Virus record (IMG/VR): IMGVR_UViG_3300033069_001366
Span: 47,108 to 111,107 of that record
Length of the DNA stretch: 64,000 nucleotides
Source of the DNA: a virus
Taxonomy: Duplodnaviria > Heunggongvirae > Uroviricota > Caudoviricetes
Reading direction: 5' to 3' (one strand)
In this document: positions 1 through 64,000 of the stretch, in pieces
Layout of the letters: each line of letters starts with the position of its first letter
How positions within the stretch are numbered: the stretch's first letter is position 1
The notes under the pieces: model-generated
Told to the model about the DNA's origin: nothing
Seen by the model: only the letters and a program-made list of their open reading frames with translations
The model's database searches: none
Position numbers and translations under genes: made by a program

Positions 1-163
1 AGTCCATTAATGACCTTCTTTCACCTTCTTGATTAGTGAAAGAGAAATTATAATCTAATACAGGAAGACCTTCATTATCAAGTCTCCCGTTTCCAAACCA
101 ATCCTTAAAGTCCTGAGTATCAATAAGATTTGCAATGCGTTCTCTATTTTTAGAGAGAAACAT
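1..163 (-). CDS. Partial CDS, N-terminus only. Translation starts MFLSKNRERIANLIDTQDFKDW and the gene continues beyond the window start.
   Basis: The reverse complement of plus 161-163 is ATG, and an open frame runs from there to position 1, directly after the giant ORF and on the same strand. Confidence 0.35.
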   Translation of the reverse strand, partial: MFLSKNRERIANLIDTQDFKDWFGNGRLDNEGLPVLDYNFSFTNQEGERRSLMD

Positions 164-217
164 TGAATTTATTTTTTGCCCAAGAAAATTAGATTCTATA
201 TTACAATATGCCATTTT

Positions 218-3200
218 TTAACAAGGTATTTGTTGATCTGATATATCAAATCTAGATTTATTAAATTCAATTGAGTAGTTCTTTCCAGATGTAAAGTTAT
301 GAAAAAATTGAATATCTTTCTCTTTAGCCCTTCTTTTTTTAGAATCTTGTTCTGATTCAGGGTTAAATAGATCTTTTATACCATACATCATTTTATAAAC
401 ATTCCAATTATATCTTTTGTTATTCTCAATAAACATTAGAGCAAACATTTTCATTTCATTCCTCTTTTTCATTGCTTTAAGTAACTGGTCTTGTTCTGAT
501 AAAACTTGTCCAGGTAGCTCACCCATTTCCTCTTTATAGTTGTTTATTGCAGTATCTATGAAAAACATCCAGAAGTCTGTAGGTAATAAGTCAGAAAAAT
601 TATCACTTACATTACTTGCCCCACTCTGATAAAGTGATAAGTAGGCTAATTCTGTAAAGAATGTACTTATATTTATCCTATCTTCAGGTGAAAACTCTTC
701 AGGTAACAAGAAATGAACAGGATTAAAAGTCATAAGATTTTTAAATTCTTCTACTAAAGTATTTAGATTATTTACATCATTATCATCTCTCTCAAAGAAA
801 AGATTTGAAGCAACATAGTTATCTAAAGGATTTCTAGATGTCTCATTGTCAAAGTTAAACATAGGAGACTTATTCTCTTCTTTTAAACTTTTAACAAATT
901 GAATCTTCTCTAAAGATGGATATCTTTTAATTAATGCTTTTAACTTTTGTCCATAACTAACAAAATCTTCTTTTTTACTTATATTATAAATATTTTGAAT
1001 GAAATATTTAGAAAAATTATAAGACATTTTTCTTTCAGATAAAGTTTTTAGCTTATCTTCTGATTTATTTTTTAAATCAATAACTTTATTAGGGTCTTGG
1101 ACTAAATATTCAGAGATATGTTTTCTTGTATTTGATATAGGGTCATAAATCTCAATATCTAAGTTATAATAATTTTTATATATATATTCTAAGAAATCAT
1201 TTTCTATAACATCAATCATTTCAGTTTTTACAGTCTTTCTCTCAAAAGCTTTACTTAAGATATTTCTTATCATAGTCTGGTATCCTGCGCCAAATGATTT
1301 ATTATAGAAAATATCACTTAAAACCTTTATTGTTTTTGAAGGATTAAAGATTGAATAAATAGACCTTTGATTAGTAAGTTTCTCAATTCCTTCAATATTA
1401 AAAAATCCAGAATTTTTGATTTTATCTAAAGCAATCTCTTGATCTTCTATAGAATATATATTCACATCTTTGATCCTGTCTGCAGACAGGTTGTACAAGA
1501 GACCACTAAACATTGCTGCTTCTGTATCAGCTATAGCAAAATATTTTAAAATATCTGCTTGTAATTCTTTATTTGGTTTAGTAAAGGATTCCTCCATCTC
1601 TTCTTTACTAAATTTAGTAGCTTGGTCAAACTGAGAAGATAATACTGCACCTGGTCTTCTTACTGATGGATTTAATTCAACTAATATTCTACCATCTTCC
1701 AGTGTAGCATATGTAGTTGTTGTAGTATCATTCATATTTTTACCTTCAAACATAATAGGTATATTATTTGAATTTGCTGTAAAATAAATAGCATGAGATA
1801 ACTTGTAAACTGACCCATAAAATGCTCTACCTTTACGGAAAGTTTCGTATAACTCAATTAAGATTGGTTGATTCAAGAAAAGTAAAACATTTTCTACAGA
1901 AACTCCTTTAGAAACAAGATATATAAATATTTTCTTATTTATATCATTGATACCAGCAATACTATATATAGGGTCAGCCTGTAAGTCAATAGTTAATGAC
2001 ATAAATTCATCCCATATATTAGCAATAAACATTAAATCTTCAGAATACGCACCAAAACTATTATCATTATCCTGTTTTAAAGGATTAGATATTTTCATGG
2101 TATAATCTTTAGTCATACCTGCGTATTTCCATGTATCATTTGCTTTAAGTCCAGCAAAATTTAACATAGAAAAACTCCTTCTCATAATTGCATAAAGTCC
2201 TAAAGAACCTTGATGTACATTATAATCTCTATGAATCTTTTGTTCAATTAAGTAAGAAATCTTTTGAGAGCCAGTTAATGCATTAGGTTCAATAATTTCC
2301 CTTTTTGTTAACTTTTGAATTTTTTCAATAACAGCCCTCATATTTTTTGTAGAGGATGGGTTAACTAACAAAGGATAGTAATGCTTATTTAAGACAGTAT
2401 CTATGCTACTTTTTAGTACGTCATTACTATTTGATTTATAATATACACTTAATTCCTCTAAAAGACCTTCAAATCTTTTATCTACATTCTTCCTAGGTTT
2501 TTGAGAATATTCTGAAATTTTTTCTTGAAGGGTTTTTAAAGTTCTCATATAAGAACTTAAAGTATCATCTAATTCAATTTCTTCTTTATAATTATTAACA
2601 ATCTCGTTAAATATACCATTTGATCTATTATATACCCTATCAAAATTATCTTTATCAATTTGAGATAAATCAAAAAGAATAACCTGCATTAAAGTTTCTT
2701 CAAACTTATCTAACTGTTTTAAGTCTTTAGTAAATTGTCTATTGAAGTTAGCAATTTCACTTTGCATTCTACTATATTCAGATATATCACTAGTGATAGC
2801 ATTTATATCTGCGAATATTTGATTGATATTTCTTGCCTTTGTTTTACTATCATACAAACTACCATCCTTTCTAATAGAAGGGAATATCAAGTTTGATTTA
2901 TCAATATCAAAGTCAGAACCTGTTTTAACAATATATTCAGGAGGAGTAATAATTATATTACCTGCGGATTCTGGTAAAAATTCCATAATCTCACCAACAT
3001 CTATAAAGTTGTTATTATTTGTTGGAATTCTATATGCATAAACCATAAGTTTATCCATATGTTTTGCCTTCCACTCTTTATTTTTTATAGCTTTATTTAG
3101 ATTATCTAAGGTTTTAATTTTTTTACCATTATACTCTAAGTTTAAAAGGTTTTTAAAATCACCCTGTAGAGTTATTTTAATCCCCATTGGACTAGTACTG

Positions 3201-6200
3201 ACTATATTACCCTCTTTGTCATAAACAAAATCATAATATTGCAGCCTTTCTCCTGTTTCTCTATATTGTTGTAATTCCTCAACACTAGCATTTCTAAATA
3301 AAGACTTACCTGCTGCAGTTACTTGGATAGCTGCAGTTCCTGGAAGTCTTAGAATCCTAGTTTCTTCATCAATAATACCACCAATTGATTTCATTAATCT
3401 AGCTCTTGAGAAGAGCTTTGAGAAGTCAAGATTGTATTCTCCTGTTTGTTCATTAAGGTCAAGTGCATCCAGAACATTATTTGGAAGCTTACCTTGTTTT
3501 GCCATCTTCTTAAGGAAGGAACTAAATCTTTCCTCTGAGATAAGTGTAGCTTTACCATTTTTTATTCTTACTCCTATTTGATTATATAATACCTGAGATT
3601 TGTAGTACATCAGGTTTTCAAAAGCCTGATGATAATTTTCTTCATTCTTCAGAATTTTAGCATATTCTACAGGATCTGATAGTAGCTCTTTTGTGTATTT
3701 TACATCAAACAATGAGTTCTTTTGTTGAATACCAACAATATTAGTTTTCTTAAATTGATCAGTAGATAACTGAGTCTTAAAATTACTTCTAAGGAAAACA
3801 GATGCATTTCCAGAATGTAATATTCCATTTTTCTTATCGTGAGTACCATCTTCTTTAAAGAAATTGATAACCTCACCTTTTACACCTTTTTCTACAGTTT
3901 GAAATTTAACATAGTCACCATTATTTTCAATTAATTGTTCCATTACAGCCTCATCACCATAACCTGTACCTAATAAAAATTCAGGAATAAGAACTTCCAG
4001 TGACATTTTATCAAATGAAGTTTCAAGTGGATGAGATTCATCTGTAAAAATATATGGTCCTGTATGAGACATTTTTAAAGGGTTAAATCCTTTAAATGGA
4101 GTTTTAATTAATTCCTCATCTTGCTTTCTCAATAAATCACCACTTTCACCTTCTTCATAGAGTCCATGATGTTTTCTATATATTGCAACTTGTCTATTGT
4201 ACTCATTTTCATCAGATGGTGACCATGCATTATGTAATGTTTTCATGATTCTATAAGAATCAAGACTCATCTTAGCCTGACCATTACCTACTTTAATATC
4301 GTTATATTGTTCTGTCTCTATCTTAATATCTGAACCTGTTTGCTTTCTATAGTTCTCCATATTTCTATCAATACTAGCAATATAAGGAGAGTTTAATTTC
4401 ATTTCTTTAATAGTCCATGAAGTTAACTTTCTGAAATCTTTTTGTTTAAATCCTTTTAATGCACCAAGAGATTTTTCTGACAATTTATTTAACTCTTTAT
4501 TAATACTAGGAGTTATAATAATTTGTGTACCTGTATTTGTTGAAGCTTTACCTCTTTTGAATACGTTATCAAAACTACCAGCATCACCTAATACCCATGA
4601 GTAGTACTCCACCCTATTAATAAAGTGGTTTAATACGTAAAGTTTAGCTATAGAAGGAAGAGCTGTATTTACATCAGAACCTACAGTAGCAGTTTGTTTT
4701 TTAGTTTCCTCTATCTCCTGTTCACTCATTTTTTTAGAAGTATCATCATTAGTGACAGTTTCAACATTAGCACCTCTAACATGTACATTTTTTAAGATAC
4801 TTATCTGTCTTGAAGAAAGATTTTTTAAATTAACACCATCATTACCTTTTTCTAATTCATTTATTATATTTGTAAAGTATTCAGCTAAGTTTTTAAATAC
4901 TCCTTCTTTATGTTCAGTAAAGATATCATCTATACTTTTCTTACCTATTTTATCTAGTATCTCTCCAGGATTTTCTATAATACCATCAAATATATTAAAT
5001 TTAATTTTATCTTTATATTTGGATTCATTTTTCTTATAATACTGAATTTTTTCAAGTTCCATTAAAAAGTAGTCACCAAAAATTTGCTGTAACTTTTTTC
5101 CAGTAATCTCATCTTTAGTCATAGAAGCTTCTGCTGGAGTTATAGCCATATAAACTTCTTTCTGACCTATACCATGTTGTCTAGAACCATAGTTATTTAG
5201 ACCAAAAGCAAATGCAGTAGAAGAGTCCGCAGCTCTTGGAATCTCGAATTTTCCACTTTCAAGAAACATTAAAATGTCAAAAAATACTCTATCATGCTCA
5301 TTCAAATCATTAGGATGAACTGTCTGATAAAGCCCACTCTGTTTAAATCTAAATGAAGATAAGTCAGATAATTCTATTTTTACTTTTTGGAAAGTCTCTT
5401 TTTTTCCAAACCAATAATTATTCCTATTACCATCTTTATCAAACATTAACTTATAAAATAATGTTCTTTGAAGATACGTTTTCTTATTTGGGTTTATAGG
5501 ACTTAATTCTTCTTGGAAGTCAAAATCTTTGACATTTCTTACAGAGTTTAAGAAATGAGTTCTCTCTGTAATTAGAGATTTTTCATAAGCTGGATATTTA
5601 GTTTTACCATCTCCAGATACATATGAACTATTTAGATTTTCTATAGCAAATCTTGAATCTATCTTTATTAGATCTGAAAAATTTTTCATTAAAGAATATA
5701 TCTCATAAACTGAACCTTTAAAGTCTATGTATTTTCTATCTTTGAAAAATCCAATAGGATTGTCAATTTTTGTTATGTATACAGGATTAACTTCTTTATT
5801 ATTGATTTTATCAAAAGTATGTCCCATAAGGAAACTTCTTATTGCTTTCTTTCTAGAATAAGCTGCTTCCTTATCTTCATTACTAGCAATTTTTTGAAAA
5901 TCAACAAGGTCTGAAACATTAGCCATTACAGTATCAAGATATGATCTATAAATTTGGAAGTTTTTAATCATGAAATTAAAAAGCTCTCTTGCTGTAGAAG
6001 ACAATTCACTATCCCAAAATTCTTCAGATAATTCAATACCTATATATCTAAAGAATTCCTTTTCATCTGCAACTTCACTAAATGGAAAGAAAGGATTAAG
6101 TCTTAAGATACCATCTATATTATATACAAGATTTTTTAAACTTGTATCTGTTTTAAGTTTATTTAATGTTAACTCATCATTAATAGTTCCTGTTTCTTTA

Positions 6201-9200
6201 TCTAATTTTACAGCATTGAAATTACTTCTCCATTTTGCTAATTTTTTATTAATACCTCTTCTATTCAGTTCACCTACAGAAGCTACTAATTTATGTTTAT
6301 CAGGATTACGATCATAGTCTACAAATAATTCATAGTTAGTAATATGAGGTAAACTCATAATATTTGTAAATGAATTAATAAATGCAAAGTTTTCAGCATT
6401 ATCAATTTTAGATGATAATGTTTCTAAATCATTAGCAATGAATCTTGCCTGAGGGAATTTTTTAACAAATGCCTCTGATTTAAGTACAAGAATCATATCT
6501 TCAATTGTCCTAGTGTTCTTTAACATTTCTTTTACGTTATTGAACATTGTTTTGGAGTCAACTAATTCTTTAAGTCCTAATTCATTATATTTAAATACAA
6601 AATTTCCATTACTATCAATAGAATCAACTTGAGGTAAAGAAAGAAAATAATCTTTTATTTGCTTGGATGCTTTATCAAAAGCATCCTCATCATTAGCCCC
6701 TTTATTATATGTTGAAGTTTTTTTACTTTCAGTTTCTGAACCTATTTCGTCCATATCTCCATCAATCACTTCTATAAATGTATCATCGAGTTCATTAACT
6801 TCCTTTTCAATATCTTGAATAGTTTTATCTTCTAAAGGAGTAGGATTATTTACAATAATATCACGAAGAGCCTGTATAGAAGACCTTGATAAGTATGCAT
6901 CATAGAATATATTAAAGTTGTTTTCCTCTAAGAGATTATCCATCTCTTTAGCAGTATTTATTCTTTGTCTAACATAATCTATGTTTAAACCATTAATTTT
7001 AGCTGTTCTATTGACTATACTTTCTTCATCATTATTAATAGCATCCATATAGTAAGTATACTTACTTTCAGGATAACTAAATTCTTTTAGTATTTTTTCG
7101 TGAGCATCTTGTAAAGCTCTTCTTACATTACTTTTTAAAGTTTCAGGTCTTTTAAGAACTCTTAAGAAATTAGGAGCTAATCCCATTTTCCTAAGTAGAT
7201 CCGAAACAATACCATCTACAGATTTTATATATAAAGGTATTCTAGAAGGAAGAATAATGTTGTTACCATCCCTATCATAAATCCCTGCATTTAACCCACT
7301 AAACATTACATTAGATACAGACCTAGTATATTTTTCAATAGAGCCATTATAAAGATCATTAAAATATCTTTCTGCTAATGGTCTATAATTAAAAATAAAT
7401 TTAATAAAATCCCAAAGTCTTTGGAAAATACCTTTTATACCTTTATATTTTTCAGGATTTTTAGGGAAACTATATGAAGCAGGATCTTTAGCAAATCTCA
7501 TAAACTCATATGCTAAAAATTCTTCTATTTCCATAAAGGTAGAATCCTTTGTATTTCTTGCATTACCTTTTTCATCAATATAAGGAATAGCTTCTTTTTG
7601 AATAGATGTATATAAAATATTCTTCTGTTCTCTAGTTAAGTATAACTGAGAAAATTCATGCCATCCTTCATGATAAGCCACACCATCTAGGAATCTTTTA
7701 TAGAAAGTTGTACCTTGAGTAGTCCAATAAGCAGCAGTTTTATCATGAACCATTGCAGACAATCTGTACTTAAACTTACCTTTAAACATTCTCTGAACAT
7801 GTTCTAATTGAGGTTTCATTTTCCCCCAATCAATCTCCTCATATCGGTTATTGAAAACCATTTCTAAAGGTTCAACCTCATCTTTATTTCCAAATGTTGG
7901 TTGTTCAGGAATACCAGTATTATTTTCGTCAATCTTAATAGTAGCCTCACGTATACTTTCATATGAAGAAGCTATATTTAGCTGACTTATAGTAAAATCA
8001 TAAGCATAAGTTATTCCTAATACAGTTTTACCTCTGTATATATCTGGTAGATCAGATTCTTTTAAATCTATATAATCTACATTTAAATTACTTGGTGCAA
8101 CAGGTAGTAAATTATTATCATTTTGTGCTTTTAATACAGTAGTATATGTAAAATTAATAAGAGTTGAAATAGGGTCTACACTGAACCCTGCTTTCTTTAA
8201 AGACTCTCTATAAATATGAAGCTGAGTAGCGTAATTCTCAAGTTTTGTTATATTACCATATTTTCCAGGTTTTGTAAGTTTATCTGAAGTTACCTTTACA
8301 TCAAATACTTTTACATTTCCATTTTTATCAATACCTATAACATCCACCTCACCATGCGTAAATCTTTCTGTATTAAATTCCATAAATGTTTTTACTGCAG
8401 GGATAAGGTAATACTCGTCAGATAACTGGTCTATTATATTTTGAAAGTTTTTAATATACCTAGTCAAAGTATCTGCAGTCATTATAGAGCTAAGTTTAAC
8501 TTTAGAGTTACCTACTATAAACTGGGTATCTAAATTTGGAATTTCTCCATTAGTTACCATCTTAAATATTTCATCTACTGCAGTACCTAAATTTATATAA
8601 ATATTAGGATCAAGTGATTTTATTTCTTCAAAAGGTCTAACTATATTACTAGCACGGAATCTTGCCTTACCAGCTTTATTTGCAAAAGTTTGAGCTTGTT
8701 TATGATAAGTTTTAATTTTGTTAGCAACCTCAGTTTGTATAGTAGTTCTGATTATTTCTTTCTTCTCTTCTACTTTTACATAGTTTTCCATTAAAACCTT
8801 CTTAGGCATTTGCTGTCCATCTTCAAGCTCAATAGTATTACCTTTAATAGAAGATACTCTTATTTTTATACTTGGATCTTTTTTAAGTTGATATAGACCT
8901 ACTTCTAGGTTATCTTCATTTACTCCTGAGGTAGGCTCTTTTACATTCTGTACAGATATTAAACCATCTTCATTTAAATCAAGCTTAAAAAGAAGTCTTT
9001 TATTGATTTTAACAAATCTAGTATCACTAGGTCCCACTTTTGCTTTTATAGCTCCTGACCTAAAGTTATTATATAAGAAATTTTGTGCTGAGATTGTTGC
9101 ATTATTACTTAAAGGAATCTTAAGTTCAAATGTATCAAAAAGTCCTCTTGAGTAGTTTATTTCCATATCCCATAAACCACCCCTTCCAGGAACTGATGTA

Positions 9201-12200
9201 TTAAATTTTATTTCAATATTTCCATCACTATTAAAGTGTATATTGGCATATTTTGAATAAGCAAATGTTCTAAGAAAACTAAAGAATTCAAGATATTCAT
9301 CAGAGTTTTCAAATAGTTTATTTCCTTTATATTCATCTTCTAAACGGAGAACTCCTTTATCACTTAAAACTTGAATTGCTCCATATAATCTAGTATCGCT
9401 AGTAATTTTTTCACCATTATCAAATACCATCTCTCTTAGAGATGTTCCTTGAAGTGGGATGTATAATTTAGAAGGTATATCATATATATAAGGTCTACCA
9501 ATCTTAATTCTTTGTGTTAAAGAACCATCATTATTTGGACCCGAATCCCATGAACCTCTTACATAATCTACAGTATATCCATCTATTTTTACATCAAAGT
9601 CCTGTTCTGTAATATCATTATCATCAACCATTTGTTGAACAGTTCTCATGTTCTCCCACTTAGCTCCACCAGAGGCAAAGCTATTATCTTCTAGATTTGA
9701 TGTAAGAAGTCTTCCTGCAAGTATATACCCAACTGTTCCTAAAATAGGAACTTTATTATGTAAGGCTTCATAAAGAAGTGTCTGAGGATCTTTATCAGAT
9801 TTAAATCCTGATTTAATAGAACCTGGCTTTTTTGTAATTTTACTACTTCTAGATATGTTTAAATTAGCTTTTGTAAATAATTCAAACTCAAATCTAAAAC
9901 CATGTATCGTACCCTCTTCTTTTTCTACAATATCACCTTTATCATTAAAATAAAGATAATTACCTTGTTCATCAGCAAGAAAAGCAACTATTTCAGGGAT
10001 AGTAGTAAACTTAGTTTCCAGACTAAATTTCTTATTTTCATCTGTAAGAAGTTCGAATTTAAGTTTTATAGGTTGTGGATTTTCAGCTATTTTTTCTAAA
10101 ATATAATGCTGTTTTCTTGCTAGTTTATCAGATTCAGTAGTAAGACCACCACCTTCTGCTAACTCTTGAGGGTTTACAGTAACAGTTGCTATTTCCCCTT
10201 GCTGTCTTGATAAATCAACAAAGTGACTGATTATATTTTCTTCGCTATCTTTTTGAGGGAACTCAAAGAAATCCTTATCTCCATCAGAAGGAGGTATATT
10301 TATTGAGTCATTATCTCCTACTTCAGGAGTATCCTCTAAAGGTTCTGCTTTTTTAAATTCTTCAATTTTACCATCTTTTGCAATATCCTCTGGAGATTTT
10401 CCTGCAGGAGGGATATTATTTATAAACCTTTGGAACTCGTCCTTTACTATTTTAGGGACATCTTCGTTTTTAATTGGATTTATTTGCTCATTTTCATCTT
10501 CAATCCAGAAAAGGTCTGGTTCATCCTTAAAGACTGCATATGTTTGATTGTTATACTTTATATCATAACTATCTCCTACGTCTTCAATTTTTACTTCTGG
10601 TTTAGATTCAGGAGCTTTTTCTTTAGTTCCATAAATATCTTTATAAGCCTGACTATTCTTTTCTCCCTCAGAAGGTTCAGGTAATAAATCTTCATTAAAT
10701 ATAGTAGAAATAGCCTTTCTTACAACTGCAGGGTTGGCAAGTTTTGGATATTCTTTTTGTAGATACCCTCTTACAAATCCTTTATCCATATTTCCTACAG
10801 CTTGTTCTAATTGGTCAGCAGTATCTTTATCATTTGAATCTAAAGCATTAATAAATGTCTTTAATGTATTTTCATCAGGGTTTATCTCAGGGGTTTCTTC
10901 TTTAGTAGGTTCTTCTTGAGTCTGAGGTTGTTCTTCAGCAGTTTGTAATTTCTCTTCTGCTTTTTTTAAATCTTCTTCAGCTTGTTCTTCTTTCTCTTTA
11001 CTTTTAGCAAATTCTTTTGCAAGAGGAACTAAGAAGTTTGCAATTTGATCATTAAATCTAATGTATTTAGTATTACCTGTAGCTAAAAAATTATTCAGAT
11101 CTAAATTATCCTGATAATTCTTTTGATATTTTAGATAATCAATTAAATCATCTCTTTTAGACCTATTAAAATCTTCAACTCTCCTTGATAAAGGAGCTGT
11201 ATTTTCCCAAGAACCTTGGGTTTTTATAGAAGCTTCTACATAACCTTGAATTTCATCTGCAAGTTCTTCAATAGGATATTGCTTTTTTTCAACTAGTGTT
11301 TTTATATTATCTAATCTACTAAGTGCCTCTTCAATATAATTTTTTCTATCTTCATTAGTTTCTATTTGTAATCTCTTAGTTAAATTATCTATTAAAGGTT
11401 TAGTGTTACCTAAAAAGAAAATATCCTCTAAGAATGAATAATCTGCCTTAGAGTTTAAGTCATAAGGATCAGATGATAAAGATTTATCATTTAATTTAGA
11501 TAAAATCTTCTTAGCTTCTTTAGCTGCATTTAACATGTTTGCTTGAGAAAAAACAGAAGCTTTATGCATTTCTGTTAATCCAATCATAGCTATCTGATGA
11601 AGATTAAATTCTCCATATATTTCCTGTAGCTCATTAAATATAGCAGGATCTAAATTATCTACATCTACCTCACCTTTATCATTTTTAGGAAGAGTTAGAA
11701 GAAAACTATCATACTTATCTTTTGCGTTACTATATGCAGTAGCTGCTACTTCAAAGTCAGATTGAATAAGCTTCTTTTGATTCTCGAATATTTTCTCGAA
11801 TTCTTTGCTGTTTTCTTGTAAATTTGAAGAAAAGTTCTTAATAGAAGACATTAATTGTTCCTGAGACTCAGGAGTTAAATATTCCTCTTTATCAATTTGC
11901 AGGGTATTAGCAAGTGTTTCAAAATCCATACTTGCTAAATTTTTCATCTTCTCAATCTGTAAATCTATTTTACCTGTTTGTAATCCATTATATAGGAATC
12001 TTAAAAGTTGAATATTTTGAGCATTTTTTAAATTAAAAATGTCATTTTTATCAATAAATTTACCAGCAACATATTGAGTTCTTCTATCTTTTATAAAATC
12101 TAAAAACCCATCTGTTTTAAATATATCTGCTATACCTTGAGCATTTAGAAATGCTGCAGTTTTCTTAAGATTTGCTATGTATCTTTCCTTTTGGATTTTA

Positions 12201-13804
12201 TCCATTCCAAGACCAAAAGCCTTGTTAAGAAAGTTTTCTTTATATTGAGGAACACCATCTATTTCAACTTTATTACCTTGTTCATCAACAGCTTGTTTTG
12301 GTCTTGCTAAAATATCAAAAGGTTTTCTGATATGTTGAAAAATAGCACCTGTAGCTAAACCTGCAGTAAATTCTTTAAGACCTTCGTTACTCAGTACATA
12401 ATCAAATCCTGCACCTAAAGATCCTAATAAATCGCTATCTTTACCTTGATAAATATCTTTATAATAATCAGTTACAGATTTAGTAACTAATGCCTGATAA
12501 GATTCTTCTACACCTTCCCATGAGGTATTTTTTAAACCAGAACCAACTGCCATTAAAGCCCCTTTTATTCCTTGCCTCTTTACAGGCTCTTCTACTGCTG
12601 CTTCTAAACCTTTAACAACAAGTTTAGCCTCATTCTTGCTTATTCCTAGAATTCTACCAAGACTTGTAGCAGCAAGTTTTTCAAATGATTTAGGAGCAAC
12701 CATATTACCAAACTGTACAAAGTTACTTGCCATTAAAAATGGTGTCTCAAATTGAATAGTCCTTCTAGCAATATTATCACCAGCAGCATTAATTCTTTTT
12801 AATTCTTCTGAATTAGGGAGCCTTCCATTCTTTCTAAAAAAGTCTTGTGTCTGGGATTCTACAAAATCATTTTTTGCCATTGCTCCTTCAAGAGTTGACT
12901 CAGATAAAGCACCATTCATTATTCTATATCCCTGACCTATTCCTTGTAGTGTTTTTCCTATATTTTTAGCAGCTATACCACCTTTTATAGTATTATAAAT
13001 TTTCTTAATATTATAATAATCTGATATTGCCTTATATGCAGTTCTCGCATTTTTGAATAAAGCTGGAACTGCACCAATTCCCTCTGTTGCAGCAGATATT
13101 GCTGCAGTTTCAGTAAGTGCTGCTCCAATAGTACCTAATGTAAAACCAATAGATTGTCCTGCTTCTTCCCAATAGTCACCTCTATATAATTCATACCATT
13201 TAGTAGGTTTATCTGTTTTATAATCAGGATACAAATCTTCTAGTGCTTCCATTCCTTTTACATACTCTTGGAATCTAGGTTGGTTTGCTAAAACAGCTAA
13301 ATCAAGTTTATGTACGTTAGATAAAACATCTGCATATTCCATGAAATAATTTCCATATTGAAACTTAGTAGTATTCCACATTTTTGCGAATACACTTTGT
13401 AAAGATTCAAATGAAGATTCATGAAAATCATATTGAGCATCCATTATATCATTTGGTAGCTCTGGATTAAACCCTACTTTTGCATAAAGCTCTGGGTCTC
13501 TCTCATATCTTGAGCTTTGTTTAGCACTATAACCTCTAAACATTAGAGGTTTGGAAGGTGATGGTTTGAACGTAGGATTAGACATTACATCTGATAATAT
13601 CTTCAATGTATCAGGATTAGTCTTATCAAGAGATAGACTTACTGCATCTTTTACATTAGATGGAGTAATTTCCTCACCTGATAATCTACCTAAAATATTA
13701 TTATACTCCTCTAAACCTGGAGGTATAGGAAGCTTTGATGGTAAATCTTCTGGCATCACAACATTAAGAGGTGAGCCTACTGAACTATCAATTGGATTTG
13801 GCAT
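218..13804 (-). CDS. Giant multidomain virion protein (4528 aa), candidate crAss-like virion-packaged RNA polymerase with a beta-prime-like DPBB domain.
   Basis: The ORF is 13.6 kb and uninterrupted. The motif GSDFDIDK lies at about residue 3630 (plus about 2898-2920) and resembles the NADFDGD-type catalytic Asp triad of two-barrel RNAPs. It sits at the end of a block of large virion proteins. Confidence 0.6.
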   Translation of the reverse strand: MPNPIDSSVGSPLNVVMPEDLPSKLPIPPGLEEYNNILGRLSGEEITPSNVKDAVSLSLDKTNPDTLKILSDVMSNPTFKPSPSKPLMFRGYSAKQSSRYERDPELYAKVGFNPELPNDIMDAQYDFHESSFESLQSVFAKMWNTTKFQYGNYFMEYADVLSNVHKLDLAVLANQPRFQEYVKGMEALEDLYPDYKTDKPTKWYELYRGDYWEEAGQSIGFTLGTIGAALTETAAISAATEGIGAVPALFKNARTAYKAISDYYNIKKIYNTIKGGIAAKNIGKTLQGIGQGYRIMNGALSESTLEGAMAKNDFVESQTQDFFRKNGRLPNSEELKRINAAGDNIARRTIQFETPFLMASNFVQFGNMVAPKSFEKLAATSLGRILGISKNEAKLVVKGLEAAVEEPVKRQGIKGALMAVGSGLKNTSWEGVEESYQALVTKSVTDYYKDIYQGKDSDLLGSLGAGFDYVLSNEGLKEFTAGLATGAIFQHIRKPFDILARPKQAVDEQGNKVEIDGVPQYKENFLNKAFGLGMDKIQKERYIANLKKTAAFLNAQGIADIFKTDGFLDFIKDRRTQYVAGKFIDKNDIFNLKNAQNIQLLRFLYNGLQTGKIDLQIEKMKNLASMDFETLANTLQIDKEEYLTPESQEQLMSSIKNFSSNLQENSKEFEKIFENQKKLIQSDFEVAATAYSNAKDKYDSFLLTLPKNDKGEVDVDNLDPAIFNELQEIYGEFNLHQIAMIGLTEMHKASVFSQANMLNAAKEAKKILSKLNDKSLSSDPYDLNSKADYSFLEDIFFLGNTKPLIDNLTKRLQIETNEDRKNYIEEALSRLDNIKTLVEKKQYPIEELADEIQGYVEASIKTQGSWENTAPLSRRVEDFNRSKRDDLIDYLKYQKNYQDNLDLNNFLATGNTKYIRFNDQIANFLVPLAKEFAKSKEKEEQAEEDLKKAEEKLQTAEEQPQTQEEPTKEETPEINPDENTLKTFINALDSNDKDTADQLEQAVGNMDKGFVRGYLQKEYPKLANPAVVRKAISTIFNEDLLPEPSEGEKNSQAYKDIYGTKEKAPESKPEVKIEDVGDSYDIKYNNQTYAVFKDEPDLFWIEDENEQINPIKNEDVPKIVKDEFQRFINNIPPAGKSPEDIAKDGKIEEFKKAEPLEDTPEVGDNDSINIPPSDGDKDFFEFPQKDSEENIISHFVDLSRQQGEIATVTVNPQELAEGGGLTTESDKLARKQHYILEKIAENPQPIKLKFELLTDENKKFSLETKFTTIPEIVAFLADEQGNYLYFNDKGDIVEKEEGTIHGFRFEFELFTKANLNISRSSKITKKPGSIKSGFKSDKDPQTLLYEALHNKVPILGTVGYILAGRLLTSNLEDNSFASGGAKWENMRTVQQMVDDNDITEQDFDVKIDGYTVDYVRGSWDSGPNNDGSLTQRIKIGRPYIYDIPSKLYIPLQGTSLREMVFDNGEKITSDTRLYGAIQVLSDKGVLRLEDEYKGNKLFENSDEYLEFFSFLRTFAYSKYANIHFNSDGNIEIKFNTSVPGRGGLWDMEINYSRGLFDTFELKIPLSNNATISAQNFLYNNFRSGAIKAKVGPSDTRFVKINKRLLFKLDLNEDGLISVQNVKEPTSGVNEDNLEVGLYQLKKDPSIKIRVSSIKGNTIELEDGQQMPKKVLMENYVKVEEKKEIIRTTIQTEVANKIKTYHKQAQTFANKAGKARFRASNIVRPFEEIKSLDPNIYINLGTAVDEIFKMVTNGEIPNLDTQFIVGNSKVKLSSIMTADTLTRYIKNFQNIIDQLSDEYYLIPAVKTFMEFNTERFTHGEVDVIGIDKNGNVKVFDVKVTSDKLTKPGKYGNITKLENYATQLHIYRESLKKAGFSVDPISTLINFTYTTVLKAQNDNNLLPVAPSNLNVDYIDLKESDLPDIYRGKTVLGITYAYDFTISQLNIASSYESIREATIKIDENNTGIPEQPTFGNKDEVEPLEMVFNNRYEEIDWGKMKPQLEHVQRMFKGKFKYRLSAMVHDKTAAYWTTQGTTFYKRFLDGVAYHEGWHEFSQLYLTREQKNILYTSIQKEAIPYIDEKGNARNTKDSTFMEIEEFLAYEFMRFAKDPASYSFPKNPEKYKGIKGIFQRLWDFIKFIFNYRPLAERYFNDLYNGSIEKYTRSVSNVMFSGLNAGIYDRDGNNIILPSRIPLYIKSVDGIVSDLLRKMGLAPNFLRVLKRPETLKSNVRRALQDAHEKILKEFSYPESKYTYYMDAINNDEESIVNRTAKINGLNIDYVRQRINTAKEMDNLLEENNFNIFYDAYLSRSSIQALRDIIVNNPTPLEDKTIQDIEKEVNELDDTFIEVIDGDMDEIGSETESKKTSTYNKGANDEDAFDKASKQIKDYFLSLPQVDSIDSNGNFVFKYNELGLKELVDSKTMFNNVKEMLKNTRTIEDMILVLKSEAFVKKFPQARFIANDLETLSSKIDNAENFAFINSFTNIMSLPHITNYELFVDYDRNPDKHKLVASVGELNRRGINKKLAKWRSNFNAVKLDKETGTINDELTLNKLKTDTSLKNLVYNIDGILRLNPFFPFSEVADEKEFFRYIGIELSEEFWDSELSSTARELFNFMIKNFQIYRSYLDTVMANVSDLVDFQKIASNEDKEAAYSRKKAIRSFLMGHTFDKINNKEVNPVYITKIDNPIGFFKDRKYIDFKGSVYEIYSLMKNFSDLIKIDSRFAIENLNSSYVSGDGKTKYPAYEKSLITERTHFLNSVRNVKDFDFQEELSPINPNKKTYLQRTLFYKLMFDKDGNRNNYWFGKKETFQKVKIELSDLSSFRFKQSGLYQTVHPNDLNEHDRVFFDILMFLESGKFEIPRAADSSTAFAFGLNNYGSRQHGIGQKEVYMAITPAEASMTKDEITGKKLQQIFGDYFLMELEKIQYYKKNESKYKDKIKFNIFDGIIENPGEILDKIGKKSIDDIFTEHKEGVFKNLAEYFTNIINELEKGNDGVNLKNLSSRQISILKNVHVRGANVETVTNDDTSKKMSEQEIEETKKQTATVGSDVNTALPSIAKLYVLNHFINRVEYYSWVLGDAGSFDNVFKRGKASTNTGTQIIITPSINKELNKLSEKSLGALKGFKQKDFRKLTSWTIKEMKLNSPYIASIDRNMENYRKQTGSDIKIETEQYNDIKVGNGQAKMSLDSYRIMKTLHNAWSPSDENEYNRQVAIYRKHHGLYEEGESGDLLRKQDEELIKTPFKGFNPLKMSHTGPYIFTDESHPLETSFDKMSLEVLIPEFLLGTGYGDEAVMEQLIENNGDYVKFQTVEKGVKGEVINFFKEDGTHDKKNGILHSGNASVFLRSNFKTQLSTDQFKKTNIVGIQQKNSLFDVKYTKELLSDPVEYAKILKNEENYHQAFENLMYYKSQVLYNQIGVRIKNGKATLISEERFSSFLKKMAKQGKLPNNVLDALDLNEQTGEYNLDFSKLFSRARLMKSIGGIIDEETRILRLPGTAAIQVTAAGKSLFRNASVEELQQYRETGERLQYYDFVYDKEGNIVSTSPMGIKITLQGDFKNLLNLEYNGKKIKTLDNLNKAIKNKEWKAKHMDKLMVYAYRIPTNNNNFIDVGEIMEFLPESAGNIIITPPEYIVKTGSDFDIDKSNLIFPSIRKDGSLYDSKTKARNINQIFADINAITSDISEYSRMQSEIANFNRQFTKDLKQLDKFEETLMQVILFDLSQIDKDNFDRVYNRSNGIFNEIVNNYKEEIELDDTLSSYMRTLKTLQEKISEYSQKPRKNVDKRFEGLLEELSVYYKSNSNDVLKSSIDTVLNKHYYPLLVNPSSTKNMRAVIEKIQKLTKREIIEPNALTGSQKISYLIEQKIHRDYNVHQGSLGLYAIMRRSFSMLNFAGLKANDTWKYAGMTKDYTMKISNPLKQDNDNSFGAYSEDLMFIANIWDEFMSLTIDLQADPIYSIAGINDINKKIFIYLVSKGVSVENVLLFLNQPILIELYETFRKGRAFYGSVYKLSHAIYFTANSNNIPIMFEGKNMNDTTTTTYATLEDGRILVELNPSVRRPGAVLSSQFDQATKFSKEEMEESFTKPNKELQADILKYFAIADTEAAMFSGLLYNLSADRIKDVNIYSIEDQEIALDKIKNSGFFNIEGIEKLTNQRSIYSIFNPSKTIKVLSDIFYNKSFGAGYQTMIRNILSKAFERKTVKTEMIDVIENDFLEYIYKNYYNLDIEIYDPISNTRKHISEYLVQDPNKVIDLKNKSEDKLKTLSERKMSYNFSKYFIQNIYNISKKEDFVSYGQKLKALIKRYPSLEKIQFVKSLKEENKSPMFNFDNETSRNPLDNYVASNLFFERDDNDVNNLNTLVEEFKNLMTFNPVHFLLPEEFSPEDRINISTFFTELAYLSLYQSGASNVSDNFSDLLPTDFWMFFIDTAINNYKEEMGELPGQVLSEQDQLLKAMKKRNEMKMFALMFIENNKRYNWNVYKMMYGIKDLFNPESEQDSKKRRAKEKDIQFFHNFTSGKNYSIEFNKSRFDISDQQIPC

Positions 13805-16484
13805 TTTTCTTTTTTATATATTCTGTAATTGAATTTTGTAATTTTAACATCTTATCTGCAAAGACACTATTAAAATTCGCAATATTATCATCATAGTATC
13901 TTTCTACCACCTCTTTTAAAGATGAAGTTCCTGGATAATTTGATATAATCATTGCTTCTATCTGAGCCTCTGTAAAATATGGATCTTCTTTATCCTTGGC
14001 AGCAGGATTAATTATCTTATTTGATAAGAAAATCTTTGGCATTATATTATTTTCTGAACCCATATTTACAACCTTTACTTGAGTTCCTAACTTTGGTAAG
14101 TCTTGTATTGCAATGACAGCACCTGGAAAAGCCACATGTTTTAAATTTCCTTGTTTTGACATCCATTTTGTATCTATAAATTTTCCATCAGGTTGAACAT
14201 ATAACTTAAAGTTTTTATATTCATTTACAGCATTTTTATTATCTTTAGTTTCATTTATTGCAAATGTAAGATAAGGATAAGTTTCATCAATTCCTGGAGA
14301 ATGTATTGTATATGATACGACATCTTTTTGATTACTTTTTAAGAAATCTACAAAATCTTCAGAACCTTTATATTTACCTTCTGTTTCTCTTATATAATTT
14401 GCATCAATGGTAGCCATTTGTAAAATACGATTACTTTGAGCATCATCTCCTTTGCCTGGACCAAATTGGAAAGTTTCCATTGCGGTATTAGCTCTTCTTG
14501 CACCTATTGAGAGATATAAACCTCTCATTTTATTATCTACTACTTCTTTGAAAGATTCAAATGAGGGAATTATAAAATTTGAGTAAATTATATCTGATTC
14601 TCCTCTTACTGTTTTTGCAGATTTTTCTCTTCTTACTGTTTTTACATATGTTGGATTGTTTTGGTATTTTTCCCAAGCTTTTTTAATTTCATCATCACTA
14701 ATAAGAGTTTTGCCACCATCTGTAAAGTATCTAGATAACTCTCCTAAATATGTAGGAGTATCTCTTAAAACCTGAGTATGTATATTTAATCTATGTTTTT
14801 GTGCGTCATTTATATGTCTTTGTAAGACTGCTGCTGTTTCCTGACCTTTTGGTTTACCATAAATATCTGTTACTACATCTGACGTAAAGTCAGGATTTGC
14901 TAACATCATTCTTGATAAATCTGAATATAGTTGAGGAACTGTTTTCTTTTTAAATGCATTTTTATAATCTTCTACTGTAAGGTTTATAGAAGATGGTTGC
15001 ATTTTTCCATCAGCGACCATTTTATTTGTAAAATTAAATGCAAATTTTGCAAGCTCATCTACTTCCTCATCAATAAGAGCATGATTATCTCCGATAGTTC
15101 TTGTGTCCATTTCTTTCTCAGAAAGTCTATCAAGTGCTGCAGGACTCAGTAATGTTGATATAGTTGCTTTTTTAAGTTCTATATCATTGTTATTAAGAAG
15201 ATAATCTTTTGCAGCCTTTACTTTTTGATCATTTGATTCTAATGCTGCATCTTGAGGTCTAGCTTCTGGAACTACACCAGTTCCTTGGAAAGGATTTTCT
15301 AGTTGTTTTTTTTCTCTTTCGTTTTTTTCTCTTGCTATTTTAAGATTTTCTAAAGCAATCTCATAGTTTTGTTGTGCTATAAGGGCTTTATTTTCTTCAT
15401 AATCAATATCAATATCTTCATACGCAAGATTATCAGATATTTTTTGTATACCTGTTGCTAATCCTAACTTTTCTACAAGTTCTCTATTCTTAGCTAGATT
15501 ATTAACATCAGAAAGACCACTCAGTGTTTGAATATATTGAGCTTTATCAGTATTTGCTTTTGTTATTTTACCAGTTAGATTCTTCAGTGATTCCTCATAA
15601 GTTGATATTTCACTAGGATCAGTAGCCCTGCTTTTTGCGTAAGATAGTTTTGCTTCTGCTATTTTTAAATCATTAATATGAGTATCATAGAAATTACTAG
15701 CAAGTCCTTGATAATAATTATCAATATTCTCAGGATTTGCAGTAAGCTGGCTATAATAGTTATTTCTAGCCTCAACTCTAAGTTGTTCTTTAAGTTGTGG
15801 GGAACCCATTTCATCAAGCAAAGCCTGAAGTCTTATTTTATCTACTCCTGATTTAGTTGTTTTAATAAGAGTATATGGATTACCTGATTCTGACCAATCT
15901 ACAATACCTCTTTCTTTTGCAATACTCATTATATTTTTCAACTCACCACTTATATCTACATAAGGTGTATATCTTGATACTTGTCCAAGTTTTTGCCAAC
16001 CATCTGCTCTATTTAATGCAGATGTAAGTAAACTTTTTTCAAAGAGAATATTCTGCATAGAAGCAGGATTGTAATTTTTACCACCTTTTTCATCTCTTGA
16101 CCTTAAAGCTTTAGAATACTCAGTGTCAAGAGTCTTAACAGTCATATCTTCTCCTGCAATATTATTATCATCAAATAAGGGTTTAAGTAGATTCAAACCT
16201 TGTCTTTGTACAGAAGGATCACCTAAGTTCATTGAATTTAGCTTAACTAGTTGACTTTCAGCATTTTTCATGAAGTCATCTCTTCTTTTTTTATTATCGT
16301 CTGTAACAAGATTTAAATCACGAGCATCTTGATACCTATTTTTTACTTTCAAAGCACCTTGGTCCCAATATTGGTTTTGAGCTACAAGGGATTTAAAAAT
16401 ATCATTTACAGGCAACTGGTAAGGGCGAAATGTATTCGCACTTTGATAGTCATTCTGTACATATGGGGATGTTGAAACTGCCAT
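13788..16484 (-). CDS. Large virion-associated protein (898 aa), function unknown.
   Basis: Long ORF whose stop overlaps the start of the giant ORF by 17 nt, suggesting coupling. It has coiled-coil-rich segments. Confidence 0.55.
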   Translation of the reverse strand: MAVSTSPYVQNDYQSANTFRPYQLPVNDIFKSLVAQNQYWDQGALKVKNRYQDARDLNLVTDDNKKRRDDFMKNAESQLVKLNSMNLGDPSVQRQGLNLLKPLFDDNNIAGEDMTVKTLDTEYSKALRSRDEKGGKNYNPASMQNILFEKSLLTSALNRADGWQKLGQVSRYTPYVDISGELKNIMSIAKERGIVDWSESGNPYTLIKTTKSGVDKIRLQALLDEMGSPQLKEQLRVEARNNYYSQLTANPENIDNYYQGLASNFYDTHINDLKIAEAKLSYAKSRATDPSEISTYEESLKNLTGKITKANTDKAQYIQTLSGLSDVNNLAKNRELVEKLGLATGIQKISDNLAYEDIDIDYEENKALIAQQNYEIALENLKIAREKNEREKKQLENPFQGTGVVPEARPQDAALESNDQKVKAAKDYLLNNNDIELKKATISTLLSPAALDRLSEKEMDTRTIGDNHALIDEEVDELAKFAFNFTNKMVADGKMQPSSINLTVEDYKNAFKKKTVPQLYSDLSRMMLANPDFTSDVVTDIYGKPKGQETAAVLQRHINDAQKHRLNIHTQVLRDTPTYLGELSRYFTDGGKTLISDDEIKKAWEKYQNNPTYVKTVRREKSAKTVRGESDIIYSNFIIPSFESFKEVVDNKMRGLYLSIGARRANTAMETFQFGPGKGDDAQSNRILQMATIDANYIRETEGKYKGSEDFVDFLKSNQKDVVSYTIHSPGIDETYPYLTFAINETKDNKNAVNEYKNFKLYVQPDGKFIDTKWMSKQGNLKHVAFPGAVIAIQDLPKLGTQVKVVNMGSENNIMPKIFLSNKIINPAAKDKEDPYFTEAQIEAMIISNYPGTSSLKEVVERYYDDNIANFNSVFADKMLKLQNSITEYIKKKNAKSN

Positions 16485-16496
16485 AATTTTGCAAAT

Positions 16497-16925
16497 TTAT
16501 TTATGTGATATTAGATAATACAATGCGTTTTCTATATTTGATTGATTATCTTTAAATGAACCTAAACCTTTATTACACAAAGAACAGAGTAAGCCTCGTA
16601 CTTTTCCTGTTTTATGATCATGATCTACACATAAACTCTTATTTAGTTCTGATTCTGGAGTACCACAAATAGCACATTTTCCTACTTGTTCAAAGTATAT
16701 TTTGTCATATTCTTTCTTTGTAAGATTATACTTACTTATGACAAATTTTTCTCTATAGTACTCTTTAGGATAAATTTTCCTACTTTTAGGGTAGGACTTT
16801 TGCTTTTGACATAAACATTCTTTACAGGAACCTGTAAAATATCCATCTGATTTAGGATAAAATTCAGATATTGTTTTCTGAATTTTACATATTTTACAAA
16901 CTTTTTCCTTTATATTATGTTTCAT
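16497..16925 (-). CDS. HNH, endonuclease-VII type homing endonuclease (142 aa).
   Basis: Motif CAICG...LCVDHDHKTGKVRGLLCSLCNKGLG, which is the canonical DHDH-TG-RGLLC-CN-LG endo VII/HNH_3 signature. An N-terminal Cys pair suggests a zinc finger. Confidence 0.75.
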   Translation of the reverse strand: MKHNIKEKVCKICKIQKTISEFYPKSDGYFTGSCKECLCQKQKSYPKSRKIYPKEYYREKFVISKYNLTKKEYDKIYFEQVGKCAICGTPESELNKSLCVDHDHKTGKVRGLLCSLCNKGLGSFKDNQSNIENALYYLISHK

Positions 16926-16970
16926 AAACTACAAAGATATTGATTAATTGTATGATTTCCAATTAATCTT

Positions 16971-18641
16971 TTATGTTAATTTAGATTTTAAAAGTGACAG
17001 AATTGCAACTTGTACCTTTGGATCATATGATTTATAATTTCCAATCATCTCATTTAAAAGCTTTGAGAATTGATCATCATCAACATCTCTAAAATCTTTC
17101 TTATTTCTTAAGAATTGACCTGTTTTATAATCAAATCTCCAAGCTGGATTCTTTTGAGTAGCCATCATATATGCTAAAGATTGATTAGTCTCTACATCTC
17201 TCATTCTATTATTCATAAACTGATCCCACATGTAGTTCTTCATGTTATCATAGTTCTGTTGACCAGTTATAGACTCTCTATAGTAATTCTGATCATTCTG
17301 CATATCTGTAAGGGTTTTCTGAGTTTTTAATTGAGTATTAAATTGTCTAGAACTATTTATAATCTGTGAGTTTTGATTATCATATTGGTTTCTTATAGTT
17401 GGAGCTTTATCCAGTAAAGATGCCCATATATCATTTGCCTGTGCATTACCAAGTATAGGATTTAATGCAGATGTAGCTCCAACTTGTTGATTAGCAAGAC
17501 CTTTCATGTCTGCTATAGTTTGCTCTGGATTAAGTAAAGAAGGGTCCATGTAAGTAGTATTAAATCTACTTCTCATAGGCATATACCTTTTTACAGAGGC
17601 TGCTTTTAGTGCATTATAAGCTTGACTTTCCTTTTGATAAGGAGTAAACTCCCACGGAATTTTCATAAATGAATCTGGTTTTTCATCTATTTTACCAACT
17701 CCTATATCTGGAGTAGCATATCCAATTTCCCCAGGAGTTATTTTTATTTCTAACTGTTTATTATATGGATTACCTGAAGTTTTTTCAGGAACACCAGAAA
17801 CTTTTGTATTAGTACTAGTTTGTGGAGGAGTAGTTGCTACGGGAGGAGTTGTTGTCTGTGTAGTTACTGACTGAGTACCTGTAGGAATATATCTTGGCAT
17901 ACCTCTAAATCCAGCTAATGGATTTAATCTATATCCTTCTGGGATCACTTCTTTCTTTTGGTCAAAAAATGTAGATAATCTTCCCCAACCACCTGCCACT
18001 TGAAACTTAGGAAGAATTCTTCCACCGTACTTCATATATTGTTTACTTTCCATAATATCTTCTTTTATATCTTTGTCAAATACAGGTGCAGTATTTGTAG
18101 AAAATGCAGGAGTACCATCTGGAAATCCTTTTTTGGATTCTTGTATGTATCCTATTTGTCCTAGTTTTTCAACATACTTTTCTAACATCATAGATGAACT
18201 TCTTTTAGCTAAATCATCCTTTTTAGGATCTAAAAGGTTCTGAACCAATGCATTATAATGCTTAGTATCAATATTTCTTTTAAGTACCTCTGCAGGAGTA
18301 TTCTTTTTGCCTGTTTTTAGTTCAAACATTTCTTGTTCATCATTAGATATATTCATTGACTTATGATCAGAAAATACAAAAGATCCTCCTTTAAGGTATA
18401 CATCTGTACCACCTTGAGAGTGCTTTTTACCCTTTGCTTTGAATAATGCAGATAAATCAGGATTGAGTATTATCTCTCCTTCCTCTACTTCTACATTAGC
18501 TGCATAAGGATTCTCATCAATAGAATCATTGATTTTTGGATTATCATTATGTAATGATGGTAATTTACTAGGATCGTTCTGATAGTACTTTCCTGTAAAA
18601 TGGTACATATTTTTGTACGATTTGTTATCTCCTACTCCCAT
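16971..18641 (-). CDS. Virion-associated protein (556 aa) with a Thr/Pro-rich linker.
   Basis: ORF containing a TQSVTTQTTTPPVATTPPQTSTNT low-complexity linker. It overlaps the next gene by 10 nt. Confidence 0.55.
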   Translation of the reverse strand: MGVGDNKSYKNMYHFTGKYYQNDPSKLPSLHNDNPKINDSIDENPYAANVEVEEGEIILNPDLSALFKAKGKKHSQGGTDVYLKGGSFVFSDHKSMNISNDEQEMFELKTGKKNTPAEVLKRNIDTKHYNALVQNLLDPKKDDLAKRSSSMMLEKYVEKLGQIGYIQESKKGFPDGTPAFSTNTAPVFDKDIKEDIMESKQYMKYGGRILPKFQVAGGWGRLSTFFDQKKEVIPEGYRLNPLAGFRGMPRYIPTGTQSVTTQTTTPPVATTPPQTSTNTKVSGVPEKTSGNPYNKQLEIKITPGEIGYATPDIGVGKIDEKPDSFMKIPWEFTPYQKESQAYNALKAASVKRYMPMRSRFNTTYMDPSLLNPEQTIADMKGLANQQVGATSALNPILGNAQANDIWASLLDKAPTIRNQYDNQNSQIINSSRQFNTQLKTQKTLTDMQNDQNYYRESITGQQNYDNMKNYMWDQFMNNRMRDVETNQSLAYMMATQKNPAWRFDYKTGQFLRNKKDFRDVDDDQFSKLLNEMIGNYKSYDPKVQVAILSLLKSKLT

Positions 18642-21600
18642 ATATTATATTTGTTAGTGTGTTTTAATCTTAAGTATCTTGTAGCTGGATTTCTTGAATC
18701 TGCCGAAACTTCATAATTATAGTTAAATACATGTGTTGCTTCAGGTATATCTTTAGTATTTAATAACTTATCCCAGTCACCTCTTTGTTTTGCCTCTATT
18801 TCAACAAACATCAATTGAGTGTCTAAACTATAAGGATTTAAACCATTTGAGGATGCAAATTTTAAAAAGTTATTTTTTCTTTCGCCTTTCCATTGAGCAA
18901 CTCCATAAGCCTTATCTTTTAAGTTATTGTCTCCAGTTGTTTCAAAAGATATAACATCATCTCTAAAATTTCCAGATTCTTGTATTAAATTATTAACAAC
19001 TCCTGCAGCCTGATGAGATGCTAATCCTCTAGATTTAAAAAAGTTATAAGCATATTGTGCTTTATTTTCCCCACCTCCAAATTGAGAAGCATTATAACTT
19101 TGAATATAATACTCTCTTTGTCTTTTTGCATCAGTTTTTTCATCTCTACTTTGAGCAACTGTATCTACCTGATTCCAAATAGAACCTACCTGCATATCGT
19201 CTTCTTGTTCTTGTTCTACCTCTTCATCACTAAATAAGAAGTTAAAGAATTCATCATTGTCATCTATTTGTCCACCATCTTGTAATTTTGTATATTGTGT
19301 TATACTTCCACGATAAGGAGCAACAGAATTTAAATTACGCTGATTAAGTATCTTTATGAAATCATCTGCTGCTTCTTTAGTTGGAAACCCTCTATCCACT
19401 CCTTGATTACTTTCATCAAAGTATCCCACCATATAATTCCCTTGAGGAACTGGTGGAAGTTTTTGAGTTCCAACACCTTGTAATCTATCAGGAAATCCAT
19501 ACATATTGTCTGGAGTAGTTATAGGATTTACTTTACCTACTCTTTTTTGTAATCCAGGTTGTTCTTGAAAAATATATGGTTGTACTGGTTTTTTATATAG
19601 TGTTACAAGTCCACTATTCCAATTATCTTTATCAGACATATCACCATATCCTGAACCTATTGGTGCTATTTTTGTGTTTCTTAAAGCAACTCCTTTATCA
19701 TCAGTAATCATATTACCTCTATTATGGGTAAAAGGTGTAATAGCAACTTTATTACGGTATTGTTCTGCTTTATTTGATTCTAAATTTAATTCTTTTTGAG
19801 AATAATTCTTTCCTACAACAAAATTAGTTTTACGACCATATTCCTCAAAAGTACTTTTAGTGTATGGGTCTAACTTAATATTTTCTACTGTAGTTACTTT
19901 GTTATTTGGGTATAGTAATTTAAGATAATTAGCATCATCTTGAGAATATGCCGTGATAGGTTTTTTAGTATCTAAACTATATTTTTTAATACTATTATAC
20001 AAAGCTAAACTATCATTATAAGCTCTAAGTCTTGGGTCGTTTTTATCTGTTACCGTAATAGGTGCTCTACCACCTTGTTGAGCTATTGGATATTCTGTCA
20101 CCTTCTTACCCTTAAATTTATAATCTTTTCCCGGTTCCATGTATTGAATATCTCCTTCATCTGAGATTCCTAAGAGAGGTTGATTTACTCCCTGCATTGT
20201 TATATCTGGAGAATTTATTTCCACCACCTTTCCCCAATTCTCTGGATTCCAATATCCCATATTATCTTTTACTACACCACCTTGTTTTTGTTTAGTAACT
20301 TTTTTAAATGTTTCTAACCAATTTTGAATAACTTCAGGATTAGTTCTAATACGACTTCTTACCAATGGATCGTATATACCTCTTTCCATTGATTTTGTAA
20401 TAGGATTATATGTAAATGACTTTAACCCTTCTATATCTTCTAAAGATTTTTCAACATTAGGTGTTATTGTAATACCCTCTCTTGGTACATTTCCTTTATT
20501 AATTACATCTCCTATCAACTCTCTGTGTTGGTCAAGCGGTTTTTTTAAAAAAGACTCCAAAGATGATTGTTTTGTAAATAAATGTCTACCAACAGGTTTA
20601 TCAAATAAAGTCCTTGCAGTAGTTCCTTTATATGGACTACTTTTTTTCCACCATGTTTTATCTCCTTTTATTTGTCCAAAATCATTATGAATAATCCAAT
20701 CATCTACAGGAGTGACAGTTTGATCAAAAGGATAATAGTTATCATATGGTGTGGATATGCTATTAAATTCAGATTCAGCAGCATCCGAAACATTATATTT
20801 TTTTTGTAAGTTTTTTATATGTTTAGAGGGATATTTATAATCTGGTCTTGGCATAAAATCATATGTAGCATCGTTAAGTCCAAAACCATTTTCAAATTCT
20901 GCCATATAGTACATTCTACCATCTTTCTGTAGAAAAGGAGCACCATAGTGGTTTATTATTTTACCTTCTGGAAAATTAGGTGTCCCTCTATATGATATAT
21001 TAGGAGCTATTAATTCTTCCTCAAGAATACGATTGGCATAAAGATTATCAGCTAATGTTTTATTCAGTTTACTATTATTCAACATTTTAGATAGAGTAAT
21101 AGTTTTGGGACCAGGTATATTAGAAAGAAGTCCTGATTCCATAGACTGAGCTATCTTACCAGGAACTTTAGAAATACCACCAATCATTCCAACAGGACCA
21201 AATCCTAAATTAGAAATAAACTCACGATTGGAAACCTCATTAGTCCAAAACTTTTTACTAAGGGGGTTAATCTTTCCAGAACCTGCCATTCTTCCCATAA
21301 GTAGTGGACTTGCTACAGCTCCAATGTAAGGAAGATTGGAATCAGATTGTTTAGCCTCATAAGGAGCTGTTCCTAATGCTCCACTCATATTACCTATTAT
21401 ACCAAAAGGATTTAACCAATCATCATACCAGGCTTCATCATTTTCATTAAATCTACCTTTACCTTCAACAGATTTACCAGAAACATAAGCTTTCTCTCTC
21501 CAGTCCATTTGGTCTAGAGATTTAGTTTCTCCTGTAGGGAATGTGAAGGTTTTAGATTTGCCCTCATTAAAAGCTTTAGCAGCTTTTCTCTCAGCTATTC

Positions 21601-24496
21601 TTTGTTTTTTCTCTTGTTCTTCTCTTCTTTTAGCTTTCCCCATAGCTTCTGTAGAAGCTTTTACATCTTCTTTCTTTTGTCCTGTAGTGGCTGTACTAAC
21701 CATTCTTTTTGTTACAGGATCAAAGAACATTATAGCAGTGCTTTCAGAAGCTGCTCTAGGCATTACATACTTAATGCCCACTTGAGCTTTTGGAACTTTA
21801 GATCCTTTTTTACTAATACTCTTTGGTTTCCAGTCTAGTCCATGTTGGTAGTAGGACATACCACCATTTTCTTGTTTTGGAAAAATAGATTTACCACCAC
21901 TATTAATATAATCTTCATATAGTCTAGCCTCTCCTTCAAGAGTAGAAGGATTTTCATATATGAGATCTTCAGCACCTACAAAAGACTTTTGACCTTTCTC
22001 ATTAGGTTTTGATCCACTTATTAATTTACTTTTTGGAATAAACTGCAATCCTGGATTAGACTTAATCATTTCATTCACTTGATTATCTACCTCTTGCTGT
22101 CTTCTTTCTTTTGGATTCCTTCCAGATAATGTTTGGAAATGATGATATTTCTCATGCTCAACCCACCAAGGATTATTTATGTTTTCTATCTGACTATTTG
22201 GATCATAATTAATTGTGCCTTTGCCATCATATCCATAGTGTCCTTCAGAATTTAATCCTGCGACATATTTAGGTTCTTGCCAATTTTCAACTTTTTCAGG
22301 TAAATATTTTTTATGAACTTTTCCATTCTGTGCACTAGGCATAGTCTTCTTAGCATAAGGTCCTTCAGAAGGAATACCTTGTGTACGTGCGTATGTAAAT
22401 CCTACAGAACCAGGAAGAGAACCACCCATTTGAAACTGTCCACCCCAAGCACTATTGTATTTAAAAGGAATGTCTGTATATCCTCCCATAGTTCCTTCTA
22501 TTCCATTTTGGGCTTTTATTACACCACCTTTCTTATGTTGCTTCACTCCATAATGAGGAAGTATAACATATTCTCCTTTTACAAAAGGTCTTTGTATATT
22601 TTTTGGAAGTATGCCTCTTTTAATTTGTTCATCTATTTCACTATTTAAATATTTAGCAATATCTTTTCCTTCATACCCATACCCTGATAGAAAACCAAGT
22701 GTATTCATAGGTCTATATCCAAGGAACTGAGGATCTCCTTTAGTGTATTTAAATACTTGTTTTAACTGAGGAAGATATGAACTGTGTGATGTATTTGTAC
22801 TTCCTGTAAATACATCTCCTGATTTAATACCTTCTGGTGCAAAACTAACTTTTTTAGAAACTTCTTTTTGCATCCTGTGCAAACGATGGTAATTTGTGGC
22901 AAATAAATTTCCTGAACCAGATAGGGAAAGAGAAGGAACTTTTTCAAGAACCTCTCCACTGTAGAATGGATAGTTTTGTGCTACATTACCTACAAAGTCT
23001 TCTAATTTATTACTAAGTTTATTTACTCCAAGATTAATATCTTGTTTTAATTGCATGGATAGAGGTATTCTAGAACTCTCTTGTCCTGGAATAATTGTTC
23101 TACTTACTCTTCCTGAACTAATTAAATCATTATAAGCTCTTTGAAATCTTTCATCTGTAATACCTGTTACATCAATATCTAAATCTCTTCCTCTAGATGG
23201 TCTTTGTAAATTTATTCTACCTCTTATATCAGCAAATCTAGCAGCTTTCTGTTGACCAAATCCTTCATTTAATAAATCTTGAGCTTCTTGTCTAGATTTT
23301 CTAAATACTTGTTGGAAGTGTTCTTCTGGAAGATTACTCTCCAAACCATATTTCATTTGTTCAGCCATTGAAACATTTGTTGCCCTAAGTCTTCCTATTT
23401 CCTGAACTTGCCTAAGAGCTTTAACATCCTCAGCAGCCATTCTTGGAAGATCCTTCTTTAGAGGAATACCAGCAACTCTTCCCATCGCTTCTTTTAAACT
23501 TTCAGCTCTTGGAATATCTATAAGTGTTTTTGTTATATTTTTTAATTGTGGACGAAATTCTGCAGCAAATGGTAATATACTAGCTGTATTTAATCCAGCT
23601 TGAAGATATTCTCCTCTTCTGATATTTCCTGGAATAGAAGCAGCAATATCTCCATATGCAAAAGGATTAACTATATTGACAGCATGTTCTAAAGGGTTAA
23701 CTTCCCCTCTTTCAAAGTTTTCTGGAATATCTTGTCCATGCAGTTTATATTTAAGAGCTGTCATGGGATGTGTAGCAATAGCCCATGCTTTAGATTTAGC
23801 AGATCTTTTTGGCTCAGCTTGTTTAATTTGTCCTTGTTTTTCAAGACTTTCCTGAATAGCTCTTTGATTAGCAACTTTACGTTCAAGTTCGGGATTTCTT
23901 CTTAGAACATCTACTCCCATACTTGTACTTTCAGATGAAGGTCTTGGAATTGGTTGCATCCAAGAAAACCCTCCTTTTCCTCCACTTTGCATTTTTGGAA
24001 CATATTTCCAAAACAGTCCTGTAGAATCTATGTCATACTTACTTTTAAAACCCTGTGCTTCAGGACTATTATACCATTCTAATTCTGACTTAATACTAGG
24101 ATGATTCGGAGCTTTTAAAAATTCTAAAGTTTGATTATCTACACTTGGTAAATGACCTTGATTATCAGGAACATAACCCAATTCCCAAGCTCTTTGTAAT
24201 CTATAGTCATTACTTTCTTTCAGGTTATATTTTTTCTTCCAATCTTCATAACTAATACCCCCTTTTTGCATTAAAGGAATTTCCATTACAGAATCTGCAG
24301 AAGGGAACAAGTATGGATTTTTATCAAATGGTATTCCCATTTTTGGTTTTCCAAACTTTTTACCTTTCTTCATTGGTTGCAAAAGTAAAGGAATATCAGT
24401 ATTTTGCATAGTGATATTATTACCCTGTATATTTAAATAAGGGTTATTTGCAAATGGTGAACCTTGACTATATCCAAGTATTGATTTTAAATCCAT
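18632..24496 (-). CDS. Very large virion or ejection protein (1954 aa) with a C-terminal lysozyme-like (lytic transglycosylase-like) domain.
   Basis: The C-terminal about 170 aa contain LIQESGNF...AYGVAQW, with a catalytic Glu-Ser followed by a GxxQW motif. The protein also contains the repeated peptide PIAQQGGRAPITVTDKNDPRLRAYNDSLALYN. Confidence 0.6.
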   Translation of the reverse strand: MDLKSILGYSQGSPFANNPYLNIQGNNITMQNTDIPLLLQPMKKGKKFGKPKMGIPFDKNPYLFPSADSVMEIPLMQKGGISYEDWKKKYNLKESNDYRLQRAWELGYVPDNQGHLPSVDNQTLEFLKAPNHPSIKSELEWYNSPEAQGFKSKYDIDSTGLFWKYVPKMQSGGKGGFSWMQPIPRPSSESTSMGVDVLRRNPELERKVANQRAIQESLEKQGQIKQAEPKRSAKSKAWAIATHPMTALKYKLHGQDIPENFERGEVNPLEHAVNIVNPFAYGDIAASIPGNIRRGEYLQAGLNTASILPFAAEFRPQLKNITKTLIDIPRAESLKEAMGRVAGIPLKKDLPRMAAEDVKALRQVQEIGRLRATNVSMAEQMKYGLESNLPEEHFQQVFRKSRQEAQDLLNEGFGQQKAARFADIRGRINLQRPSRGRDLDIDVTGITDERFQRAYNDLISSGRVSRTIIPGQESSRIPLSMQLKQDINLGVNKLSNKLEDFVGNVAQNYPFYSGEVLEKVPSLSLSGSGNLFATNYHRLHRMQKEVSKKVSFAPEGIKSGDVFTGSTNTSHSSYLPQLKQVFKYTKGDPQFLGYRPMNTLGFLSGYGYEGKDIAKYLNSEIDEQIKRGILPKNIQRPFVKGEYVILPHYGVKQHKKGGVIKAQNGIEGTMGGYTDIPFKYNSAWGGQFQMGGSLPGSVGFTYARTQGIPSEGPYAKKTMPSAQNGKVHKKYLPEKVENWQEPKYVAGLNSEGHYGYDGKGTINYDPNSQIENINNPWWVEHEKYHHFQTLSGRNPKERRQQEVDNQVNEMIKSNPGLQFIPKSKLISGSKPNEKGQKSFVGAEDLIYENPSTLEGEARLYEDYINSGGKSIFPKQENGGMSYYQHGLDWKPKSISKKGSKVPKAQVGIKYVMPRAASESTAIMFFDPVTKRMVSTATTGQKKEDVKASTEAMGKAKRREEQEKKQRIAERKAAKAFNEGKSKTFTFPTGETKSLDQMDWREKAYVSGKSVEGKGRFNENDEAWYDDWLNPFGIIGNMSGALGTAPYEAKQSDSNLPYIGAVASPLLMGRMAGSGKINPLSKKFWTNEVSNREFISNLGFGPVGMIGGISKVPGKIAQSMESGLLSNIPGPKTITLSKMLNNSKLNKTLADNLYANRILEEELIAPNISYRGTPNFPEGKIINHYGAPFLQKDGRMYYMAEFENGFGLNDATYDFMPRPDYKYPSKHIKNLQKKYNVSDAAESEFNSISTPYDNYYPFDQTVTPVDDWIIHNDFGQIKGDKTWWKKSSPYKGTTARTLFDKPVGRHLFTKQSSLESFLKKPLDQHRELIGDVINKGNVPREGITITPNVEKSLEDIEGLKSFTYNPITKSMERGIYDPLVRSRIRTNPEVIQNWLETFKKVTKQKQGGVVKDNMGYWNPENWGKVVEINSPDITMQGVNQPLLGISDEGDIQYMEPGKDYKFKGKKVTEYPIAQQGGRAPITVTDKNDPRLRAYNDSLALYNSIKKYSLDTKKPITAYSQDDANYLKLLYPNNKVTTVENIKLDPYTKSTFEEYGRKTNFVVGKNYSQKELNLESNKAEQYRNKVAITPFTHNRGNMITDDKGVALRNTKIAPIGSGYGDMSDKDNWNSGLVTLYKKPVQPYIFQEQPGLQKRVGKVNPITTPDNMYGFPDRLQGVGTQKLPPVPQGNYMVGYFDESNQGVDRGFPTKEAADDFIKILNQRNLNSVAPYRGSITQYTKLQDGGQIDDNDEFFNFLFSDEEVEQEQEDDMQVGSIWNQVDTVAQSRDEKTDAKRQREYYIQSYNASQFGGGENKAQYAYNFFKSRGLASHQAAGVVNNLIQESGNFRDDVISFETTGDNNLKDKAYGVAQWKGERKNNFLKFASSNGLNPYSLDTQLMFVEIEAKQRGDWDKLLNTKDIPEATHVFNYNYEVSADSRNPATRYLRLKHTNKYNIWE
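20007..20090 (-). repeat. Copy 1 of a roughly 85-bp near-identical direct repeat, inside the 1954-aa gene.
   Basis: aaactatcattataagctctaagtcttgggtcgtttttatctgttaccgtaataggtgctctaccacc is identical to 25702-25770. It encodes GGRAPITVTDKNDPRLRAYNDSL. Confidence 0.8.
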
Positions 24497-24497
24497 A

Positions 24498-27134
24498 TTA
24501 TTTTTTTTTATGAAATCCGTGATATTTTTTTAAAGTCTTAGCAAGTGCTTTTCTATGTGGTGTACAAGTTGATTTTGTCATTGGCGTACAATATCCTTTA
24601 TGTTCTGGATTAATTCCCATAAATCCACCCTTTTTCATTTGTAAACCTTTACCTCTTAGAAATTTAGAAAGTTCTTCTGGATTATTCTTTAAATCTAAAT
24701 CAGCTTGATTTACTTTTCCAGCAGCACCATCAGTTGGCCAAAATTGACCATCTTTCCAATAACCAATTAAACTATTAGCAGGGCCAAAAACTGAAGCACC
24801 ACTTTTTGTTGTATCTGGACTCATTTCTCCACCACTTATAGTACCTCTTACTTGTCCTTTAGGTCTGGTTACTATTGGATAATCTTTTGGTTCTTCTTTA
24901 TATACTACTGGTTGTACTGGTTTTTTATAAAAATCTTTTTGATATAAAGGTCCAGCTTTTGAAACACTTAATTGTTTATCTACAGGTTTTATTTTTTTAT
25001 TTGTATTATTAGGATTTTGTATTATTCTCTCTTGATTTTTAAAATATTCTTTATTTAAATCTTCTTCTTTTAAAATCCAATCGCTATATGCTGAAGAATT
25101 AGTTATTTTAGGTTTATAAAAGCTATTATATAAACTCAAACTATCATTATAAGCTTTTAAACGAGGGTCATTAGGATTGGTAACAACAATAGGGACTCTC
25201 TCTTGAGTTTTAGGTTGTGGTTTCTGATATACTACTGGTTGTACTGGTTTTATCAAATCTCTATCATATATAGGAACATCAGTAATATCAATTTTTCTGG
25301 TTTTATCTTTATTATTAGAAGCTATATATGATTCCCATTTTTGAGGTAGTATATTGTCACTGAATAGAGAAACTGGGGCTTTAGGGTCAAAATAGTAATC
25401 AATAGCTCCATCTAATATATCTCCCGATGAATAAATATTATTATTAACTTTTCTATATCTATTATTAAAATTCTTTTCTTGTTTTGGAGAGAACACTATA
25501 TCTGAACCAAAATTTGCATCAATAGATAATTTTTCCAATAAGTATTCATATTGTTTTGTAGAAAGGTTTTTTTTAAATTTCTCTATTCCTTGTATTAAAT
25601 TTGGAATATTGTCATTAGAAGTGCCACTTTTCTCTCTCTTTATATAGTTTGGATTATTTTTATAAAAATTATCTTTTAAAATCTGATTCTTGTACAAAAT
25701 CAAACTATCATTATAAGCTCTAAGTCTTGGGTCGTTTTTATCTGTTACCGTAATAGGTGCTCTACCACCTTTTTGAGCAATTGGAATATTAGATTGCTCA
25801 CCACCCATTTGTTTACTTACTTTACCACCAAATCTTGCATATAAGGAGTAATAATTCGGTTGAAAATCTTCAATGTTTGCTGGTTCCATTTGCCCAAGAG
25901 TACTATATTGATTATACATATATTGATTCTGCCTATTCATTTCTTTATTATTTGCCAACCATGAAAGTCCAGTTGTAGCTCCTCTTAACATAAAGTAAGG
26001 ATTAAAAGGTTCTTTCTTTTGAGTTTGAGGACTTCTTGTTATAGGTTGACCAACTGCAGTTCTTCCTTTCTGAATAGGATTTGCAGGATTCATTCTTTCA
26101 GAAAATTGGTCAAATCCTGGAATCATACTCCACCTATCTTCTGCAATTAAATCATTTTGTATTTCTTCTGGTATTTGTACTCCTGTATCAGAAAATTTTA
26201 CTTGAGGATAAGGTTGATTTATTTCAATAGGATTATCCCATAAGTAATTACCTTGTCTTCTAACTCCTTGTAAAGGTGTTCCATTTAATCCAATTTGAGC
26301 TTTTATTAGTCCTCCTTTCTTTTGATAAGAAGGTGATGAAAAATACTTTCCTAGTATTTTACCAATAGTTTCACTATTCTCAGCCTCTGCAACCTTCATT
26401 GCTCTAGATGGAATCCATGAATTAGGAATTGGAACTTGCATATTATCAATAAGTTGATTAACATGGTAGTCTTCATTATATAGTACTCTTCTAGCATCTC
26501 TAGATAAAGGAGTATCTTCTTCTAAAAATTTTTTATATTGTTCACTGGAAAAATGAGGTTCATAGTCAGGTGTAAACATTTCTTCATCTGTAAGTTCATA
26601 CACTTGTTTACCTGTTTTTGAATCAAGACTATGATAACCTAAATCATCAACAGCAGTTGAGAATCTAGGTCTAAACATTTTAGTAGTAAGTTTATCTAAT
26701 GCTTTAGTTCCTAAATTTGATAGTTTTGAATAAACTTTTTCTATAGGTCTAAAAACTACATTAGGTGTAATACCTGCATTAAACATATCAACTGCACTAC
26801 TACCCATTGATTCCAGCATACTTTGTCCTTTATAGGCTTCTTCTGGATTTAATAGATTTGCTACAGATGCACCTGGACCTAACATTATATCACGAAGAAT
26901 ACCTAATCCTTTTGGCATTTCAGCATTCATTGCTAGTTTACTACCATCATAAATCCTCTTTCTTATAGATTTAGTCTCTGGTTCTTTAACTTTTTTAGCA
27001 TTATTTAACACAGTGCTAACTGGTGTTTTATAACCAGTTGGATTTGTTAAAACATGATATGGCATCTCTTCCTGAGATAATGGAGGTACTTTATTTTTAC
27101 CTAATTGATATTTAGGTCTATATTTATTTTTCAT
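24498..27134 (-). CDS. Large virion protein (878 aa) sharing a repeated peptide module with the 1954-aa neighbour.
   Basis: Contains PIAQKGGRAPITVTDKNDPRLRAYNDSLILY and a diverged second copy VPIVVTNPNDPRLKAYNDSLSLYN. The C-terminus is Cys/His/Lys-rich. Confidence 0.55.
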   Translation of the reverse strand: MKNKYRPKYQLGKNKVPPLSQEEMPYHVLTNPTGYKTPVSTVLNNAKKVKEPETKSIRKRIYDGSKLAMNAEMPKGLGILRDIMLGPGASVANLLNPEEAYKGQSMLESMGSSAVDMFNAGITPNVVFRPIEKVYSKLSNLGTKALDKLTTKMFRPRFSTAVDDLGYHSLDSKTGKQVYELTDEEMFTPDYEPHFSSEQYKKFLEEDTPLSRDARRVLYNEDYHVNQLIDNMQVPIPNSWIPSRAMKVAEAENSETIGKILGKYFSSPSYQKKGGLIKAQIGLNGTPLQGVRRQGNYLWDNPIEINQPYPQVKFSDTGVQIPEEIQNDLIAEDRWSMIPGFDQFSERMNPANPIQKGRTAVGQPITRSPQTQKKEPFNPYFMLRGATTGLSWLANNKEMNRQNQYMYNQYSTLGQMEPANIEDFQPNYYSLYARFGGKVSKQMGGEQSNIPIAQKGGRAPITVTDKNDPRLRAYNDSLILYKNQILKDNFYKNNPNYIKREKSGTSNDNIPNLIQGIEKFKKNLSTKQYEYLLEKLSIDANFGSDIVFSPKQEKNFNNRYRKVNNNIYSSGDILDGAIDYYFDPKAPVSLFSDNILPQKWESYIASNNKDKTRKIDITDVPIYDRDLIKPVQPVVYQKPQPKTQERVPIVVTNPNDPRLKAYNDSLSLYNSFYKPKITNSSAYSDWILKEEDLNKEYFKNQERIIQNPNNTNKKIKPVDKQLSVSKAGPLYQKDFYKKPVQPVVYKEEPKDYPIVTRPKGQVRGTISGGEMSPDTTKSGASVFGPANSLIGYWKDGQFWPTDGAAGKVNQADLDLKNNPEELSKFLRGKGLQMKKGGFMGINPEHKGYCTPMTKSTCTPHRKALAKTLKKYHGFHKKK
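25702..25785 (-). repeat. Copy 2 of the same repeat, inside the 878-aa gene.
   Basis: About 69 nt identical to copy 1, then 2 mismatches over the next 15 nt. A diverged third copy lies at 25138-25200, with the first 18 nt identical. Confidence 0.8.
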
Positions 27135-30100
27135 CGTAAGCTTATTAACTTCTTGATATTTATTATTTTAAATATAAATTTATGTGAACCAGATATAGAT
27201 TTTATCAATCTGAATTTTGTAAAGTAATGTCTAAATTTCTTTCTTTGTTCTTCTGGTTTATCTATATTTATAGCTACTGGATTGATTACATTCTTATAAC
27301 CAGATTCATCTGTAGGGAATAAATGATACTCATTATTTGTAAATTCACCTCTATCTTTTGTTATATCCCAGAACTGATTTACTCTATATTTATTCTCTTC
27401 TTTAAAAAATACAATATCATATGATAAATTTGTACTCTTCTTAGGGTATTTTAGATTCTGTTCTGGATCAGGATTACCATATGAGAGATTTAATAATGGT
27501 GATATTTGTTCTGAATTATGAACAATTAAATTACTAAAGTTCTCATGATGAACATGAAATCTATCTCTTCCAAAGTTCTTATATTTGTATACTTCTAATA
27601 TGTACTCAAGACTTCTTATTATCTCTACATTTTGACCTGTAGCCGAAATAGGTTCAATCTCAAAAGGATATTCTACATCATAGAAATTACAAAAAGATTC
27701 ATATGATTCATTATGTTTCCATAAAGTTTTATCTTTTACAGAATAAAAGTGATTTTCCCCTTGAACAACTAAGTCTGGATGCCAGTCATGCCATGAAACA
27801 AATGCTTTATCCATTGGTGAATAAGAGAGTGTCCATGATACATCTTTAAAATATTTACTATCTCTTAAAGAGACTTTTACACCTCTAAAGAAAAATTCAT
27901 TGTTTTCACAAATAATTTCATTTGATACTGGTACAAAATCTCTTTTTGAGATATACAATGTTTCATAAAAGTTATCAAAAACTATTTGGTAACCAACTCC
28001 TGATATTGTATTTTCATCTTTAGTATAAGATGGAAAGTATTTATATAAGAATATTGGCATATAATTTTTGCACCAAAAAGATATTCCTTTCATTGAAATA
28101 TCATCAAGATTTTCTCCAAAAGAAAGTATTTTTCCTTGCTTTTCAGAGATATAAAATCTTCCAAACTGATTTGATGCAAAAGCTAGTCTACTAGATGATG
28201 CACCAAAATTGTTTGTCGTTGGCATTATTTCTCTTGGATCTTGAGCAAATAAACCACCATCCCCTATAGTTACAGTTTGTCCTGATAATTCTAATAAACT
28301 TCTACCCATTGATACAAATGGAGAAGCTTTTGTAAACAAAAACATTAATCTATCCTGATCTATAGGATGAATACCTGTTAATTTTCCAAAATCAGTTTCA
28401 CTGAAGTTAAAAAAGTTCAGAGGTAAAAAGTACTGCCAGTTGTCAATCTTCTGTAAATTGTATGCAGGAAGACTGTATATGACAGAATTTGGTTCATTTA
28501 CTGGTATAGGGTTTTTTGGATCAAAGTCTGACCTTTGTTGAGGTGCAAATATTTCGGTTGTATATAAATCAGAGTATACTCTATTTATTTTGAACTCCTC
28601 ATCAAAGTCAAGTTTATCTGATGCAAATATTTTTGATAATGTTTTGTTCTTTTGATAATAAAAAGGATGCTCACTTTCTTCTCTAAATGAAATATTGTAG
28701 TCAGCTTCACATATAAAATCAATAGCACAATTATTTGACAAATACATATAAGCATCATCTATTCTAGATAATGTTTTTCCATCCTTAGATTTTTTACAAT
28801 CAAGATTATGTTTATTTGCAGTTGTTCTATTAAAAGTAGAAAAGTTTACAGTTTTTAATGTAAATATTTCTGAAAAATCATATTTTGTGCTATCTAACCA
28901 ATATCTGGGATATCCTATATTTCTATAAAGTCTGTAATCATATTCTATTCCATCAGGGAAATTTGCGTTTGCAAGATTCTGATTAAAGAATTGCATCTTT
29001 TTTAAAAAATACATTCTTGCAATAATACAATCTCCTCCATATAATACTGGACTTTCTTTAAAATCATTTAATACACAAGAGTGCATAGATACAGGTGAAC
29101 TTGAACCAAGTCTACCATATTGATTTCTATTATTTACTTTGTTAGTAACATAGTATGCAGAACCTTGTGATTTTACTTTCTGATTAATATCATTACATAT
29201 TCCAAATCCAGATATTGTATTCCTTGAATTATCTTTAGTACTTGGGTCTATAATCTCTTTATTTAATTTTAAATATACCCCTTTTTCTCTTTTAAAGTTA
29301 TTAATTGTTTCATTATCAATACTTACAACTTGTGAGGGTAAATATTTCGATTGAATAATAGCCCTCCTTTTGTTTCCTGTTTTAGCAGCAGTAGATTTTC
29401 TAAATTCTGCTGATGCATTATATTGGAGTACATAGTCAGTATTTGCTGTAAAACCATTAATTATATCTAGAACCTCGTTAGCATATTTTATTGCAGTTAG
29501 TGCTAGTAAAGTAACAGAAATTCCTACGCTTCCAATAAGCTGTAATACTAATTTTATTTGTTTTAATAATCTTCCTTTTTTAGGAAGGTCTTTTACTTTA
29601 CTTAGTTCTTGAATTATATCTGCAATACCTTTAAAAGATAATGAAAGTAAAGTATATTGGTTTGATATGTTTGTACCTTGAGTTTTTAAATTAGATGTTT
29701 GAAAATTAAATCCAAAATTTATATCACCAACTGTTCCTGTTGTAGGAACATTCCCAAAACTAGCTTGATCAACAGATTCTGTAACTTGTTTATCTAAACC
29801 TTTTGCTTGATAAAAAGCTTCTAATGAACCAATAGCAAGAGCAGCCCAAAATGAAAACTGATTTAAAAGTTTTAATTTAGGATGATTTTTTACAATCTCA
29901 AACTGTCCAGTTATCTCTGCAACTTCTTCACATTCAACTTTTAGTTCATTCCCGATTGAGTATCTAGGTTCGAATAAAGTATGTGGTGAATAGAATGTAA
30001 AGGTATCTTTTTTATATTCAGAAAGAGGAACAAAATTAGTTTCTCGTCCACTTTTGTACACTGTCTGTTTTGCAGATATGTATACATCTGGTGATAAGTC

Positions 30101-31735
30101 GTTGACTGTATAGTTTGAGTAGAGTATTTCTTCATTGGTTTGTTTGTCAACATAAGCTCTCATGTTTGTTATAAGTCCTCTAGATACAACTGTTCCATTT
30201 CCTCCTTTTCTATCAGACCTTGTGATTTTGTAACCTATTATATCAGGGTCACTAAATTTTGGTATATTTTTAAACCTTACACCTAGAATATTAATATAAG
30301 TTTTTCCATCAACTATAGAATATCTAGGAACTTTCTCCTCATCTGGAAATTTGTGGTATCTAATTGGTTTATTAGCATTTTCTCCATAAACTTCCTCATT
30401 ATCAGGATAGAGGTCAGTACTCTCAAAATACCCCATCTCTCCTCTACCTATAACTCTAATACCACAAGAAAATTCATTATTTTCAGACCTCATTTTTCCA
30501 GCAGTATTTTCTATCATCCATCTTTGGATTTTCTCTGGAATATCACAATCTTTTACGTTTTTATCTAATTCATAAACATCTGCAGAGGAGACAGCGTCTC
30601 TATCTTTTGCATTTGCTTTTCTTCCTGCTATGTGATATTTATCTGTTAACTCACCTGTTTTATAAACACCTTGTATATAAAAGTCGTAGTTCTCATCTCT
30701 ATAGTATCCAATATTATCACCATCATTTTCATAATAATCAATAGGTGCTTGAGTAACTACATATTCTGCTTCTATTTCAAAAGCCTTAAGTTGATAATTT
30801 TCTTCATCCCTTCTTACCAAGTCTCCTAATATAAGAGTATTGGAGTTAGAAGAAATAATACCCCCTTTAACCCATGTATTTTTCTTAATAACAAGATCTG
30901 ATAAATTAATTGTCTCAAATGTTGTATTATTTATATCTGTTACTGTTATAGATTTTACTTTTGTAGAATAGTATCCTACTATCTTTGCTACTTTTGTAGC
31001 TCCTTTAGTAACTGGGTCAATATAGTTCGCTACTATACATAATGCAAATTCATCAAATTCTGTATCAATATCTGATATAGATACATCTAATGAACATGTA
31101 TTATTGTCAGAATAAAGAAGTTTTCTATTAGAAATAGAATACCAATCAGAATATATTTTTCCATCAATTGTATATGCTATAGCAGCGGAATATGCGCCAT
31201 TTGGTAAATTTCCAATAAAACCTTGTTTGGTTGATATACAAGGATGTTGTATATTCTTAAAAAGAAGAATTTCATCGCAATCTTTGATTTTTGGTAATGT
31301 TAATAAATCTATTCTTCTAAAAGGATTATATTTATCAGTAAAATATACAATAGTACTTTTATTAAAATCCTTTCTAGCTTTACCTGTAATTTGGTAATCG
31401 GTATTAAAATTTAAACAACTTTTATTAAGAAGTTTTGTATATGTATCTGTAGAAGGATCTCCTATTCCTATTTCTGAATTAATGTTATCTGTAGAAAATA
31501 CAAGATGTTTACCATCTGGTAAATCTATTATTCCTATTATTTTGTAAGGTGCTGAATATGATTTTATAGTAGATGGTTCGTTACCAAGTGTTCCAAGACT
31601 ACCTTCTTTACTGGCTCTTATAATATTCCTTGCATGTGAATAAGATTCACCATTTACATAAGAAGAATCCAGGTCTGTAACTAGACCTGGTTTATTTAAT
31701 GCATTAGTATCTACTTTATTTAAATTATTATCCAT
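27131..31735 (-). CDS. Large virion structural protein (1534 aa), function unknown; possibly a tail, stopper or ejection component.
   Basis: Long uninterrupted ORF in the same block as the neighbouring large proteins. It overlaps the downstream gene start by 4 nt. Confidence 0.55.
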   Translation of the reverse strand: MDNNLNKVDTNALNKPGLVTDLDSSYVNGESYSHARNIIRASKEGSLGTLGNEPSTIKSYSAPYKIIGIIDLPDGKHLVFSTDNINSEIGIGDPSTDTYTKLLNKSCLNFNTDYQITGKARKDFNKSTIVYFTDKYNPFRRIDLLTLPKIKDCDEILLFKNIQHPCISTKQGFIGNLPNGAYSAAIAYTIDGKIYSDWYSISNRKLLYSDNNTCSLDVSISDIDTEFDEFALCIVANYIDPVTKGATKVAKIVGYYSTKVKSITVTDINNTTFETINLSDLVIKKNTWVKGGIISSNSNTLILGDLVRRDEENYQLKAFEIEAEYVVTQAPIDYYENDGDNIGYYRDENYDFYIQGVYKTGELTDKYHIAGRKANAKDRDAVSSADVYELDKNVKDCDIPEKIQRWMIENTAGKMRSENNEFSCGIRVIGRGEMGYFESTDLYPDNEEVYGENANKPIRYHKFPDEEKVPRYSIVDGKTYINILGVRFKNIPKFSDPDIIGYKITRSDRKGGNGTVVSRGLITNMRAYVDKQTNEEILYSNYTVNDLSPDVYISAKQTVYKSGRETNFVPLSEYKKDTFTFYSPHTLFEPRYSIGNELKVECEEVAEITGQFEIVKNHPKLKLLNQFSFWAALAIGSLEAFYQAKGLDKQVTESVDQASFGNVPTTGTVGDINFGFNFQTSNLKTQGTNISNQYTLLSLSFKGIADIIQELSKVKDLPKKGRLLKQIKLVLQLIGSVGISVTLLALTAIKYANEVLDIINGFTANTDYVLQYNASAEFRKSTAAKTGNKRRAIIQSKYLPSQVVSIDNETINNFKREKGVYLKLNKEIIDPSTKDNSRNTISGFGICNDINQKVKSQGSAYYVTNKVNNRNQYGRLGSSSPVSMHSCVLNDFKESPVLYGGDCIIARMYFLKKMQFFNQNLANANFPDGIEYDYRLYRNIGYPRYWLDSTKYDFSEIFTLKTVNFSTFNRTTANKHNLDCKKSKDGKTLSRIDDAYMYLSNNCAIDFICEADYNISFREESEHPFYYQKNKTLSKIFASDKLDFDEEFKINRVYSDLYTTEIFAPQQRSDFDPKNPIPVNEPNSVIYSLPAYNLQKIDNWQYFLPLNFFNFSETDFGKLTGIHPIDQDRLMFLFTKASPFVSMGRSLLELSGQTVTIGDGGLFAQDPREIMPTTNNFGASSSRLAFASNQFGRFYISEKQGKILSFGENLDDISMKGISFWCKNYMPIFLYKYFPSYTKDENTISGVGYQIVFDNFYETLYISKRDFVPVSNEIICENNEFFFRGVKVSLRDSKYFKDVSWTLSYSPMDKAFVSWHDWHPDLVVQGENHFYSVKDKTLWKHNESYESFCNFYDVEYPFEIEPISATGQNVEIIRSLEYILEVYKYKNFGRDRFHVHHENFSNLIVHNSEQISPLLNLSYGNPDPEQNLKYPKKSTNLSYDIVFFKEENKYRVNQFWDITKDRGEFTNNEYHLFPTDESGYKNVINPVAINIDKPEEQRKKFRHYFTKFRLIKSISGSHKFIFKIINIKKLISLR

Positions 31736-32258
31736 TTACAATATTTGACATCTCATTAAATAATCTTAATGATTTTATTATACCTATATCTGTAAGTGTT
31801 ACTTTCTCAACATTTATTCCCCATTTCTTTACTTCAACTCTTACTTTTTTTGTAATAGTGTTATCTGTTTCATTGTCTGTAACATCTTCCCATGCTCTTG
31901 ATGTAACCTGTTCTTTTATTATTGCTTGGGTAGTATCCGATATTGCGTCAACAGGGTCATATACTTCCAATATAACATCTTTTATAGAAGAGATATTATA
32001 TTTTACAACTGCCTTTGCAACTATTTGTTTACCATCTTTTGTTGTTAAAGATTGTGTAGGGATACTTAATGTTGTAGTAACAACAGTTCTCGTTTCTACT
32101 TTATCTAAAAATGGAATCTTCCAACAAATTCCTGGCTCAACAATCTTTAAAAACTTTCCACCTCTAAAATGTACACCTCTATCGTATTCTTTCACAATAA
32201 CAAGTGGAAGAACATCTTCTATAAAATTTAGTAAAAAGTCTACAAGTTTATCAAACAT
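31728..32258 (-). CDS. Hypothetical protein (176 aa).
   Basis: ORF tightly packed with its neighbours, overlapping by 8 nt. Confidence 0.45.
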   Translation of the reverse strand: MFDKLVDFLLNFIEDVLPLVIVKEYDRGVHFRGGKFLKIVEPGICWKIPFLDKVETRTVVTTTLSIPTQSLTTKDGKQIVAKAVVKYNISSIKDVILEVYDPVDAISDTTQAIIKEQVTSRAWEDVTDNETDNTITKKVRVEVKKWGINVEKVTLTDIGIIKSLRLFNEMSNIVNG

Positions 32259-33100
32259 TATTGAAAATATCTAAACCATTGATGATACCAACCTAATTGT
32301 TTTTTCTTTTCTCTTTGGAGTGTTTCATTATAAGACTTTTCAGTCGTAAAATTATATGCATCCAACCAAGCAAGTTGTCTTTGTCTATTTGCTAATTTCC
32401 ATAACTCACCAAGATTAGGAGAGTCACTATTAAATAAAGCAGTACTAACTATACTTTCTTTCAAAGTCCATTCGTAATATGGTGTAATTAATGGATGAAA
32501 AGGAAATGTAATATTACCATTCTCATCCTTCATCATACCTATATATACAAGATATAAAGTACCAGACCTAAAAGGAGTATGTATATATTCACCATCAATC
32601 TCTACTTTATACCTACCTTTCTTTGTTTTATTTGGACAGTCTATATGACAGTAACTAGTACTTGGATCAACCTCAAGTTGAACCCAATTACCATATTGAT
32701 ATACAACATGTTTAGATTCTCTTTTAATTTGGACCCTATAGTTATCTACACATCCAAGAGATTCTCTATCTAAAGATGCTTCATATATAATATCTTGGTC
32801 TACATTATTATCAAAAGGATTTGTAAGTGTTACATTTTGTGTATTTGTAGCTTCTAACGCACATACATAAAACATCTTCTCAAAATCAAGAGGTAATTTA
32901 GCTTTATACTCATTTACAGGAATTGCTATTTCTCTTATCTCTCTAATATTTAAACCAAGTTTATCATTACAATACATTACTGATTTGATGAGGTTTCCAT
33001 CATCAATTAATCCTTCAAGATCAAATTTCTTAAAGTCATTTTTAACAATGGCTATAAGCTCCTGAATAGGTTTATGATCTATTGTTTTATTATTTACCAT
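32258..33100 (-). CDS. Hypothetical protein (280 aa).
   Basis: ORF with start/stop overlap with its neighbours. Confidence 0.5.
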   Translation of the reverse strand: MVNNKTIDHKPIQELIAIVKNDFKKFDLEGLIDDGNLIKSVMYCNDKLGLNIREIREIAIPVNEYKAKLPLDFEKMFYVCALEATNTQNVTLTNPFDNNVDQDIIYEASLDRESLGCVDNYRVQIKRESKHVVYQYGNWVQLEVDPSTSYCHIDCPNKTKKGRYKVEIDGEYIHTPFRSGTLYLVYIGMMKDENGNITFPFHPLITPYYEWTLKESIVSTALFNSDSPNLGELWKLANRQRQLAWLDAYNFTTEKSYNETLQREKKKQLGWYHQWFRYFQ

Positions 33101-33789
33101 TATAGCTTACGGTTTGCATTTTTATCAATTTGTTGGTCTTCAGGTATCTGTTTTAATGGAACAAGTAACTGAAGTGCTTTTGCATACATTTCTGCTTCAA
33201 CCCAATCTGGTATTAAAAACTCAGTTTCAAGAAATTGTATACACTCATTCTCATTAGTATCACAATCCTCACATTTAATATCCATTAATCTAACGTCATC
33301 TACTGCAAATACTCTTATATTTACCTTGTGAGGATTAAATTCTGGAAACCATAAATAACCATTTTCATAAAAAACATACTTTGTAGGTTGTAATTTATGA
33401 TAAGGATCTTGTCTTTTGGACTGCCATGTTCTATAGTTTGTTATAAAAAAGTTTGTTGTGTTGTCTACAGAGGTAACTGAGAATATTGCTGGACCATTTG
33501 CAGTTTGCCACATTTCAGGCAATTGATGCTTAGTCCTATATATTTTACAATTAACTGTTACTGGACAACACTCTTCAATAGTTGAAGATGGAACTATATC
33601 CCAACAAGATAAAGTTTGTAAAAACTTTGGATTTTTATGAACATTTCCATTATTTATTTCTCTTTTTATCAACCATTTTGCTTGGTCGAAAAGTACATTA
33701 TATAAATACTGATTGGTGTAATTAGTATCTATATTTCGTTCCTTTAACATTTGTCTAAAGGTATCAATATGTTTTCTTTTTGTACTCAT
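33100..33789 (-). CDS. Hypothetical protein (229 aa), Cys-rich.
   Basis: ORF with several Cys pairs (CCPVTVNC, CEDCDTNENEC). Confidence 0.5.
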   Translation of the reverse strand: MSTKRKHIDTFRQMLKERNIDTNYTNQYLYNVLFDQAKWLIKREINNGNVHKNPKFLQTLSCWDIVPSSTIEECCPVTVNCKIYRTKHQLPEMWQTANGPAIFSVTSVDNTTNFFITNYRTWQSKRQDPYHKLQPTKYVFYENGYLWFPEFNPHKVNIRVFAVDDVRLMDIKCEDCDTNENECIQFLETEFLIPDWVEAEMYAKALQLLVPLKQIPEDQQIDKNANRKL

Positions 33790-33791
33790 TT

Positions 33792-34283
33792 TTATATTTT
33801 TTGTCTCCAGACACTTTTTCCACCAGTTGTAATTCTTGACATTCTTATCATATGAGGGTTTTCATCAGTATGAGCTTTTGCCATAGTATTCATTTTTCTG
33901 AATGGGTCAAAAGCATAAAACTGTAAAATCTTATTAAACTTTACAGCCCACCTTCTTTCCCATTTAATAACCCCAATTTTTCCTTTTGTATTCAGGTTTA
34001 CAAAATTATTTTCTTCACCTGTTTCAGAGAATGTATTATGTCCAGTTGCCTTAAATTTATAAGGTAAATATTGGTATTTTAACTCCCCTAAATAAGAACC
34101 AAGTTTTACTCCAAGTGGGTTTGTAATAACCTCACTATGAAGGGTTTCTGTTAACTCTTTCCATCTCTGTAAGAAATCTGAATAATTCAGATCTTTATGT
34201 TCTGGATATTCTTTTATAAATTCTTCAAAATTCTCCTTACATACTATGTTTATAGAGAATTCTTTTTTTCCTGTTCTTTTCAT
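33792..34283 (-). CDS. Hypothetical protein (163 aa).
   Basis: ORF. Confidence 0.45.
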   Translation of the reverse strand: MKRTGKKEFSINIVCKENFEEFIKEYPEHKDLNYSDFLQRWKELTETLHSEVITNPLGVKLGSYLGELKYQYLPYKFKATGHNTFSETGEENNFVNLNTKGKIGVIKWERRWAVKFNKILQFYAFDPFRKMNTMAKAHTDENPHMIRMSRITTGGKSVWRQKI

Positions 34284-34349
34284 CCTAAATATTAAAATTT
34301 CCTAGTATAATATAGTGATTTTTAGTGTATAATCAAAATTAATTTGATA

Positions 34350-34378
34350 TATTAAAAATCCCTCACTTCAGAGGGATC
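34350..34378 (-). terminator. Rho-independent terminator-like hairpin after the exonuclease gene.
   Basis: atccctc-acttca-gagggat hairpin. On the minus strand it is followed by TTTTTAAT. Confidence 0.45.
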
Positions 34379-35208
34379 TTATATTTAAACTTTTTAATAG
34401 GTGAGTAACTTTGTAATTCATTATAAACTAGTTCTAAAAGATTTACATCCTGTTTACAATAATCTATCATTTTTTTCATAGATACTTTACAATTCTTTAG
34501 TACAATATTTTTCCATAAATCTGGTTCAGTTTTAATTTTTTCACCAAGACCTAGGAATTGTCCCATATAATCAAGTTTATTTGAATTAAATTTAAAACCT
34601 GCTCTTGCCATTTTTAAAGTATCTATAGAGTTAAACTTTGGAGAGAGTTCAATTCTATGATATAAACATCTAGTTCTCAACCATTTAATATCAAAAGAAT
34701 CTCCATTTTGAGTAACTGTTTCATCTGCAGAATCTATGATTTTAGCAAATTTTACTAACATTTCATAATCATCTCCATCTTTCCATTGTAAAGATTCTAC
34801 TTTATCAGAATCTGACCATTTCCAACAAATACATATGACCGCCCTTTCTTGTATAATATTTTCATGTGAAAGTTTTATATCTGAACCAATTCTCCAAGAA
34901 GTTACAATATTTGGACTAACCTCTATGTCAAAGAATAGTTTTCTTTTAGGTCTTTCTCTTTCTTTATGTATTAAATTGTAGGTTTCTAATAAGGCAAGAT
35001 CTGATGTAGAATGAATAATTTTATCAGCTTCTCTAAGCTCAGATTGAACACTTTTTACAAGTTCTAGTTCTTTTTGTGCTTCTTTTATAGTTTTAGCAGT
35101 AGTTTTTGGAAGACTTTTCCAAATTGCCTCTAATGTAACATGTGGAGATTTTTTAAGATACCCCTTACGAACCAAAATAAATTTTTCTATTTCCTTTTTA
35201 CTTATCAT
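34363..35208 (-). CDS. DEDDy-type 3'-5' exonuclease (DnaQ/RNase D-like).
   Basis: Exo I LFFDIEVS, Exo II TQNGDSFDIKWL and Exo III YCKQDVNLL motifs are present in the canonical order. Confidence 0.65.
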   Translation of the reverse strand: MISKKEIEKFILVRKGYLKKSPHVTLEAIWKSLPKTTAKTIKEAQKELELVKSVQSELREADKIIHSTSDLALLETYNLIHKERERPKRKLFFDIEVSPNIVTSWRIGSDIKLSHENIIQERAVICICWKWSDSDKVESLQWKDGDDYEMLVKFAKIIDSADETVTQNGDSFDIKWLRTRCLYHRIELSPKFNSIDTLKMARAGFKFNSNKLDYMGQFLGLGEKIKTEPDLWKNIVLKNCKVSMKKMIDYCKQDVNLLELVYNELQSYSPIKKFKYKIPLK

Positions 35209-35830
35209 ATAATTTTTTTATTATTTTCCAATCAAATCCTTTATAAGACTTTCTCTTGCCCTGTATATAATTTCTAGCAGCAGAAGGATAATAACCATTC
35301 TTCTTGGCTTCTTCAAAACTCCAGGTATTTAAAATTTTACCAGTACTTTTACATATTTGTTGAATAAGTTTTTTATTTTTTTCAGATCTTTTAGAGATCA
35401 TAGATTGAGGCTGTTTTTTATTTTTCCAATAGCAATTTCTTTTTAATGAATATGATATTTTCTCTTTATGATCTTCAGAAAATTTTTTACCTTTATTTGA
35501 AATATTTGGAACTGGTAATTCTAATGGAATAGCCATATTATAACCTTTATCTTTTAAATGCGAAGAGTATAATTTAATAAAGAAATTTTCTAATATTACT
35601 GTATGTTCTTCTTTACATATTGCCAATATTTCAAATGTAAAGAAATTCTCGCCATATTTATTAAATGACAACTGAAGATGTGTATTGAAATGAATATTAT
35701 TTTTTAATTTTAAAAAATGGGACCTTTTTCTACTATATAATGTTTTTGTAGTACTACCGATATATACCTTATTATTTTTTAAGTTTGTAATTTTATAAAC
35801 TCCACATCTTTTTAAATCTGAATCTATCAT
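35198..35830 (-). CDS. GIY-YIG homing endonuclease (210 aa).
   Basis: N-terminal GVYKITNLKNNKVYIGSTTKTLYSRKRSHF is the GIY-(10-11)-YIG...R...H signature. The C-terminus is basic, as expected for a DNA-binding region. Confidence 0.7.
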   Translation of the reverse strand: MIDSDLKRCGVYKITNLKNNKVYIGSTTKTLYSRKRSHFLKLKNNIHFNTHLQLSFNKYGENFFTFEILAICKEEHTVILENFFIKLYSSHLKDKGYNMAIPLELPVPNISNKGKKFSEDHKEKISYSLKRNCYWKNKKQPQSMISKRSEKNKKLIQQICKSTGKILNTWSFEEAKKNGYYPSAARNYIQGKRKSYKGFDWKIIKKLYDK

Positions 35831-35929
35831 AATACAAAATTATGAAAAAGTATTCATATAAAAAAATAATTTTTTACATTAATTATTGAAGTAAACAATA
35901 TTTAATCATTAGATGATAAAAAGAAAAAG

Positions 35930-36002
35930 TGGGATAGGGAGTACTCGAAACTCACGAGCCTACGTTTTACAGACGTTGCTAAGTGCCCTGCTTTCTATCC
36001 CA
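35930..36002 (-). tRNA. tRNA, probable Tyr(GUA), class-I-like with imperfect stems.
   Basis: Acceptor GGGATAG/CTATCCC. Anticodon arm ACGT-CTGTAAA-ACGT. T-loop TTCGAGT. Confidence 0.45.
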
Positions 36003-36011
36003 TTGATTATG

Positions 36012-36096
36012 AGGAGAGTACAAGATTCGAACTCTTGCGACTTTTACATCTTCTGTTTAGCAAACAGAACAGTTTACCAATTCCTGCAACTCTCCA
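36012..36096 (-). tRNA. tRNA-Ser(GCU), class II.
   Basis: Acceptor GGAGAGT/ACTCTCC. Anticodon arm TCTGT-TTGCTAA-ACAGA. Long variable arm. T-loop GTTCGAA. Confidence 0.65.
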
Positions 36097-36100
36097 TTTG

Positions 36101-36187
36101 AGGCAAGGGTGGGATTCGAACCCACGGGACTTTTACATCACACAGGCTTTCAAAGCGAGGCTCTTATGACCACTTGAGCACCTTACC
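36101..36187 (-). tRNA. Class-II tRNA, probably Ser(UGA).
   Basis: Acceptor GGTAAGG/CCTTGCC. T-arm GTGGG-TTCGAAT-CCCAC. Anticodon loop TTTGAAA, but the anticodon stem has two mismatches. Confidence 0.5.
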
Positions 36188-36191
36188 ATTG

Positions 36192-36265
36192 TAGTCTAGG
36201 TGAGATTCGAACTCACAAACATAAAATTTTAAGTTTTATAGCTTTCCCAGTTAGCTTACTAGACC
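36192..36265 (-). tRNA. tRNA with anticodon UAA (Leu-type) but class-I architecture.
   Basis: Acceptor GGTCTAG/CTAGACT with discriminator A. D-arm AGCT-AACTGGGAA-AGCT. Anticodon arm TAAAA-CTTAAAA-TTTTA. Variable loop of 5 nt. T-arm GTGAG-TTCGAAT-CTCAC. Confidence 0.6.
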
Positions 36266-36270
36266 ATTTG

Positions 36271-36356
36271 TAGGGATGGAGAGATTCAAACTCTCACGCC
36301 AGTTTATTAACACTAGATCCTAAGTCTAGGGTGTCTATCAATTCCACCACATCCCC
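36271..36356 (-). tRNA. tRNA-Leu(UAG), class II.
   Basis: Acceptor GGGGATG/CATCCCT. Anticodon arm CTAGA-CTTAGGA-TCTAG. Long variable arm. T-loop TTTGAAT. Confidence 0.65.
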
Positions 36357-36361
36357 AAAAA

Positions 36362-36390
36362 GAAAAACCCCACCAAAATTGGCAGGGTTT
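36362..36390 (-). terminator. Terminator-like hairpin with a U-tract on the minus strand.
   Basis: In minus sense: CCCTGCC-AATTTTGG-TGGGG followed by TTTTTCT. Confidence 0.35.
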
Positions 36391-36489
36391 TATTGTAAAC
36401 AATATAATTATTTTTAAACAATATAATCCCTGCTCTTACTTTGTAAGAGATACGATAAGGAACTATATAGTTTGTTATTTTTCATGATG

Positions 36490-36521
36490 CAAATATAGTA
36501 TAATAATTTACAAAAACCAAA
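36490..36521 (-). promoter_or_regulatory. Candidate Bacteroidetes-type promoter upstream of tRNA cluster 1 (-33 TTTG and -7 TAnnTTTG).
   Basis: Minus sense reads TTTG, then 20 nt, then TATATTTG, directly downstream of the tailspike stop codon. Confidence 0.25.
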
Positions 36522-36527
36522 TTTATT

Positions 36528-38327
36528 TTAAACATCTATTAAAAATCCCTGATTATTATAACTTATAGTCTGAGAGTATTTTATATTTCCATAACTATCT
36601 ACTACTTTAATTCTAAAAGTATTAATGGTTAAACTTAATTTGATATCCCTACAGTTAGATGCTGTAGTACTATAACCACCAGGAATAGTGTAAATAGTTG
36701 TAAATACATTATTTGTCATTCTTTCAATATATTTTACTACAGGTACATTTGTATTTATATTCCAACAAATATTTGAAACTCTTCTTCTTGGTAATGTTCC
36801 TGATAAAGAAATAGTTCCTTGAATAGGTTCATTTATAGTTGTAGTCGTAGTTGTACTAGAACTTGTAGTTGTAGTTGTTGAACTAGTGGTAGTTGTACTA
36901 CTTGTTGATGTTGTTGATGTACTTGAAGTAGTAGTTGTTGTAGTAGGAACTAAAGTTGTAGTTGTAGTTGTACTTGTACTTGAAGTAGAAGTTGTACTTG
37001 TACTACTTGTACTTGAAGTAGAACTTGTAGTAGTTGTTGTACCAGCAACATATTCTAAAATACCTATTTCAGGAGGATTACTAACAGCAACACCTGCAAA
37101 ATCTACAGAGTACCCCACATTTGTTCCTGCATTTATTAATACACTGCCAACTAAAGGAGAGAAGTTCCAATCTTTTGCATTTCCTGAAGTTGAGGTCCAA
37201 AAGTTAGCACTTGTTACAATCTCACTAGGGTTTGCTGTAATATTTAATAATGAACCTGTTCCTGATGTATTTAATTTGTATACATTATTTTCATGAATAA
37301 GAGTAGTATTATTCCACTGTGCTCTATAGACATCTACAGTACCATATAATTGAAATATATTATTCTTTACAGTTAAAGTAGCTGCTGTAGTAGGAGTGCT
37401 CTTATATCCTATCATTGCATTACTTGATACTCTAAATGGTTGAGTTTCGACAATAACATTATTAAGTATACTTGTATTAATTACATTTGTAGCAAAAGTG
37501 CCTGAATTACTCACATACATAAAAGACCCATTATTTGTACATTTATTGTATGCTAATACAGTTCCGGTTACAGTACGTCCACCTGAACCACCAATTTCAA
37601 TAACACCATTGCAATCATTAAAACTATTGTATGCTATAAGGTTATTACTACAATCTACATCAGCGTAAATATCTACTGCTCCACCATCATATTCATAATC
37701 ATATGAATCTGCCCAACACCCTTCAAATATATTATTTGTAATAATATTATTAGAAGAAGATATAATTACACCATTAGCACCATAGTCATCATCATTTCCG
37801 GGAGGCGGACCATCTTTGGTGTTTTTAATCATCCTCATATTCTGTACTGTAGAATATGTAAAAGTTGTATTATCACCAGTAGTATACAACGCACAACCAG
37901 TTCTATCAAAATTACATCTTGTAATAGTAATATTAGTAGATGAATCTGGAACAATAGCTCTTTGAATTTTTGCCTGTATTGTTCTATCTACTGCAGATAT
38001 AGACTCATCTACTATAGTCCAGTCTTGCAGTGTAATATATGATCTATTATACATAGATATAAGAACATTAATAGATGCACCTGTACCTAATAATTTAGGT
38101 TGTGCCCCTGTTCCATATGCACCAAAAATAATTCTTGCTGATGAATTACCAGATCTTGTTATATTTAGAGTTCCTGAATAACTCTGTCCTCTTTTTAATA
38201 AGACTTGGTCTCCAGGTTGAAGTAAACTCATATTTGAATTTACATTTGATAGAGACTTCCAAGGTGTATTTATACCACCATTAGATGTTGAACCAGTGTA
38301 ACTGGAATCTACGTAATATATTGCCAT
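36528..38327 (-). CDS. Tailspike or receptor-binding protein (599 aa) with a right-handed beta-helix (pectate-lyase-like), a Ser/Thr linker and a C-terminal domain.
   Basis: Repeated NNxIxNN and CxNNG turns (NNIITNNIFEGC, SNNLIAYNSFNDCNG, YNKCTNNGSF). A 70-aa S/T-only linker is followed by a roughly 100-aa C-terminal domain. Confidence 0.65.
   Translation of the reverse strand: MAIYYVDSSYTGSTSNGGINTPWKSLSNVNSNMSLLQPGDQVLLKRGQSYSGTLNITRSGNSSARIIFGAYGTGAQPKLLGTGASINVLISMYNRSYITLQDWTIVDESISAVDRTIQAKIQRAIVPDSSTNITITRCNFDRTGCALYTTGDNTTFTYSTVQNMRMIKNTKDGPPPGNDDDYGANGVIISSSNNIITNNIFEGCWADSYDYEYDGGAVDIYADVDCSNNLIAYNSFNDCNGVIEIGGSGGRTVTGTVLAYNKCTNNGSFMYVSNSGTFATNVINTSILNNVIVETQPFRVSSNAMIGYKSTPTTAATLTVKNNIFQLYGTVDVYRAQWNNTTLIHENNVYKLNTSGTGSLLNITANPSEIVTSANFWTSTSGNAKDWNFSPLVGSVLINAGTNVGYSVDFAGVAVSNPPEIGILEYVAGTTTTTSSTSSTSSTSTTSTSSTSTTTTTTLVPTTTTTTSSTSTTSTSSTTTTSSTTTTTSSSTTTTTTINEPIQGTISLSGTLPRRRVSNICWNINTNVPVVKYIERMTNNVFTTIYTIPGGYSTTASNCRDIKLSLTINTFRIKVVDSYGNIKYSQTISYNNQGFLIDV
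36838..37040 (-). repeat. Low-complexity tandem codon repeats encoding the Ser/Thr linker of the tailspike.
   Basis: Plus-strand gtagttgta/acttgtagt-type units are repeated many times. Confidence 0.7.
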
Positions 38328-38892
38328 TTTTATACTTTTATTATAATATACTAAATATTTCTGATATTACCAAACACACCTCCGTTTATCCCTGCAAGTA
38401 GGGTTTCTATCTTCAAGCATTTAGATAGACTCATCTAACCTAAAACTCCCGTGTCCCTGTGCCTCATCTTTTCACCATGTAGGCTGTTGATTATGAGGAC
38501 TTTATATTTTCACGGAGGAATGTATTTTAGCCTACTTGGTTTTTTCTTGCAGGTACAAGTTGTCACGGATAGACATTGCTTGATATTTATACATCCTATC
38601 GTATGAATTAGTTACTTTCATACTAGTTTTAATAGATAACTTTTATTGTGCTAAAGGATAAAAGTTGGAAAAAACCTTTTGGCAAAAATAAGGGATATTA
38701 GTCAAAATAAAAAATCCTTCTATTTCTAGAAGGACTTTCTATTCCGTGACAATGATGCCTATAAAAACCAAGGCAAAAATACAACTTTTCTTTTTTCTTC
38801 CAAAATTTATTTTGTGGAGATGAAGATAATCGAAATCTTCTCAAATAGTTTGCAAAACTACTTCGCCAGCCTTGGAACATGCACCCCCTTAG

Positions 38893-38965
38893 TTGACTTG
38901 GTGAGTAACGATCTCACTACCTTTACATTATCAGTGTAACGCTCTACCATTTGAGCTACAAGTCA
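38893..38965 (-). tRNA. tRNA-Ile(GAU).
   Basis: Acceptor TGACTTG/CAAGTCA. D-arm GCTC-AAATGGTA-GAGC. Anticodon arm TTACA-CTGATAA-TGTAA. T-arm GTGAG-ATCGTTA-CTCAC. Confidence 0.65.
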
Positions 38966-39501
38966 TTATTAATTATTTGAAAATGTATCTCTGCATGACA
39001 ATTTTTACACACTAAAATACATTTATCTAATTCAGACTTTAAGTTTTGAAAACTTTTAGTTCCACCACTTATAGTATAATCTTTTTTATTAGGATCAATA
39101 TGATGAAATTCTAAAGCAGCAAGACATTTATTATATCCACATTTACAACATTTCCCTCCTTTATATTCTACACATTGTTCTTTTACTTTTAACCTATAGC
39201 CTTTTTTTCTTTTGTCAGCTTTTTGTTTAATTTGAAGTTTTGTAAGTTTTCTTGCTTTTAATTTTTTACCTAATAATTGTCTTGATACTTTAAATTTATC
39301 AGCAACACCTTTAAAAGATAATCCTTGATCATAAGCATCCTGATATATTTTTAATAATTCAGGTGTATATTTATCAACTTTGTTAATAAATTTTGAACAA
39401 TGATAACTTACTGTTGATTTAGAGCATCTTAACTGTTTAGATATTTCAGCAGAACTAAATCCTTTATGAAAAAGTTCCAAAATTTTTGTCTTTTTAACCA
39501 T
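38956..39501 (-). CDS. HTH-HNH homing endonuclease (181 aa).
   Basis: N-terminal HTH-like segment (SSAEISKQLRCSKSTVSYH). C-terminal EFHHIDPNKKD...LVCKNCHAEIH HNH motif with Cys pairs. Confidence 0.65.
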   Translation of the reverse strand: MVKKTKILELFHKGFSSAEISKQLRCSKSTVSYHCSKFINKVDKYTPELLKIYQDAYDQGLSFKGVADKFKVSRQLLGKKLKARKLTKLQIKQKADKRKKGYRLKVKEQCVEYKGGKCCKCGYNKCLAALEFHHIDPNKKDYTISGGTKSFQNLKSELDKCILVCKNCHAEIHFQIINNDL

Positions 39502-39561
39502 TATTGTATACTTTATATATACAATATAAGATAAAAGTTCGAATTTATCAAATTTATTTTG

Positions 39562-39638
39562 TACTGATGATTAGATTCGAACTAATGTGTAACCAACTAC
39601 CTTTTCAACTGGATATAAGCCAGAGAGGATACATCAGC
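39562..39638 (-). tRNA. tRNA-like element, non-canonical and a possible pseudo-tRNA; identity unresolved.
   Basis: Acceptor GCTGATG/CATCAGT and a good T-arm ATTAG-TTCGAAT-CTAAT. The body has only one clean stem-loop (CTGG-CTTATAT-CCAG) and no standard D-arm. Confidence 0.3.
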
Positions 39639-39641
39639 ATG

Positions 39642-39716
39642 TCGCCTATCACGGATTCGAACCGAGGATCTTTCCTTAGACAGAGGAACAGGGACGACCA
39701 ACTCCCCTAATAGGCG
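39642..39716 (-). tRNA. tRNA-Asp(GUC).
   Basis: Anticodon arm TTCCT-CTGTCTA-AGGAA. D-arm GGGG/CCCT. T-loop TTCGAAT with one U-U pair in the T-stem. Confidence 0.6.
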
Positions 39717-39720
39717 TTAG

Positions 39721-39794
39721 TACCATGTATGGGATTCGAACCCATGAATAACACCGTGAAAGAGTGTTGACCTAGACCGCTAGTCAAACATGGC
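39721..39794 (-). tRNA. tRNA-Glu(UUC).
   Basis: Acceptor GCCATGT/ACATGGT. Anticodon arm ACACT-CTTTCAC-GGTGT. T-arm ATGGG-TTCGAAT-CCCAT. Confidence 0.65.
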
Positions 39795-39797
39795 ATG

Positions 39798-39871
39798 TGC
39801 AGTAGACAAGACTCGAACTTGCAAACCTCCGACTTGGAAGGACGGCATTCTACCAATTGAACTACTACTGC
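39798..39871 (-). tRNA. tRNA-Gly(UCC).
   Basis: Acceptor GCAGTAG/CTACTGC. Anticodon loop CTTCCAA, with one U-U in the stem. T-arm GCAAG-TTCGAGT-CTTGT. Confidence 0.55.
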
Positions 39872-39994
39872 AGGTTTAGGTTTTTGTACGCCCGATAGAA
39901 CCTATTAACTATGTGTACTTTACGATTACACTCTTCATTTGAGCTTGAATCAGAGGCTTAAGAGGGACTACGACACTGTGTACATCAGTAACAC

Positions 39995-40459
39995 TTATTT
40001 ATATACAGAAGGGTGTCTTATGACGTGATCTGCAGCCTTACATGCTATCATTTCTCCAGTTTTAAAAGTTGAGTTTGCATAACCTTTAAACGCAGAAACT
40101 AATTTAGAACTTATAGTTTTCTTTGCATCTGCAAAATCAAATTCCAAAGCTTTAACAGCAATAGGGATATCTTGAGTCAAAGTATCATGTATTTCAAGAG
40201 TTCTTAATCCTTCTCCATATAATCTTGTAAATTGACTAAAATCTTTTATTCTTGATACAACTTCTTTTAAGTAAATAAAATGAGCACCTCTTCTTCCATA
40301 TCTATAAGCTATACAAGTTACATAAACGGTATCTTGTCCCCAGTCTTGACTATCTGTTCCGATAGATATTTCTAGATGATTGAATTTTTCAATCTGATCT
40401 AGCGTATGTTCGATGATATTTACTATTTTACCATCTTGTGTCCGAAAATATTTTTCCAT
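39995..40459 (-). CDS. Hypothetical protein (154 aa) embedded in the tRNA array.
   Basis: ORF with no motif I can assign; a segment LEISIGTDSQDWG is noted. Confidence 0.45.
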   Translation of the reverse strand: MEKYFRTQDGKIVNIIEHTLDQIEKFNHLEISIGTDSQDWGQDTVYVTCIAYRYGRRGAHFIYLKEVVSRIKDFSQFTRLYGEGLRTLEIHDTLTQDIPIAVKALEFDFADAKKTISSKLVSAFKGYANSTFKTGEMIACKAADHVIRHPSVYK

Positions 40460-40483
40460 ATTGCAAAGATAGTAATTTTTCTG

Positions 40484-40555
40484 TTGCGAGGGGGAGATTC
40501 GAACTCCCGACTAAAAGGGTATGAGCCTTTTCTGCTACCGCTGCATTACCTCACA
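40484..40555 (-). tRNA. tRNA with CAU anticodon (Met or Ile2).
   Basis: Anticodon arm AAAGG-CTCATAC-CCTTT. T-arm GGGAG-TTCGAAT-CTCCC. Acceptor TGTGAGG/CCTCGCA. Confidence 0.6.
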
Positions 40556-40560
40556 TTATG

Positions 40561-40634
40561 AGGGAAGTAAGGGTGACGATCCCTTCACCTAATGATTAAC
40601 AGTCATTTGCTCTACCAACATGAGCTAACTTCCC
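40561..40634 (-). tRNA. tRNA-Asn(GUU).
   Basis: Acceptor GGGAAGT/ACTTCCC. Anticodon arm AATGA-CTGTTAA-TCATT. Atypical T-loop ATCGTCA. Confidence 0.6.
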
Positions 40635-40676
40635 ACATCTCCTTTTTTAACTCCACGGGGAAAGGTAACCCACCTG

Positions 40677-40750
40677 TATCCTTGGTAAGAATCGAACTTA
40701 CAACTTTTTGCTTAGAAGGCAAATACTCTATCCGTTGAGTTACAAGGACT
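40677..40750 (-). tRNA. tRNA-Arg(UCU).
   Basis: Anticodon arm TTTGC-CTTCTAA-GCAAA. D-arm ACTC/GAGT. T-arm GTAAG-TTCGATT-CTTAC. Confidence 0.65.
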
Positions 40751-40754
40751 TGTG

Positions 40755-40828
40755 TAGAGGATAGGAATTCCGAGATCCTGACTTCTTGTTTGTAATACAA
40801 GCACTCTGCCAACTGAGTTAATCCTCTA
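40755..40828 (-). tRNA. tRNA-Val(UAC).
   Basis: Acceptor AGAGGAT/ATCCTCT. Anticodon arm CTTGT-ATTACAA-ACAAG. T-arm imperfect. Confidence 0.55.
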
Positions 40829-40832
40829 TATG

Positions 40833-40906
40833 TCTCCCCTGAGGGACTCGAACCCACGACTCGTAAATTAAAAGTTTACTACTCTAGCCAACTGAGTTAA
40901 GAGGAG
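40833..40906 (-). tRNA. tRNA-Lys(UUU).
   Basis: Anticodon arm GTAAA-CTTTTAA-TTTAC. D-arm ACTC-AGTTGGCTA-GAGT. T-arm GTGGG-TTCGAGT-CCCTC with one U-U. Confidence 0.65.
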
Positions 40907-40938
40907 AAATAAAAAAGCCCTTCTTTTTGGGAAGGGCT
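40907..40938 (-). terminator. Hairpin with a U-tract (on the minus strand) abutting the 5' end of tRNA-Lys; a terminator or processing signal.
   Basis: agcccttc-tttttgg-gaagggct. On the minus strand it is followed by TTTTTTATTT. Confidence 0.4.
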
Positions 40939-41110
40939 TGTGTATTTTATTTTCTTAACTCTCACTTACAGAAAGACAACACAAACCCTATTGAGTTTCT
41001 ATCCTCAATATTACCTTTCACCATCGCTATGATATTTAAAGATTGCATTTGTGAATGTCTATAACTTTTAATTAGTGCAAATATACAATGTATTTTTTAA
41101 AAATCCAAAT

Positions 41111-41323
41111 TTATTTTTTTGTTCTAAAAAAATATTTTCCGTTTTCTGCTTTTTCTATTTTCTTATGAACTTTTCTTAGTATTCTAGGGACCTTTTTGCC
41201 TATATATACTCTTCTAGTCCCAAGAGTTATTTGTTCTAATGACTCTTGAAACATTATATAACCACCAACTCCAGTATAAAGTGTGATATTTCTCATACTA
41301 CAAAGATATATATTTTTGACCAC
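41111..41323 (-). CDS. Small hypothetical protein (70 aa) with a Lys-rich C-terminus.
   Basis: ORF between tRNA clusters; weak support. Confidence 0.3.
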   Translation of the reverse strand: MVKNIYLCSMRNITLYTGVGGYIMFQESLEQITLGTRRVYIGKKVPRILRKVHKKIEKAENGKYFFRTKK

Positions 41324-41389
41324 TTTATCTGATTCGAACAGATAATTTTTGATCCGTAGTCAAAGGTTATTTCCAGTTTAACTAAAAGT
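41317..41389 (-). tRNA. tRNA-Arg(ACG).
   Basis: Acceptor CCACTTT/AAAGTGG. Anticodon arm TTTGA-CTACGGA-TCAAA. T-arm ATCTG-TTCGAAT-CAGAT. Confidence 0.65.
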
Positions 41390-41396
41390 GGTTTAC

Positions 41397-41469
41397 AGGG
41401 TGATTAAAGGGACTCGAACCCTCACATAATACAGCCACAATGTACCGCTCTACCATTAAGCTATAACCA
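41397..41469 (-). tRNA. tRNA-His(GUG) with an encoded G-1 and C73.
   Basis: Anticodon arm GTACA-TTGTGGC-TGTAT. Extra 5' G pairs with discriminator C. D-arm GCTT-AATGGTA-GAGC. Confidence 0.7.
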
Positions 41470-41471
41470 CC

Positions 41472-41544
41472 AGATCCAATACTAGGGTTCGAACCTAGAA
41501 TCTACTGAATCAAAGTCAGTCGGGTTACCAATTACCCCATATTG
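41472..41544 (-). tRNA. tRNA-Gln(UUG).
   Basis: U1-A72 acceptor pair TCCAATA/TATTGGA. Anticodon arm ACTGA-CTTTGAT-TCAGT. T-arm CTAGG-TTCGAAC-CCTAG. Confidence 0.65.
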
Positions 41545-41567
41545 GAATTTTTCTTCATCCAGTATCC

Positions 41568-41638
41568 TGCACCTCGTACCCTAATCGAAAAGGTTCCAAG
41601 AGGTTTGGAAGCTCTTGTGCTACCATTACACCAACGAG
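41568..41638 (-). tRNA. tRNA-Trp(CCA).
   Basis: Acceptor ACCTCGT/ACGAGGT. Anticodon loop TTCCAAA, with a C-C at the 31-39 pair. T-arm ACCTT-TTCGATT-AGGGT. Confidence 0.55.
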
Positions 41639-41643
41639 GTATC

Positions 41644-41717
41644 TGTGGTAACTCTCAGGTTCGAACTGAGTTAGTCTGTTCTTCAAACAGATGCATTGAC
41701 CAACAATTGCTTAGTTA
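41644..41717 (-). tRNA. tRNA-Phe(GAA).
   Basis: Acceptor GGTAACT/AGTTACC with A73. Anticodon arm TCTGT-TTGAAGA-ACAGA. T-arm CTCAG-TTCGAAC-CTGAG. Confidence 0.7.
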
Positions 41718-41723
41718 CCTTTT

Positions 41724-41797
41724 AGATCCTCCTGAGTTACTCGAAAACTCTCTATTTCTGCTTACAAGGCAGACGCAGCACCATATCTGCATAGGAG
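41724..41797 (-). tRNA. tRNA-Thr(UGU).
   Basis: D-arm GCAG-ATATGGTG-CTGC. Anticodon arm TCTGC-CTTGTAA-GCAGA. T-arm GAGTT-TTCGAGT-AACTC. G1-A72 mismatch. Confidence 0.6.
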
Positions 41798-41803
41798 GCA
41801 TTT

Positions 41804-41879
41804 AGAGTCCATAGTTGGATTTGAACCAACGGTTTTACAATTTTGCAGATTGTTGCTTTTGACCTCTCAGCCATATGGA
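41804..41879 (-). tRNA. tRNA-Cys(GCA).
   Basis: Acceptor GTCCATA/TATGGAC with U73. Anticodon arm ACAAT-CTGCAAA-ATTGT. T-arm GTTGG-TTCAAAT-CCAAC. Confidence 0.65.
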
Positions 41880-41883
41880 CCTA

Positions 41884-42022
41884 TGTGGCAATGAATGGAT
41901 TCGAACCATCTATTTTATAACTTAGTCGCTTAAATTATTCAATCTTTTGTGTCAGGTAGACAGAGGACGATTCTGCATGATGTCCACATCCCAAATGTGG
42001 CGGCTTACCAATTAGCCCACTA
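41884..42022 (-). tRNA. Interrupted tRNA-Pro(UGG)-like gene. The 5' half (acceptor, D-arm, anticodon arm) and the 3' half (T-arm, acceptor) are separated by an insertion of about 70 nt; it may be a pseudogene or an intron-containing tRNA.
   Basis: 3' half: GATGG-TTCGAAT-CCATT plus CATTGCC. 5' half: GGTAGTG (which pairs with CATTGCC through two G-U wobbles), D-arm GGCT-AATTGGTA-AGCC, and a perfect anticodon arm CCACA-TTTGGGA-TGTGG. Confidence 0.3.
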
Positions 42023-42498
42023 CCTGTTTTATGCTTTATTGTATGACAATTACAACAAAGTAGTTGTAAGTTATCAAGATTATTATTTTTTCTATTTCTA
42101 TCTTTATGATGAACTTCTAAAGCTAAAGGGTTATCAAAATTACATTCCTCACATTTTAATTCCTTCATTGATTTTATCTTTATCCATCTATAACTACCTA
42201 TACCAGTTTTATATTGAGGATGATTTTCCCATTTTTTAAAAAGAGTATTGTTTTTTATAGTCGAACACTTTTTACTACAATATAAATTTCCTGTTTTAGA
42301 CCTTTTAATTCTACTAGGAGTAACTATCAAATCTTTACCACAATTTGCACATTTATAATTATATTCTTTTGCTTTTCCTATATGCTTACATTCATTTGAA
42401 CAATAAATTTTCCAATCTTTTTTGATACTAAAATTTATATATTTCTCTTCCTTTTCAAATTTAGATTTACAAACAGGACATATTAAACTTACTTTCAT
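41935..42498 (-). CDS. Zn-finger HNH homing endonuclease (187 aa) whose 3' end overlaps the 5' half of the interrupted tRNA-Pro-like gene.
   Basis: Motif EVHHKDRNRKNNNLDNLQLLCCNCH, which is the HNH signature. Multiple CxxC pairs. Confidence 0.65.
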   Translation of the reverse strand: MKVSLICPVCKSKFEKEEKYINFSIKKDWKIYCSNECKHIGKAKEYNYKCANCGKDLIVTPSRIKRSKTGNLYCSKKCSTIKNNTLFKKWENHPQYKTGIGSYRWIKIKSMKELKCEECNFDNPLALEVHHKDRNRKNNNLDNLQLLCCNCHTIKHKTGSGLIGKPPHLGCGHHAESSSVYLTQKIE

Positions 42499-42587
42499 AC
42501 TACTAATATAGTAAAAAGTTTTCGAACTTCCAAATTTATTTTTATCCCAAAGCTAGTGGGAAAAACCTGACTTCCCTACATCGCCAT

Positions 42588-42616
42588 AAAATAAAAAACC
42601 CTCATGTTATTGAGGG
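42588..42616 (-). terminator. Bidirectional rho-independent terminator-like hairpin.
   Basis: ccctca-tgttat-tgaggg, flanked by an A-run on plus (a T-run on minus) and TTTGTGTAT. Confidence 0.45.
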
Positions 42617-42731
42617 TTTGTGTATGAATCGGAAAAAATAAAAGCTTACTTTTTAATACATATACATAGACCCTCGCAGATGCCAAATGGACACTGGGTT
42701 GTGGGTTGCCATGTATGTGTAAAGTTATTTT

Positions 42732-42965
42732 TCATAAAATTAAGTCTTTGATCTTATCAAAATTTTTACCTATAAAAAATCCTAAAAGGATTCCAAATAT
42801 AAACCACATATTTTTATTTTTTAGGTTTGGGTTTAGGTTTTCCACAGCCACAAGCCATAGTAATCTGTTTTGGAATACAAATATACGAAATGTTTTTATA
42901 TTTTCCAAATTTATTTTAAAAAAAGACCCTTGAGAACAAGGGTCAAAACTTTTTACAGAAACCAA
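42732..42965 (-). CDS. Possible small membrane protein; probably only the C-terminal transmembrane peptide MWFIFGILLGFFIGKNFDKIKDLIL is real.
   Basis: ORF with a hydrophobic C-terminal helix; weak support. Confidence 0.25.
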   Translation of the reverse strand: MVSVKSFDPCSQGSFFKINLENIKTFRIFVFQNRLLWLVAVENLNPNLKNKNMWFIFGILLGFFIGKNFDKIKDLIL

Positions 42966-42981
42966 GAAAACTGCAAGTTTA

Positions 42982-43971
42982 TTATATGTTAGGATGAATT
43001 ATTACTCCTTCAAAATTTACTACAATTTGTTTTGATGTAGCATTTATAAAAGCTGATTGGAATTCTAAGATAAGATTTGTTCCATTCTTTCTTACAATAT
43101 AACCATATTGTTGAGTTATTTGATCTCCAGTTCCAGGTTGGTCTATATAGTTAATAGATTTTAGGTCTGCTGTACCAAGAAGTTCCGCTGCAGAAACACC
43201 ACATCCAGTTGCTAAAGCAGTTATTGTAGAAATATTTCCTACAGTAACAGTTCTTTTTCTAGTTCCAGCAAGATCACTATATGCTCCAAAATTTACAGTA
43301 TATGTTGCAGAACCTTTAAATTCTATAGTTCCATCAAATCTTACTCTATATTTAGGAGTACCAGATACATAAACTACATTTGCATTTCCTGTAGCTGTTA
43401 ATGTAACATCTCTCCAAACTCCATCAAAGCACTTTCTTGTTGCTGTAATAGAAGGATTAATTGATACTATAAATGGATCTGTTGCAGGACCTGTACCTGT
43501 TACAGTGACTCCTGTACCACCTTGTACATACATATTTATAGTAGGGGTTGGAGGAATTGCTCTTAATTTTCCATCTGTACCTATTTCAAGATAGTTTCCA
43601 CTATCGGCTGAAATAAGTGAAGCTGGAGCTACATTAAATCTTATTTTTTCATTTAATCCAGGATTCAAGACTGTTTTAGTCATGAAGTTTCCTACTAATA
43701 ATTTGTTATTTAGATAATCTGCAGTATCATCTGATGATGAAACTTTTGCATATATATCTGAACCACTTGGTGGAGTAGGAATATCAAGATTTGCAATAAG
43801 AGTATCAAGAGCTTCTAAAACTTGAAGCCCATTCATATCATTTGTAATACCAAGAGCTGAATGAACACCAGGAAGTGTTATGCACTCAAAAGTAGTTGGG
43901 TTTAAACAACCACAATTATCATAGCTATTTTCAGAACAAGGATTACAAGGTGTATTTTCTAAACAAGACAT
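42982..43971 (-). CDS. Tail-fibre-like protein (329 aa) with a Cys-rich N-terminal module.
   Basis: N-terminus CLENTPCNPCSENSYDNCGCLNPTTFEC. Gly/Thr-rich beta-rich body (VQGGTGVTVTGTGPATDP). Confidence 0.5.
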   Translation of the reverse strand: MSCLENTPCNPCSENSYDNCGCLNPTTFECITLPGVHSALGITNDMNGLQVLEALDTLIANLDIPTPPSGSDIYAKVSSSDDTADYLNNKLLVGNFMTKTVLNPGLNEKIRFNVAPASLISADSGNYLEIGTDGKLRAIPPTPTINMYVQGGTGVTVTGTGPATDPFIVSINPSITATRKCFDGVWRDVTLTATGNANVVYVSGTPKYRVRFDGTIEFKGSATYTVNFGAYSDLAGTRKRTVTVGNISTITALATGCGVSAAELLGTADLKSINYIDQPGTGDQITQQYGYIVRKNGTNLILEFQSAFINATSKQIVVNFEGVIIHPNI

Positions 43972-43994
43972 ATTTAAAATATTTTAAAAAGTTA

Positions 43995-44426
43995 TTAAGG
44001 TGCTACAGTAGTAGTCGTTGTTGTACTAGTTGTAGTAGTCGTTGTTGTTATTATTGGTGAACATGTACTAAATATAGTATGATTTATAGGAGGATATGAA
44101 ATAAGTTCTCCAACTATATATAAATTCGAATCATCTACAATATCACTATAACCTAACTTTAGCATTGTAGTTGTAACTAAAGGTACTATATCAACAACAA
44201 GTTCATGTATTACTTTATTAGAATCCGATACAGTTCTATATGTAACAGCACTTATATCTGAATCATTTAGATCATTAATAGCATTACCTATTTTTTTTGA
44301 ACTATCGAAAGGAAAATATTTGTCAACAAAATTTTTCTCAGTAGAATCTAATAATACTGATTTTATTTTTATTATAGGGTAACTAGTATTTTCTAGTTTT
44401 TCCCACGTATATTTATAGTATGCCAT
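43995..44426 (-). CDS. Small structural protein (143 aa) with a poly-Thr C-terminus.
   Basis: The ORF ends in TTTTTTSTTTTTTVAP. Confidence 0.45.
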   Translation of the reverse strand: MAYYKYTWEKLENTSYPIIKIKSVLLDSTEKNFVDKYFPFDSSKKIGNAINDLNDSDISAVTYRTVSDSNKVIHELVVDIVPLVTTTMLKLGYSDIVDDSNLYIVGELISYPPINHTIFSTCSPIITTTTTTTSTTTTTTVAP

Positions 44427-44438
44427 TTTTTTAATTTA

Positions 44439-45071
44439 TTATTGATCATAACAAGAGCAAGCATTTACAAAATTGGTATATCCTCCTCCTCCTAAATACT
44501 GAGTTAACATTTGATCTGCTGTTAATATTGGAATAATAATTGGTACATTAGGAGCACTTCCGTCTTGATCACCATAAGCTTTAAAAATTAAATTTTGTGC
44601 AATAGAAGGAAAAGTTTTAAAACATATCATTATAACCATTGCAGCATCTCCTGAATTTGGAATTTCATCCGCATAACCTGACCAATCACTAAATGCTCCT
44701 AGTATTCCCATTTCATTTAATGCATTTTGTAGTTGAGTAATAGATGAAGTAGGAATACAACCTGAACAATTATAAAAACTAATAGGAGTACTAAATATAA
44801 TAGTATTTCCATTTAAAGTTGCCTCAGTTATATAAACATCATTATATGCAGCATCTCCACCATCAGATATAGACTCTTGTATTTGTATAGAGTAACATTG
44901 AATCTCTTCAAGATTAAACTCTTCATCACAAGAAGAAACAATTGCTGTTTCATTAGTTGATCCAATAAGCTCAGCTCCAGGAGGTAAAACAAAAGTTTCT
45001 CCTTGTTGTAAAGTAACTGATTTATATATACATTTTGTTCCTGTTGCCATAATTATACGTTTGAAATACAA
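44439..45071 (-). CDS. Hypothetical tail-associated protein (210 aa).
   Basis: ORF within the fibre module. Confidence 0.45.
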   Translation of the reverse strand: MYFKRIIMATGTKCIYKSVTLQQGETFVLPPGAELIGSTNETAIVSSCDEEFNLEEIQCYSIQIQESISDGGDAAYNDVYITEATLNGNTIIFSTPISFYNCSGCIPTSSITQLQNALNEMGILGAFSDWSGYADEIPNSGDAAMVIMICFKTFPSIAQNLIFKAYGDQDGSAPNVPIIIPILTADQMLTQYLGGGGYTNFVNACSCYDQ

Positions 45072-46276
45072 GTTTTATAAATAATAGTAACATCTTCAGT
45101 AGCAGTAATAGTACAATAAGCACAACCTGGTCTCTTAACTGTTTGTGAAAGACATTTATCACAAGTAATAGAACCATTCGTAATCTTAGCATCTATAGAT
45201 ATTACTAAGTCATCCAGATTTGATAAAGTAAGAATAGGTATCTCTACTTCAGTTCCGTTATAGAACATATCTGGAATATCTAGATTATAAGTAATTTGAC
45301 CATTTTGAGCATCAGATATAGTAACCATTGATCCAGCATCTGTAAACCCAAGAGGTATATAAGTTCCTGAACCTGAGGTAAATGTGATAATAATACCATC
45401 TCTATCCTCATTGTATCTTGTTGAGAAACCAAGCTCAATATCTTTACATGATACCTGACAACAAGTTTCTTCAATAGATTTGACTCTTGCTGTTAAGTTA
45501 CCAAATGCAATAAGCAAGTTATTCATTACATCTGCAAAAGAATTCCTTACATTTGCAGGAATCCATGCACCAGGATTTACAGCAGAATAGTCAGTGTCAA
45601 AGTCTGTTGGAACTTGTCCAAGAGCTGTTTGCATTTCTGCAACTGAACCATAAAGATCTCTAAAATCACAAAAAGCATCAGCAATATTCTTTACTTGAGT
45701 TGAGGTAGGTTTTACACCTGCATCTACACAAGTTGCAAAAGAAAGTTCTTCAACTTGACTTGTGTTATTAAGAGTATCAATTTGTGACTGTAAATCTATA
45801 ACTTTACCTTCTAAAGTTTCTATTCTTGTTTTGTGCTCACATACAATATTAATAAGTAATTGATCAAATTGATCTCTATTTAACTGTAGAGAGTTTCCAA
45901 GATTGTCAAAATCAGCATAACATTTTAAGTTTGCTGATACTACTCCAGACCTATTTATTTCGTTAATTCTTTCTTCAAGAATCTTTATAAAATCAAATAA
46001 ACATATTTGATTCTGTTTTATTATATTTAGTACTGATATTAGAGTTACTTGAGTAGGTGCTTTTTGATTGCATATATCTAACAGAGAGTCTATATCAAAT
46101 GATGATAAGTCATCACCTGCAATATCCTCTAGTTTAGTTACTATTTCCCAAATAACATTATTAATGGACTGACCATTACATATTCCAAGATAATCAATAT
46201 CTCCACCATTCCATATAGTACAAGAAGATTGTGTTTCTATACAATTATCTGTATTACAATTATTTACTTTCTTCAT
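45053..46276 (-). CDS. Tail-fibre-like protein (407 aa) with a Cys-rich N-terminus and a coiled coil.
   Basis: N-terminus CNTDNCIETQSSCTIWNGGDIDYLGIC. Heptad-like LEGKVIDLQSQIDTLNN. Cys-rich C-terminus. Confidence 0.5.
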   Translation of the reverse strand: MKKVNNCNTDNCIETQSSCTIWNGGDIDYLGICNGQSINNVIWEIVTKLEDIAGDDLSSFDIDSLLDICNQKAPTQVTLISVLNIIKQNQICLFDFIKILEERINEINRSGVVSANLKCYADFDNLGNSLQLNRDQFDQLLINIVCEHKTRIETLEGKVIDLQSQIDTLNNTSQVEELSFATCVDAGVKPTSTQVKNIADAFCDFRDLYGSVAEMQTALGQVPTDFDTDYSAVNPGAWIPANVRNSFADVMNNLLIAFGNLTARVKSIEETCCQVSCKDIELGFSTRYNEDRDGIIITFTSGSGTYIPLGFTDAGSMVTISDAQNGQITYNLDIPDMFYNGTEVEIPILTLSNLDDLVISIDAKITNGSITCDKCLSQTVKRPGCAYCTITATEDVTIIYKTCISNV

Positions 46277-46278
46277 TT

Positions 46279-46761
46279 TTAATTATTTGAGGGACAATCA
46301 TCTACAATTGAACATGGATAAATTCCACCTAATACTTGTGCCTGATTTGCTGGTGTCAGACAATATGGACTTACAGAACCTTCTTGAGCACACATTGTTA
46401 TAACTGAAGGGTTAGCTTTTCCTCCTCCTATTGGAGATGTCTGAGGTGTTCCATCACAATCAATCCAATCCACATTACATTCACCTTCTAATATTTCAAC
46501 TTGATAACAATAACAGGTTGCTTGGATAGGAGCTTCTGTTGATGTAGTTGTAGGGAAAACTATATCATCATAACATTCAATTGGTTCTGAAAAAGTTACA
46601 CATTTATCAGACTCTCTAATAGAAAACAATATATCAATAAGCTTTTGTTTAGAAGAGTATGATTCAAATTTCTTTGAAAAACATGTTTCGACAAAATACT
46701 TATCATTTAATAATTGCTCAAATTTTAGTTTAGCAAAAGATGCTTTAGCATTTACACTCAT
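46279..46761 (-). CDS. Cys-rich small structural protein (160 aa).
   Basis: ORF with many Cys residues (CYCYQVEILEGECNVDWIDCDG). Confidence 0.45.
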   Translation of the reverse strand: MSVNAKASFAKLKFEQLLNDKYFVETCFSKKFESYSSKQKLIDILFSIRESDKCVTFSEPIECYDDIVFPTTTSTEAPIQATCYCYQVEILEGECNVDWIDCDGTPQTSPIGGGKANPSVITMCAQEGSVSPYCLTPANQAQVLGGIYPCSIVDDCPSNN

Positions 46762-47293
46762 TTGAATATTGTTCTAATAAAGATTTTGCAAAATCATACA
46801 ACTCTTTACCTTTTACTTTATCTAAAGATTCTTCAACTTTCCACTTTGCAGCAAGAGCAAACTCCTCAATATCTCTGAGTTTATCTCTATTAGCAATATA
46901 TTCCTTTTGGGAAAGTTTGCAAGTATTATCTATAAGTTTATCTTTTTCGGTATTAATTTTATTAATTAATTCAACAATTCTAAAATGATAGTAGTGTTGA
47001 ACACTATAAATATTTGGTTTTATAGATTGTTTTATTTCATAAATACCATCTGGTAAGTCCATTAGGTCTTCAGCTTTATTTACCTTTTTATACTGTAAAT
47101 TAGATGCATTTAAGACTAATGAGAAATTCTTACTTACATGAAAAGTATACCAGTTTGTTTTATTTACTGGTAGAACCTCAATTAAGTAATTTTCTACTGT
47201 TTGATTATTATAATAAAAAGAGGTATCAAATAACCTCATAACCTTTGGATTATTACTATTTGAAACCTCTAAAGATAATTCTGTTGTAATCAC
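46745..47293 (-). CDS. Hypothetical protein (182 aa), possibly a fibre-assembly or chaperone protein.
   Basis: ORF immediately downstream of the terminator and upstream of the fibre genes. Confidence 0.4.
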   Translation of the reverse strand: MITTELSLEVSNSNNPKVMRLFDTSFYYNNQTVENYLIEVLPVNKTNWYTFHVSKNFSLVLNASNLQYKKVNKAEDLMDLPDGIYEIKQSIKPNIYSVQHYYHFRIVELINKINTEKDKLIDNTCKLSQKEYIANRDKLRDIEEFALAAKWKVEESLDKVKGKELYDFAKSLLEQYSNECKC

Positions 47294-47342
47294 ACTATAA
47301 GATAATGAAAATTTTCTAAAAATTAAAATAATTCTGGATGTT

Positions 47343-47382
47343 AAAAAGAAAAAGGCGGCAGACTTTTAACTGCCTACCGCCT
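47343..47382 (-). terminator. Strong rho-independent terminator after the 737-aa structural gene.
   Basis: Minus sense reads GGCGGTAGGCAG-TTAAAAGT-CTGCCGCC followed by TTTTTCTTTTT. Confidence 0.6.
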
Positions 47383-47403
47383 TTATATTAGTTCTTCTTA
47401 AGT

Positions 47404-49617
47404 TTAGGAATTAATGTGCATTTTAACACCAGATTTTGCAGTAAGAGTATCAATTACTTGAGCCTCAAACTTCTGAGCTGCAGGGTCACCTTCTTTGAAA
47501 GCAAATACTGCTGTAAATTTCTCTTGTTCGCCTTTTCTAAAGCTAGCTCCATAAGAGGCTTTGAAAGTTACATAGTAAAGATTATAGAAAGCTTTTCTGT
47601 CAACCATAGAAAGAAGATTTTGGTCAAATGCTTCTCTCATTCTGGTATCTACTGAGAACTGTTGCATATGCTTAAGATAAGCGTCAGTTTTCATAATTAC
47701 TTCCCTTACAACATACTCACCTGACTGTCTAGCAATTTGCCCAACTTTAGCCTGATGAACTGTAGGTAATGTTGCGTAATCGCAAGCACTTCCACTTTCA
47801 GTAAGTAAAGAAAGTTCCATTTTAACTGGCATTGTCTCATAGTAATCCTGAGGAGTAAAGCTAGCATCACCAAACTTAGGATCAACATATCCTGCAGTTA
47901 TTCTGATACCAGTTTTTCTTGAAGCATTTTCAACAATTGTCTCAGGAACTACAACCCATGACCTTCCTTCAAAAGCAGGAAGAGTATCATAAGTAAAGCT
48001 TACATTATTAGTAAGACAATCTTCATCAAGACAATCTTCTGAATCTTGTTGAACAGTGTAATCATCTACACAACCAACACCTGCAATCTTAGTTAATGTA
48101 CCAATTTGAATTCCTTGAACATCTGCTAAAATAGATGTAAGATCATCAATTCTATCTCCATCTGCATCACAGTCTGGTCTATTTAGAGCATTAATTCTAA
48201 GTGTTCTTTGTGAACTAATACCAGTACCTGATAATTCCCAAGCTATTGGTGTTGGTGCAGCAAAACTACACTCAGCACCTACACTATGTGAGAAATCTAC
48301 ACTATCAGCAAGTAATGTTGTAACTACTGCATCAGTTGGAACTGAAAGCTTTACTAAAGCTGTTGCTCCATTTTGACTTATAAATGTAGAACTGATAACT
48401 GGAGTTAAGGTATGAGCTGCTCCAACACCATCTGCAATAGCAATTGCAGTACCTGCAAGAGCATTAGCTGCTGTAGTAGCTAGCTTAATTGTATTTGCAG
48501 AAGCATTGATAACGTAGTAATCAGTAGCTGTAGTTAAACCTACAACACTTGTACCTCCACCATTTGCATAAGTTACTCTTTCACCTGTAACAAATTTATG
48601 AGCTGTTACTGTGATTGCATCACTTGCTGCTACAACTTCCACATCAGTTGCACCATTAAAGGTAACTGCAGGGAAGTAAGCTGTAGCAATACTTGCTGCA
48701 TATGTAGCTTTAGCATTATCAGTACTTAAGTCTGTTGAAGGTGTAATAGCACGACTCACATAGTAGATATCTTTACCAACTGATAAAGTAGATCCTGCTG
48801 GACACTCACCACAAACTGCTAATGAAACAGAACCAGATTGTGCAAAATCAGCAGGAGCACTCAATGAGTCTTTTTGACAGAATTCATAGCAAGATGTAGA
48901 ACCACTTCTGCTAATTCTTTTAATGTCTTTTCCTGGGAATTGAGCTTTAACAGCATTAAGAGCTACAGAATCTCCATTGTCACAAACACAAAGTTTGTAT
49001 TTTTCCATATTAGGAGTAGCTGCAGTATATGGATCTACTACTAATTTAGCTCTTACACCAAATTTTCTAAGTTCAGTATGATTGTTGATTAGATCAATTA
49101 CCTTTTGAGTATGCTCTAATGAATCAACAATTGGGTCTGGACAATCACCTTCTGCACAAGGAGCTACGCAACTTGGGTCAGGAGTATAAGAAACTACATA
49201 GGTCTTTGGACCAGCGTAGTATCTATAAGTAGGTTGTCCATGAAAATAGAACTGCATTTTGAAAGCCTTACCTTCTTCGAATTTAAGACCTACAGAAGAA
49301 GCAGCACCATTGTAACCAATTACCCACTCTTCATTTTGGATTTTATGAGGGAGTGATAAATACATGTTCTCCACGTCTTTCCCTCTAAAGAAAGGAGATT
49401 TGTGTGTTTCAGAAACAGCTCCACCAAACCAGTCTTTACCACCAATATTACCTTGGGCAAAGAAGAATTCTGTACCATTTCCTACACCTGTAGCAACATT
49501 AAAGTTAGCTCTATCAAAAAGACCAACTTGTCCTGCTGGAAGATCTGATGAGTGACCTGAAGTGGCAACCCCACCATTTACCACGTAAAACGGTACGTGA
49601 TAGCTAAAATTTTCCAT
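47404..49617 (-). CDS. Major virion structural protein (737 aa), beta-rich and Ala/Thr/Val/Gly-rich; a candidate head decoration, auxiliary capsid or major tail protein, and an alternative MCP candidate.
   Basis: Long ORF followed by the strongest terminator in the window, which suggests high expression. Low-complexity beta-strand-like segment (TVTAHKFVTGERVTYANGGGTSVVGLTTATDYYV). Confidence 0.55.
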   Translation of the reverse strand: MENFSYHVPFYVVNGGVATSGHSSDLPAGQVGLFDRANFNVATGVGNGTEFFFAQGNIGGKDWFGGAVSETHKSPFFRGKDVENMYLSLPHKIQNEEWVIGYNGAASSVGLKFEEGKAFKMQFYFHGQPTYRYYAGPKTYVVSYTPDPSCVAPCAEGDCPDPIVDSLEHTQKVIDLINNHTELRKFGVRAKLVVDPYTAATPNMEKYKLCVCDNGDSVALNAVKAQFPGKDIKRISRSGSTSCYEFCQKDSLSAPADFAQSGSVSLAVCGECPAGSTLSVGKDIYYVSRAITPSTDLSTDNAKATYAASIATAYFPAVTFNGATDVEVVAASDAITVTAHKFVTGERVTYANGGGTSVVGLTTATDYYVINASANTIKLATTAANALAGTAIAIADGVGAAHTLTPVISSTFISQNGATALVKLSVPTDAVVTTLLADSVDFSHSVGAECSFAAPTPIAWELSGTGISSQRTLRINALNRPDCDADGDRIDDLTSILADVQGIQIGTLTKIAGVGCVDDYTVQQDSEDCLDEDCLTNNVSFTYDTLPAFEGRSWVVVPETIVENASRKTGIRITAGYVDPKFGDASFTPQDYYETMPVKMELSLLTESGSACDYATLPTVHQAKVGQIARQSGEYVVREVIMKTDAYLKHMQQFSVDTRMREAFDQNLLSMVDRKAFYNLYYVTFKASYGASFRKGEQEKFTAVFAFKEGDPAAQKFEAQVIDTLTAKSGVKMHINS

Positions 49618-49645
49618 AAAAATTTTTGTTTAGTTTATTAAAAAA

Positions 49646-50317
49646 TTAATTGTTTACTTCTATTCTTTCTTGACTAAGAGTTTTTTGATTTGCACTTTCT
49701 ATATCAGAAGCTATTATTTTAACTGCTTCATCTACAAGAATTTCACATACATCATCTTTAAACTCAACTACTTCATCAAGATTTTTAAAACTGTAAGTTT
49801 TTGGTTTTCTATAATACGTCAAACTTACTTTATCTATATTAAAATCATTGTTATGATAAACTCTGATTTTATTACCTATTAATGTGTGGAAAGTCTCTTC
49901 AAAATTAAAAGAAGGCATTGTAATCCAAACATCAACATTTGCTTCTTCTTTTAGGTATGATAAGATATTTCTACCTTTTGGACATCTACTTGTTGAAACT
50001 AATGGACTAAGTCTTTTAAAATATAAATAGTCTGCTGGTAACTTCTCAGTTTCTACATATAAACCTTTATTCCTAAAGGATAAATTTTCTGACTTTAAAA
50101 GAACTTGTAAGTCATCAACTCTCATGGCAGTTTCTTCATCGCCTTCTTGAGTTTGATTCTTACCGTGAATTTGTCTACGAACCCATTCGCTTATTGCTTT
50201 TGAAAAAGCTTCTTTCTTGTGATAATTCCAAATGTTATCGTAGTCACCACTTGCAGCCTTATTTAGTCTCGAATCTATTTTTGCAGACACCTGTGATATT
50301 GTCATTATTCTTTCCAT
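49646..50317 (-). CDS. Hypothetical head-module protein (223 aa).
   Basis: ORF. Confidence 0.45.
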   Translation of the reverse strand: MERIMTISQVSAKIDSRLNKAASGDYDNIWNYHKKEAFSKAISEWVRRQIHGKNQTQEGDEETAMRVDDLQVLLKSENLSFRNKGLYVETEKLPADYLYFKRLSPLVSTSRCPKGRNILSYLKEEANVDVWITMPSFNFEETFHTLIGNKIRVYHNNDFNIDKVSLTYYRKPKTYSFKNLDEVVEFKDDVCEILVDEAVKIIASDIESANQKTLSQERIEVNN

Positions 50318-51297
50318 TTAGCTTCTACAAGATCTCTCAACGCTTCAAGATCCTGAGAATTTTTAGTTTTAACTATTTCCTGAATTGCCTCATCAATAGT
50401 ATTTCCTAAAACTGTACCAGCATGGGTAACATACTTTTTCTCTTTTTGCTTAATGAATCCAAAGTATTCACCTGCTTTAATATAAGCCTCTGCATAAAGA
50501 AGAGGTCTTGTTTGTTTACCTTTCCACTTTTCTGCATATTCAAGAAAAGTTTTTGGCATATTTCTTTTTTTCTTAGTAACTAGTTTTCCATCAATATAGT
50601 TAATATGATATTTAACCAGTTCTTTATAAGATGTAGATCTTAAATGAGCACCATAAGCACTAGTGTCATATTGTAAACACCAAGCTAAAATGAATAATGC
50701 TTCTGGATCTGAATTCTTTCTAAGTTCAGTAAGAGCTGCGTGAGCCTCACTTTTAGTTACATCTGTATCAACTTCTTCATCGAACTTATCTGTCTCAAGT
50801 GCAATATAATGCGGTATCTGATGTTGTTCAGCCCATTCTTTTGTAGGAGCAATAAGTTCCCCAAAAGCACCACTTATAAAACTTAAGTAGGCAAGTGCAT
50901 GAATAGGATCTTTTGTATCTAAAAAGATGTCCATGTCATGATTTGTCAAAGAAACTCTACTAACGTCCCTTCTTTGTCCCCAAAAGTATTTATTACTTGG
51001 ATCTAATGTTTCAGAACCTCCGTAATAATCTTCAATGGTAGGTTTTAATTCCTTTAGCTGTTTCAAGATTTCTTCTTTCTCAGCTTCTGTAAACCATTTG
51101 TAGTAAGGAACTTTTGTTTCATCCAAACCTGTTACAAATCTTAAAATTGGATTCCTTTCTTTGTCTTCTCCAACTTTTGTTGCAGTTCTCTCTGAAACTC
51201 TATAAAAAGGTTCAGATGTTCCTGAGAATCTAACAATGTCATTTCCCTCTTTTGAGGCAGGTGCTTCTGTGCACCTAATTGCAAATCTTATACTCAT
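50305..51297 (-). CDS. Hypothetical head-module protein (330 aa).
   Basis: ORF overlapping the upstream gene by 13 nt. Confidence 0.5.
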   Translation of the reverse strand: MSIRFAIRCTEAPASKEGNDIVRFSGTSEPFYRVSERTATKVGEDKERNPILRFVTGLDETKVPYYKWFTEAEKEEILKQLKELKPTIEDYYGGSETLDPSNKYFWGQRRDVSRVSLTNHDMDIFLDTKDPIHALAYLSFISGAFGELIAPTKEWAEQHQIPHYIALETDKFDEEVDTDVTKSEAHAALTELRKNSDPEALFILAWCLQYDTSAYGAHLRSTSYKELVKYHINYIDGKLVTKKKRNMPKTFLEYAEKWKGKQTRPLLYAEAYIKAGEYFGFIKQKEKKYVTHAGTVLGNTIDEAIQEIVKTKNSQDLEALRDLVEAKWKE

Positions 51298-51397
51298 TTT
51301 TTCTTGGTTTTTATTGTAAATTTGGTTGATTATCTAGTACCGCCACGTAGAGGCATTTACTTGGTACCAAGGAGTCTTTCGACTCCCGAAAAAATAT

Positions 51398-53092
51398 TTA
51401 AAGAGCTGCAATACCAGTTCTAGGGTTCTTAGGTACAAGCTTTAACAATCTTGTAGGGTCTTTTACAATTGCTGTATCTGCTCTACTAGAGAATTTAACT
51501 TGGTAACCTGTAAGCTCATCAGAACCATTAACAACTGTCACATTATTACCTGCAACATTTGTAGTTTGTCTTAACAGAGGATGTGTTTCATCACCTGATT
51601 CAACGTGCATTTTGATTCTGTTAGCTGCTTGCTTTCTAACAATAAGGATGTTTTCTCTTGAAGTATTGTAATCTTCAATTAACATTGTATAAGAAGAAAG
51701 TCTATAACCAGTTGGTAATACTGGGTTTACAAATTCGTCAGCTTTTACTGGATCAAATCCTGGTTCCCATTCTACTTTAATGTAACCAATATTAGGAATT
51801 TGATACATTACAAATCTTGGAGCATTGTAAGTTAAGTTATTAGCTTGACCAGTAATAAATCCATGATCTGCATTTTGAACTTGTGCAGGAATTTGGAATC
51901 CTGATTTTAAGAACGCTTGATAAATAAGTTCAGAACCACCTCTACCTGTTTTAACAACATAGACATTCTGAGAAATTGATTCTCTTAATGGAACTTTACC
52001 ATATTCAAAGTCCTTAATTGCATTGGTGATAGTATCAAGTGTAAATGTGTCAATTGAGTAGCTATGCTTGTAACCTGCAAGGTCTAATTGGAACCATACA
52101 CCAGGAACAAGTCTTGTACTATCATAACCATCTCTTAAGATATTGATAAAATCAGACCAAATAAGAAGGTTATTATTTTGTTGCATCATCAGATTGATGG
52201 CAATATTGTCAAGAAGGTTTACAAAAGCCATGTGTCCAACACCTTTCTTTTTAGCTTCTTGTACTCTTTCCCAATACATCTTATAGCTTTCGCCATCTTT
52301 AAGGTCAATTACTTTATTATCAGCAATACCTTTTACTTGATAGAATTGGATAACTGCTTGTTCCATCATCTTAGCTTTCTGAGCATCAAACCTTGTATTC
52401 ATATCAAGGTATTCAACACCACCAGAAGTCATTCTATATGATTGTTGCAGTCTAGCATTTGAAAGATAGTTCTTGTATTTAGCAAGTCCCATTGATTCTA
52501 CTGACCAAGTTGATTTATAACTTGAGAAGTCGAGACCTCTAATGTCAGCCATTTTAAGGATTTGTCTTTGAGGTTGGAATTCAGCTTTAGTAATATACTT
52601 AACTCTTGAGTTAGTATTAAGAACTGCCCATACCTTAAAGTGTTCACCAACTTGCTCAATTGGTCTGTCAACAACTGTGAAAGAGATTGGAGAAGTCAAG
52701 TCAAATTTGAAGATAGAACCTCCTGAAAGATCTCTTTTTGAGACAACAAAAGGAATTTCTTCACCGTCCATACCAAACTTGTCTTTGTCAAGACCACCAC
52801 TGATTAACCTTGTAGTAGCATCAGTTGCTGAAGGTAATTCAAAAGTATAGTACTCTGCGTCAGTGTAAATCACTTGAGCATTTTCTATAGCCATTGTTAA
52901 AAGTGGTGATTCTGTTCTTTGTTTAAGTGCCCAAAGATCAAGTACACCAAGGTCCAAGCTAGAAGCTGGAGCCATAGAGGTCACATAAGGAATATCAATA
53001 TGGTTTCTAATACCAAAATCTTTTCCCTGACCCATGAAAATACCAGGTAAACCAAGTTTTCCTGCCATTTGATCAGATGCAAAATTATTCAT
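51398..53092 (-). CDS. Candidate major capsid protein (564 aa).
   Basis: It sits in the canonical portal-scaffold-MCP order immediately after an acidic scaffold-like gene, and its size is consistent with a crAss-like HK97-fold MCP. There is no direct motif evidence. Confidence 0.4.
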   Translation of the reverse strand: MNNFASDQMAGKLGLPGIFMGQGKDFGIRNHIDIPYVTSMAPASSLDLGVLDLWALKQRTESPLLTMAIENAQVIYTDAEYYTFELPSATDATTRLISGGLDKDKFGMDGEEIPFVVSKRDLSGGSIFKFDLTSPISFTVVDRPIEQVGEHFKVWAVLNTNSRVKYITKAEFQPQRQILKMADIRGLDFSSYKSTWSVESMGLAKYKNYLSNARLQQSYRMTSGGVEYLDMNTRFDAQKAKMMEQAVIQFYQVKGIADNKVIDLKDGESYKMYWERVQEAKKKGVGHMAFVNLLDNIAINLMMQQNNNLLIWSDFINILRDGYDSTRLVPGVWFQLDLAGYKHSYSIDTFTLDTITNAIKDFEYGKVPLRESISQNVYVVKTGRGGSELIYQAFLKSGFQIPAQVQNADHGFITGQANNLTYNAPRFVMYQIPNIGYIKVEWEPGFDPVKADEFVNPVLPTGYRLSSYTMLIEDYNTSRENILIVRKQAANRIKMHVESGDETHPLLRQTTNVAGNNVTVVNGSDELTGYQVKFSSRADTAIVKDPTRLLKLVPKNPRTGIAAL

Positions 53093-53112
53093 AATTATTT
53101 TAATTTTAAAAT

Positions 53113-54282
53113 TTATTTAGTCTTAAAACCAGAGTCAAATCTTCTTCTTTGTACTACTGGTTGTTGGTCATTTATCTCTTCTTCTGCACCAGAGCCTTGC
53201 ATTTGACCACTTACTCTGAGTTTTCTTTCTAACTGTTGTGCATTTTTATTTACTGCATCAAGAGATAAATAATTTGTCAGTGCTTCTTCTTTTGCAATTA
53301 AGAGAGCTACTTTTGCTAGCAATTTGAAATCACCTTTTTCAAATAAGTTATCAATTGCATTGTAGATCTTATAACCACCTGTTTCTACAGAAGGAGCAGC
53401 GATTAAATCATAAACTACTGCCTTTTCTTCATTCTTCAGTTTTTGCTTTCCAAGGAAAGGAGATTCAATTGTTTCAATTGCTTTTTCCCTTATAGAAGAT
53501 ACCATTTGAATATAGTTATCTTGCTGGATTTTAGCTTCTTGCATTCTTTCCTGAAGATAAGCTGCTTCATCCTGAAGAATCATAGGTTTAAACTTTGTAG
53601 CAGTAGCTATAAGTTTATCTGTTGTTTTCAATGAGTCAATCTGATCTTCAATAATATCATCAGGTTCTCCTCTTTGTTGAAGTCTGATTCTTATTATTTT
53701 TTCAGCACCTTCGATATCTTTTTCGTCAATATCTTTTACTGAATTTATAGTTTTAACACCTTGAATAAAAGGTAAAACCTCTGAAGGATCATCAACCATC
53801 TCTGCATACTTAGCAACTGCTTGCCATGCTGGAGATTTAGATTGATACCATTGTTGCTCAGTTTCCTTATACTTTTGTTCCAGTTTAGTGTTTATCTGAA
53901 TTTCAAAGAATTCATCCATTTCTTCTGGTGTCTTAGGAATAAAGAGTTTCTTCTCACCTTCAATTTCTTCCTCTATTTTTAAGAACTTACCTGTTTTTAC
54001 CCTATCTTCAAAATAACCGACAGTATCTGTAAAGTTATATTTAGGTTTTCTTCCAGGTTTATTATCTGGCTCATCTGTTAAATCAGGAGCTACAGTTGTT
54101 GTTTCAGTCGTACTAGCTGTTGTTGTTTCAGTTGTACTTGCTTGTGTTATTTCTTCAGTTATTGAAGATGTCAAATCAGTATTTGGTTCATCCGTCCCTC
54201 TACCAAAACTTTTTTGTGATGAAGTTGCTAAATCGTTAAAAATGTCGGCAACTTGCTCATTTGTTAAATCTGTGACTTCCAT
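53113..54282 (-). CDS. Acidic scaffold-like protein (389 aa) with a Thr/Glu-rich N-terminus.
   Basis: Strongly acidic and helical-looking, with a low-complexity TTETTTASTTETTTVAPD segment. It lies between the portal and MCP candidates. Confidence 0.45.
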   Translation of the reverse strand: MEVTDLTNEQVADIFNDLATSSQKSFGRGTDEPNTDLTSSITEEITQASTTETTTASTTETTTVAPDLTDEPDNKPGRKPKYNFTDTVGYFEDRVKTGKFLKIEEEIEGEKKLFIPKTPEEMDEFFEIQINTKLEQKYKETEQQWYQSKSPAWQAVAKYAEMVDDPSEVLPFIQGVKTINSVKDIDEKDIEGAEKIIRIRLQQRGEPDDIIEDQIDSLKTTDKLIATATKFKPMILQDEAAYLQERMQEAKIQQDNYIQMVSSIREKAIETIESPFLGKQKLKNEEKAVVYDLIAAPSVETGGYKIYNAIDNLFEKGDFKLLAKVALLIAKEEALTNYLSLDAVNKNAQQLERKLRVSGQMQGSGAEEEINDQQPVVQRRRFDSGFKTK

Positions 54283-54376
54283 AATCTTTCTTGGTTTTAT
54301 AAATTGATAATAAACATTTTAAATTAATTTACCAAATATTTTTAGCTGTATTTCCGATTATAGTATAATATAGCTA

Positions 54377-57136
54377 TTATCCTTTTTTCCTTGTGTTCTC
54401 TTTTGCTATTTTCAATTGAGTATCAGCAACATACTTCTTAGCTTCAGCATCAGCAAGAGCCTTTTCTCTCTGTGCAATAAGTTTTTCTCTTTCAATTTGA
54501 CTCTTTTGAGAAAGCTCATCTTTCTTCATTTGTGCAGAAGTTTGTATGTCTTTTTCTTGTAAAGCTAGTTTTGCCATATTCTCCTGAGAATCAATCATTC
54601 CATTAGCATTGATGTCACTCTGTAAACCACCTGAAGCTCTTATTTGAGCAATCTCAATTTCTTTTTGACGATCAAGTTCTTTTTGTTGATTTTCATTTTG
54701 AATCTTTGCAAGTTCAAGTTCTTGAGCTTGTTGGAATTGCTGCTGTTGTTGTTGCATTTCTGCCTCTTGTTGTTCTCTTTGAATCTTAACTTGCTCAAGT
54801 TCACTTGTCTTAATAAGGTTAAGAATCGTAGGAACAGAATAACTTACAAGTGCTTCAAGTTTTGCTGAAGGAGCTATAGGTAATGTATTTTCTTGAATTA
54901 AGAAATCTGCCATTGTTTTTAATGCAGCCTTTACATTTGCCCTTGATTGTAAATGAATATTGTAATGAGGTAATAAGTTATCCATACCTTCAATTTCAAG
55001 CATGATTGTCTCATCCATATTGTTCATGTACACCTGCCTAGATGACTCTGTAAAGGTTGTATAGTATTGAGCAGCATCAAGCATTCTTTGTCTAACTCTT
55101 TCCATTACATTAGCATGTTGTTCAAAGTATTTCTCTGTTTGTATTTCAGAGTAGTTAATACCTTGATTTACAGAGTATGCTGTCTCTGAAGCCATTGATT
55201 TTCCTTGTCTTTGTCTTGTAATACCAACAATTTCTCCAGCTTCCATTTTAATCTCTTGAGCTAATCTAAAGTATAACTGAGCATCGGATACTGTAGAAAG
55301 TTGAAGTACTTGAGGTATAGCTGGTTGACCCATACCTTCAGCAGTTTCTCTGGATATCGTATAATCAAGAATTAAGGATTGTTCTAACTTATTTTCATAA
55401 GCTTCTATTGGGTCCATTCCATCATTTGAATCCATATTTGTTTGAGACATTCCTCTTCTATCAATAGCTACTTTTAATCCCTTGTCATCTAAAATCTTCT
55501 TAGGGACTTTATTCATAGCAATATTATAAAGTATTTGGAATGGTCTAACTCTATCAATAAGAGAATGAGACACTGCATTTTTCCAGTTAAATACACATCC
55601 TTCTATAGGAGGTAAACTATCAAAAGGATTATCTTTTCCTTTAAATTGGAACTTAACAGGTCCACCATCTATGTATACAGATTTAAAGCTATTTGTAGAG
55701 TGTAGCCAGAATGTATGTTTCATATTTGGAGAGATCTTTATAAGATGTCTCCATTCTGTAGTCCATGTCCAATCTACGTGCTCACCATATATAAGATTAT
55801 CTTTTGTTTCTTTTTTAATAACTGATTTGTCATACTTTGGTTCTACAGTAACTCTATAGTTTTCATCAATCCATTCAGGAGGATGAACTGTACCATCTCT
55901 ATCAATCTTTGTTAACCAACCTATTCTTTTTAATGATCTCCAGTATAACCTCATTACTCTAAACATCTGAGGATAACCTGTTGCAAATCTTCCAAACATT
56001 GGATTTAATATATCCACATCCATATTATGGTCAAAGTTTGGACTTCTCATAAATGAGTAAACCAATTCTTTACCTAATAAAGCATCATTCATTTTAGGAT
56101 CTAAATCTGTTGCTTGTGCCCAATTTTTAGAAGTATCATAGTATGAACCCTGAAATGCTTTTTGTGAATCAGGTACAATTATATTTGCTGTTTTTACATA
56201 TATATCTTTAAGTTTAATCAAGTCTTCTTCATCCATTCTTCTACCAAACTTATTTACAATATCACCAACAGACATAAAATCAAACCATAAAAAGTAGTCT
56301 CCTTCAGATACATACTTTACGTTTGGACCTTTATGATAATCACACCACTTTGGATTAAGTAACTCTAGTTTAAAATCATCATCTAATAAATCAAGATGCC
56401 AAAACTCAGAATCTGATATAAGTCCAGTTTCAAAAGCATCTGGTTCAAGCTCATGAAGTTTGTATCTTTTCTCTTGTACTTTTATTACTTTCTCTGCCCA
56501 TTTAACACCTGTTGTTCTAAATGTTTTAGATTTAAGTTCAATCTCTTGTAAGTTTTGATAGAACTTCTGAATCTCCATTTCATATTGTTGAGGATCAACT
56601 TCTGGAGATAATCCCATCTCAGCAAGAGTTTGCTGCTTCTGAAGCAAAGCTATTTGAGTGATAGCCTGTGAAAATTCTTCTTGTTTATTATTAAATACTT
56701 CATCAACAGATAATTGATCTATAGCTTCTACAGTAAAAGTATTATCTCTTTTTATAAATTCACCACGAAGGATATCTATAAGATTTGGAGCAATAGGATA
56801 AAATTGTTGAAGAGGAGATTCCCTTTCAGGTTCAGGTAAAACCATACCCACAACTTGGTGATATGGATTTACATTAGGGTCTATAATATAATCAGTGGGA
56901 GTTATTTTCCCAGTTCTCATATCAAAATTTCTTTGTATTTTAGCGGCTTTTTTCTCTACATTTCTCCATCCCACAACTTCGTAAAAGTCACCAACAGCTT
57001 TAATCCAATCAATTGTCTTTTCTTCCATTGTTAACATTTGGAAGGGTAGTATATCATGAATTGCTGTTCCGAGTAATTTATTTGGTTCAAGCTTAAATCC
57101 TTTGTAAAGGTCAGCTCCCCATATTAACTTTGCCAT
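54377..57136 (-). CDS. Portal protein candidate (919 aa).
   Basis: Immediately downstream of the large terminase. Portal-like size, with a Gln-rich coiled-coil C-terminus (QQEAEMQQQQQQFQQAQELE). Confidence 0.55.
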   Translation of the reverse strand: MAKLIWGADLYKGFKLEPNKLLGTAIHDILPFQMLTMEEKTIDWIKAVGDFYEVVGWRNVEKKAAKIQRNFDMRTGKITPTDYIIDPNVNPYHQVVGMVLPEPERESPLQQFYPIAPNLIDILRGEFIKRDNTFTVEAIDQLSVDEVFNNKQEEFSQAITQIALLQKQQTLAEMGLSPEVDPQQYEMEIQKFYQNLQEIELKSKTFRTTGVKWAEKVIKVQEKRYKLHELEPDAFETGLISDSEFWHLDLLDDDFKLELLNPKWCDYHKGPNVKYVSEGDYFLWFDFMSVGDIVNKFGRRMDEEDLIKLKDIYVKTANIIVPDSQKAFQGSYYDTSKNWAQATDLDPKMNDALLGKELVYSFMRSPNFDHNMDVDILNPMFGRFATGYPQMFRVMRLYWRSLKRIGWLTKIDRDGTVHPPEWIDENYRVTVEPKYDKSVIKKETKDNLIYGEHVDWTWTTEWRHLIKISPNMKHTFWLHSTNSFKSVYIDGGPVKFQFKGKDNPFDSLPPIEGCVFNWKNAVSHSLIDRVRPFQILYNIAMNKVPKKILDDKGLKVAIDRRGMSQTNMDSNDGMDPIEAYENKLEQSLILDYTISRETAEGMGQPAIPQVLQLSTVSDAQLYFRLAQEIKMEAGEIVGITRQRQGKSMASETAYSVNQGINYSEIQTEKYFEQHANVMERVRQRMLDAAQYYTTFTESSRQVYMNNMDETIMLEIEGMDNLLPHYNIHLQSRANVKAALKTMADFLIQENTLPIAPSAKLEALVSYSVPTILNLIKTSELEQVKIQREQQEAEMQQQQQQFQQAQELELAKIQNENQQKELDRQKEIEIAQIRASGGLQSDINANGMIDSQENMAKLALQEKDIQTSAQMKKDELSQKSQIEREKLIAQREKALADAEAKKYVADTQLKIAKENTRKKG

Positions 57137-57139
57137 ATT

Positions 57140-59356
57140 TTATAGTAATGATTTATATCCTCTGTTATTTCCTCCTAACATATTAATAACAGGTTTCTTT
57201 TGAATCCCTTGTTTCTTTTCTGGTTTCTTAGTCTCATCTCTTCTTTTTACAAATCTATTTTGTTGATATGTTTTACAGATAAAGAGTGCTCCCATAAATG
57301 ATACAAGTCGGTCATAGTTACCCTTTCCTTCTACAAAAAGACAGAACTCCTCAAGTAACCAGTAGTCATCTATACGGTCTATTCCTGTAAATAATTTCAG
57401 AGTTTCTTCAAGTCCATCTTTTTCAAAAGTTTGTCTTCCGTACTCTGTAGCAAAATACTCTTTTGCTGTACTCTTAAAATACTTCCAAATTTCCGTATTA
57501 TCACCTTTATGAAAACCAAATTTTGAATTATTAGCTATATTGCCATTTTTTATATTCATGTCCTTAAATAAAGGTACATCTGATTCTTTTGCAAGGTAAC
57601 TTTCAGCTCTACCCATCTTTCTCATGTAGTTAATAAAGTTTGGTTTATTACGTTCTGCATATGTCCATGCATTGAAAACTTTAATACCATACCACATTTG
57701 TTCATTTGTTTGCTCCGCTGTTTTAAATCTACCTCTATATGTAGCGACAAGTTTGTCACCTTCTATTCTTTGCCTTTTTACTCCTTTTTCATCTGTATAG
57801 TCTACAAAAATAGGAGCCATATAAATATCTATAGAGGCTACAGATTCTGAAGTTTCTGTTTCATCTACTTCTACTGAGTCCACACAAGCAAAGAATAAAT
57901 ACTTCTCTGGTATAGTCTCAGGAATAGGCATATATAATGTCCAACAACCTCTTTTATCTTCCCAATCTGGTTTAATAGGATATGCATGTTCTGGACCATG
58001 ATTTTTATCAAGTACTATTCTACCTGTACTGTCTTCTTTAAATAATCCTTTTAATGGTTTAAATTCCCATAAATTATTCTTTTCCTTATGTAAGATAATC
58101 TCCTGTTGTCTTCTTAACTTATCAATAGGGAACTCAGAATGACTTCTTTCTGCAAAAGCTTGTTTTGGAGATAAAGGTTTTTGAGATACATCAAGTTGAG
58201 CTAAGTCCTTTCTTTTATTTTTCTTATTCTTTTCATTATGTTCTATGATAAAAGCTGTAGCACTTTCAACATCAGAATTACCATCTTTATCCATGAAACC
58301 TTCTGCGTTATATGCTTCAGATACAAATAGCCCACATTGTTGTCCTTTATTCTCATCTTCATCCCAGACATTCTCTACTGATAGAAAGTTATGTTTGTCT
58401 GGATTATAGAATATTTCCTTTAAATCTTGAGCATCATCAAGCTCACCTACTGCACCTGATACAATAATTAAACCAGTTATAGTATTACCTCTTTCAAGAG
58501 CTGGTCTTACATAACCAACTGTTTTTAATAGTGTTGGAGCAATACCTGCTTCCTCATAGAAGAATATAGTTTGAGAACCACCAACCCCATTTTCTGGAGA
58601 TACTTTAAATGTTGTTCCTGATAACTTACTATCTAATCCATATGGTTTTCCTTCATCTGTCATTGTAGATTCTTCCCAATGTAAAGATTTAGGAATAACA
58701 GGACCCCTTATCCATCTTGTATAACTGTTGATATGCTTTCTATAGAAGTCAAGGAATCTCCATGATTTTGTTACATATTCTTCTTTGTAAGCACCTACTG
58801 TATTTACACTGATTTCAAACCAACAATAGCTCCAGTATAATAGAGCCATTATTTTAAGAGAGTAACCTCTTTGTCTTGCTTTTACAACAACTGCATGTTT
58901 ACCAAGAAGCATGCATAACATGATATATTGGAAAAACCAAAAGTCACTATCCCATACGTCTCCAAATTTCTTTTTCTTCTTAACAGCATCTACAATAGGA
59001 CAAAAGTTAAGATACCAAGAATAGAATCCAGGAATATACCAACCATCTACTATATAACCATTAAGAACTTTTTGTTTTTCTTGCTGGAAGAATATTTTTT
59101 CCTTATATGAATCTTTTGGATATTCGACATATCTACCTCCTTCAAAATTAGGTCTTCCTGTTTTTGATTGAGATTTGGCATATGCATTTCCTGCATCTTG
59201 CCATCGTTCTGTATTTTTTAAATTGTATTGTCCAGGTCTTTTAAATTGAGCTTTTATATAGTCAATATGTTCCTGTTTTGTTTCAAATACCTTTTCATAT
59301 TCGGCATTTGTAGTTGTATCAATACATTTTACAATTAAAGGATAATCCCATAGCAT
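57140..59356 (-). CDS. terL: Terminase large subunit (738 aa).
   Basis: N-terminal ATPase with a deviant Walker A (VVVKARQRGYS) and Walker B (TIFFYEEAG). C-terminal RNase-H-like nuclease segment FFACVDSVEVDETE...IDIY. It is adjacent to the portal-sized gene. Confidence 0.65.
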   Translation of the reverse strand: MLWDYPLIVKCIDTTTNAEYEKVFETKQEHIDYIKAQFKRPGQYNLKNTERWQDAGNAYAKSQSKTGRPNFEGGRYVEYPKDSYKEKIFFQQEKQKVLNGYIVDGWYIPGFYSWYLNFCPIVDAVKKKKKFGDVWDSDFWFFQYIMLCMLLGKHAVVVKARQRGYSLKIMALLYWSYCWFEISVNTVGAYKEEYVTKSWRFLDFYRKHINSYTRWIRGPVIPKSLHWEESTMTDEGKPYGLDSKLSGTTFKVSPENGVGGSQTIFFYEEAGIAPTLLKTVGYVRPALERGNTITGLIIVSGAVGELDDAQDLKEIFYNPDKHNFLSVENVWDEDENKGQQCGLFVSEAYNAEGFMDKDGNSDVESATAFIIEHNEKNKKNKRKDLAQLDVSQKPLSPKQAFAERSHSEFPIDKLRRQQEIILHKEKNNLWEFKPLKGLFKEDSTGRIVLDKNHGPEHAYPIKPDWEDKRGCWTLYMPIPETIPEKYLFFACVDSVEVDETETSESVASIDIYMAPIFVDYTDEKGVKRQRIEGDKLVATYRGRFKTAEQTNEQMWYGIKVFNAWTYAERNKPNFINYMRKMGRAESYLAKESDVPLFKDMNIKNGNIANNSKFGFHKGDNTEIWKYFKSTAKEYFATEYGRQTFEKDGLEETLKLFTGIDRIDDYWLLEEFCLFVEGKGNYDRLVSFMGALFICKTYQQNRFVKRRDETKKPEKKQGIQKKPVINMLGGNNRGYKSLL

Positions 59357-59358
59357 AA

Positions 59359-59889
59359 TTAATAATCTCCAATTTCAGCCTTACCTCTACCTTTTACTCT
59401 AAGTTCTTCTTCGGCTGCTAACTTTGTTTTATTGTAGGAGTTTGTTAGAGCACCTGCCTCTTTAAGAATTCTAAACCTCTCTGTTAAATCACCGTCTTTA
59501 CCTGCAGAAATAGCATTATCTTTTAAATAATTCCTTAATCTATGAAGTTCCTGTTCAATCTCTAAAAAGAACAAAGTTAGAGCTGAACTATTCATTTGCT
59601 CTAACTTATTTAATGCAGGTTCTAAAAGAGGTTCATCAATATCAAAATCACCCATTGTGGTAATTACATCAAAAATCACAAGTTCTTTCTTCTCGGAGTC
59701 TTGATAGTTTCTATAAGGTGATGAGATTGATTTCATCAAATGTACATATCCTATATAAGGAATAGCACCTGATTCACCATATTTATCTACTATAGCCTTT
59801 ATTTCAGGAATAAACATTGATTCAGGAGTAAGGAAAACTCTTCCTTCCTCATAAATAAATATTTTAGGTGTAATAGATACGTCACTCAT
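59359..59889 (-). CDS. Possible terminase small subunit (176 aa).
   Basis: Called by position only: it is immediately upstream of terL and overlaps by 1 codon. Confidence 0.3.
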   Translation of the reverse strand: MSDVSITPKIFIYEEGRVFLTPESMFIPEIKAIVDKYGESGAIPYIGYVHLMKSISSPYRNYQDSEKKELVIFDVITTMGDFDIDEPLLEPALNKLEQMNSSALTLFFLEIEQELHRLRNYLKDNAISAGKDGDLTERFRILKEAGALTNSYNKTKLAAEEELRVKGRGKAEIGDY

Positions 59890-60668
59890 TTTAATGTTTT
59901 TAGTATTGCTTCAACTTCCTTTTTTAAGTAAGGTAGCTTTATTTTTTGTTCGGATACAACAATTGGTTTCCCATTTTTTAAAACAGGTCTATCATCCTCA
60001 TCTCTAAGTAAAGACTTATGTTCTATAATAAGGTCTCCTGTCATAAACCTTCCTCTGTTTGCTTTCCAGAGCATGTACATATACATGCTCATTTTTATAG
60101 CATATTGATTTCCATTACAGTCATCGAGATGAGATAATGGAGGTTCAAGCTTTCTAGGTTTTACCCAATCATTTGAAAAAGCTTTAAATTTTATTTCTTT
60201 ATCTGTTTTATAATCCCAGATATGTATTCTATTATTAGTTACAATGACCTTATCACTTTGTCCACATACCATGTGTTCAGTATCATAGATCATGAGTTCT
60301 GGATATATTGTATTATTTTCCAGATTGTTTATAGGGATAGACCATTTTGCACCGTCTCTAAAATCACATGTCTTTCTTTTACAAGAGACATTGTAGAATT
60401 TTTCATCTGAGTTAATAACCTTCTCTTCCTCTATAAAGTGAAGGATCTTACCAACATGTGTTGACCAATCTCCTTTTTCTTTCCACATAGCTTGAACTTG
60501 AGCACCTGTCATTGGAGTACCTGCCTTTGTCATCTTTTTTGCATACTTATTTGCAATCTCTTTCCAATCAACAAATGGTTCAAATTTCTTGTATAGCTTT
60601 GATACGGATATTAGCTCTCTATCGTCTTCTGTAAAATACCTATGGCTATCTTCTATAAATTTAATCAT
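59886..60668 (-). CDS. PD-(D/E)XK family nuclease (RecB/lambda-exonuclease-like) (260 aa).
   Basis: GQSD, followed by IHIWDYK ((D/E)xK) and NQYAIKMSMY (QxxxY-like), in the canonical order. Confidence 0.45.
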   Translation of the reverse strand: MIKFIEDSHRYFTEDDRELISVSKLYKKFEPFVDWKEIANKYAKKMTKAGTPMTGAQVQAMWKEKGDWSTHVGKILHFIEEEKVINSDEKFYNVSCKRKTCDFRDGAKWSIPINNLENNTIYPELMIYDTEHMVCGQSDKVIVTNNRIHIWDYKTDKEIKFKAFSNDWVKPRKLEPPLSHLDDCNGNQYAIKMSMYMYMLWKANRGRFMTGDLIIEHKSLLRDEDDRPVLKNGKPIVVSEQKIKLPYLKKEVEAILKTLK

Positions 60669-60967
60669 TTCTGTACGAATGCTTTAAATGACAGAGTCAG
60701 GTTTTCTTTATCATCATACAATACCTGTATTGTCTTTTTGTTTATACCTGTAGAACCAGGTGTAAATTCTACACTTATTAGGGCTGATTCATTAGGTGCA
60801 ATATCAGTTTTATTAATAGATGCTTTTGTACAAGAACCACACCCTTTAATAAGTTTTGTAACTTTAATATTCTGATCTGAATTGTTTTTAACCTTATATT
60901 GGAAATTGTGAGGTTTTCCAAAAGAAAGGTTACCTAAATCTATATCTGCTTCATTAACCACTAACAT
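60665..60967 (-). CDS. DUF1573-like beta-sandwich protein (100 aa).
   Basis: GxxSFG...F.F.N.....I.V....CGSCT pattern resembling DUF1573 proteins of Bacteroidetes. Confidence 0.35.
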   Translation of the reverse strand: MLVVNEADIDLGNLSFGKPHNFQYKVKNNSDQNIKVTKLIKGCGSCTKASINKTDIAPNESALISVEFTPGSTGINKKTIQVLYDDKENLTLSFKAFVQK

Positions 60968-61325
60968 CTGTAAATAATTTTATTTGGTTATCTAATTTAA
61001 ATTTCTCCCAAGTTTCTTGATCCATCATAGGTAAATAGCAAGGAAAATCCCCAACATCTTCTGCAGAACACCCTCTATCTTCCATAGTCTTACCAAGTAT
61101 ATCACAGCCACAAACAATACAATAACCTGATTCCCAACATCTTGGCTCAAGATCCATAACTTTTAGTCTTCGCCATATAATCTGTTCTCTTATATGATAA
61201 GGTATATTGGTCTTCGATCTTTTAAAAGCTTGAAAAACAGCTTTTAGGTTAGCGAAACTTAGTTTAGCTTTCTTCTTTACTTTTATCTTCCCTGTTAGAA
61301 GATTGTATATTTGCTTTATACTCAT
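60954..61325 (-). CDS. Hypothetical protein (123 aa) with a Cys cluster.
   Basis: ORF; CIVCGCD motif. Confidence 0.4.
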   Translation of the reverse strand: MSIKQIYNLLTGKIKVKKKAKLSFANLKAVFQAFKRSKTNIPYHIREQIIWRRLKVMDLEPRCWESGYCIVCGCDILGKTMEDRGCSAEDVGDFPCYLPMMDQETWEKFKLDNQIKLFTDVSG

Positions 61326-61680
61326 TTCTTAAACCTTTGATTAATTTCCTTTTCTCTACGTATTTTTCGTAGTCTTTTAATCTATCTCTAAATATTTTCA
61401 TTATCTCTGGGATTTCTTCTCCATCCACACCAATAGATTGTCCCCAATCAGGACTATGAAACTCCTCGTATAGTGCAATTTTTATTTTCAGTCTTTTCAT
61501 TCTTAAGAACCAAGAACCTACACCTCGAAGCCTAATAATCAGATTCTTAGGTTTTTTCATTTCCTCTGCAGTTTTTGCAAATAAGAAATTACATAAGTCC
61601 TTGTATATCTGCTCATTAACTCCTGTTCTCCAAGATGTAAGTTTTACCAATTCTTTATAATCACTCTGCATGACTAACAA
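61264..61680 (-). CDS. Hypothetical protein (138 aa).
   Basis: ORF. It overlaps its neighbour by 62 nt, so the true start may be internal. Confidence 0.4.
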   Translation of the reverse strand: MLVMQSDYKELVKLTSWRTGVNEQIYKDLCNFLFAKTAEEMKKPKNLIIRLRGVGSWFLRMKRLKIKIALYEEFHSPDWGQSIGVDGEEIPEIMKIFRDRLKDYEKYVEKRKLIKGLRNEYKANIQSSNREDKSKEES

Positions 61681-62029
61681 TATAATTTACAACAAGTCTA
61701 TCACATTCAAGTTTTGGGATAAAATCTTCCCTTAAAAAGAGAGTACAATTCTTAGGTTTTTGAAGGACTCCTTTTGTAACATATTTGGAAATAGTATTCC
61801 TTAGAGACTGATCACTTTTTCTCAATCTCTTTGAAATACAGTTCTTAATGAATTCAGCTTGTTCATCAGCATTTTTATAACCTCCTGATTTATAGACTTC
61901 TAAGATTATATCTATATCACTTTCAATTGGTTTTATATTGTTCTGAAGTAACTTTAAATAAAGCTGAAGTCTAAGAACATCATCCATATTCCCCAACAAG
62001 ACTTTATCTTGCAAACTTTTAACTCTCAT
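61661..62029 (-). CDS. Hypothetical protein (122 aa).
   Basis: ORF. Confidence 0.4.
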   Translation of the reverse strand: MRVKSLQDKVLLGNMDDVLRLQLYLKLLQNNIKPIESDIDIILEVYKSGGYKNADEQAEFIKNCISKRLRKSDQSLRNTISKYVTKGVLQKPKNCTLFLREDFIPKLECDRLVVNYIVSHAE

Positions 62030-62073
62030 TGTTATAATATAATGAAAAAAAATAACTTAACAAAATAAATTTA

Positions 62074-62430
62074 TTAAGTTATTCTTTTACTGTTCTCAAC
62101 TCTATTTTCTAAAACTACACAAATATCCCTTAGTGTCATGAGAGGAGTGCCCTGATCACTAATAGCTTTTTCATCCCATCTAATACCTTCTTGTCCTCTT
62201 AGGACAAATTCTTGATGCCACTCATGAGCATAAACAGCAGAGATAGAGAGGATTCTTGAAATCAAATCCTCTCTATATTTACTTTGCCAATCTTTGTCAT
62301 AGTCGCTTTCTAAGAATATTTTAACTTTAGGGTCATGGTCAACATATGTAAACTGCCTGGATTGCCCATCTACATCTGTATATGCACCACCATGATTTCC
62401 TACATAATCACTTTTCTTATCTACAGCCAT
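62074..62430 (-). CDS. Hypothetical protein (118 aa).
   Basis: ORF. Confidence 0.4.
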   Translation of the reverse strand: MAVDKKSDYVGNHGGAYTDVDGQSRQFTYVDHDPKVKIFLESDYDKDWQSKYREDLISRILSISAVYAHEWHQEFVLRGQEGIRWDEKAISDQGTPLMTLRDICVVLENRVENSKRIT

Positions 62431-62436
62431 AACTTA

Positions 62437-62712
62437 TTAATTTATAGTTTCTTGAAGTTCTTTTTCTTTTTCAGCTAATTCTTCCTGAAGCTTTTTCATT
62501 TGTTCAATTTCAGCTTCTCTTTTAATTCTCATTCTTTCTTGCAGTTCTTTATAGGGAGCCTCAAGCTTTTCTGCTTCTAAAGAATAATACATTTTTTCAT
62601 AATATGCTTTCCAGCTTCTTGCTGAAAGTTCTTGCTCAATAACTTGAGCTTTCATCATTTCTCTGCTATCATCTAGCATTTTTTTAACATTCTTTTGCAT
62701 TAGTAGTTCCAA
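62437..62712 (-). CDS. Small coiled-coil protein (91 aa).
   Basis: ORF, highly charged and helical. Confidence 0.4.
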   Translation of the reverse strand: MELLMQKNVKKMLDDSREMMKAQVIEQELSARSWKAYYEKMYYSLEAEKLEAPYKELQERMRIKREAEIEQMKKLQEELAEKEKELQETIN

Positions 62713-63212
62713 TTTTTGTTTTTAGGATTCTCCCATTCAAAAATGAGTCCTCCTTGGTTTATAAAATTAAATTTCTCAACGTAGTAATCAGGTATAAAAA
62801 TAGAGTCATCCTGCACATATAACGAGGCAAATCTACAGTCAGCTTTATACTTAATGAGATTTTTAACCCTTGTAAAGTTTTTACCTCTTAATGTACCTGA
62901 GTCTATAAAAAGGTATTTATATTCAGGGTCTATGTATTTAGTTACCCATTCTGACAAATACCTATCAAAGTCTTTATACTCTAAGTTATACCTATCAAAT
63001 ATCTGGTTTGATACTGGATATGGCATCTCAAGAAGGATTTCTTCAAATAAGTCTGCAGAAGATAATGAGTGATTCAAAATCTGGCAAACTATAGATGAAT
63101 AATCAGGTGAACAATTGACAAATATTGTCTTGTTATCTACCCAATTATCAAGCTCTATCTTTTCCTTCAGGATCAGTATGTCCTGTATCTCCTTCTTGAA
63201 CTTTACTAGCAT
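62700..63212 (-). CDS. Hypothetical protein (170 aa).
   Basis: ORF with a YLFIDSGTLRGKN segment of unknown significance. Confidence 0.4.
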   Translation of the reverse strand: MLVKFKKEIQDILILKEKIELDNWVDNKTIFVNCSPDYSSIVCQILNHSLSSADLFEEILLEMPYPVSNQIFDRYNLEYKDFDRYLSEWVTKYIDPEYKYLFIDSGTLRGKNFTRVKNLIKYKADCRFASLYVQDDSIFIPDYYVEKFNFINQGGLIFEWENPKNKNWNY

Positions 63213-63597
63213 CCATTACAGGTTTTGTTAGATCAATCATAAATAACTGAGGTCTTTCTGGTTTTGGTAACCTCTCTCTAAATTCATCTAATTTCTTTAA
63301 AAATTTTTCTTTTGATAAAGGTGATATAAATGTACCACATTGATCAAAAACAACTAAACAACATTCAAACTTTCCAAGCAGAGCTTTTTTATAAGATTCC
63401 TCTGTTAGATTCCATCTATCTCTTATAAAGAGAAAATCCCAATGAGGAACCATTGCTTCTCCAATAAGAATCTCAGGGTCTTCCTCTTGTACCTTGATAC
63501 CAAGACTTTGAGTAAGCTCATCCCTTTCATCCTCTTTATCAGGATCAATCATTATTACTGGAAATGTAAATAGTTCCTCTGTTTTAACAATATTCAT
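63148..63597 (-). CDS. Hypothetical acidic protein (149 aa).
   Basis: ORF. It overlaps the downstream gene by 65 nt, so the start is uncertain. Confidence 0.4.
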   Translation of the reverse strand: MNIVKTEELFTFPVIMIDPDKEDERDELTQSLGIKVQEEDPEILIGEAMVPHWDFLFIRDRWNLTEESYKKALLGKFECCLVVFDQCGTFISPLSKEKFLKKLDEFRERLPKPERPQLFMIDLTKPVMDASKVQEGDTGHTDPEGKDRA

Positions 63598-64000
63598 ATT
63601 CTAAGGTTTAATAATTTTTCCCGATTTTCATCAAAATAAGACCAATCATCTATAGCTCTCTGATAATCAAGTTTATGCAAAGTTACAATAGGATTTTCAT
63701 TTTTCCTAATAATTCCTACTCCCCAATCTGTATTATGAGTAAAATAAGAATATGAACCATCCTGATATTCCATTTGAAACTTCAAAACTGCTTTATAAGT
63801 ATCTCCTGTCCAGCAACCATCTATACCTGTAGTAGTATGTTCATATAAAGGAGGGTTACAGTCATGGAGTACTATAGTACCACCTTTATTAAGTACAGTA
63901 ATAGAGTTCTGGATATCTCTGTATACTTGTTCAGCAGTATGAAGACCATCTATAAAAACTATATCAAAAGTCTTCTTATTCTTACTAAAGAACTCATCAG
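63594..64000 (-). CDS. Class I SAM-dependent methyltransferase (O-methyltransferase family-3 or CmcI-like), partial; the N-terminus is beyond the window end.
   Basis: The listed 63-aa ORF extends upstream in frame to the window edge. Translation: ...KKTFDIVFIDGLHTAEQVYRDIQNSITVLNKGGTIVLHDCNPP..., matching the FD(F/I)VF(I/V)DG-H...L..GG.I..HD core of this MTase family. Confidence 0.5.
   Translation of the reverse strand, partial: DEFFSKNKKTFDIVFIDGLHTAEQVYRDIQNSITVLNKGGTIVLHDCNPPLYEHTTTGIDGCWTGDTYKAVLKFQMEYQDGSYSYFTHNTDWGVGIIRKNENPIVTLHKLDYQRAIDDWSYFDENREKLLNLRI

Follow-up and report, generated by a model that had tools for sequence, protein, structure and literature searches.

Probable leader-peptide attenuators responding to the supply of cognate aminoacyl-tRNAs in the tRNA island of a crAss-like phage

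Why a phage should carry a nearly complete set of tRNA genes, and how their transcription might be controlled, is the question raised by a 64,000-nucleotide stretch of viral DNA (the window). The large terminase subunit is ∼25% identical to the terminases of Flavobacterium and Bacteroides crAss-like phages and neighbouring genes bear CrAss_Ring Pfam domains; by these sequence criteria the carrier of the island is a divergent crAss-like phage, which probably infects one of the Bacteroidota. Large phages, crAss-like ones among them, often carry blocks of tRNA genes (10.1101/2020.07.20.212944; PMC12386605), and syntenic arrays were found in at least 15 related contigs from uncultured crAss-like phages. 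The island comprises 23 functional-looking tRNA genes that cover all 20 amino acids as one minimal decoding set, with one tRNA per codon box, besides one degenerate tRNA-Ile(UAU) copy and one split tRNA-Pro pseudogene. A preliminary description had divided the array into four clusters; five tRNA groups organized as three operons were found instead. All features given below lie on the minus strand.

ARAGORN with default settings called 20 tRNA genes within 36011–42026, all on the minus strand. The Rfam model RF00005 (cut-off 29 bits) returned 18 tRNA genes at the gathering score and, with laxer filters, 22 matches including tRNA-Val(UAC) and a borderline element at 39562–39638. Combined, the two programs support 21 genes, so that the array is real, and the syntenic islands of relatives support two further genes, a compact tRNA-Tyr and a tRNA-Ala(UGC). 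All 22 anticodons listed in the preliminary description are correct. The refutation it had named, rejection by covariance models, does not occur: the Rfam gathering score is reached by 20 of the 22 genes on its list (all but tRNA-Thr and the Tyr-like gene). Position 34 of the 23 genes is U in 12, G in eight, C in two and A in one, in agreement with the dominance of U and G reported earlier, and the tRNA set of the window likewise contains no suppressor anticodon. Leader attenuators and homing-endonuclease remodelling, both discussed below and the aspects of the organization most informative about function, were absent from the earlier list.

In operon 1, ARAGORN and Rfam agree on tRNA-Cys(GCA) (41806–41880, 63.6 bits), tRNA-Phe(GAA) (41646–41719), tRNA-Trp(CCA) (41570–41640, 45.9 bits), tRNA-Gln(UUG) (41474–41546), tRNA-His(GUG) (41399–41471), in which an encoded G-1 lies opposite C73, and tRNA-Arg(ACG) (41319–41391). 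tRNA-Thr(UGU) (41726–41799) bears a G1×A72 mismatch and was unscored by Rfam even at E ≤ 10, though ARAGORN calls it; it folds into a cloverleaf and is syntenic in relatives.

Operon 2 starts with tRNA-Lys(UUU) (40833–40906; ARAGORN and Rfam), followed by tRNA-Val(UAC) (40755–40827, T loop CTCGGAA), which was missed by ARAGORN and found by Rfam (46 bits). Both programs report the next three genes, tRNA-Arg(UCU) (40677–40749, 70 bits), tRNA-Asn(GUU) (40561–40634, T loop ATCGTCA) and tRNA(CAU) (40484–40555). The last is probably an elongator tRNA-Met: it has U1-A72 and A73, lacks the three G-C pairs that mark an initiator, and leader L2 of this operon contains an internal ATG codon. An RNase H-like ORF (39995–40459; domain match to PF04308, YkuK/DUF458) lies inside the operon and is kept at the same place in the relatives that cover the site. 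It is followed by tRNA-Gly(UCC) (39798–39871), tRNA-Glu(UUC) (39721–39794) and tRNA-Asp(GUC) (39642–39716, 47 bits), all three again called by both programs; an alternative allele of the Gly gene occurs in 99%-identical strains. After tRNA-Asp, the borderline element (30.6 bits in Rfam) was recognized from an orthologue alignment as a degenerate tRNA-Ile(UAU) derivative which retains the acceptor stem, a CUUAUAU loop and the T arm, lacks the D arm and carries a 16-nt insertion (fold z = 0.16). A second HNH homing endonuclease (38956–39501; HTH and HNH domain matches) ends in a TAG stop codon that forms positions 8–10 of tRNA-Ile(GAU) (38893–38965, T loop ATCGTTA; ARAGORN and Rfam). Directly after the latter, as in most relatives, lies tRNA-Ala(UGC) (38815–38888), whose D region is atypical and which has G3:U70 and A73; it was identified by relaxed ARAGORN, a hand parse, folding and orthologues showing compensatory changes. 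The earlier statement that tRNA-Ala is missing is thus wrong, and the coverage of at least 19 amino acids given there, right in pointing to a nearly complete set, rises to all 20.

Operon 3 consists of tRNA-Leu(UAG) with a long variable arm (36271–36356), a 74-nt tRNA-Leu(UAA) without one and with a G1-U72 pair (36192–36265), tRNA-Ser(UGA) with two anticodon-stem mismatches (36101–36187; Rfam 39.9 bits), tRNA-Ser(GCU) (36012–36095), all four called by ARAGORN and Rfam, and a compact tRNA-Tyr(GUA) (35930–36001). The G1-U72 pair, the U-U apposition in the Ser(UGA) anticodon stem and the unusual T loops of the Asn and Ile(GAU) genes had been noted before and are present. The compact Tyr gene, which has a 3-bp D stem and the D loop CAGGGCA but lacks a long variable arm, was rejected by default ARAGORN and Rfam. 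Relaxed ARAGORN finds it, and it belongs to a conserved family of nine whose four stems all show compensatory changes, which bears out its earlier designation as Tyr-like.

The rejection of Tyr and Ala by the default detectors and of Thr by Rfam, together with the existence of the degenerate Ile(UAU) copy and the split Pro gene, could be taken to mean that the non-canonical genes (compact Tyr, Ala, short Leu(UAA), Ser(UGA) and the mismatched Thr) are decaying pseudogenes in an array eroded by homing endonucleases. We regard this as distinctly improbable: the odd forms are kept in distant relatives with compensatory stem changes, the G1×A72 mismatch of Thr is common to the window and the related contig L035, a long and the compact Tyr gene stand adjacent to one another in L048, and the leaders described below contain codons for the odd tRNAs.

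Homing endonucleases invaded the island later, as free-standing HNH and GIY-YIG genes; one of the latter flanks the array (35198–35830; domain matches). The preliminary description had reported a single interrupted tRNA-Pro(UGG). A split Pro gene does exist, but an intact tRNA-Pro(UGG) (42026–41952, T loop ATCGTCC; ARAGORN, Rfam 45.5 bits, fold) is separate from it, and the 5' part of the split gene (42585–42545) lies beyond the range then noted. This 5' remnant, which has a 27-nt stretch (the D-arm region) identical to the Pro genes of L035 and L039, covers the acceptor strand and the D arm as well as, in the anticodon arm, the 5' stem strand and the loop, and breaks off after position 38; its GGCGATG is complementary to CATTGCC of the 3' remnant (41886–41910), which comprises the T arm, the acceptor 3' strand and A73. 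Between the remnants lie a promoter of the HNH cassette (42505–42540, AATAAATTTGGAAGTTCGAAAAC...) and a free-standing HNH homing endonuclease ORF (41935–42498; Pfam and PHROG HNH matches), whose final 24 codons read through the intact tRNA-Pro; homologues stop 4–8 residues past the HxxxH motif. The intact tRNA-Pro travels with the HNH gene, and the left end with the promoter is conserved in L041–L043. The position of an HNH ORF between two halves of one tRNA recalls the tRNA genes of bacteria and phages that are known to contain endonuclease-bearing group I introns (PMC3984707), and the Pro gene could in principle be spliced to a functional tRNA. Such a self-splicing intron is extremely improbable, since no group I or II intron model matched at E ≤ 10 (Rfam), ∼10 nt of the tRNA (3' anticodon stem and variable loop) are absent, the insert brings along a promoter and a second, complete tRNA-Pro of its own, and the same cassette occurs without flanking remnants in L041 and L042 and with the 5' remnant only in L043. 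The older Pro gene is instead read as split by an HNH cassette bearing an intact tRNA-Pro copy and inserted just behind attenuator 1.

The three operons share a layout of Bacteroidota-type promoter, leader ORF of 23–29 codons, antiterminator/terminator pair and tRNAs. The promoter pattern (ATAAATTTGG, N19-21, TAnnTTTG) occurs three times in the window (chance expectation 0.03), each time upstream of a leader: P1 at 42878–42914, P2 at 41078–41114 and P3 at 36490–36526, the ATG of L3 being 4 nt past the -7 box. L1 (MKNNFTHTWQPTTQCPFGICEGLCICIKK, 42646–42735) has the core FTHTWQPTTQCPF (42723-42685) and the antiterminator strand CGAGGGTC (42676-42669). L2 (MQSLNIIAMVKGNIEDRNSIGFVLSFCK, 40962–41048) has the core NIIAMVKGNIEDRN (41036-40995), which includes all ten amino acids of the following tRNAs, and its antiterminator strand AGGGTTTGTG (40989-40980) pairs with CACAAGCCCT (40942-40933). 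L3 (MKNNKLYSSLSYLLQSKSRDYIV, 36414–36485) has the core LYSSLSYLL (36470-36444) and the antiterminator strand AGAGCAGGGA (36436-36427). Intrinsic terminators (T1, 42586–42619; T2, 40907–40939; T3, 36357–36391) are placed 7–8 nt ahead of the first tRNA of each operon, a hairpin and T run standing immediately before the old Pro, Lys and Leu genes. From T2 to tRNA-Ala the minus strand showed no terminator-like hairpin, which fits the presence in L2 of codons for both later tRNA groups of operon 2. Two other small ORFs lie in the P1–L1 interval, and internal promoter-like sites occur in operons 2 and 3.

In all three operons of the window the leader cores consist exclusively of amino acids of the downstream tRNAs. 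The longest such runs are 13 residues in L1 (P < 5e-6), 14 in L2 (P = 4e-3) and nine in L3 (P < 5e-6), and mismatched leader/operon pairs give runs of just 1–4. Another 22 leaders, taken from 11 relatives, show the match as well; the relatives are non-independent samples, so that the per-leader P values are not to be multiplied. Where relatives have other arrangements, leader composition follows the content of the operon: in L044 a Leu-Leu-Tyr-Ser-Cys cluster is preceded by the core LSLYSLCSYLLY, an Ala-Ile-Arg-Arg-Val-Ile cluster by IIIAIIRIAVR and Trp-Gly-Asn then Asp-Lys by NNNGKDW, and in L039 Pro-His-Glu-Thr-Gln is preceded by TPFTQEHQF. The correspondence extends to codons. Arg is CGY in four of four Arg-bearing set-1 leaders, with tRNA-Arg(ACG) downstream, and AGA in the set-2 leaders checked, with tRNA-Arg(UCU) downstream; clusters with both Arg tRNAs have both Arg codons in the leader. 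Codons of both Ser and both Leu boxes occur, as do ATA and ATY. Residue order is scrambled among phages and composition is kept, which argues that selection acts on codon content and not on a peptide or RNA sequence.

In 24 of the 25 leaders an antiterminator strand is found 10–40 nt ahead of the last base of the stop codon, and its complementarity to the terminator of the respective phage has a mean z of -3.1 relative to shuffles (25 leaders). The L2 antiterminator of the window reached z = -0.36 in this automated test; read by hand, it forms a 10-bp pairing only if the stem of the terminator is extended by 4 nt on its upstream side. Four or five leaders of relatives also score weakly. For the leader of the Leu operon RNAalifold recovered the UUCCAG:CUGGGA 1:2 helix, and the only weak Rfam matches in these leaders were to Phe_leader and Thr_leader.

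These data bear on the simplest account, an ordinary constitutive array supplying A/T-ending codons, in which the hairpins end upstream units and the small ORFs are chance or unrelated micro-proteins. It draws on the frequency of tRNA blocks in large phages (10.1101/2020.07.20.212944; PMC12386605), the mostly U34/G34 anticodons, the 84% of A/T-ending codons in the large ORFs of the window, the internal promoter-like motifs and a conserved CxxC...CxxC pattern in the C-terminal half of L1, by which L1 could be a small zinc-binding protein. We nevertheless hold it to be highly improbable. Leaders match their operons far more closely than chance would allow, and do so specifically in cognate pairs; the match co-varies in rearranged islands down to the Arg codons, antiterminator strands co-vary with terminators, and in operons 2 and 3 the hairpins come after P2 and P3 and so do not mark the end of an upstream unit. 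Granted U34 superwobble, the set could read all sense codons but CGG, and the earlier view that the anticodons fit A/U-ending codons holds to that extent; however, codon-usage matching alone is not the whole story, as tRNA-Arg(ACG) is retained despite only 39 CGN among 669 Arg codons (∼6%; AGA makes up 82% of Arg codons genome-wide).

Transcription attenuation of the classical, ribosome-mediated kind, by which each operon would respond to the supply of its own aminoacyl-tRNAs, is the likely explanation. From the sequences, synteny, codon-to-tRNA correspondence and complementarities we infer that the leaders are translated and that a termination/antitermination switch responds to a physiological signal. 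The distal stretch of the leader ORF would act as antiterminator by pairing with the terminator 5' arm. With matching aminoacyl-tRNAs plentiful, the ribosome would reach the leader stop and cover this strand, the terminator would form and the tRNA genes would remain untranscribed; with any one scarce, the ribosome would stall at its codon, the antiterminator would form and RNA polymerase would enter the operon, restoring supply. Scarcity could arise from the phage's own demand for A/T-ending codons, host shut-off or tRNA-cleaving host defences. In the window L1 has no Arg codon and the HNH cassette with its own promoter sits between L1 and its tRNAs, so operon 1 may no longer be attenuator-controlled.

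The signal might instead be amino-acid starvation or the translational state of the host, for instance in the timing of infection phases. Classical attenuators sense charged tRNA, that is, amino acid plus tRNA (PMC1183508), and the two signals are inseparable from sequence alone. Extra tRNA cannot relieve an amino-acid shortage, however, and the leaders hold one codon per tRNA species with isoacceptor specificity (CGY/AGA, ATA/ATY, TCN/AGY), which argues for the sensing of individual tRNAs and makes starvation or host state an unlikely signal. No prior description of tRNA operons with matching leader-peptide attenuators was found in the literature. If attenuation by the operons' own aminoacyl-tRNAs is true, the phage probably makes its tRNAs only when they run short.

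The tRNA genes of the window were called with ARAGORN at default settings, which returned 20 minus-strand genes in the interval 36011–42026, and with the Rfam tRNA model RF00005, which under standard filters reached its gathering score for 18 of these genes. With laxer filters, applied to 35000–43000, 22 elements scored at least the gathering value, the additions being Asp, Trp, Val-UAC (40755–40827; missed by ARAGORN) and a borderline element at 39562–39638 (30.6 bits versus a cut-off of 29). When either the RF00005 gathering score (29 bits) or default detection by ARAGORN was accepted, the union comprised 21 solid tRNA genes; tRNA-Tyr and tRNA-Ala were detected by relaxed ARAGORN only. tRNA-Thr(UGU) (41726–41799) is an ARAGORN call with a clean cloverleaf fold; it obtained no Rfam score at E ≤ 10, even on a 96 nt slice, and its G1×A72 mismatch is kept in the related contig L035 (7250–7322). 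The minus-strand array noticed in the preliminary description is thus real, every anticodon listed there is correct, and the unusual T loops, the G1–U72 pair and the U–U pair that it named are all present in the sequence. It had also reported that suppressor anticodons are lacking, and none was found among the window tRNAs. As regards stop-codon recoding, ARAGORN gave no CUA, UCA or UUA anticodon in the window with default or relaxed settings, and the long ORFs of the window are intact under table 11. The related contig L038 carries a CUA-anticodon tRNA (amber suppressor, 61.5 bits; 8028–8099) beside an HNH gene.

The window has a G+C content of about 30% and its large ORFs, including those of 4528, 1954 and 1534 amino acids, all lie on one strand. 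The portal protein and the large terminase subunit match PHROG families, the latter being about 25% identical to those of Flavobacterium and Bacteroides crAss-like phages, and CrAss_Ring_1/2 domains occur in neighbouring genes; taken together, the terminase, portal, ring domains and giant ORFs point to a Crassvirales-like phage. A single 4528-amino-acid ORF occupies 218–13804 and is followed by ORFs of 898, 556, 1954, 878 and 1534 amino acids, all on the minus strand, a run typical of crAss-like virion and RNA-polymerase modules. The same phage was also present on a 122 kb contig and in several other samples. No close relative was found among deposited phages, blastn of the whole region matching only part of an HNH gene and single tRNAs. 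In L021, the closest syntenic IMG/VR contig (∼55% amino-acid identity), the homologous spot is free of tRNAs, so the island belongs to a variable region.

A dozen contigs with this island were reached through homologues of the RNase H-like ORF (39995–40459) and of the HNH ORF. One search of IMG/VR with the RNase H-like protein returned no match; the polymerase exonuclease subunit matched 20 loci, the ten longest of which were scanned and contain no tRNAs. The island order common to the relatives consists of four blocks: Pro, Thr/Cys, Phe, Trp, Gln, His and Arg(ACG); Lys, Val, Arg(UCU), Asn and the CAU tRNA, followed by the RNase H-like gene; Gly, Glu, Asp, Ile(UAU), Ile(GAU) and Ala(UGC); and Leu, Leu, Ser, Ser and Tyr. 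The RNase H-like gene (PF04308, YkuK/DUF458) lies inside operon 2, in the same place in the relatives that cover the site, and this conserved place inside a tRNA operon suggests a role in tRNA processing or turnover; a PDB sequence search with the protein returned nothing. The L038 island contains a gene for a PTH2 peptidyl-tRNA hydrolase. Between operons 2 and 3 of the window lies a 599-amino-acid ORF (36528–38327) with a Ser/Thr run of about 90 residues and no family match.

Shared synteny in the relatives settled the doubtful cases, namely Ala, Tyr, the element after Asp and Pro. The preliminary description had found no tRNA-Ala, but a tRNA-Ala(UGC) gene lies at 38888–38815, directly after Ile-GAU. 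Its GGGGGTG pairs with CATCTCC, which is followed by A, and it has G3:U70, A73, the anticodon loop TTTGCAA and a perfect T arm, together with an atypical D region; the Ala gene of L034 has the same D region and compensatory changes in the other three stems, and G3:U70 is kept in 10 of the 10 orthologues listed. The acceptor-stem G3:U70 wobble, used here as a criterion with A73, reportedly confers tRNA-Ala identity, as found by Hou and Schimmel and by McClain and Foss in 1988. With this gene the set covers all 20 amino acids. A second Ala candidate from relaxed ARAGORN, 'Ala(AGC)' at 42506–42588, is not a gene; it is made up of the 5′ remnant of the old, resident tRNA-Pro and a T-arm-like stretch of the HNH promoter. 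Overall, the observation in the preliminary description stands with corrections, and its interpretation is supported in part.

The Tyr-like gene (36001–35930) belongs to a nine-member family of compact tRNA-Tyr that lacks a long variable arm and has a 7 bp acceptor stem, a one-nucleotide linker, a 3 bp D stem with all three pairs covarying, the D loop CAGGGYA, an A–A mismatch above a 4 bp anticodon stem and the loop CUGUAAA. Across the nine sequences every pair of the D, anticodon and T stems either covaries or stays; in contig L048 a classical long-arm Tyr adjoins the compact one, and blastn found no match to the compact form among known phages and genomes. The element at 39562–39638 occupies the site of a good tRNA-Ile(UAU) in six relatives and of a CAU tRNA in two. 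The acceptor stem, CUUAUAU loop and T arm persist in it, whereas the D arm is gone, 16 nt have been added and the fold is no better than that of shuffled sequence; on this comparison it is treated as a degenerate tRNA-Ile(UAU). A 96 nt 'Ile(UAU)' that ARAGORN placed overlapping Asp is a mis-parse of this 77 nt element.

The Leu tRNAs of the clade (UAA, UAG and CAA; contigs L032–L048) are mostly 74–78 nt long and do not have the long variable arm seen in class II tRNAs of bacteria; one Tyr family, at 71–72 nt, is likewise armless, and the Ser tRNAs retain the long arm. The armless genes in the window are Leu-UAA (36192–36265) and Tyr (35930–36001). The T loops ATCGTCA (40561–40634), ATCGTTA (38893–38965) and ATCGTCC (41952–42026) have A54/U58, a swap of the usual T54–A58, and that of Val (40755–40827), CTCGGAA, has C54 and G58; loops of the ATCGT type also occur in the Thr of L035 and in the Ala of L038 and L043. 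ATCGTNN loops were considered as a protection of HNH-adjacent tRNAs from cleavage, an idea that found no support because the HNH-adjacent Pro of L041–L043 has a canonical T loop. tRNA-Gly(UCC) (39798–39871) differs at 15 of 74 positions in strains that are 99% identical to the window (L023, L025, L028 and L029); the differences are compensatory, the flanks are identical and the strains differ almost nowhere else. One Gly tRNA gene has been exchanged for another allele.

The motif ATAAATTTGG, N19–21, TAnnTTTG occurs three times in the window versus 0.03 expected, and a σ70 promoter scan showed no enrichment (36 found versus 37.9 expected). The motif fits the −33 TTTG/−7 TAnnTTTG promoter consensus of Bacteroides and Flavobacterium, so the host is likely to be a member of Bacteroidota. 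Three terminator-like structures, each a G+C hairpin with a T run, lie on the minus strand: T1 (42619–42586), the T run of which abuts the old Pro remnant, T2 (40939–40907) before Lys and T3 (36391–36357) before Leu-UAG. In operons 2 and 3 the hairpin and T run end 7–8 nt before the first tRNA and, since a promoter lies upstream of the Lys and Leu hairpins, these are placed inside 5′ leaders.

Behind each promoter motif is a putative leader ORF on the minus strand of 23–29 codons with an ATG start and A-rich second and third codons. L1, the leader of operon 1 (42735–42646), reads MKNN, then the core FTHTWQPTTQCPF, then GICEGLCICIKK, and stands before Pro, Cys, Thr, Phe, Trp, Gln, His and Arg. 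L2, the leader of operon 2 (41048–40962), reads MQSL, NIIAMVKGNIEDRN and SIGFVLSFCK and stands before Lys, Val, Arg, Asn and Met, then Gly, Glu, Asp and Ile, then Ile and Ala. L3, the leader of operon 3 (36485–36414), reads MKNNK, LYSSLSYLL and QSKSRDYIV and stands before Leu, Leu, Ser, Ser and Tyr. The middle segment, or core, of each consists solely of residues with tRNAs encoded downstream, and that of L2 represents 10 of the 10 amino acids of its downstream tRNAs. No terminator-like hairpin was found on the minus strand between T2 and Ala, which agrees with L2 carrying codons for all three operon-2 tRNA groups. In many relatives the ATG of L3-type leaders lies 4 nt past the −7 box, so the transcript may be leaderless. 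Aligned leaders of the relatives contain conserved sequence and an upstream stretch that repeats the 3′ arm of each phage's own terminator. The Leu leader with its tRNA matched known phages and genomes in the tRNA part only, the L1-type leader peptide gave no tblastn match among them, and the Leu-leader motif was absent from GTDB species genomes and present in five IMG/VR contigs.

Two further small ORFs (42814–42858 and 42732–42809) lie between the operon 1 promoter and L1. One encodes MACGCGKPKPKPKK, a GCGCGKPKK-like peptide being conserved in L035, L036 and L038, and the other a 25-residue hydrophobic peptide. Directly past tRNA-Ala, at 38704–38811, a further promoter-like motif (AATAAATTTTGG...TATTTTTG) is followed about 40 nt later by a hairpin and T run and lacks an ATG-initiated leader ORF. 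The element may mark where operon 2 ends, be left over from an attenuator or encode a very short RNA.

The correspondence between leader and operon was assessed against random peptides with phage amino-acid frequencies. The runs of in-set residues were 13 in L1 (P < 5 × 10⁻⁶), 14 in L2 (P = 4 × 10⁻³) and 9 in L3 (P < 5 × 10⁻⁶); when a leader was paired with the wrong operon the runs were only 1–4. The same behaviour was seen in 22 more leaders from 11 relatives, which are related sequences, so that the P values of individual leaders were not multiplied. Rearranged islands are more telling than syntenic relatives, and in those of contigs L044 and L039 the leader covaries with operon content: in L044 the Leu-Leu-Tyr-Ser-Cys cluster has the core LSLYSLCSYLLY, the Ala-Ile-Arg-Arg-Val-Ile cluster has IIIAIIRIAVR and Trp-Gly-Asn followed by Asp-Lys has NNNGKDW, and in L039 Pro-His-Glu-Thr-Gln has TPFTQEHQF.

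The correspondence extends to isoacceptors. Genome-wide, AGA makes up 82% of Arg codons and CGN about 6%; CGY is the Arg codon in all four Arg-bearing leaders of the L1 type, which precede tRNA-Arg(ACG), and AGA is used in the leaders of the L2 type that were checked, which precede tRNA-Arg(UCU). Clusters with both Arg tRNAs have both codons in the leader, and both Ser boxes, both Leu boxes, and ATA as well as ATY are all represented. The order of the residues varies among phages while the composition is kept (for example, NIIAMVKGNIEDRN, IIADNGEDRGIVKDG and NMIVDNIGGAREK), as expected if selection acts on codon content and not on a functional peptide or a conserved RNA sequence.

An alternative pairing was then sought for the 5′ arm of each terminator. 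In 25 leaders the best partner lies in the distal part of the leader ORF, for 24 of them 10–40 nt before the end of the stop codon, and the pairing is stronger than in shuffled leaders (mean z = −3.1 for 25 leaders). For the window, L1 and L3 gave z = −3.6 and −4.0, respectively, and the automated score of L2 was weak; on manual reading, with four more bases on the upstream side of the terminator stem, L2 forms AGGGTTTGTG:CACAAGCCCT (10 bp). For the leaders of Leu operons RNAalifold predicted a UUCCAG:CUGGGA helix around the regulatory codons; it is a 1:2 helix, and its 3′ strand doubles as the antiterminator strand. The predicted elements of an attenuator (a leader ORF, cognate codons, a terminator and an alternative antiterminator pairing) are thus all present, and ribosome-mediated attenuation of the tRNA operons is considered probable.

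In the proposed mechanism, a ribosome that reaches the stop codon would mask the antiterminator strand and the terminator would form; a ribosome stalled on a hungry regulatory codon would leave the strand free and transcription would go on. Each operon's own tRNAs read the regulatory codons, which would make the leader a supply sensor with negative feedback; the phage would thereby gauge how much of each aminoacyl-tRNA is usable in the infected cell and transcribe its tRNA genes as demand arises. Such a loop would suit the countering of host tRNA depletion, including that by tRNA-cleaving defence systems. Candidate drains on the pool are the phage's own demand for A/T-ending codons, host shut-off and tRNA-cleaving defences (PMC10264068, PMC11555353, PMC11464382); a specific tRNA-depletion signal is rated lower than the attenuation model itself. 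That phages of this clade place their own tRNA operons under leader-peptide attenuation, with the leader serving as a codon 'barcode' and the tRNAs being made on demand, is regarded as likely.

Leader-peptide attenuators are known for amino-acid operons (trpL, hisL, leuL, thrL, ilvL and pheL) and for pheST. The window elements share with these a short 5′ ORF with regulatory codons followed by mutually exclusive antiterminator and terminator hairpins, an antiterminator strand near the leader stop codon and, as proposed here, the rule that a stalled ribosome leads to read-through (PMC1183508). They differ in that the genes controlled would be tRNA genes rather than those of biosynthetic enzymes or synthetases, in being found in a phage with a probable Bacteroidota host and, unlike the classical runs of one or two amino acids, in a mixed barcode of 3–10 amino acids, in which each downstream tRNA is represented by roughly one or two codons, specific for the isoacceptor. 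No Rfam leader family reached its gathering score in these leaders, the best matches standing at about half the cut-offs (Phe_leader RF01859, 28.2 bits versus 55; Thr_leader RF00506, 20.4 versus 55); the leaders lie outside these families yet appear to work like Phe_leader and Thr_leader. T-box riboswitches bind uncharged tRNA directly via a specifier codon and the T-box motif, without a leader peptide, and respond to one tRNA each. Like them, the window leaders would attenuate transcription of genes with a part in translation according to the charging of tRNA; unlike them, they would use a leader peptide and address several tRNAs each, and the T-box covariance model gave no match at E ≤ 10 in 35000–43000.

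Operon 1 has been altered by an insertion at tRNA-Pro. An intact, cassette-borne tRNA-Pro(UGG) lies at 42026–41952, and pieces of the resident gene flank the cassette. At 42585–42545 is a stretch with a 27 nt identical run (the D-arm region) common to the Pro genes of L035 and L039, which continues through the anticodon loop TTTGGGA and stops there; at 41910–41886 is an orphan T arm and acceptor strand, the CATTGCC of which pairs with GGCGATG of the first piece. Between the two are a promoter, a 187-amino-acid HNH ORF and the intact Pro. The split Pro was also considered as an intron-bearing gene, a reading that was rejected because no group I or group II intron model of Rfam matched at E ≤ 10 and about 10 nt of the old Pro are missing. 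The HNH ORFs at 41935–42498 and 38956–39501 match PF01844/PF13392 and PHROG HNH families, and an ORF at 35198–35830 that flanks the array matches PF01541 (GIY-YIG). Homologues of the HNH protein have 160–164 residues and end just past the HxxxH motif; the 24 extra residues of the window protein (41935–42498) are read-through into tRNA-Pro. The HNH gene precedes Pro in the window and in L041, L042 and L043, where it overlaps the start of Pro at the same place and the left end of the cassette is conserved, and it is absent there in L035–L038 and L045. Remnants of a replaced Pro are found in the window and in L043, the 5′ remnant in L043 coming from a different Pro allele cut at the same point. 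From this we infer that a putative free-standing homing endonuclease cleaves Pro genes at a site flanked by the anticodon loop and the T arm, and that the HNH gene was probably copied in along with a Pro of its own. This cassette has a separate promoter and now lies between attenuator 1 and its tRNAs, so operon 1 may have escaped control.

The second HNH gene (39501–38956) ends inside tRNA-Ile, its TAG stop being the tRNA's U8-A9-G10. The overlap with the tRNA lies at 38956–38965, and at 3342–3351 in L041 an HNH ORF likewise takes the conserved U8-A9-G10 of the adjacent tRNA as its stop; the first HNH gene of the window misses this stop and runs for 24 codons through tRNA-Pro. On contig L040 (Ga0116171_10005102; ∼9340–9450, reversed strand) a Pro 5′ fragment with the same D-arm 24-mer is directly followed by a complete, different tRNA-Pro, a further partial Pro duplication.

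T4 SegB recognizes tRNA gene sequence and drives the co-inheritance of flanking tRNA genes (PMC2330249, PMC13096335), and segB is widely associated with tRNA genes (PMC13096335). As with SegB of T4 and T6, the tRNA cluster of the window contains free-standing endonuclease genes; the HNH gene adjoins tRNA-Pro in every case, and the cassette is flanked by remnants of the Pro that was replaced. The window enzymes are HNH proteins, with one GIY-YIG protein at the array edge, and not SegB homologues and, unlike SegB, the HNH ORFs run into the tRNA and borrow U8-A9-G10 as a stop. T4 SegB is the closest precedent for the HNH/Pro cassette and its predicted cleavage specificity.

Phage tRNAs replace host tRNAs cleaved by defence nucleases: Septu and PtuAB cut the variable arm of tRNA-Tyr, T5 tRNA-Tyr acts against retron-Eco7/Septu and T5 tRNA-Lys against PARIS, and anticodon-loop variants act against anticodon nucleases (PMC11555353, PMC13096335, PMC10264068, PMC11464382). 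The compact Tyr and short Leu of the window do not have a variable arm, the Septu/PtuAB target in tRNA-Tyr, and by analogy they may be replacement tRNAs in forms resistant to variable-arm-cutting nucleases; an anti-defence role for the window tRNAs is put forward as a hypothesis.

Large tRNA blocks, for instance the 26 tRNAs of Lera, are described for the β and ζ groups of crAss-like phages, often near homing endonucleases (10.1101/2020.07.20.212944; PMC12386605). Taken alone, the array is of a kind known from crAss-like phages, and homing endonucleases in phage tRNA regions are likewise known (PMC2330249); the window differs from the blocks described there in having neither a suppressor tRNA nor recoding, and the tRNA-related passages of the two crAss-like phage sources make no mention of attenuator leaders. 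The window phage is distant from the described groups, its large terminase subunit being about 25% identical. The searchable full-text literature, the coverage of which leaves out most subscription journals, yielded no account of tRNA genes controlled by attenuation or of leaders with a mixed barcode, and attenuation of tRNA genes is apparently an undescribed variant of a classical regulatory mechanism.

Two points hold for phage tRNA genes more widely: standard tRNA finders miss conserved non-canonical phage tRNAs such as the compact Tyr and the Ala with an odd D arm, and single tRNA genes are probably exchanged by homing endonucleases among near-identical strains. The reason for tRNA genes in phages has been in question for more than 50 years, the competing answers being codon compensation, turnover of host tRNAs and escape from defences that target tRNA. 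The three leaders are small portable parts, the output of which should report the depletion of defined tRNA subsets and, if the model is true, they would offer a direct experimental handle by which that question becomes directly testable. Textbook leader-peptide attenuation would then be extended to new target genes, to multi-amino-acid leaders and to phages of Bacteroidota, and phage tRNA supply would be actively monitored by a sensor that switches the tRNA genes on only when particular aminoacyl-tRNAs are limiting.

Follow-up and report, generated by a model that had tools for sequence, protein, structure and literature searches.

Results

Gene content of the window and layout of the tRNA cluster

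The window, by which we mean the whole 64,000-nucleotide stretch of phage DNA analyzed here, has a G+C content of ~31% and carries all of its long ORFs (31/31) on the minus strand. These ORFs include virion proteins, a DNA-polymerase exonuclease subunit, homing endonucleases, and a CrAss_Ring_2 protein. The window starts with an ORF of 4528 aa (218-13804, minus strand), followed by ORFs of 1954, 1534, 898, and 878 aa; the 1534-aa ORF has a PHROG virion-protein match. The nearest cultured relatives, at ~25% protein identity, are the Cellulophaga phages phi4:1 and phi17:2, a Leptolyngbya phage, and a crAss-like gut phage. The source is a large uncultured AT-rich phage, distantly related to crAss-like and Cellulophaga phages, and its protein relatives suggest that the host is probably a member of the Bacteroidota.

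More than 20 tRNAs (20 ARAGORN calls plus extra Rfam matches) are clustered at 36.0-42.0 kb. They include a tight array of five tRNAs that runs from Leu(UAG) through Leu(UAA), Ser(UGA), and Ser(GCU) to a Tyr-like element; spacers of 4-5 nt separate the first four. The features of this part of the cluster, with the parts of the Leu(UAA) gene that is our subject, are as follows:

36364..36391, minus strand: terminator-like hairpin (12 pairs and a T run) that immediately precedes Leu(UAG), the first tRNA in the array
36271..36356, minus strand: class-II tRNA-Leu(UAG), 5 nt upstream of Leu(UAA); G1.U72, A73, A15-U48, 17-nt variable region (ARAGORN; Rfam, 51.3 bits; structure parse)
36192..36265, minus strand: type-I (short variable loop) tRNA-Leu(UAA), 74 nt, no encoded CCA, trailer CAAT (ARAGORN, Rfam, sequence)
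36259..36265, minus strand: acceptor stem of Leu(UAA), 5' strand, nt 1-7 GGUCUAG, with a G1.U72 wobble pair (Rfam alignment, structure parse)
36240..36256, minus strand: D arm of Leu(UAA), stem AGCU/AGCU, 9-nt loop AACUGGGAA, with A14, A15, and G18G19 (Rfam alignment, parse)
36227..36233, minus strand: anticodon loop of Leu(UAA), CUUAAAA; the anticodon U34 A35 A36 is at 36231-36229 and reads UUA (and UUG) (ARAGORN, Rfam)
36217..36221, minus strand: variable loop of Leu(UAA), UGUUU, 5 nt; U48 (36217) is able to form an A15-U48 Levitt pair (Rfam, parse)
36200..36216, minus strand: T arm of Leu(UAA), GUGAG UUCGAAU CUCAC (G53 U54 U55 C56 G57 A58 ... C61) (Rfam alignment)
36192..36199, minus strand: acceptor stem of Leu(UAA), 3' strand, nt 66-72 CUAGACU, and discriminator A73 (36192) (sequence, Rfam)
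36101-36187, minus strand: tRNA-Ser(UGA) (ARAGORN, Rfam)
36012-36095, minus strand: tRNA-Ser(GCU) (ARAGORN, Rfam)

The class-II tRNA-Leu(UAG), which the earlier note had placed at 36271-36356, was confirmed there by Rfam, on the minus strand. It has an A, not a G, at position 19 (D loop AAUUGAUAGA). The strong hairpin ahead of it raises a question about array transcription, which could proceed by read-through or from an unrecognized Bacteroidota-type promoter.

The Tyr-like element that ends the array (35928-36001, minus strand) was missed in the window by both ARAGORN and Rfam. Its anticodon loop is CUGUAAA (GUA, Tyr), and it lacks a long variable arm; tRNA-Tyr in bacteria is normally of class II. 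The element is kept in two related contigs described below, L503 (14124-14197, plus strand) and L508 (6009-6080, minus strand), with a column identity of 82%. Nine compensatory pairs distinguish the window copy from that of L503, and the L508 copy receives an ARAGORN call as a 72-nt tRNA-Tyr. This short-arm Tyr-like tRNA may be the more unusual tRNA of the cluster.

Other parts of the cluster are less regular. The tRNA at 40755-40827 (minus strand) scores 46 bits in Rfam and has no ARAGORN call; by eye, it shows the anticodon loop AUUACAA (UAC, Val) and an atypical T loop (CUCGGAAUU region). At 39562-39638 (minus strand), a weak tRNA match whose 30.6 bits are barely over the threshold has a good acceptor stem and T arm with no clear D or anticodon arm, and may be a degenerate tRNA. 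Homing-endonuclease-type ORFs lie amid the tRNAs at 35198-35830, 38956-39501, and 41935-42498 (all on the minus strand; one GIY-YIG, two HNH), and the HNH ORF at 41935-42498 overlaps tRNA-Pro (41952-42026). An RNaseH-like ORF in the cluster (39995-40459) is conserved in L503 and L508. A Pfam scan of 20 window ORFs, all smaller than the five largest, found no synthetase domain.

A complete type-I tRNA-Leu(UAA)

The earlier note had described a class-I tRNA with a UAA anticodon and A73 at 36192-36265, and every element of that description was borne out by ARAGORN, Rfam, and the sequence. ARAGORN called tRNA-Leu(taa) at 36191-36265 on the minus strand. All 71 positions of the Rfam tRNA model RF00005 aligned to exactly 36192-36265 (E = 7e-12), on the minus strand, which the note had left unstated. 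The score of 61.8 bits (gathering score, 29 bits) ranks among the better tRNA scores in the cluster. Read 5' to 3', the gene is GGUCUAG UA AGCU AACUGGGAA AGCU A UAAAA CUUAAAA UUUUA UGUUU GUGAG UUCGAAU CUCAC CUAGACU A. Its stems are of 7, 4, 5, and 5 bp and its anticodon loop is of 7 nt (C32 U33 U34 A35 A36 A37 A38). The near-universal nucleotides U8, A14, G18G19, U33, G53 U54 U55 C56, A58, and C61 are all present in the sequence and the covariance-model alignment, and the ARAGORN fold agrees. The five base pairs of the anticodon stem are all A:U, and in silico the cloverleaf has an energy of -13.3 kcal/mol versus -16.0 for a fold that re-pairs the anticodon arm only. The element is confirmed as a real phage tRNA gene.

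Two other descriptions of the gene were tried and rejected. A canonical class-II tRNA-Leu, with a variable arm of >10 nt that includes a stem, is ruled out by the distance of 5 nt from the anticodon stem to the T stem. Because these 5 nt alone lie between the two stems, there is no spare sequence for a fold with a long arm or for a shifted anticodon register, both of which the earlier note had raised as possible refutations. An ochre suppressor is also ruled out, as a UAA anticodon decodes UUA and not a stop codon; TAA is the stop codon of 25 of the 31 long window ORFs under the standard code.

The codon that this anticodon reads is heavily used. UUA occurs at 37 per 1000 codons, which is 3.7% of all codons and 49% of Leu codons, and it is the seventh most used codon. 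Since UUA is the main Leu codon of the phage, mischarging would damage nearly every protein. Long window ORFs match their homologues at 54-70% identity under the standard code, and there is no sign of altered decoding.

Short-arm Leu tRNAs in other phages and in bacteria

We used the 74-nt gene as the query for a sensitive blastn search of 50,697 phage records. In the matches to annotated phage tRNA-Leu genes, the alignments run from the anticodon arm straight into the T arm, i.e., there is no long arm. Short-arm Leu tRNAs in the records that we fetched include those of Acinetobacter phage vB_AciJM_313 (UAA and UAG, 73 nt), Salmonella phage gmork (UAA, 76 nt with CCA), and Rhodococcus phage Dorin (UAA and CAA). 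Cellulophaga phage phi4:1 (NC_021788) has a 75-nt short-arm Leu(UAG) beside a Leu(UAA) with a shortened arm.

We then turned to patterns of structure, with the caveat that fractions from such pattern-based scans are indicative and not a census. With the pattern CTTAAAA-N14-GTTCGAATC in IMG/VR, 119 of 120 loci among the matches listed carry a short-arm tRNA(UAA). The same loci hold at least 36 further short-arm Leu tRNAs with other Leu anticodons, which the N14 pattern did not select. An independent viral sample was assembled from loci picked by a CAU-anticodon tRNA and not by Leu. Among the matches listed for that sample, 16 of 72 Leu tRNAs (22%) are short-armed, versus 1 of 44 for Ser and 1 of 27 for Tyr (Fisher p = 6e-4).

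The N14 pattern was also run on prokaryotes, with one genome per species. A short-arm tRNA-Leu(UAA) is present in 104 of the 120 prokaryotic loci among the matches listed, and in 89 of those 104, again among the matches listed, it is the sole tRNA within 8 kb. The carriers listed are mostly Actinomycetota (Nonomuraea, Microbacterium, Nocardia, Mycobacterium, Corynebacterium, Kocuria, and others), with some Planctomycetota, cyanobacteria, and others. In the bacterial matches listed, A73 is found in 104/105 and A15-U48 in 103/105. Judged by these sequences, a short-arm Leu tRNA is ordinary, being common in phages and in some bacteria. The earlier note had called such a gene unusual, which does not hold for phages given the 16 short-armed genes among the 72 phage Leu tRNAs listed above. 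Its premise that bacterial Leu tRNAs are class II was too broad, as short-arm Leu(UAA) is chromosomal in many Actinomycetota and a type I tRNALeu of Streptomyces coelicolor is leucylated (see Discussion).

The viral contig IMGVR_UViG_3300037454_000603 (L510, 179 kb) has two CUA-anticodon tRNAs (labeled 'Pyl' by ARAGORN) alongside short-arm Leu tRNAs. The two are candidate amber suppressors, and the contig may come from a stop-codon-recoded phage.

Several more direct searches gave no match: megablast of the tRNA array against the phage collection, tblastn with the adjacent 599-aa ORF, exact and semi-exact patterns of tRNA-Leu(UAA) in viral and metagenome contigs, and one related-loci search by the 599-aa ORF. 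Loci reached via the DNA-polymerase exonuclease ORF belonged to unrelated small Flavobacterium-type phages. Phage T5, checked as an experimental precedent, has as its Leu tRNA a class-II Leu(UAG) only, and our literature search found no paper on short-arm Leu tRNAs in phages.

The tRNA body resembles type-I Leu

We used a classifier that asks what the body of the tRNA resembles when its anticodon is hidden. It consists of position-weight matrices, one for each isotype, that mask both the anticodon loop and the T loop and were built from ~1,100 distinct viral-locus tRNAs parsed by ARAGORN structure, and its leave-one-out accuracy is 76%. The window Leu(UAA) scored +9.8 bits for type-I Leu, and all 20 other classes were negative (Lys -5.7, Met -6.0, Ile -7.3). 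We regard this margin as moderate; the neighboring class-II Leu scored +20.3 for class-II Leu in the same classifier. When the type-I Leu class was withheld, type-I Leu tRNAs scattered about equally among Lys, class-II Leu, Met, and Ile. This scatter implies that type-I Leu is a coherent class and not merely class-II Leu minus the arm. We also considered a mutated anticodon on a body of Val, Phe, or Lys type and rejected it on the strength of the masked classifier together with the cluster's own Val, Phe, and Lys tRNAs.

Individual positions distinguish the class as well. Among the matches listed in the two viral samples, A73 is present in 155/155 and 16/16 type-I Leu tRNAs versus 56-65% of other class-I tRNAs. 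In the viral samples G1.U72 is present in 50-75% of the type-I Leu tRNAs listed versus 9-13% of other class-I tRNAs, and A15-U48 in 73-94% versus 30-35%. The three features occur together in 11 of 16 type-I Leu tRNAs versus 18 of 600 other tRNAs among the matches listed (p = 1e-12), and the window gene has all of them. Its D loop reads GGGAAAG versus a class consensus of GGYAGAG. With a variable loop of 5 nt and a UAA anticodon, the gene falls within type I tRNA-Leu as delimited by a 4-6 nt variable loop plus a Leu anticodon.

Conservation and apparent arm loss in the lineage

The closest relative of the window at the protein level is L503, a 160-kb contig reached via homologues of the 599-aa ORF, which is syntenic with the window at 54-70% protein identity. 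Its short-arm Leu tRNA has the anticodon UAG, not UAA, so that the exact gene does not recur in every member of the lineage. The Leu genes of L503 score below Rfam thresholds. At ~13858-13940 (plus strand) we noticed by eye a degenerate class-II-like Leu(UAA) element; its variable arm is 14 nt long, it lacks G18G19, and its T loop is odd. The element sits inside the 3' end of an HNH-endonuclease ORF and was called by no tool.

A syntenic short-arm Leu(UAA) orthologue, of the kind that the earlier note had suggested seeking in related phages, was found in L508, a 118-kb IMG/VR contig. L508 has a homologue of the RNaseH-like ORF in its tRNA cluster (50% identity), and its tRNA order, with the block Leu(UAG), Leu(UAA), Ser, Ser, Tyr and the CAAT trailer, is as in the window. 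Its Leu(UAA) at 6269-6342 (minus strand) is short-armed. In the comparison of the two sequences, window and L508, standard pairs fill 97.6% of base-pair cells, and both partners have changed in 9 of 21 pairs versus 0-2 in slid controls. These compensatory changes preserve all four helices, and they are consistent with selection on the cloverleaf, for which two sequences provide modest evidence.

Which Leu isoacceptor is short-armed varies between relatives. In the window, UAG is class II and UAA is class I; in L503 and phi4:1, UAG is class I and UAA is class II-like; in L508 both are class I. Such swaps between UAA and UAG would be cheap because the two anticodons differ at one position (36) and LeuRS is blind to the anticodon. 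The 76-nt short-arm Leu(UAG) genes of two further relatives, L505 (3950-4025) and L506 (2689-2764), have D and T arms that are nearly those of the window class-II Leu(UAG). From these arms, the variable arm seems to have been deleted within the phage lineage.

Discussion

The identity rules of leucyl-tRNA synthetase (LeuRS) provide a way to read this gene. E. coli LeuRS requires A73, A15-U48, G18G19, A20a, G18:U55, G19-C56, and U54:A58; the anticodon and the sequence and fold of the long arm are dispensable, and armless minimal tRNAs are still charged (PMC9976931). Of the E. coli-type elements, the nucleotides of A73, U8-A14, and A15-U48 are present in the window Leu(UAA), the pairing being assigned from position. 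All six nucleotides of the elbow contacts G18:U55, G19-C56, and U54:A58 are supplied by its D loop AACUGGGAA and T loop UUCGAAU. The D loop runs G18 G19 G A A, which provides an A after position 20 under one numbering and differs from the GGUAGA of leuZ. The LeuRS of S. coelicolor leucylates a natural type I tRNALeu(CAA), and this acceptance depends on the leucine-specific domain of the enzyme, which is of a Streptomyces-specific kind; the LeuRS of E. coli and that of S. purpurogeneiscleroticus failed to charge the same tRNA, which has C48 (Fan et al. 2019, PMC6614811). Hence, not every bacterial LeuRS takes every short-arm Leu tRNA.

Taken with the classifier result and the combination of A73, G1.U72, and A15-U48, we consider it likely that the window gene is a normal leucine-accepting type-I tRNA for UUA and UUG that would be charged by the host LeuRS; both its charging and its expression are what we infer from sequence. 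The earlier note had left open an altered identity, e.g., charging by a different synthetase, or an A73-dependent LeuRS substrate. The evidence favors the latter, and the former found no support, since the masked body resembles type-I Leu alone and carries a Leu acceptor and core signature. In the sequence of events that we propose, the five tRNAs of the array would be transcribed together, from Leu(UAG) to the Tyr-like element. Host enzymes would trim tRNA-Leu(UAA) and, because no CCA is encoded, would add CCA. A bacterial-type LeuRS of the host would charge it with leucine, and the product would decode UUA (and UUG by wobble), UUA being the top Leu codon of this AT-rich phage.

Two readings would deny the gene this role. 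The tRNA could be the product of an identity switch, in which another class-I body (e.g., Val UAC to UAA, Phe GAA to UAA, or Lys) or a non-Leu synthetase has UUA and UUG read as something else. Its class-I architecture and the single-base anticodon change that could turn a Val or Phe tRNA into UAA speak for the idea, and without its own class the type-I Leu group resembles Lys, class-II Leu, Met, and Ile about equally. Nevertheless, the masked classifier is positive for type-I Leu and negative for Lys, Met, Ile, and the rest, dedicated Val(UAC), Phe, and Lys tRNAs are already encoded in the cluster, and the acceptor and core combination is of the Leu type. Moreover, reassignment of a codon as frequent as UUA would alter nearly every protein, the long ORFs match homologues at 54-70% identity under the standard code, and none of the 20 ORFs scanned has a synthetase domain. 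We therefore regard an identity switch as extremely improbable. That the gene is a decaying, non-functional passenger of the cluster is also very unlikely, although its anticodon stem is weak and there are degenerate members nearby and in the lineage (Val(UAC) at 40755-40827, missed by ARAGORN; the 30.6-bit match at 39562-39638; the Leu genes of L503 below Rfam thresholds). Pseudogene status had been named in the earlier note as a possible refutation; the Rfam score, among the best of the cluster, the complete set of near-universal nucleotides, and the compensatory changes that keep four helices relative to the L508 orthologue all speak against it, and the gene serves the most used Leu codon.

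A further alternative accepts that the short-arm Leu tRNA is functional and proposes that arm loss is adaptive, allowing the tRNA to escape a host defense nuclease, or a host-shutoff nuclease of the phage, that recognizes class-II tRNA-Leu. If true, the phage would keep translating UUA while host tRNA-Leu is destroyed, and the approximately one in five phage Leu tRNAs that are armless, along with the swapping of the short-armed isoacceptor within the lineage, would be explained. Phage tRNAs that evade host anticodon nucleases are documented (PMC10264068), eukaryotic SLFN nucleases are reported to pick type II tRNAs, and arm loss is both frequent in phage Leu tRNAs (22% among the matches listed) and labile within the lineage. 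However, nothing in the window or the host points to such a nuclease, the phage also retains its class-II Leu(UAG), and an escape is not needed to account for a tRNA that is a housekeeping-looking solitary gene in many Actinomycetota. Relaxed constraint is simpler, as LeuRS ignores the arm, and the Ser and Tyr synthetases use it and their tRNAs keep it. The long arm has an established role for SerRS and bacterial TyrRS, and the pattern in which Ser and Tyr tRNAs keep the arm and Leu tRNAs often lose it in phages is predicted by the identity rules, under which LeuRS does not read it. On balance, we think an adaptive origin of the arm loss unlikely.

The reading of the window gene as a leucine-accepting type-I tRNA can be set against several known systems. 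The short-arm Leu tRNAs of cultured phages (phi4:1, vB_AciJM_313, gmork, and Dorin) resemble it in the length of the variable loop (5-6 nt), in the Leu anticodon, in A73, G1.U72, and A14 A15 with U48, and in lying in phage tRNA clusters, often beside a class-II Leu. They differ from it in that they are ~55-75% identical to it outside the loops and some encode CCA, and their hosts belong to three phyla. The type I tRNALeu(CAA) of S. coelicolor likewise has a variable loop of 5 nt and occurs alongside type II tRNALeu in a bacterium with a single LeuRS; in contrast to the window gene, it has a CAA anticodon and C48, and A73 is not an identity element for it (PMC6614811), whereas the window gene has the E. 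coli-type A15-U48 and A73. The host of the window phage is probably not an actinomycete. The chromosomal short-arm Leu(UAA) genes of many Actinomycetota and some other phyla share with the window gene both architecture and loops (UA-GCCC-AAC(U)GGCAGA-GGC, CUUAAAA, a variable loop of 5 nt with U as its last base, UUCGAAU, and A73), but they are GC-rich, solitary, and mostly G1-C72, in contrast to the AT-rich window gene, which has G1.U72 and forms part of a phage array.

Animal mitochondrial tRNALeu(UUR) is likewise type I, with a UAA anticodon and a weak, A:U-rich anticodon stem. For identity it depends on A73 and A14, and its charging proceeds with no long arm (PMC9976931). Unlike the window gene, whose D and T loops are canonical, it is organellar, has its own LeuRS, and has degenerate D and T loops. 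The class-II Leu(UAA) of E. coli, leuZ, shares the UUAAAA type of anticodon loop, G1.U72, A73, A14 A15, G18G19, and U48, and differs in its variable arm (15 nt, versus a 5-nt loop in the window gene) and its D stem (3 bp, versus 4 bp in the window gene).

Type I tRNALeu is already known from animal mitochondria and from S. coelicolor, and short Leu tRNAs are annotated in many deposited phage genomes. A review states that Leu and Ser tRNAs carry a long arm everywhere but in animal mitochondria (PMC9976931), and bacterial type I tRNALeu has been treated as a rare Streptomyces case (PMC6614811). For the window itself, the gene would be an ordinary phage tRNA-Leu that supplies the commonest Leu codon, and it matters little. 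Beyond it, the bacterial spread of short-arm Leu(UAA) is wider than the single Streptomyces case that we found in the literature. Among phages from several host phyla, and likewise in many Actinomycetota, short-arm Leu tRNAs that carry A73 occur frequently, and this frequency may be under-appreciated.

Follow-up and report, generated by a model that had tools for sequence, protein, structure and literature searches.

We find that a 599-residue protein encoded on the minus strand of a deep-branching crAss-like phage genome is composed of a predicted beta-helix enzyme module, a Ser/Thr-rich tether and a domain of the fn3 type, in that order. The DNA that we analysed is a stretch of 64,000 nucleotides, referred to here as the window. 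We give an even chance to the reading that this protein is a depolymerase of host glycans that the phage deploys, built like a bacterial carbohydrate-active enzyme (CAZyme), with its constant C-terminal end as the probable point of attachment to the virion. The gene and its parts lie as follows.

36528..38327, minus strand: complete open reading frame of 599 amino acids, with its stop codon at 36528-36530 (open reading frame list; selection relative to L024)
37047..38327, minus strand: residues 1-427, right-handed parallel beta-helix, putative glycan-cleaving module (AlphaFold2, Foldseek, homologues)
36837..37040, minus strand: residues 430-497, Ser/Thr linker, flexible tether at which the variable part meets the constant one (composition, pLDDT, codon make-up)
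36531..36836, minus strand: residues 498-599, divergent fn3-like domain, putative beta-sandwich, constant C-terminal module (AlphaFold2, Foldseek, hhalign)

The list of open reading frames made for the window contains this 599-amino-acid frame at exactly 36528-38327. Relative to the orthologue in a close relative, contig L024 (gene 91% identical, with about 90% identity at the nucleotide level), the helix codons contain 86 synonymous and 36 non-synonymous differences, the linker codons 18 and 3, and the codons of the C-terminal domain 20 and 14; the codon comparison found no indels between the two genes. Because synonymous differences far exceed non-synonymous ones, the open reading frame is a real gene under purifying selection, and an identical 599-amino-acid protein is also found on three public contigs. 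The protein as a whole matched no Pfam family, and a PHROGs scan returned a low-complexity match to the linker (phrog_25750, residues 432-500) together with one sub-threshold match. A tblastn search of 50,697 GenBank phage genomes with the protein gave no match and thus no characterised phage relative. The protein has no signal peptide; its N-terminus is not hydrophobic, and just 13 in-frame codons separate the ATG from the nearest stop on its upstream side.

The predicted structure places residues 1-427 in the right-handed parallel beta-helix (pectate-lyase-like) superfamily. AlphaFold2, supplied with an alignment of 85 sequences, modelled residues 1-430 as a right-handed beta-helix of regular short strands with a pLDDT of 96-99. 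When this model was compared to the PDB with Foldseek, the best matches were to GH136 enzymes (E 1e-13) and to PL9 and PL6 lyases (1e-8 to 1e-6). The top matches were all beta-helix enzymes, and almost all of the 50 matches listed (E up to 2e-4) are annotated as beta-helix enzymes or tailspikes; the second-best structural match in BFVD is a "Structural protein" of Cellulophaga phage phi17:2 (E 3e-9). These findings bear out the first-pass annotation of this DNA, which had proposed a pectate-lyase-type fold from Asn-rich turn motifs, and the motifs that it quoted are present in the protein. Moreover, N261, N289, N290, N322, N323 and N348 are invariant in the 85 sequences at a spacing of about 30 residues, a periodicity which suggests that they form an Asn ladder stacked at the turns of the helix. 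More than 440 homologues cover residues 1-427 at about 99%, many of them with Pfam matches to Beta_helix, SprB or Por_Secre_tail. (Beta_helix, PF13229, is matched by 12 of the 85 aligned homologues.)

The first-pass annotation had also placed an N-terminal anchor in front of the helix. A separate anchor domain is ruled out: the first beta-strand of the model comprises residues 3-6, residues 1-427 are collinear, at about 99% coverage, with cellular secreted beta-helix proteins, and the first 80 residues correspond to a GH136-type cap. The same evidence bears on the tailspike reading of that annotation; in a canonical tailspike, an N-terminal particle-binding domain would be followed by a trimeric beta-helix and a C-terminal receptor- or carbohydrate-binding domain. 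Like the tailspikes of the P22 gp9 class, HK620 and Det7, the protein is a phage-encoded beta-helix that is presumed to act on host surface polysaccharide, its gene lies in the tail region, and its helix module is exchanged between related phages. However, its structural likeness to the solved Det7 and HK620 tailspikes is weak (E about 1e-4), and GH136, PL9 and PL6 enzymes match far better (E 1e-13 to 1e-6). Furthermore, residues 1-84 are taken up by the GH136-type cap rather than a particle-binding domain, the constant end is the C-terminal one, and the helix is followed not by a tailspike-type C-terminal domain but by a disordered Ser/Thr tether and an fn3 domain. We therefore regard a canonical tailspike as highly improbable.

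The best Foldseek matches in the PDB, at E 1e-13 to 1e-9, are the GH136 lacto-N-biosidases (LnbX of Bifidobacterium longum, ErLnb136, BsaX and TnX; 5gqc, 6kqs, 7v6i and 7v6m), which are likewise right-handed beta-helices. Profile comparison relates GH136 to the phage helix family at E 1e-22 to 1e-18, but the similarity is confined to the N-terminal cap and the last coils. The common cap, formed by the first 80-84 or so residues, reads YYV..G.D.N.G....PWKTL....L.PGD.VL...G, and the common last coils read ..SPAIN.G....DF.GN......PD.GA.E; by contrast, HMMER left the central catalytic coils unaligned, and the NCBIfam LnbX model scored 33 bits against a cut-off of 2500. Activity in GH136 depends on a helical partner (GH136-I/LnbY), which may be a domain or a subunit, and on an Asp pair (D568/D575 in ErLnb136) whose members, the acid/base and the nucleophile, are spaced seven residues apart (PMC7335108, PMC8106489). 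Neither in the protein nor beside its gene was a partner of this kind found: the AlphaFold2 model of the 599-residue protein contains no helical domain, and the gene is flanked by homing endonucleases, tRNAs and structural genes of the crAss type. In the coils that correspond to the GH136 Asp pair, matched by a rough offset only, the phage helix family has no conserved acid. Unlike GH136, it conserves a different acidic cluster.

37596..37787, minus strand: codons of the acidic cluster, candidate active or metal-binding site (conservation in 85 homologues)
37785-37787, minus strand: D181, in the motif DDDYGAN, invariant in 85 homologues
37698-37700, minus strand: D210, 91-100% conserved in 85 homologues
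37686-37688, minus strand: D214, 91-100% conserved in 85 homologues
37596-37598, minus strand: E244, invariant in 85 homologues

The spacing within the cluster is about 30 residues, or one helical coil, and the residues fall on successive coils, so that all four may share one face of the helix; judging from this conservation, the cluster is a candidate for a conserved active or metal site. Choosing between a hydrolase and a lyase from the conserved residues proved undecidable, because conserved basic residues (R165, K262, K321 and H345) accompany the acidic ones, and the characterised enzymes are all too distant from the helix for a substrate to be transferred. Given that neither mechanism can be assigned, and that the catalytic region of GH136 is unaligned, we entertained the idea that the helix only binds glycans, on the host surface or in the environment, and thereby raises the rate at which virions encounter cells. 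Beta-helices and fn3/Ig-like domains are indeed often binding modules. Two findings argue against a non-catalytic adhesin or decoration, which we consider improbable: 85 homologues from phages and bacteria share invariant acidic residues on successive coils, and the nearest structural relatives are all enzymes.

Over residues 1-427 the protein is homologous to, and 40-56% identical with, secreted parallel beta-helix repeat proteins of the Chitinophagaceae and other Bacteroidota (T9SS cargo) and of the Saccharibacteria, with which it shares the same invariant residues. These cellular homologues (from Chitinophagaceae, Ferruginibacter and Saccharibacteria MAGs) carry signal peptides and terminate in SprB or Big_7 repeats, some also bearing a Por_Secre_tail sorting domain; some of these homologues are 52-56% identical to the phage helix. 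The phage protein differs from them in having no export signal and in ending in the Ser/Thr tether and a particular fn3 subtype. Note that most of the 16 "viral" loci recovered in a scan of IMG/VR carry signal-peptide-bearing, T9SS-type cellular versions, and these loci thus say nothing about use by phages.

The linker, whose DNA (36837-37040) agrees with the 36838-37040 given in the first-pass annotation, is as extreme as had been described. Its 68 residues (430-497) comprise 43 Thr, 22 Ser, one Leu, one Val and one Pro, so that 65 of the 68 are Ser or Thr, and AlphaFold2 leaves it disordered (pLDDT about 30), consistent with a flexible tether. The suggestion that it is encoded by tandem codon repeats was overstated. 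TRF found degenerate periods only, of 6 nt (64% match) and 24 nt (62%), perfect tandem repeats reach no more than 18 bp and exact direct repeats no more than 20 bp; perfect repeats are short because synonymous codons are mixed (ACA 22, ACT 19, AGT 13, TCA 6). The predicted length variation is seen in the wider family, where linkers range from about 18 to 70 amino acids; those of the near-identical proteins P0002 and P0285 differ by a 5-amino-acid STSTT indel, and those of P0025 and P0287 by one TTTTTTLPP unit. However, linker length is identical in the L024 orthologue, and since it is exactly kept at 90% nucleotide identity the linker is not hypermutable on that timescale.

It had further been suggested that the linker is O-glycosylated. 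The general O-glycosylation system of the Bacteroidota acts on proteins exported by Sec and recognises the sequon D-(S/T)-(A/I/L/V/M/T). The sequon is absent from the whole 599-residue protein, and the linker contains neither Asp nor Glu. Because the protein has no signal peptide with which to reach this periplasmic system, and has no sequon, O-glycosylation of the linker appears unlikely.

The separate C-terminal domain of roughly 100 residues that had been proposed does exist. In the full-length AlphaFold2 run these residues were modelled poorly (pLDDT 30-75) because the alignment is thin in that part, a problem that was solved by rerunning the domain in isolation: modelled alone, the C-terminal 102 residues fold as an all-beta domain with a pLDDT of 89. 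The top Foldseek matches of this model are fn3 domains, at marginal E-values of 4e-3 to 5e-2 and TM scores of 0.45-0.6. Pfam fn3 matched none of the single C-terminal domain sequences. When a profile of the domain was used instead, seven of the eight matched proteins scanned proved to consist of fn3 domains in tandem, and the remaining one of Big_13 Ig-like domains. With hhalign, the domain aligned with an fn3-repeat alignment at 92% probability (E 5.7e-7) over 81 columns, among them the Trp of strand B and the motif Y.[FY]RV...N..GNS.YS. On this profile evidence, residues 498-599 are best classified as a divergent fn3 domain. A carbohydrate-binding module, as the first-pass annotation had ventured, was set aside, there being no recognisable CBM family. 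Among the best structural matches (marginal, E 4e-3 to 2e-2) are the fn3 domains of Bacillus circulans chitinase A1, the pectate lyases PelI and Pel3, and CtXyl5A, in which, as here, a catalytic domain is joined to fn3. Low-complexity linkers occur in such fn3-bearing bacterial enzymes; unlike the phage protein, these enzymes are exported.

Strong full-length matches to this fn3 subtype come only from phage-type proteins of the lineage (P0002, P0003, P0025, P0131 and P0285-P0287), and the subtype was not seen in the cellular helix homologues examined. (A further strong scorer with the fn3 profile, the 2509-residue protein P0130 with 16 matched stretches, lies outside this check of lineage specificity.) A word-indexed homology search with the same profile yielded one fragment, P0131, and it was this fragment that led to L024. 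The tether and fn3 end are kept in the lineage, with the fn3 domain 40-54% identical across proteins whose helices belong to different clades, whereas the helices themselves come from three deep clades, as judged by an identity matrix and a neighbour-joining tree built without bootstrap. One relative, P0287, carries two helices in tandem. Moreover, in related contigs the flanking genes are 55-71% identical as compared to 36-43% for the helices. These findings show the beta-helix to be an exchangeable cassette on a constant tether and fn3 end. Because the tether and fn3 domain stay constant while helices are swapped, and one relative has two, we infer that the fn3 end is what attaches the protein to the virion, and the polarity of attachment would then be the reverse of that of a classical tailspike. 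Among the papers that were searched, none offers a relevant precedent for a phage depolymerase with a Thr-rich linker and fn3 domain.

It is possible, though we hold this only tentatively, that the arrangement goes further: a reverse-polarity appendage in which fn3 docks on the tail or capsid and the low-complexity Ser/Thr tether doubles as a recombination junction. Helices captured from host-type secreted glycanases would then be exchanged, or lined up one after another as in P0287, so that the phage is retargeted, and they would represent an uncharacterised glycanase family, sister to GH136, that works without a GH136-I partner. In known tailspikes and in crAss fibres it is the N-terminus that docks, through residues 1-26 of gp22 in the case of PhiCrAss001 (PMC10172136), whereas the N-terminus of the phage protein is the helix cap itself, an observation that speaks against a place on the virion.

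The gene neighbourhood indicates the kind of phage that carries the protein. The portal matches phrog_6547 (E 4e-67) and is 23-25% identical to known Crassvirales, genes of the window match Pfam CrAss_Ring_1 and CrAss_Ring_2, a major capsid protein is present, and a 1534-amino-acid open reading frame matches virion structural PHROGs. Together these form a Crassvirales-like set in conserved order (portal, crAss-type capsid, paralogous ring proteins, giant virion proteins), on which the assignment to the crAss-like phages rests. In the window, L024, L001 and L104 the gene occupies a slot between genes of the tail block and the CrAss_Ring_2/Ring_1 and muzzle-sized genes, and in L023, which is a different crAss-like phage, the equivalent position is taken by a homologue, P0046; the position immediately 5' of the tail ring genes is thus fixed in five related crAss-like contigs. 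PhiCrAss001, which belongs to the same virus order, has a similar neighbourhood, with R2, R1 and a muzzle-sized gene following, and there the genes directly before R2 are fibre-docking hub genes (PMC10172136). In the window, a Pfam scan of nine tail-block neighbours and a 163-amino-acid open reading frame returned nothing informative, and no hub protein was recognised among them. The tail-spike regions of crAss phages are hyperdiverse and include glycosyl-hydrolase-like domains (PMC10136315). The tail-region location and the exchange of modules fit a role in host range, as the first-pass annotation had proposed; that the protein is the prime determinant is unproven, given that it is 91% identical between the window and its closest relative while the neighbouring 210-amino-acid open reading frame (44439-45071) is only 35% identical. 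Around the gene lie the following elements.

36364..36391, minus strand: terminator-like hairpin with a 12-bp stem, 5 G-C pairs and a T-run (consensus scan)
38345..38373, minus strand: weak sigma-70-like promoter match (9/12) just 5' of the ATG (consensus scan; low weight)
38374..42544, minus strand: variable insertion, given for context, with most of the tRNA array, HNH genes and an RNaseH-like open reading frame (absent from L024)
38956-39501: first HNH gene, inside the variable insertion
39995-40459: RNaseH-like open reading frame, inside the variable insertion
41935-42498: second HNH gene, inside the variable insertion

The hairpin, a putative terminator of the gene, lies about 140 nt 3' of the stop codon and just ahead of a tRNA-Leu gene; the scan that found it returned 4 sites against 1.1 expected in shuffled sequence. 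The promoter-like match falls within the 47 nt of upstream sequence that are still common to L024. (Sigma-70-like matches are not enriched, at 26 against 20.6 expected, and the consensus leaves out Bacteroidota and phage-polymerase promoters.) Beyond this point homology to L024 skips from 42544 to 38374 of the window: in L024 the tRNA/HNH block is missing, and the gene directly follows a conserved gene of the structural block that encodes 329 amino acids. A moron reading based on location in the tRNA array is weakened by this comparison, since L024 lacks the upstream block yet keeps the gene.

Several further observations speak against a virion protein. A disordered tether of 68 residues followed by an fn3 domain typifies bacterial enzymes that are soluble or sit on the cell surface, rather than rigid trimeric spikes, the gene has its own terminator-like hairpin and tRNA/homing-endonuclease surroundings, and P0014 lies outside any obvious structural block. 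P0014, at 55% identity the closest homologue without a signal peptide, is encoded in the tRNA/HNH region of a jumbo phage of about 300 kb, within an array of 32 tRNAs and away from recognisable structural genes. In favour of a virion protein, the same helix in another phage, P0042, adjoins an M15 endolysin and a collagen-like gene, which is a tail-fibre neighbourhood, and the BFVD match from phage phi17:2 is named a structural protein.

The same enzyme might therefore act outside the virion, as a soluble, moron-like accessory glycanase captured from a host-type secreted enzyme. It would be made late, be released at lysis and strip capsule or biofilm polysaccharide from around neighbouring cells, and its fn3 domain, as in bacterial CAZymes, would be a spacer or bind substrate weakly. 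The missing N-terminal anchor, the CAZyme-like plan of catalytic domain, Ser/Thr linker and fn3, the hairpin and tRNA/homing-endonuclease setting of the gene, the position of P0014 and the 52-56% identity of the helix to signal-peptide-bearing cellular proteins are all consistent with this. On the other hand, the slot is fixed in the tail gene block of five crAss-like contigs, the gene directly follows a structural-block gene in L024, and the lineage-specific fn3 subtype is kept while helices change. This last point is more easily explained by a phage-specific partner, because a substrate-binding module should change along with the enzyme. We consider a soluble glycanase possible but less likely. 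In the reading that we prefer, a depolymerase carried on the virion, the helix would most likely cleave a surface polysaccharide of the host, probably a member of the Bacteroidota, and this would let the short-tailed crAss-like virion reach the outer membrane, the fn3 end holding the protein near the tail hub/ring assembly. The fold, the domain borders, the homology, the missing export signal, the synteny, the exchange of modules and the purifying selection are shown by the analysis; catalysis, the substrate, attachment to the virion and the end that attaches are proposed.

Were the enzyme simply a soluble depolymerase, the finding would be an ordinary one. To our knowledge, how crAss-like phages recognise their receptors is poorly understood, and none of their depolymerases has been characterised; the fibres of PhiCrAss001 reportedly could not be modelled. 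The locus offers a clean and testable case: the enzyme module has a confidently predicted fold, the domain borders are defined, and natural variants exist in which helices of clade I, of clade II, of clade III, or of both II and III are set on the same constant end. With these variants one could map host range and probe the C-terminal anchoring of a phage appendage. The locus also links secreted beta-helix proteins of the Chitinophagaceae and Saccharibacteria, which form an uncharacterised family, to GH136, the evolutionary origin of which has been described as enigmatic (PMC8106489).

The beta-helix gene occupies exactly the position that the first-pass annotation had assigned to it.

36528-38327, minus strand: beta-helix gene, an ORF of 599 aa
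36837-37040, minus strand: Ser/Thr linker DNA, residues 430-497 (previously placed at 36838-37040)
36886-37296, strand opposite the beta-helix gene: ORF of 136 aa, a by-product of the linker codon run

The closest relative contig, L024 (~90% nucleotide identity), carries an intact 599-aa orthologue with zero indels, and synonymous codon differences between the two exceed non-synonymous ones in the helix (86 versus 36), the linker (18 versus 3) and the C-terminal domain (20 versus 14). Thus, the ORF is a real gene.

With an alignment of 85 family sequences as input, AlphaFold2 modelled residues 1-430 at a pLDDT of 96-99, the linker at ~30 and the C-terminus poorly. When the helix was compared with the PDB by Foldseek, GH136 lacto-N-biosidases ranked first (7v6i, 5gqc, 7v6m and 6kqs; E 1e-13 to 1e-9), followed by pectate lyase Pel9A, alginate/PL6 lyases and rhamnogalacturonan lyase (E 1e-8 to 1e-5), and the phage tailspikes Det7 and HK620 reached only ~E 1e-4. 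The right-handed beta-helix proposed earlier is thus borne out. Among predicted viral structures the best matches were a 'Right handed beta helix region' protein of an uncultured phage (E 8e-15) and a 'Structural protein' of Cellulophaga phage phi17:2 (E 3e-9). In sequence, a single-protein search matched a GH136 enzyme over the first 80 residues only, and the helix family profile matched GH136 chains (E 1e-22) only at the N-terminal cap and last coils, with the catalytic centre outside the match. GH136 enzymes require a helical partner, GH136-I/LnbY, and act through an Asp pair, D568/D575 in ErLnb136 (PMC7335108, PMC8106489); neither has an evident counterpart in the phage protein. The GH136 link is a distant one, and is one of the unusual points of this locus.

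Within the family, D181 and E244 are invariant and D210 and D214 are conserved in at least 91% of members, at a spacing of about one coil; R165, K262, K321 and H345 are also conserved. These residues suggest an active or metal-binding groove, although they do not tell hydrolase from lyase chemistry. Because fold, family and conserved residues all point to an enzyme, we regard that assignment as well supported and probable; that the protein is instead a non-catalytic adhesin seems improbable.

A profile search with the helix domain recovered more than 440 proteins aligned across ~99% of residues 1-427, and Pfam assigns many of them a T9SS sorting domain (Por_Secre_tail), SprB repeats, Big_7, fn3 or Beta_helix. 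When one genome per species was scanned, 541 relatives emerged, the closest being from MAGs of Chitinophagaceae, Ferruginibacter, Sediminibacterium and Chitinophaga and from Saccharibacteria MAGs. A signal peptide and C-terminal Ig-like or SprB repeats were present in all 12 of the top cellular loci inspected, and likewise in most IMG/VR 'viral' matches. This end-to-end alignment with signal-peptide-bearing cellular proteins argues that residues 1-427 are a single module of cellular origin, and that the segment first taken for an N-terminal anchor is the helix cap. Moreover, only 13 in-frame codons separate the ATG from an upstream stop and the N-terminus is not hydrophobic, so that neither a signal peptide nor a concealed N-terminal domain would fit. 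The anchor must accordingly be given up, and a canonical tailspike is very hard to credit. (Note that the homologues on contigs L005-L017, catalogued as viral in IMG/VR, are of the cellular type, with signal peptides and T9SS-like C-terminal tails, and reach 1279 aa with two helix-like regions; these contigs could be bacterial DNA, either flanking a prophage or misclassified.)

Some homologues have no signal peptide and open with MA.YYVSSSYTG. These were phage-borne in every contig inspected.

P0003: syntenic crAss-like contig L001
P0287: syntenic crAss-like contig L104
P0046: a different crAss-like phage, L023
P0014: ~300 kb jumbo phage, L020/L021, gene at 10001-11920

P0014 is the closest of them, 55% identical to the window protein. 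Its gene sits in a dense array of 32 tRNAs with HNH endonuclease and RNA-ligase genes nearby, so that two unrelated types of phage carry the helix family amid many tRNAs. P0042, with a 57-aa N-terminal extension, comes from a 125 kb phage in which its gene adjoins an M15 endolysin and a collagen-like gene. Several phage-type members share the general plan and differ in their C-terminal ends.

P0014, P0015, P0031, P0037, P0038, P0048: SprB-like repeats and a conserved terminal beta-domain after the helix
P0044: Pro-Thr linker after the helix
P0021, P0042, P0047: nothing after the helix

The window protein ends in a domain (residues 498-599) that had been called separate and possibly a carbohydrate-binding module. 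Modelled in isolation with AlphaFold2, it adopts an all-beta fold (pLDDT 89). The structures nearest to it, at marginal E-values, are fn3 domains, among them that of chitinase A1 and those of the pectate lyases Pel3 and PelI. When a profile of the domain was searched exhaustively, 193 proteins matched; eight large multi-repeat matches went through Pfam, which resolved seven as tandem fn3 arrays and the eighth as an Ig-like array of Big_13 type. Alignment to the fn3 repeats by hhalign gave 92% probability (E 6e-7), and Pfam itself gave no direct match to the domain. Taken together, these results point to a divergent fn3 domain, a separate unit as proposed but of no recognisable carbohydrate-binding module family. 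With the exception of P0130 (2509 aa, 16 matched stretches), a strong scorer too, high full-length scores for the subtype came only from phage-type proteins of the window lineage; it is found in no other ORF of the window.

Flanking core genes of the window are 55-71% identical to those of L001 or L104, whereas the helices are only 36-43% identical. A neighbour-joining tree (no bootstrap support) and an identity matrix group the helix modules into three deep clades, with a large gap between the identities across clades (36-43%) and within them (52-66%).

Clade with the window protein: signal-peptide proteins P0019, P0023 and P0026; jumbo-phage type P0014 and P0015
Second clade: P0003 and the first helix of P0287, 52% identity
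Third clade: P0002, P0025 and the second helix of P0287, 66% identity

The window helix is 55-56% identical to P0014, P0015 and P0001. The fn3 ends of P0003, P0287, P0002 and P0025 are of the window subtype and 40-54% identical to the window's own, and in P0287 two helices follow one another, each with a Thr linker behind it, ahead of the fn3 end. A constant C-terminal fn3 and tether, with helices swapped or duplicated, is an unusual arrangement.

The linker comprises 68 residues, 43 of them Thr and 22 Ser, with single Leu, Val and Pro residues. It had been ascribed to tandem codon repeats prone to length variation. TRF detects periodicity, but only degenerate (period 6, 64% match; period 24, 62%); because synonymous codons are mixed (ACA 22, ACT 19, AGT 13, TCA 6), no perfect tandem repeat exceeds 18 bp and no exact direct repeat exceeds 20 bp. 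Length does vary across the family, from ~18 aa in P0025 to the 68 aa seen here, with one additional TTTTTTLPP unit in P0287; P0002 and P0285, otherwise near-identical, differ by a 5-aa STSTT indel. It is, however, equal in the window and L024. Between these two lie three Ser/Thr interchanges and 18 synonymous changes, so that composition and length are both constrained on this timescale. O-glycosylation of the linker, also proposed earlier, appears unlikely, since the protein has no export signal, the linker no acidic residue, and the 599 aa no D-(S/T)-(A/I/L/V/M/T), the sequon of the Bacteroidota O-glycosylation system. Phage tRNAs Ser(GCT), Ser(TGA) and Thr(TGT) read the chief linker codons AGT, TCA and ACA; this may be coincidence, because the array covers most amino acids.

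36011-36187 and 41725-41799: linker-codon tRNA genes, both tRNA-Ser genes directly downstream of the beta-helix gene

With ~30% GC, the window is a low-GC phage genome whose genes all share one strand. It encodes a portal (E 4e-67), a major head protein, CrAss_Ring_2, CrAss_Ring_1, a 1534-aa virion protein at the muzzle-protein position and further giant ORFs; in identity to sequenced phages the portal reaches only 23-25%, which indicates a deep-branching crAss-like lineage (the related contig L001 is 160 kb). The beta-helix gene lies in a 20-tRNA array with two HNH genes and one GIY-YIG gene. A stretch of ~4.1 kb (38374-42544) that accounts for the bulk of the tRNAs and for both HNH genes, together with a 154-aa RNaseH-like ORF (39995-40459), is missing from L024, where a conserved 329-aa gene and tRNA-Pro directly precede the beta-helix gene. 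The beta-helix gene thus belongs to the backbone, and the tRNA/endonuclease block around it is a variable insertion. (The slot holds 16 tRNAs in L001 and 5 in L104. One tRNA of L104, at 5755-5827, has anticodon CTA, labelled Pyl by ARAGORN, and would read the amber codon, which hints at TAG recoding in that relative; none of the window tRNAs has this anticodon.)

The order 329-aa gene, beta-helix gene, 281-aa RNase_H_2-like gene, 163-aa gene, Ring_2, Ring_1 and muzzle-sized gene is kept in L001 and L104, and in L023 the P0046 gene lies between a 921-aa tail-block gene, upstream, and Ring_2 and Ring_1, downstream. In PhiCrAss001 the genes directly before R2 are those of the fibre-docking hub, THA and THB, and the fibres dock by the gp22 N-terminus (PMC10172136); the hub genes correspond to the window slot by position only. 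Three other ORFs of the window deserve mention.

34363-35208, minus strand: 281 aa, RNase_H_2/DNA_pol_B_exo2-like (PHROG 'DNA polymerase exonuclease subunit', E 6e-48)
31728-32258, minus strand: 176 aa, Band_7 (stomatin/prohibitin-like) protein between Ring_1 and the 1534-aa ORF
218-13804, minus strand: single ORF of 4528 aa, downstream of giant ORFs of 1954, 1534, 898 and 878 aa

The 281-aa protein (~61% identity among relatives) has its gene within the structural block. In the window, L001 and L104 that gene stands two places upstream of Ring_2, about where the tail-hub genes of PhiCrAss001 lie; this is an odd site for an exonuclease, and the protein may be a structural one with an RNase H-like fold. 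The 4528-aa ORF may, by position, be a crAss-type virion RNA polymerase or cargo protein.

Three points lead us to infer, at even odds, that the protein is virion-borne and anchored by its C-terminus: its gene keeps one slot in the tail block, the C-terminal end stays constant and specific to the lineage while the N-terminal helices are exchangeable, and the helix recurs in the tail-fibre neighbourhoods of further phages. Against virion attachment, and for a soluble accessory depolymerase, stand the lack of any N-terminal segment for docking, a tether whose length and disorder are typical of soluble enzymes, a terminator-like hairpin of the gene's own and the position of P0014 in a tRNA array; the soluble form is possible though doubtful. 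For host-range differences between close relatives, another gene may outrank the beta-helix gene as a candidate: a 210-aa ORF with a TTG start (44439-45071, minus strand) is 35% identical to its L024 counterpart, between flanking genes at 90-94%, and nucleotide homology is lost over ~44430-44920, which resembles a cassette swap.

According to a review, the part of crAss genomes that encodes the tail spikes is hyperdiverse, changes through horizontal transfer and may include glycosyl-hydrolase domains (PMC10136315). A putative beta-helix depolymerase within the crAss-like tail region is expected in kind; among its unusual points is the CAZyme-like architecture, free of an N-terminal anchor.
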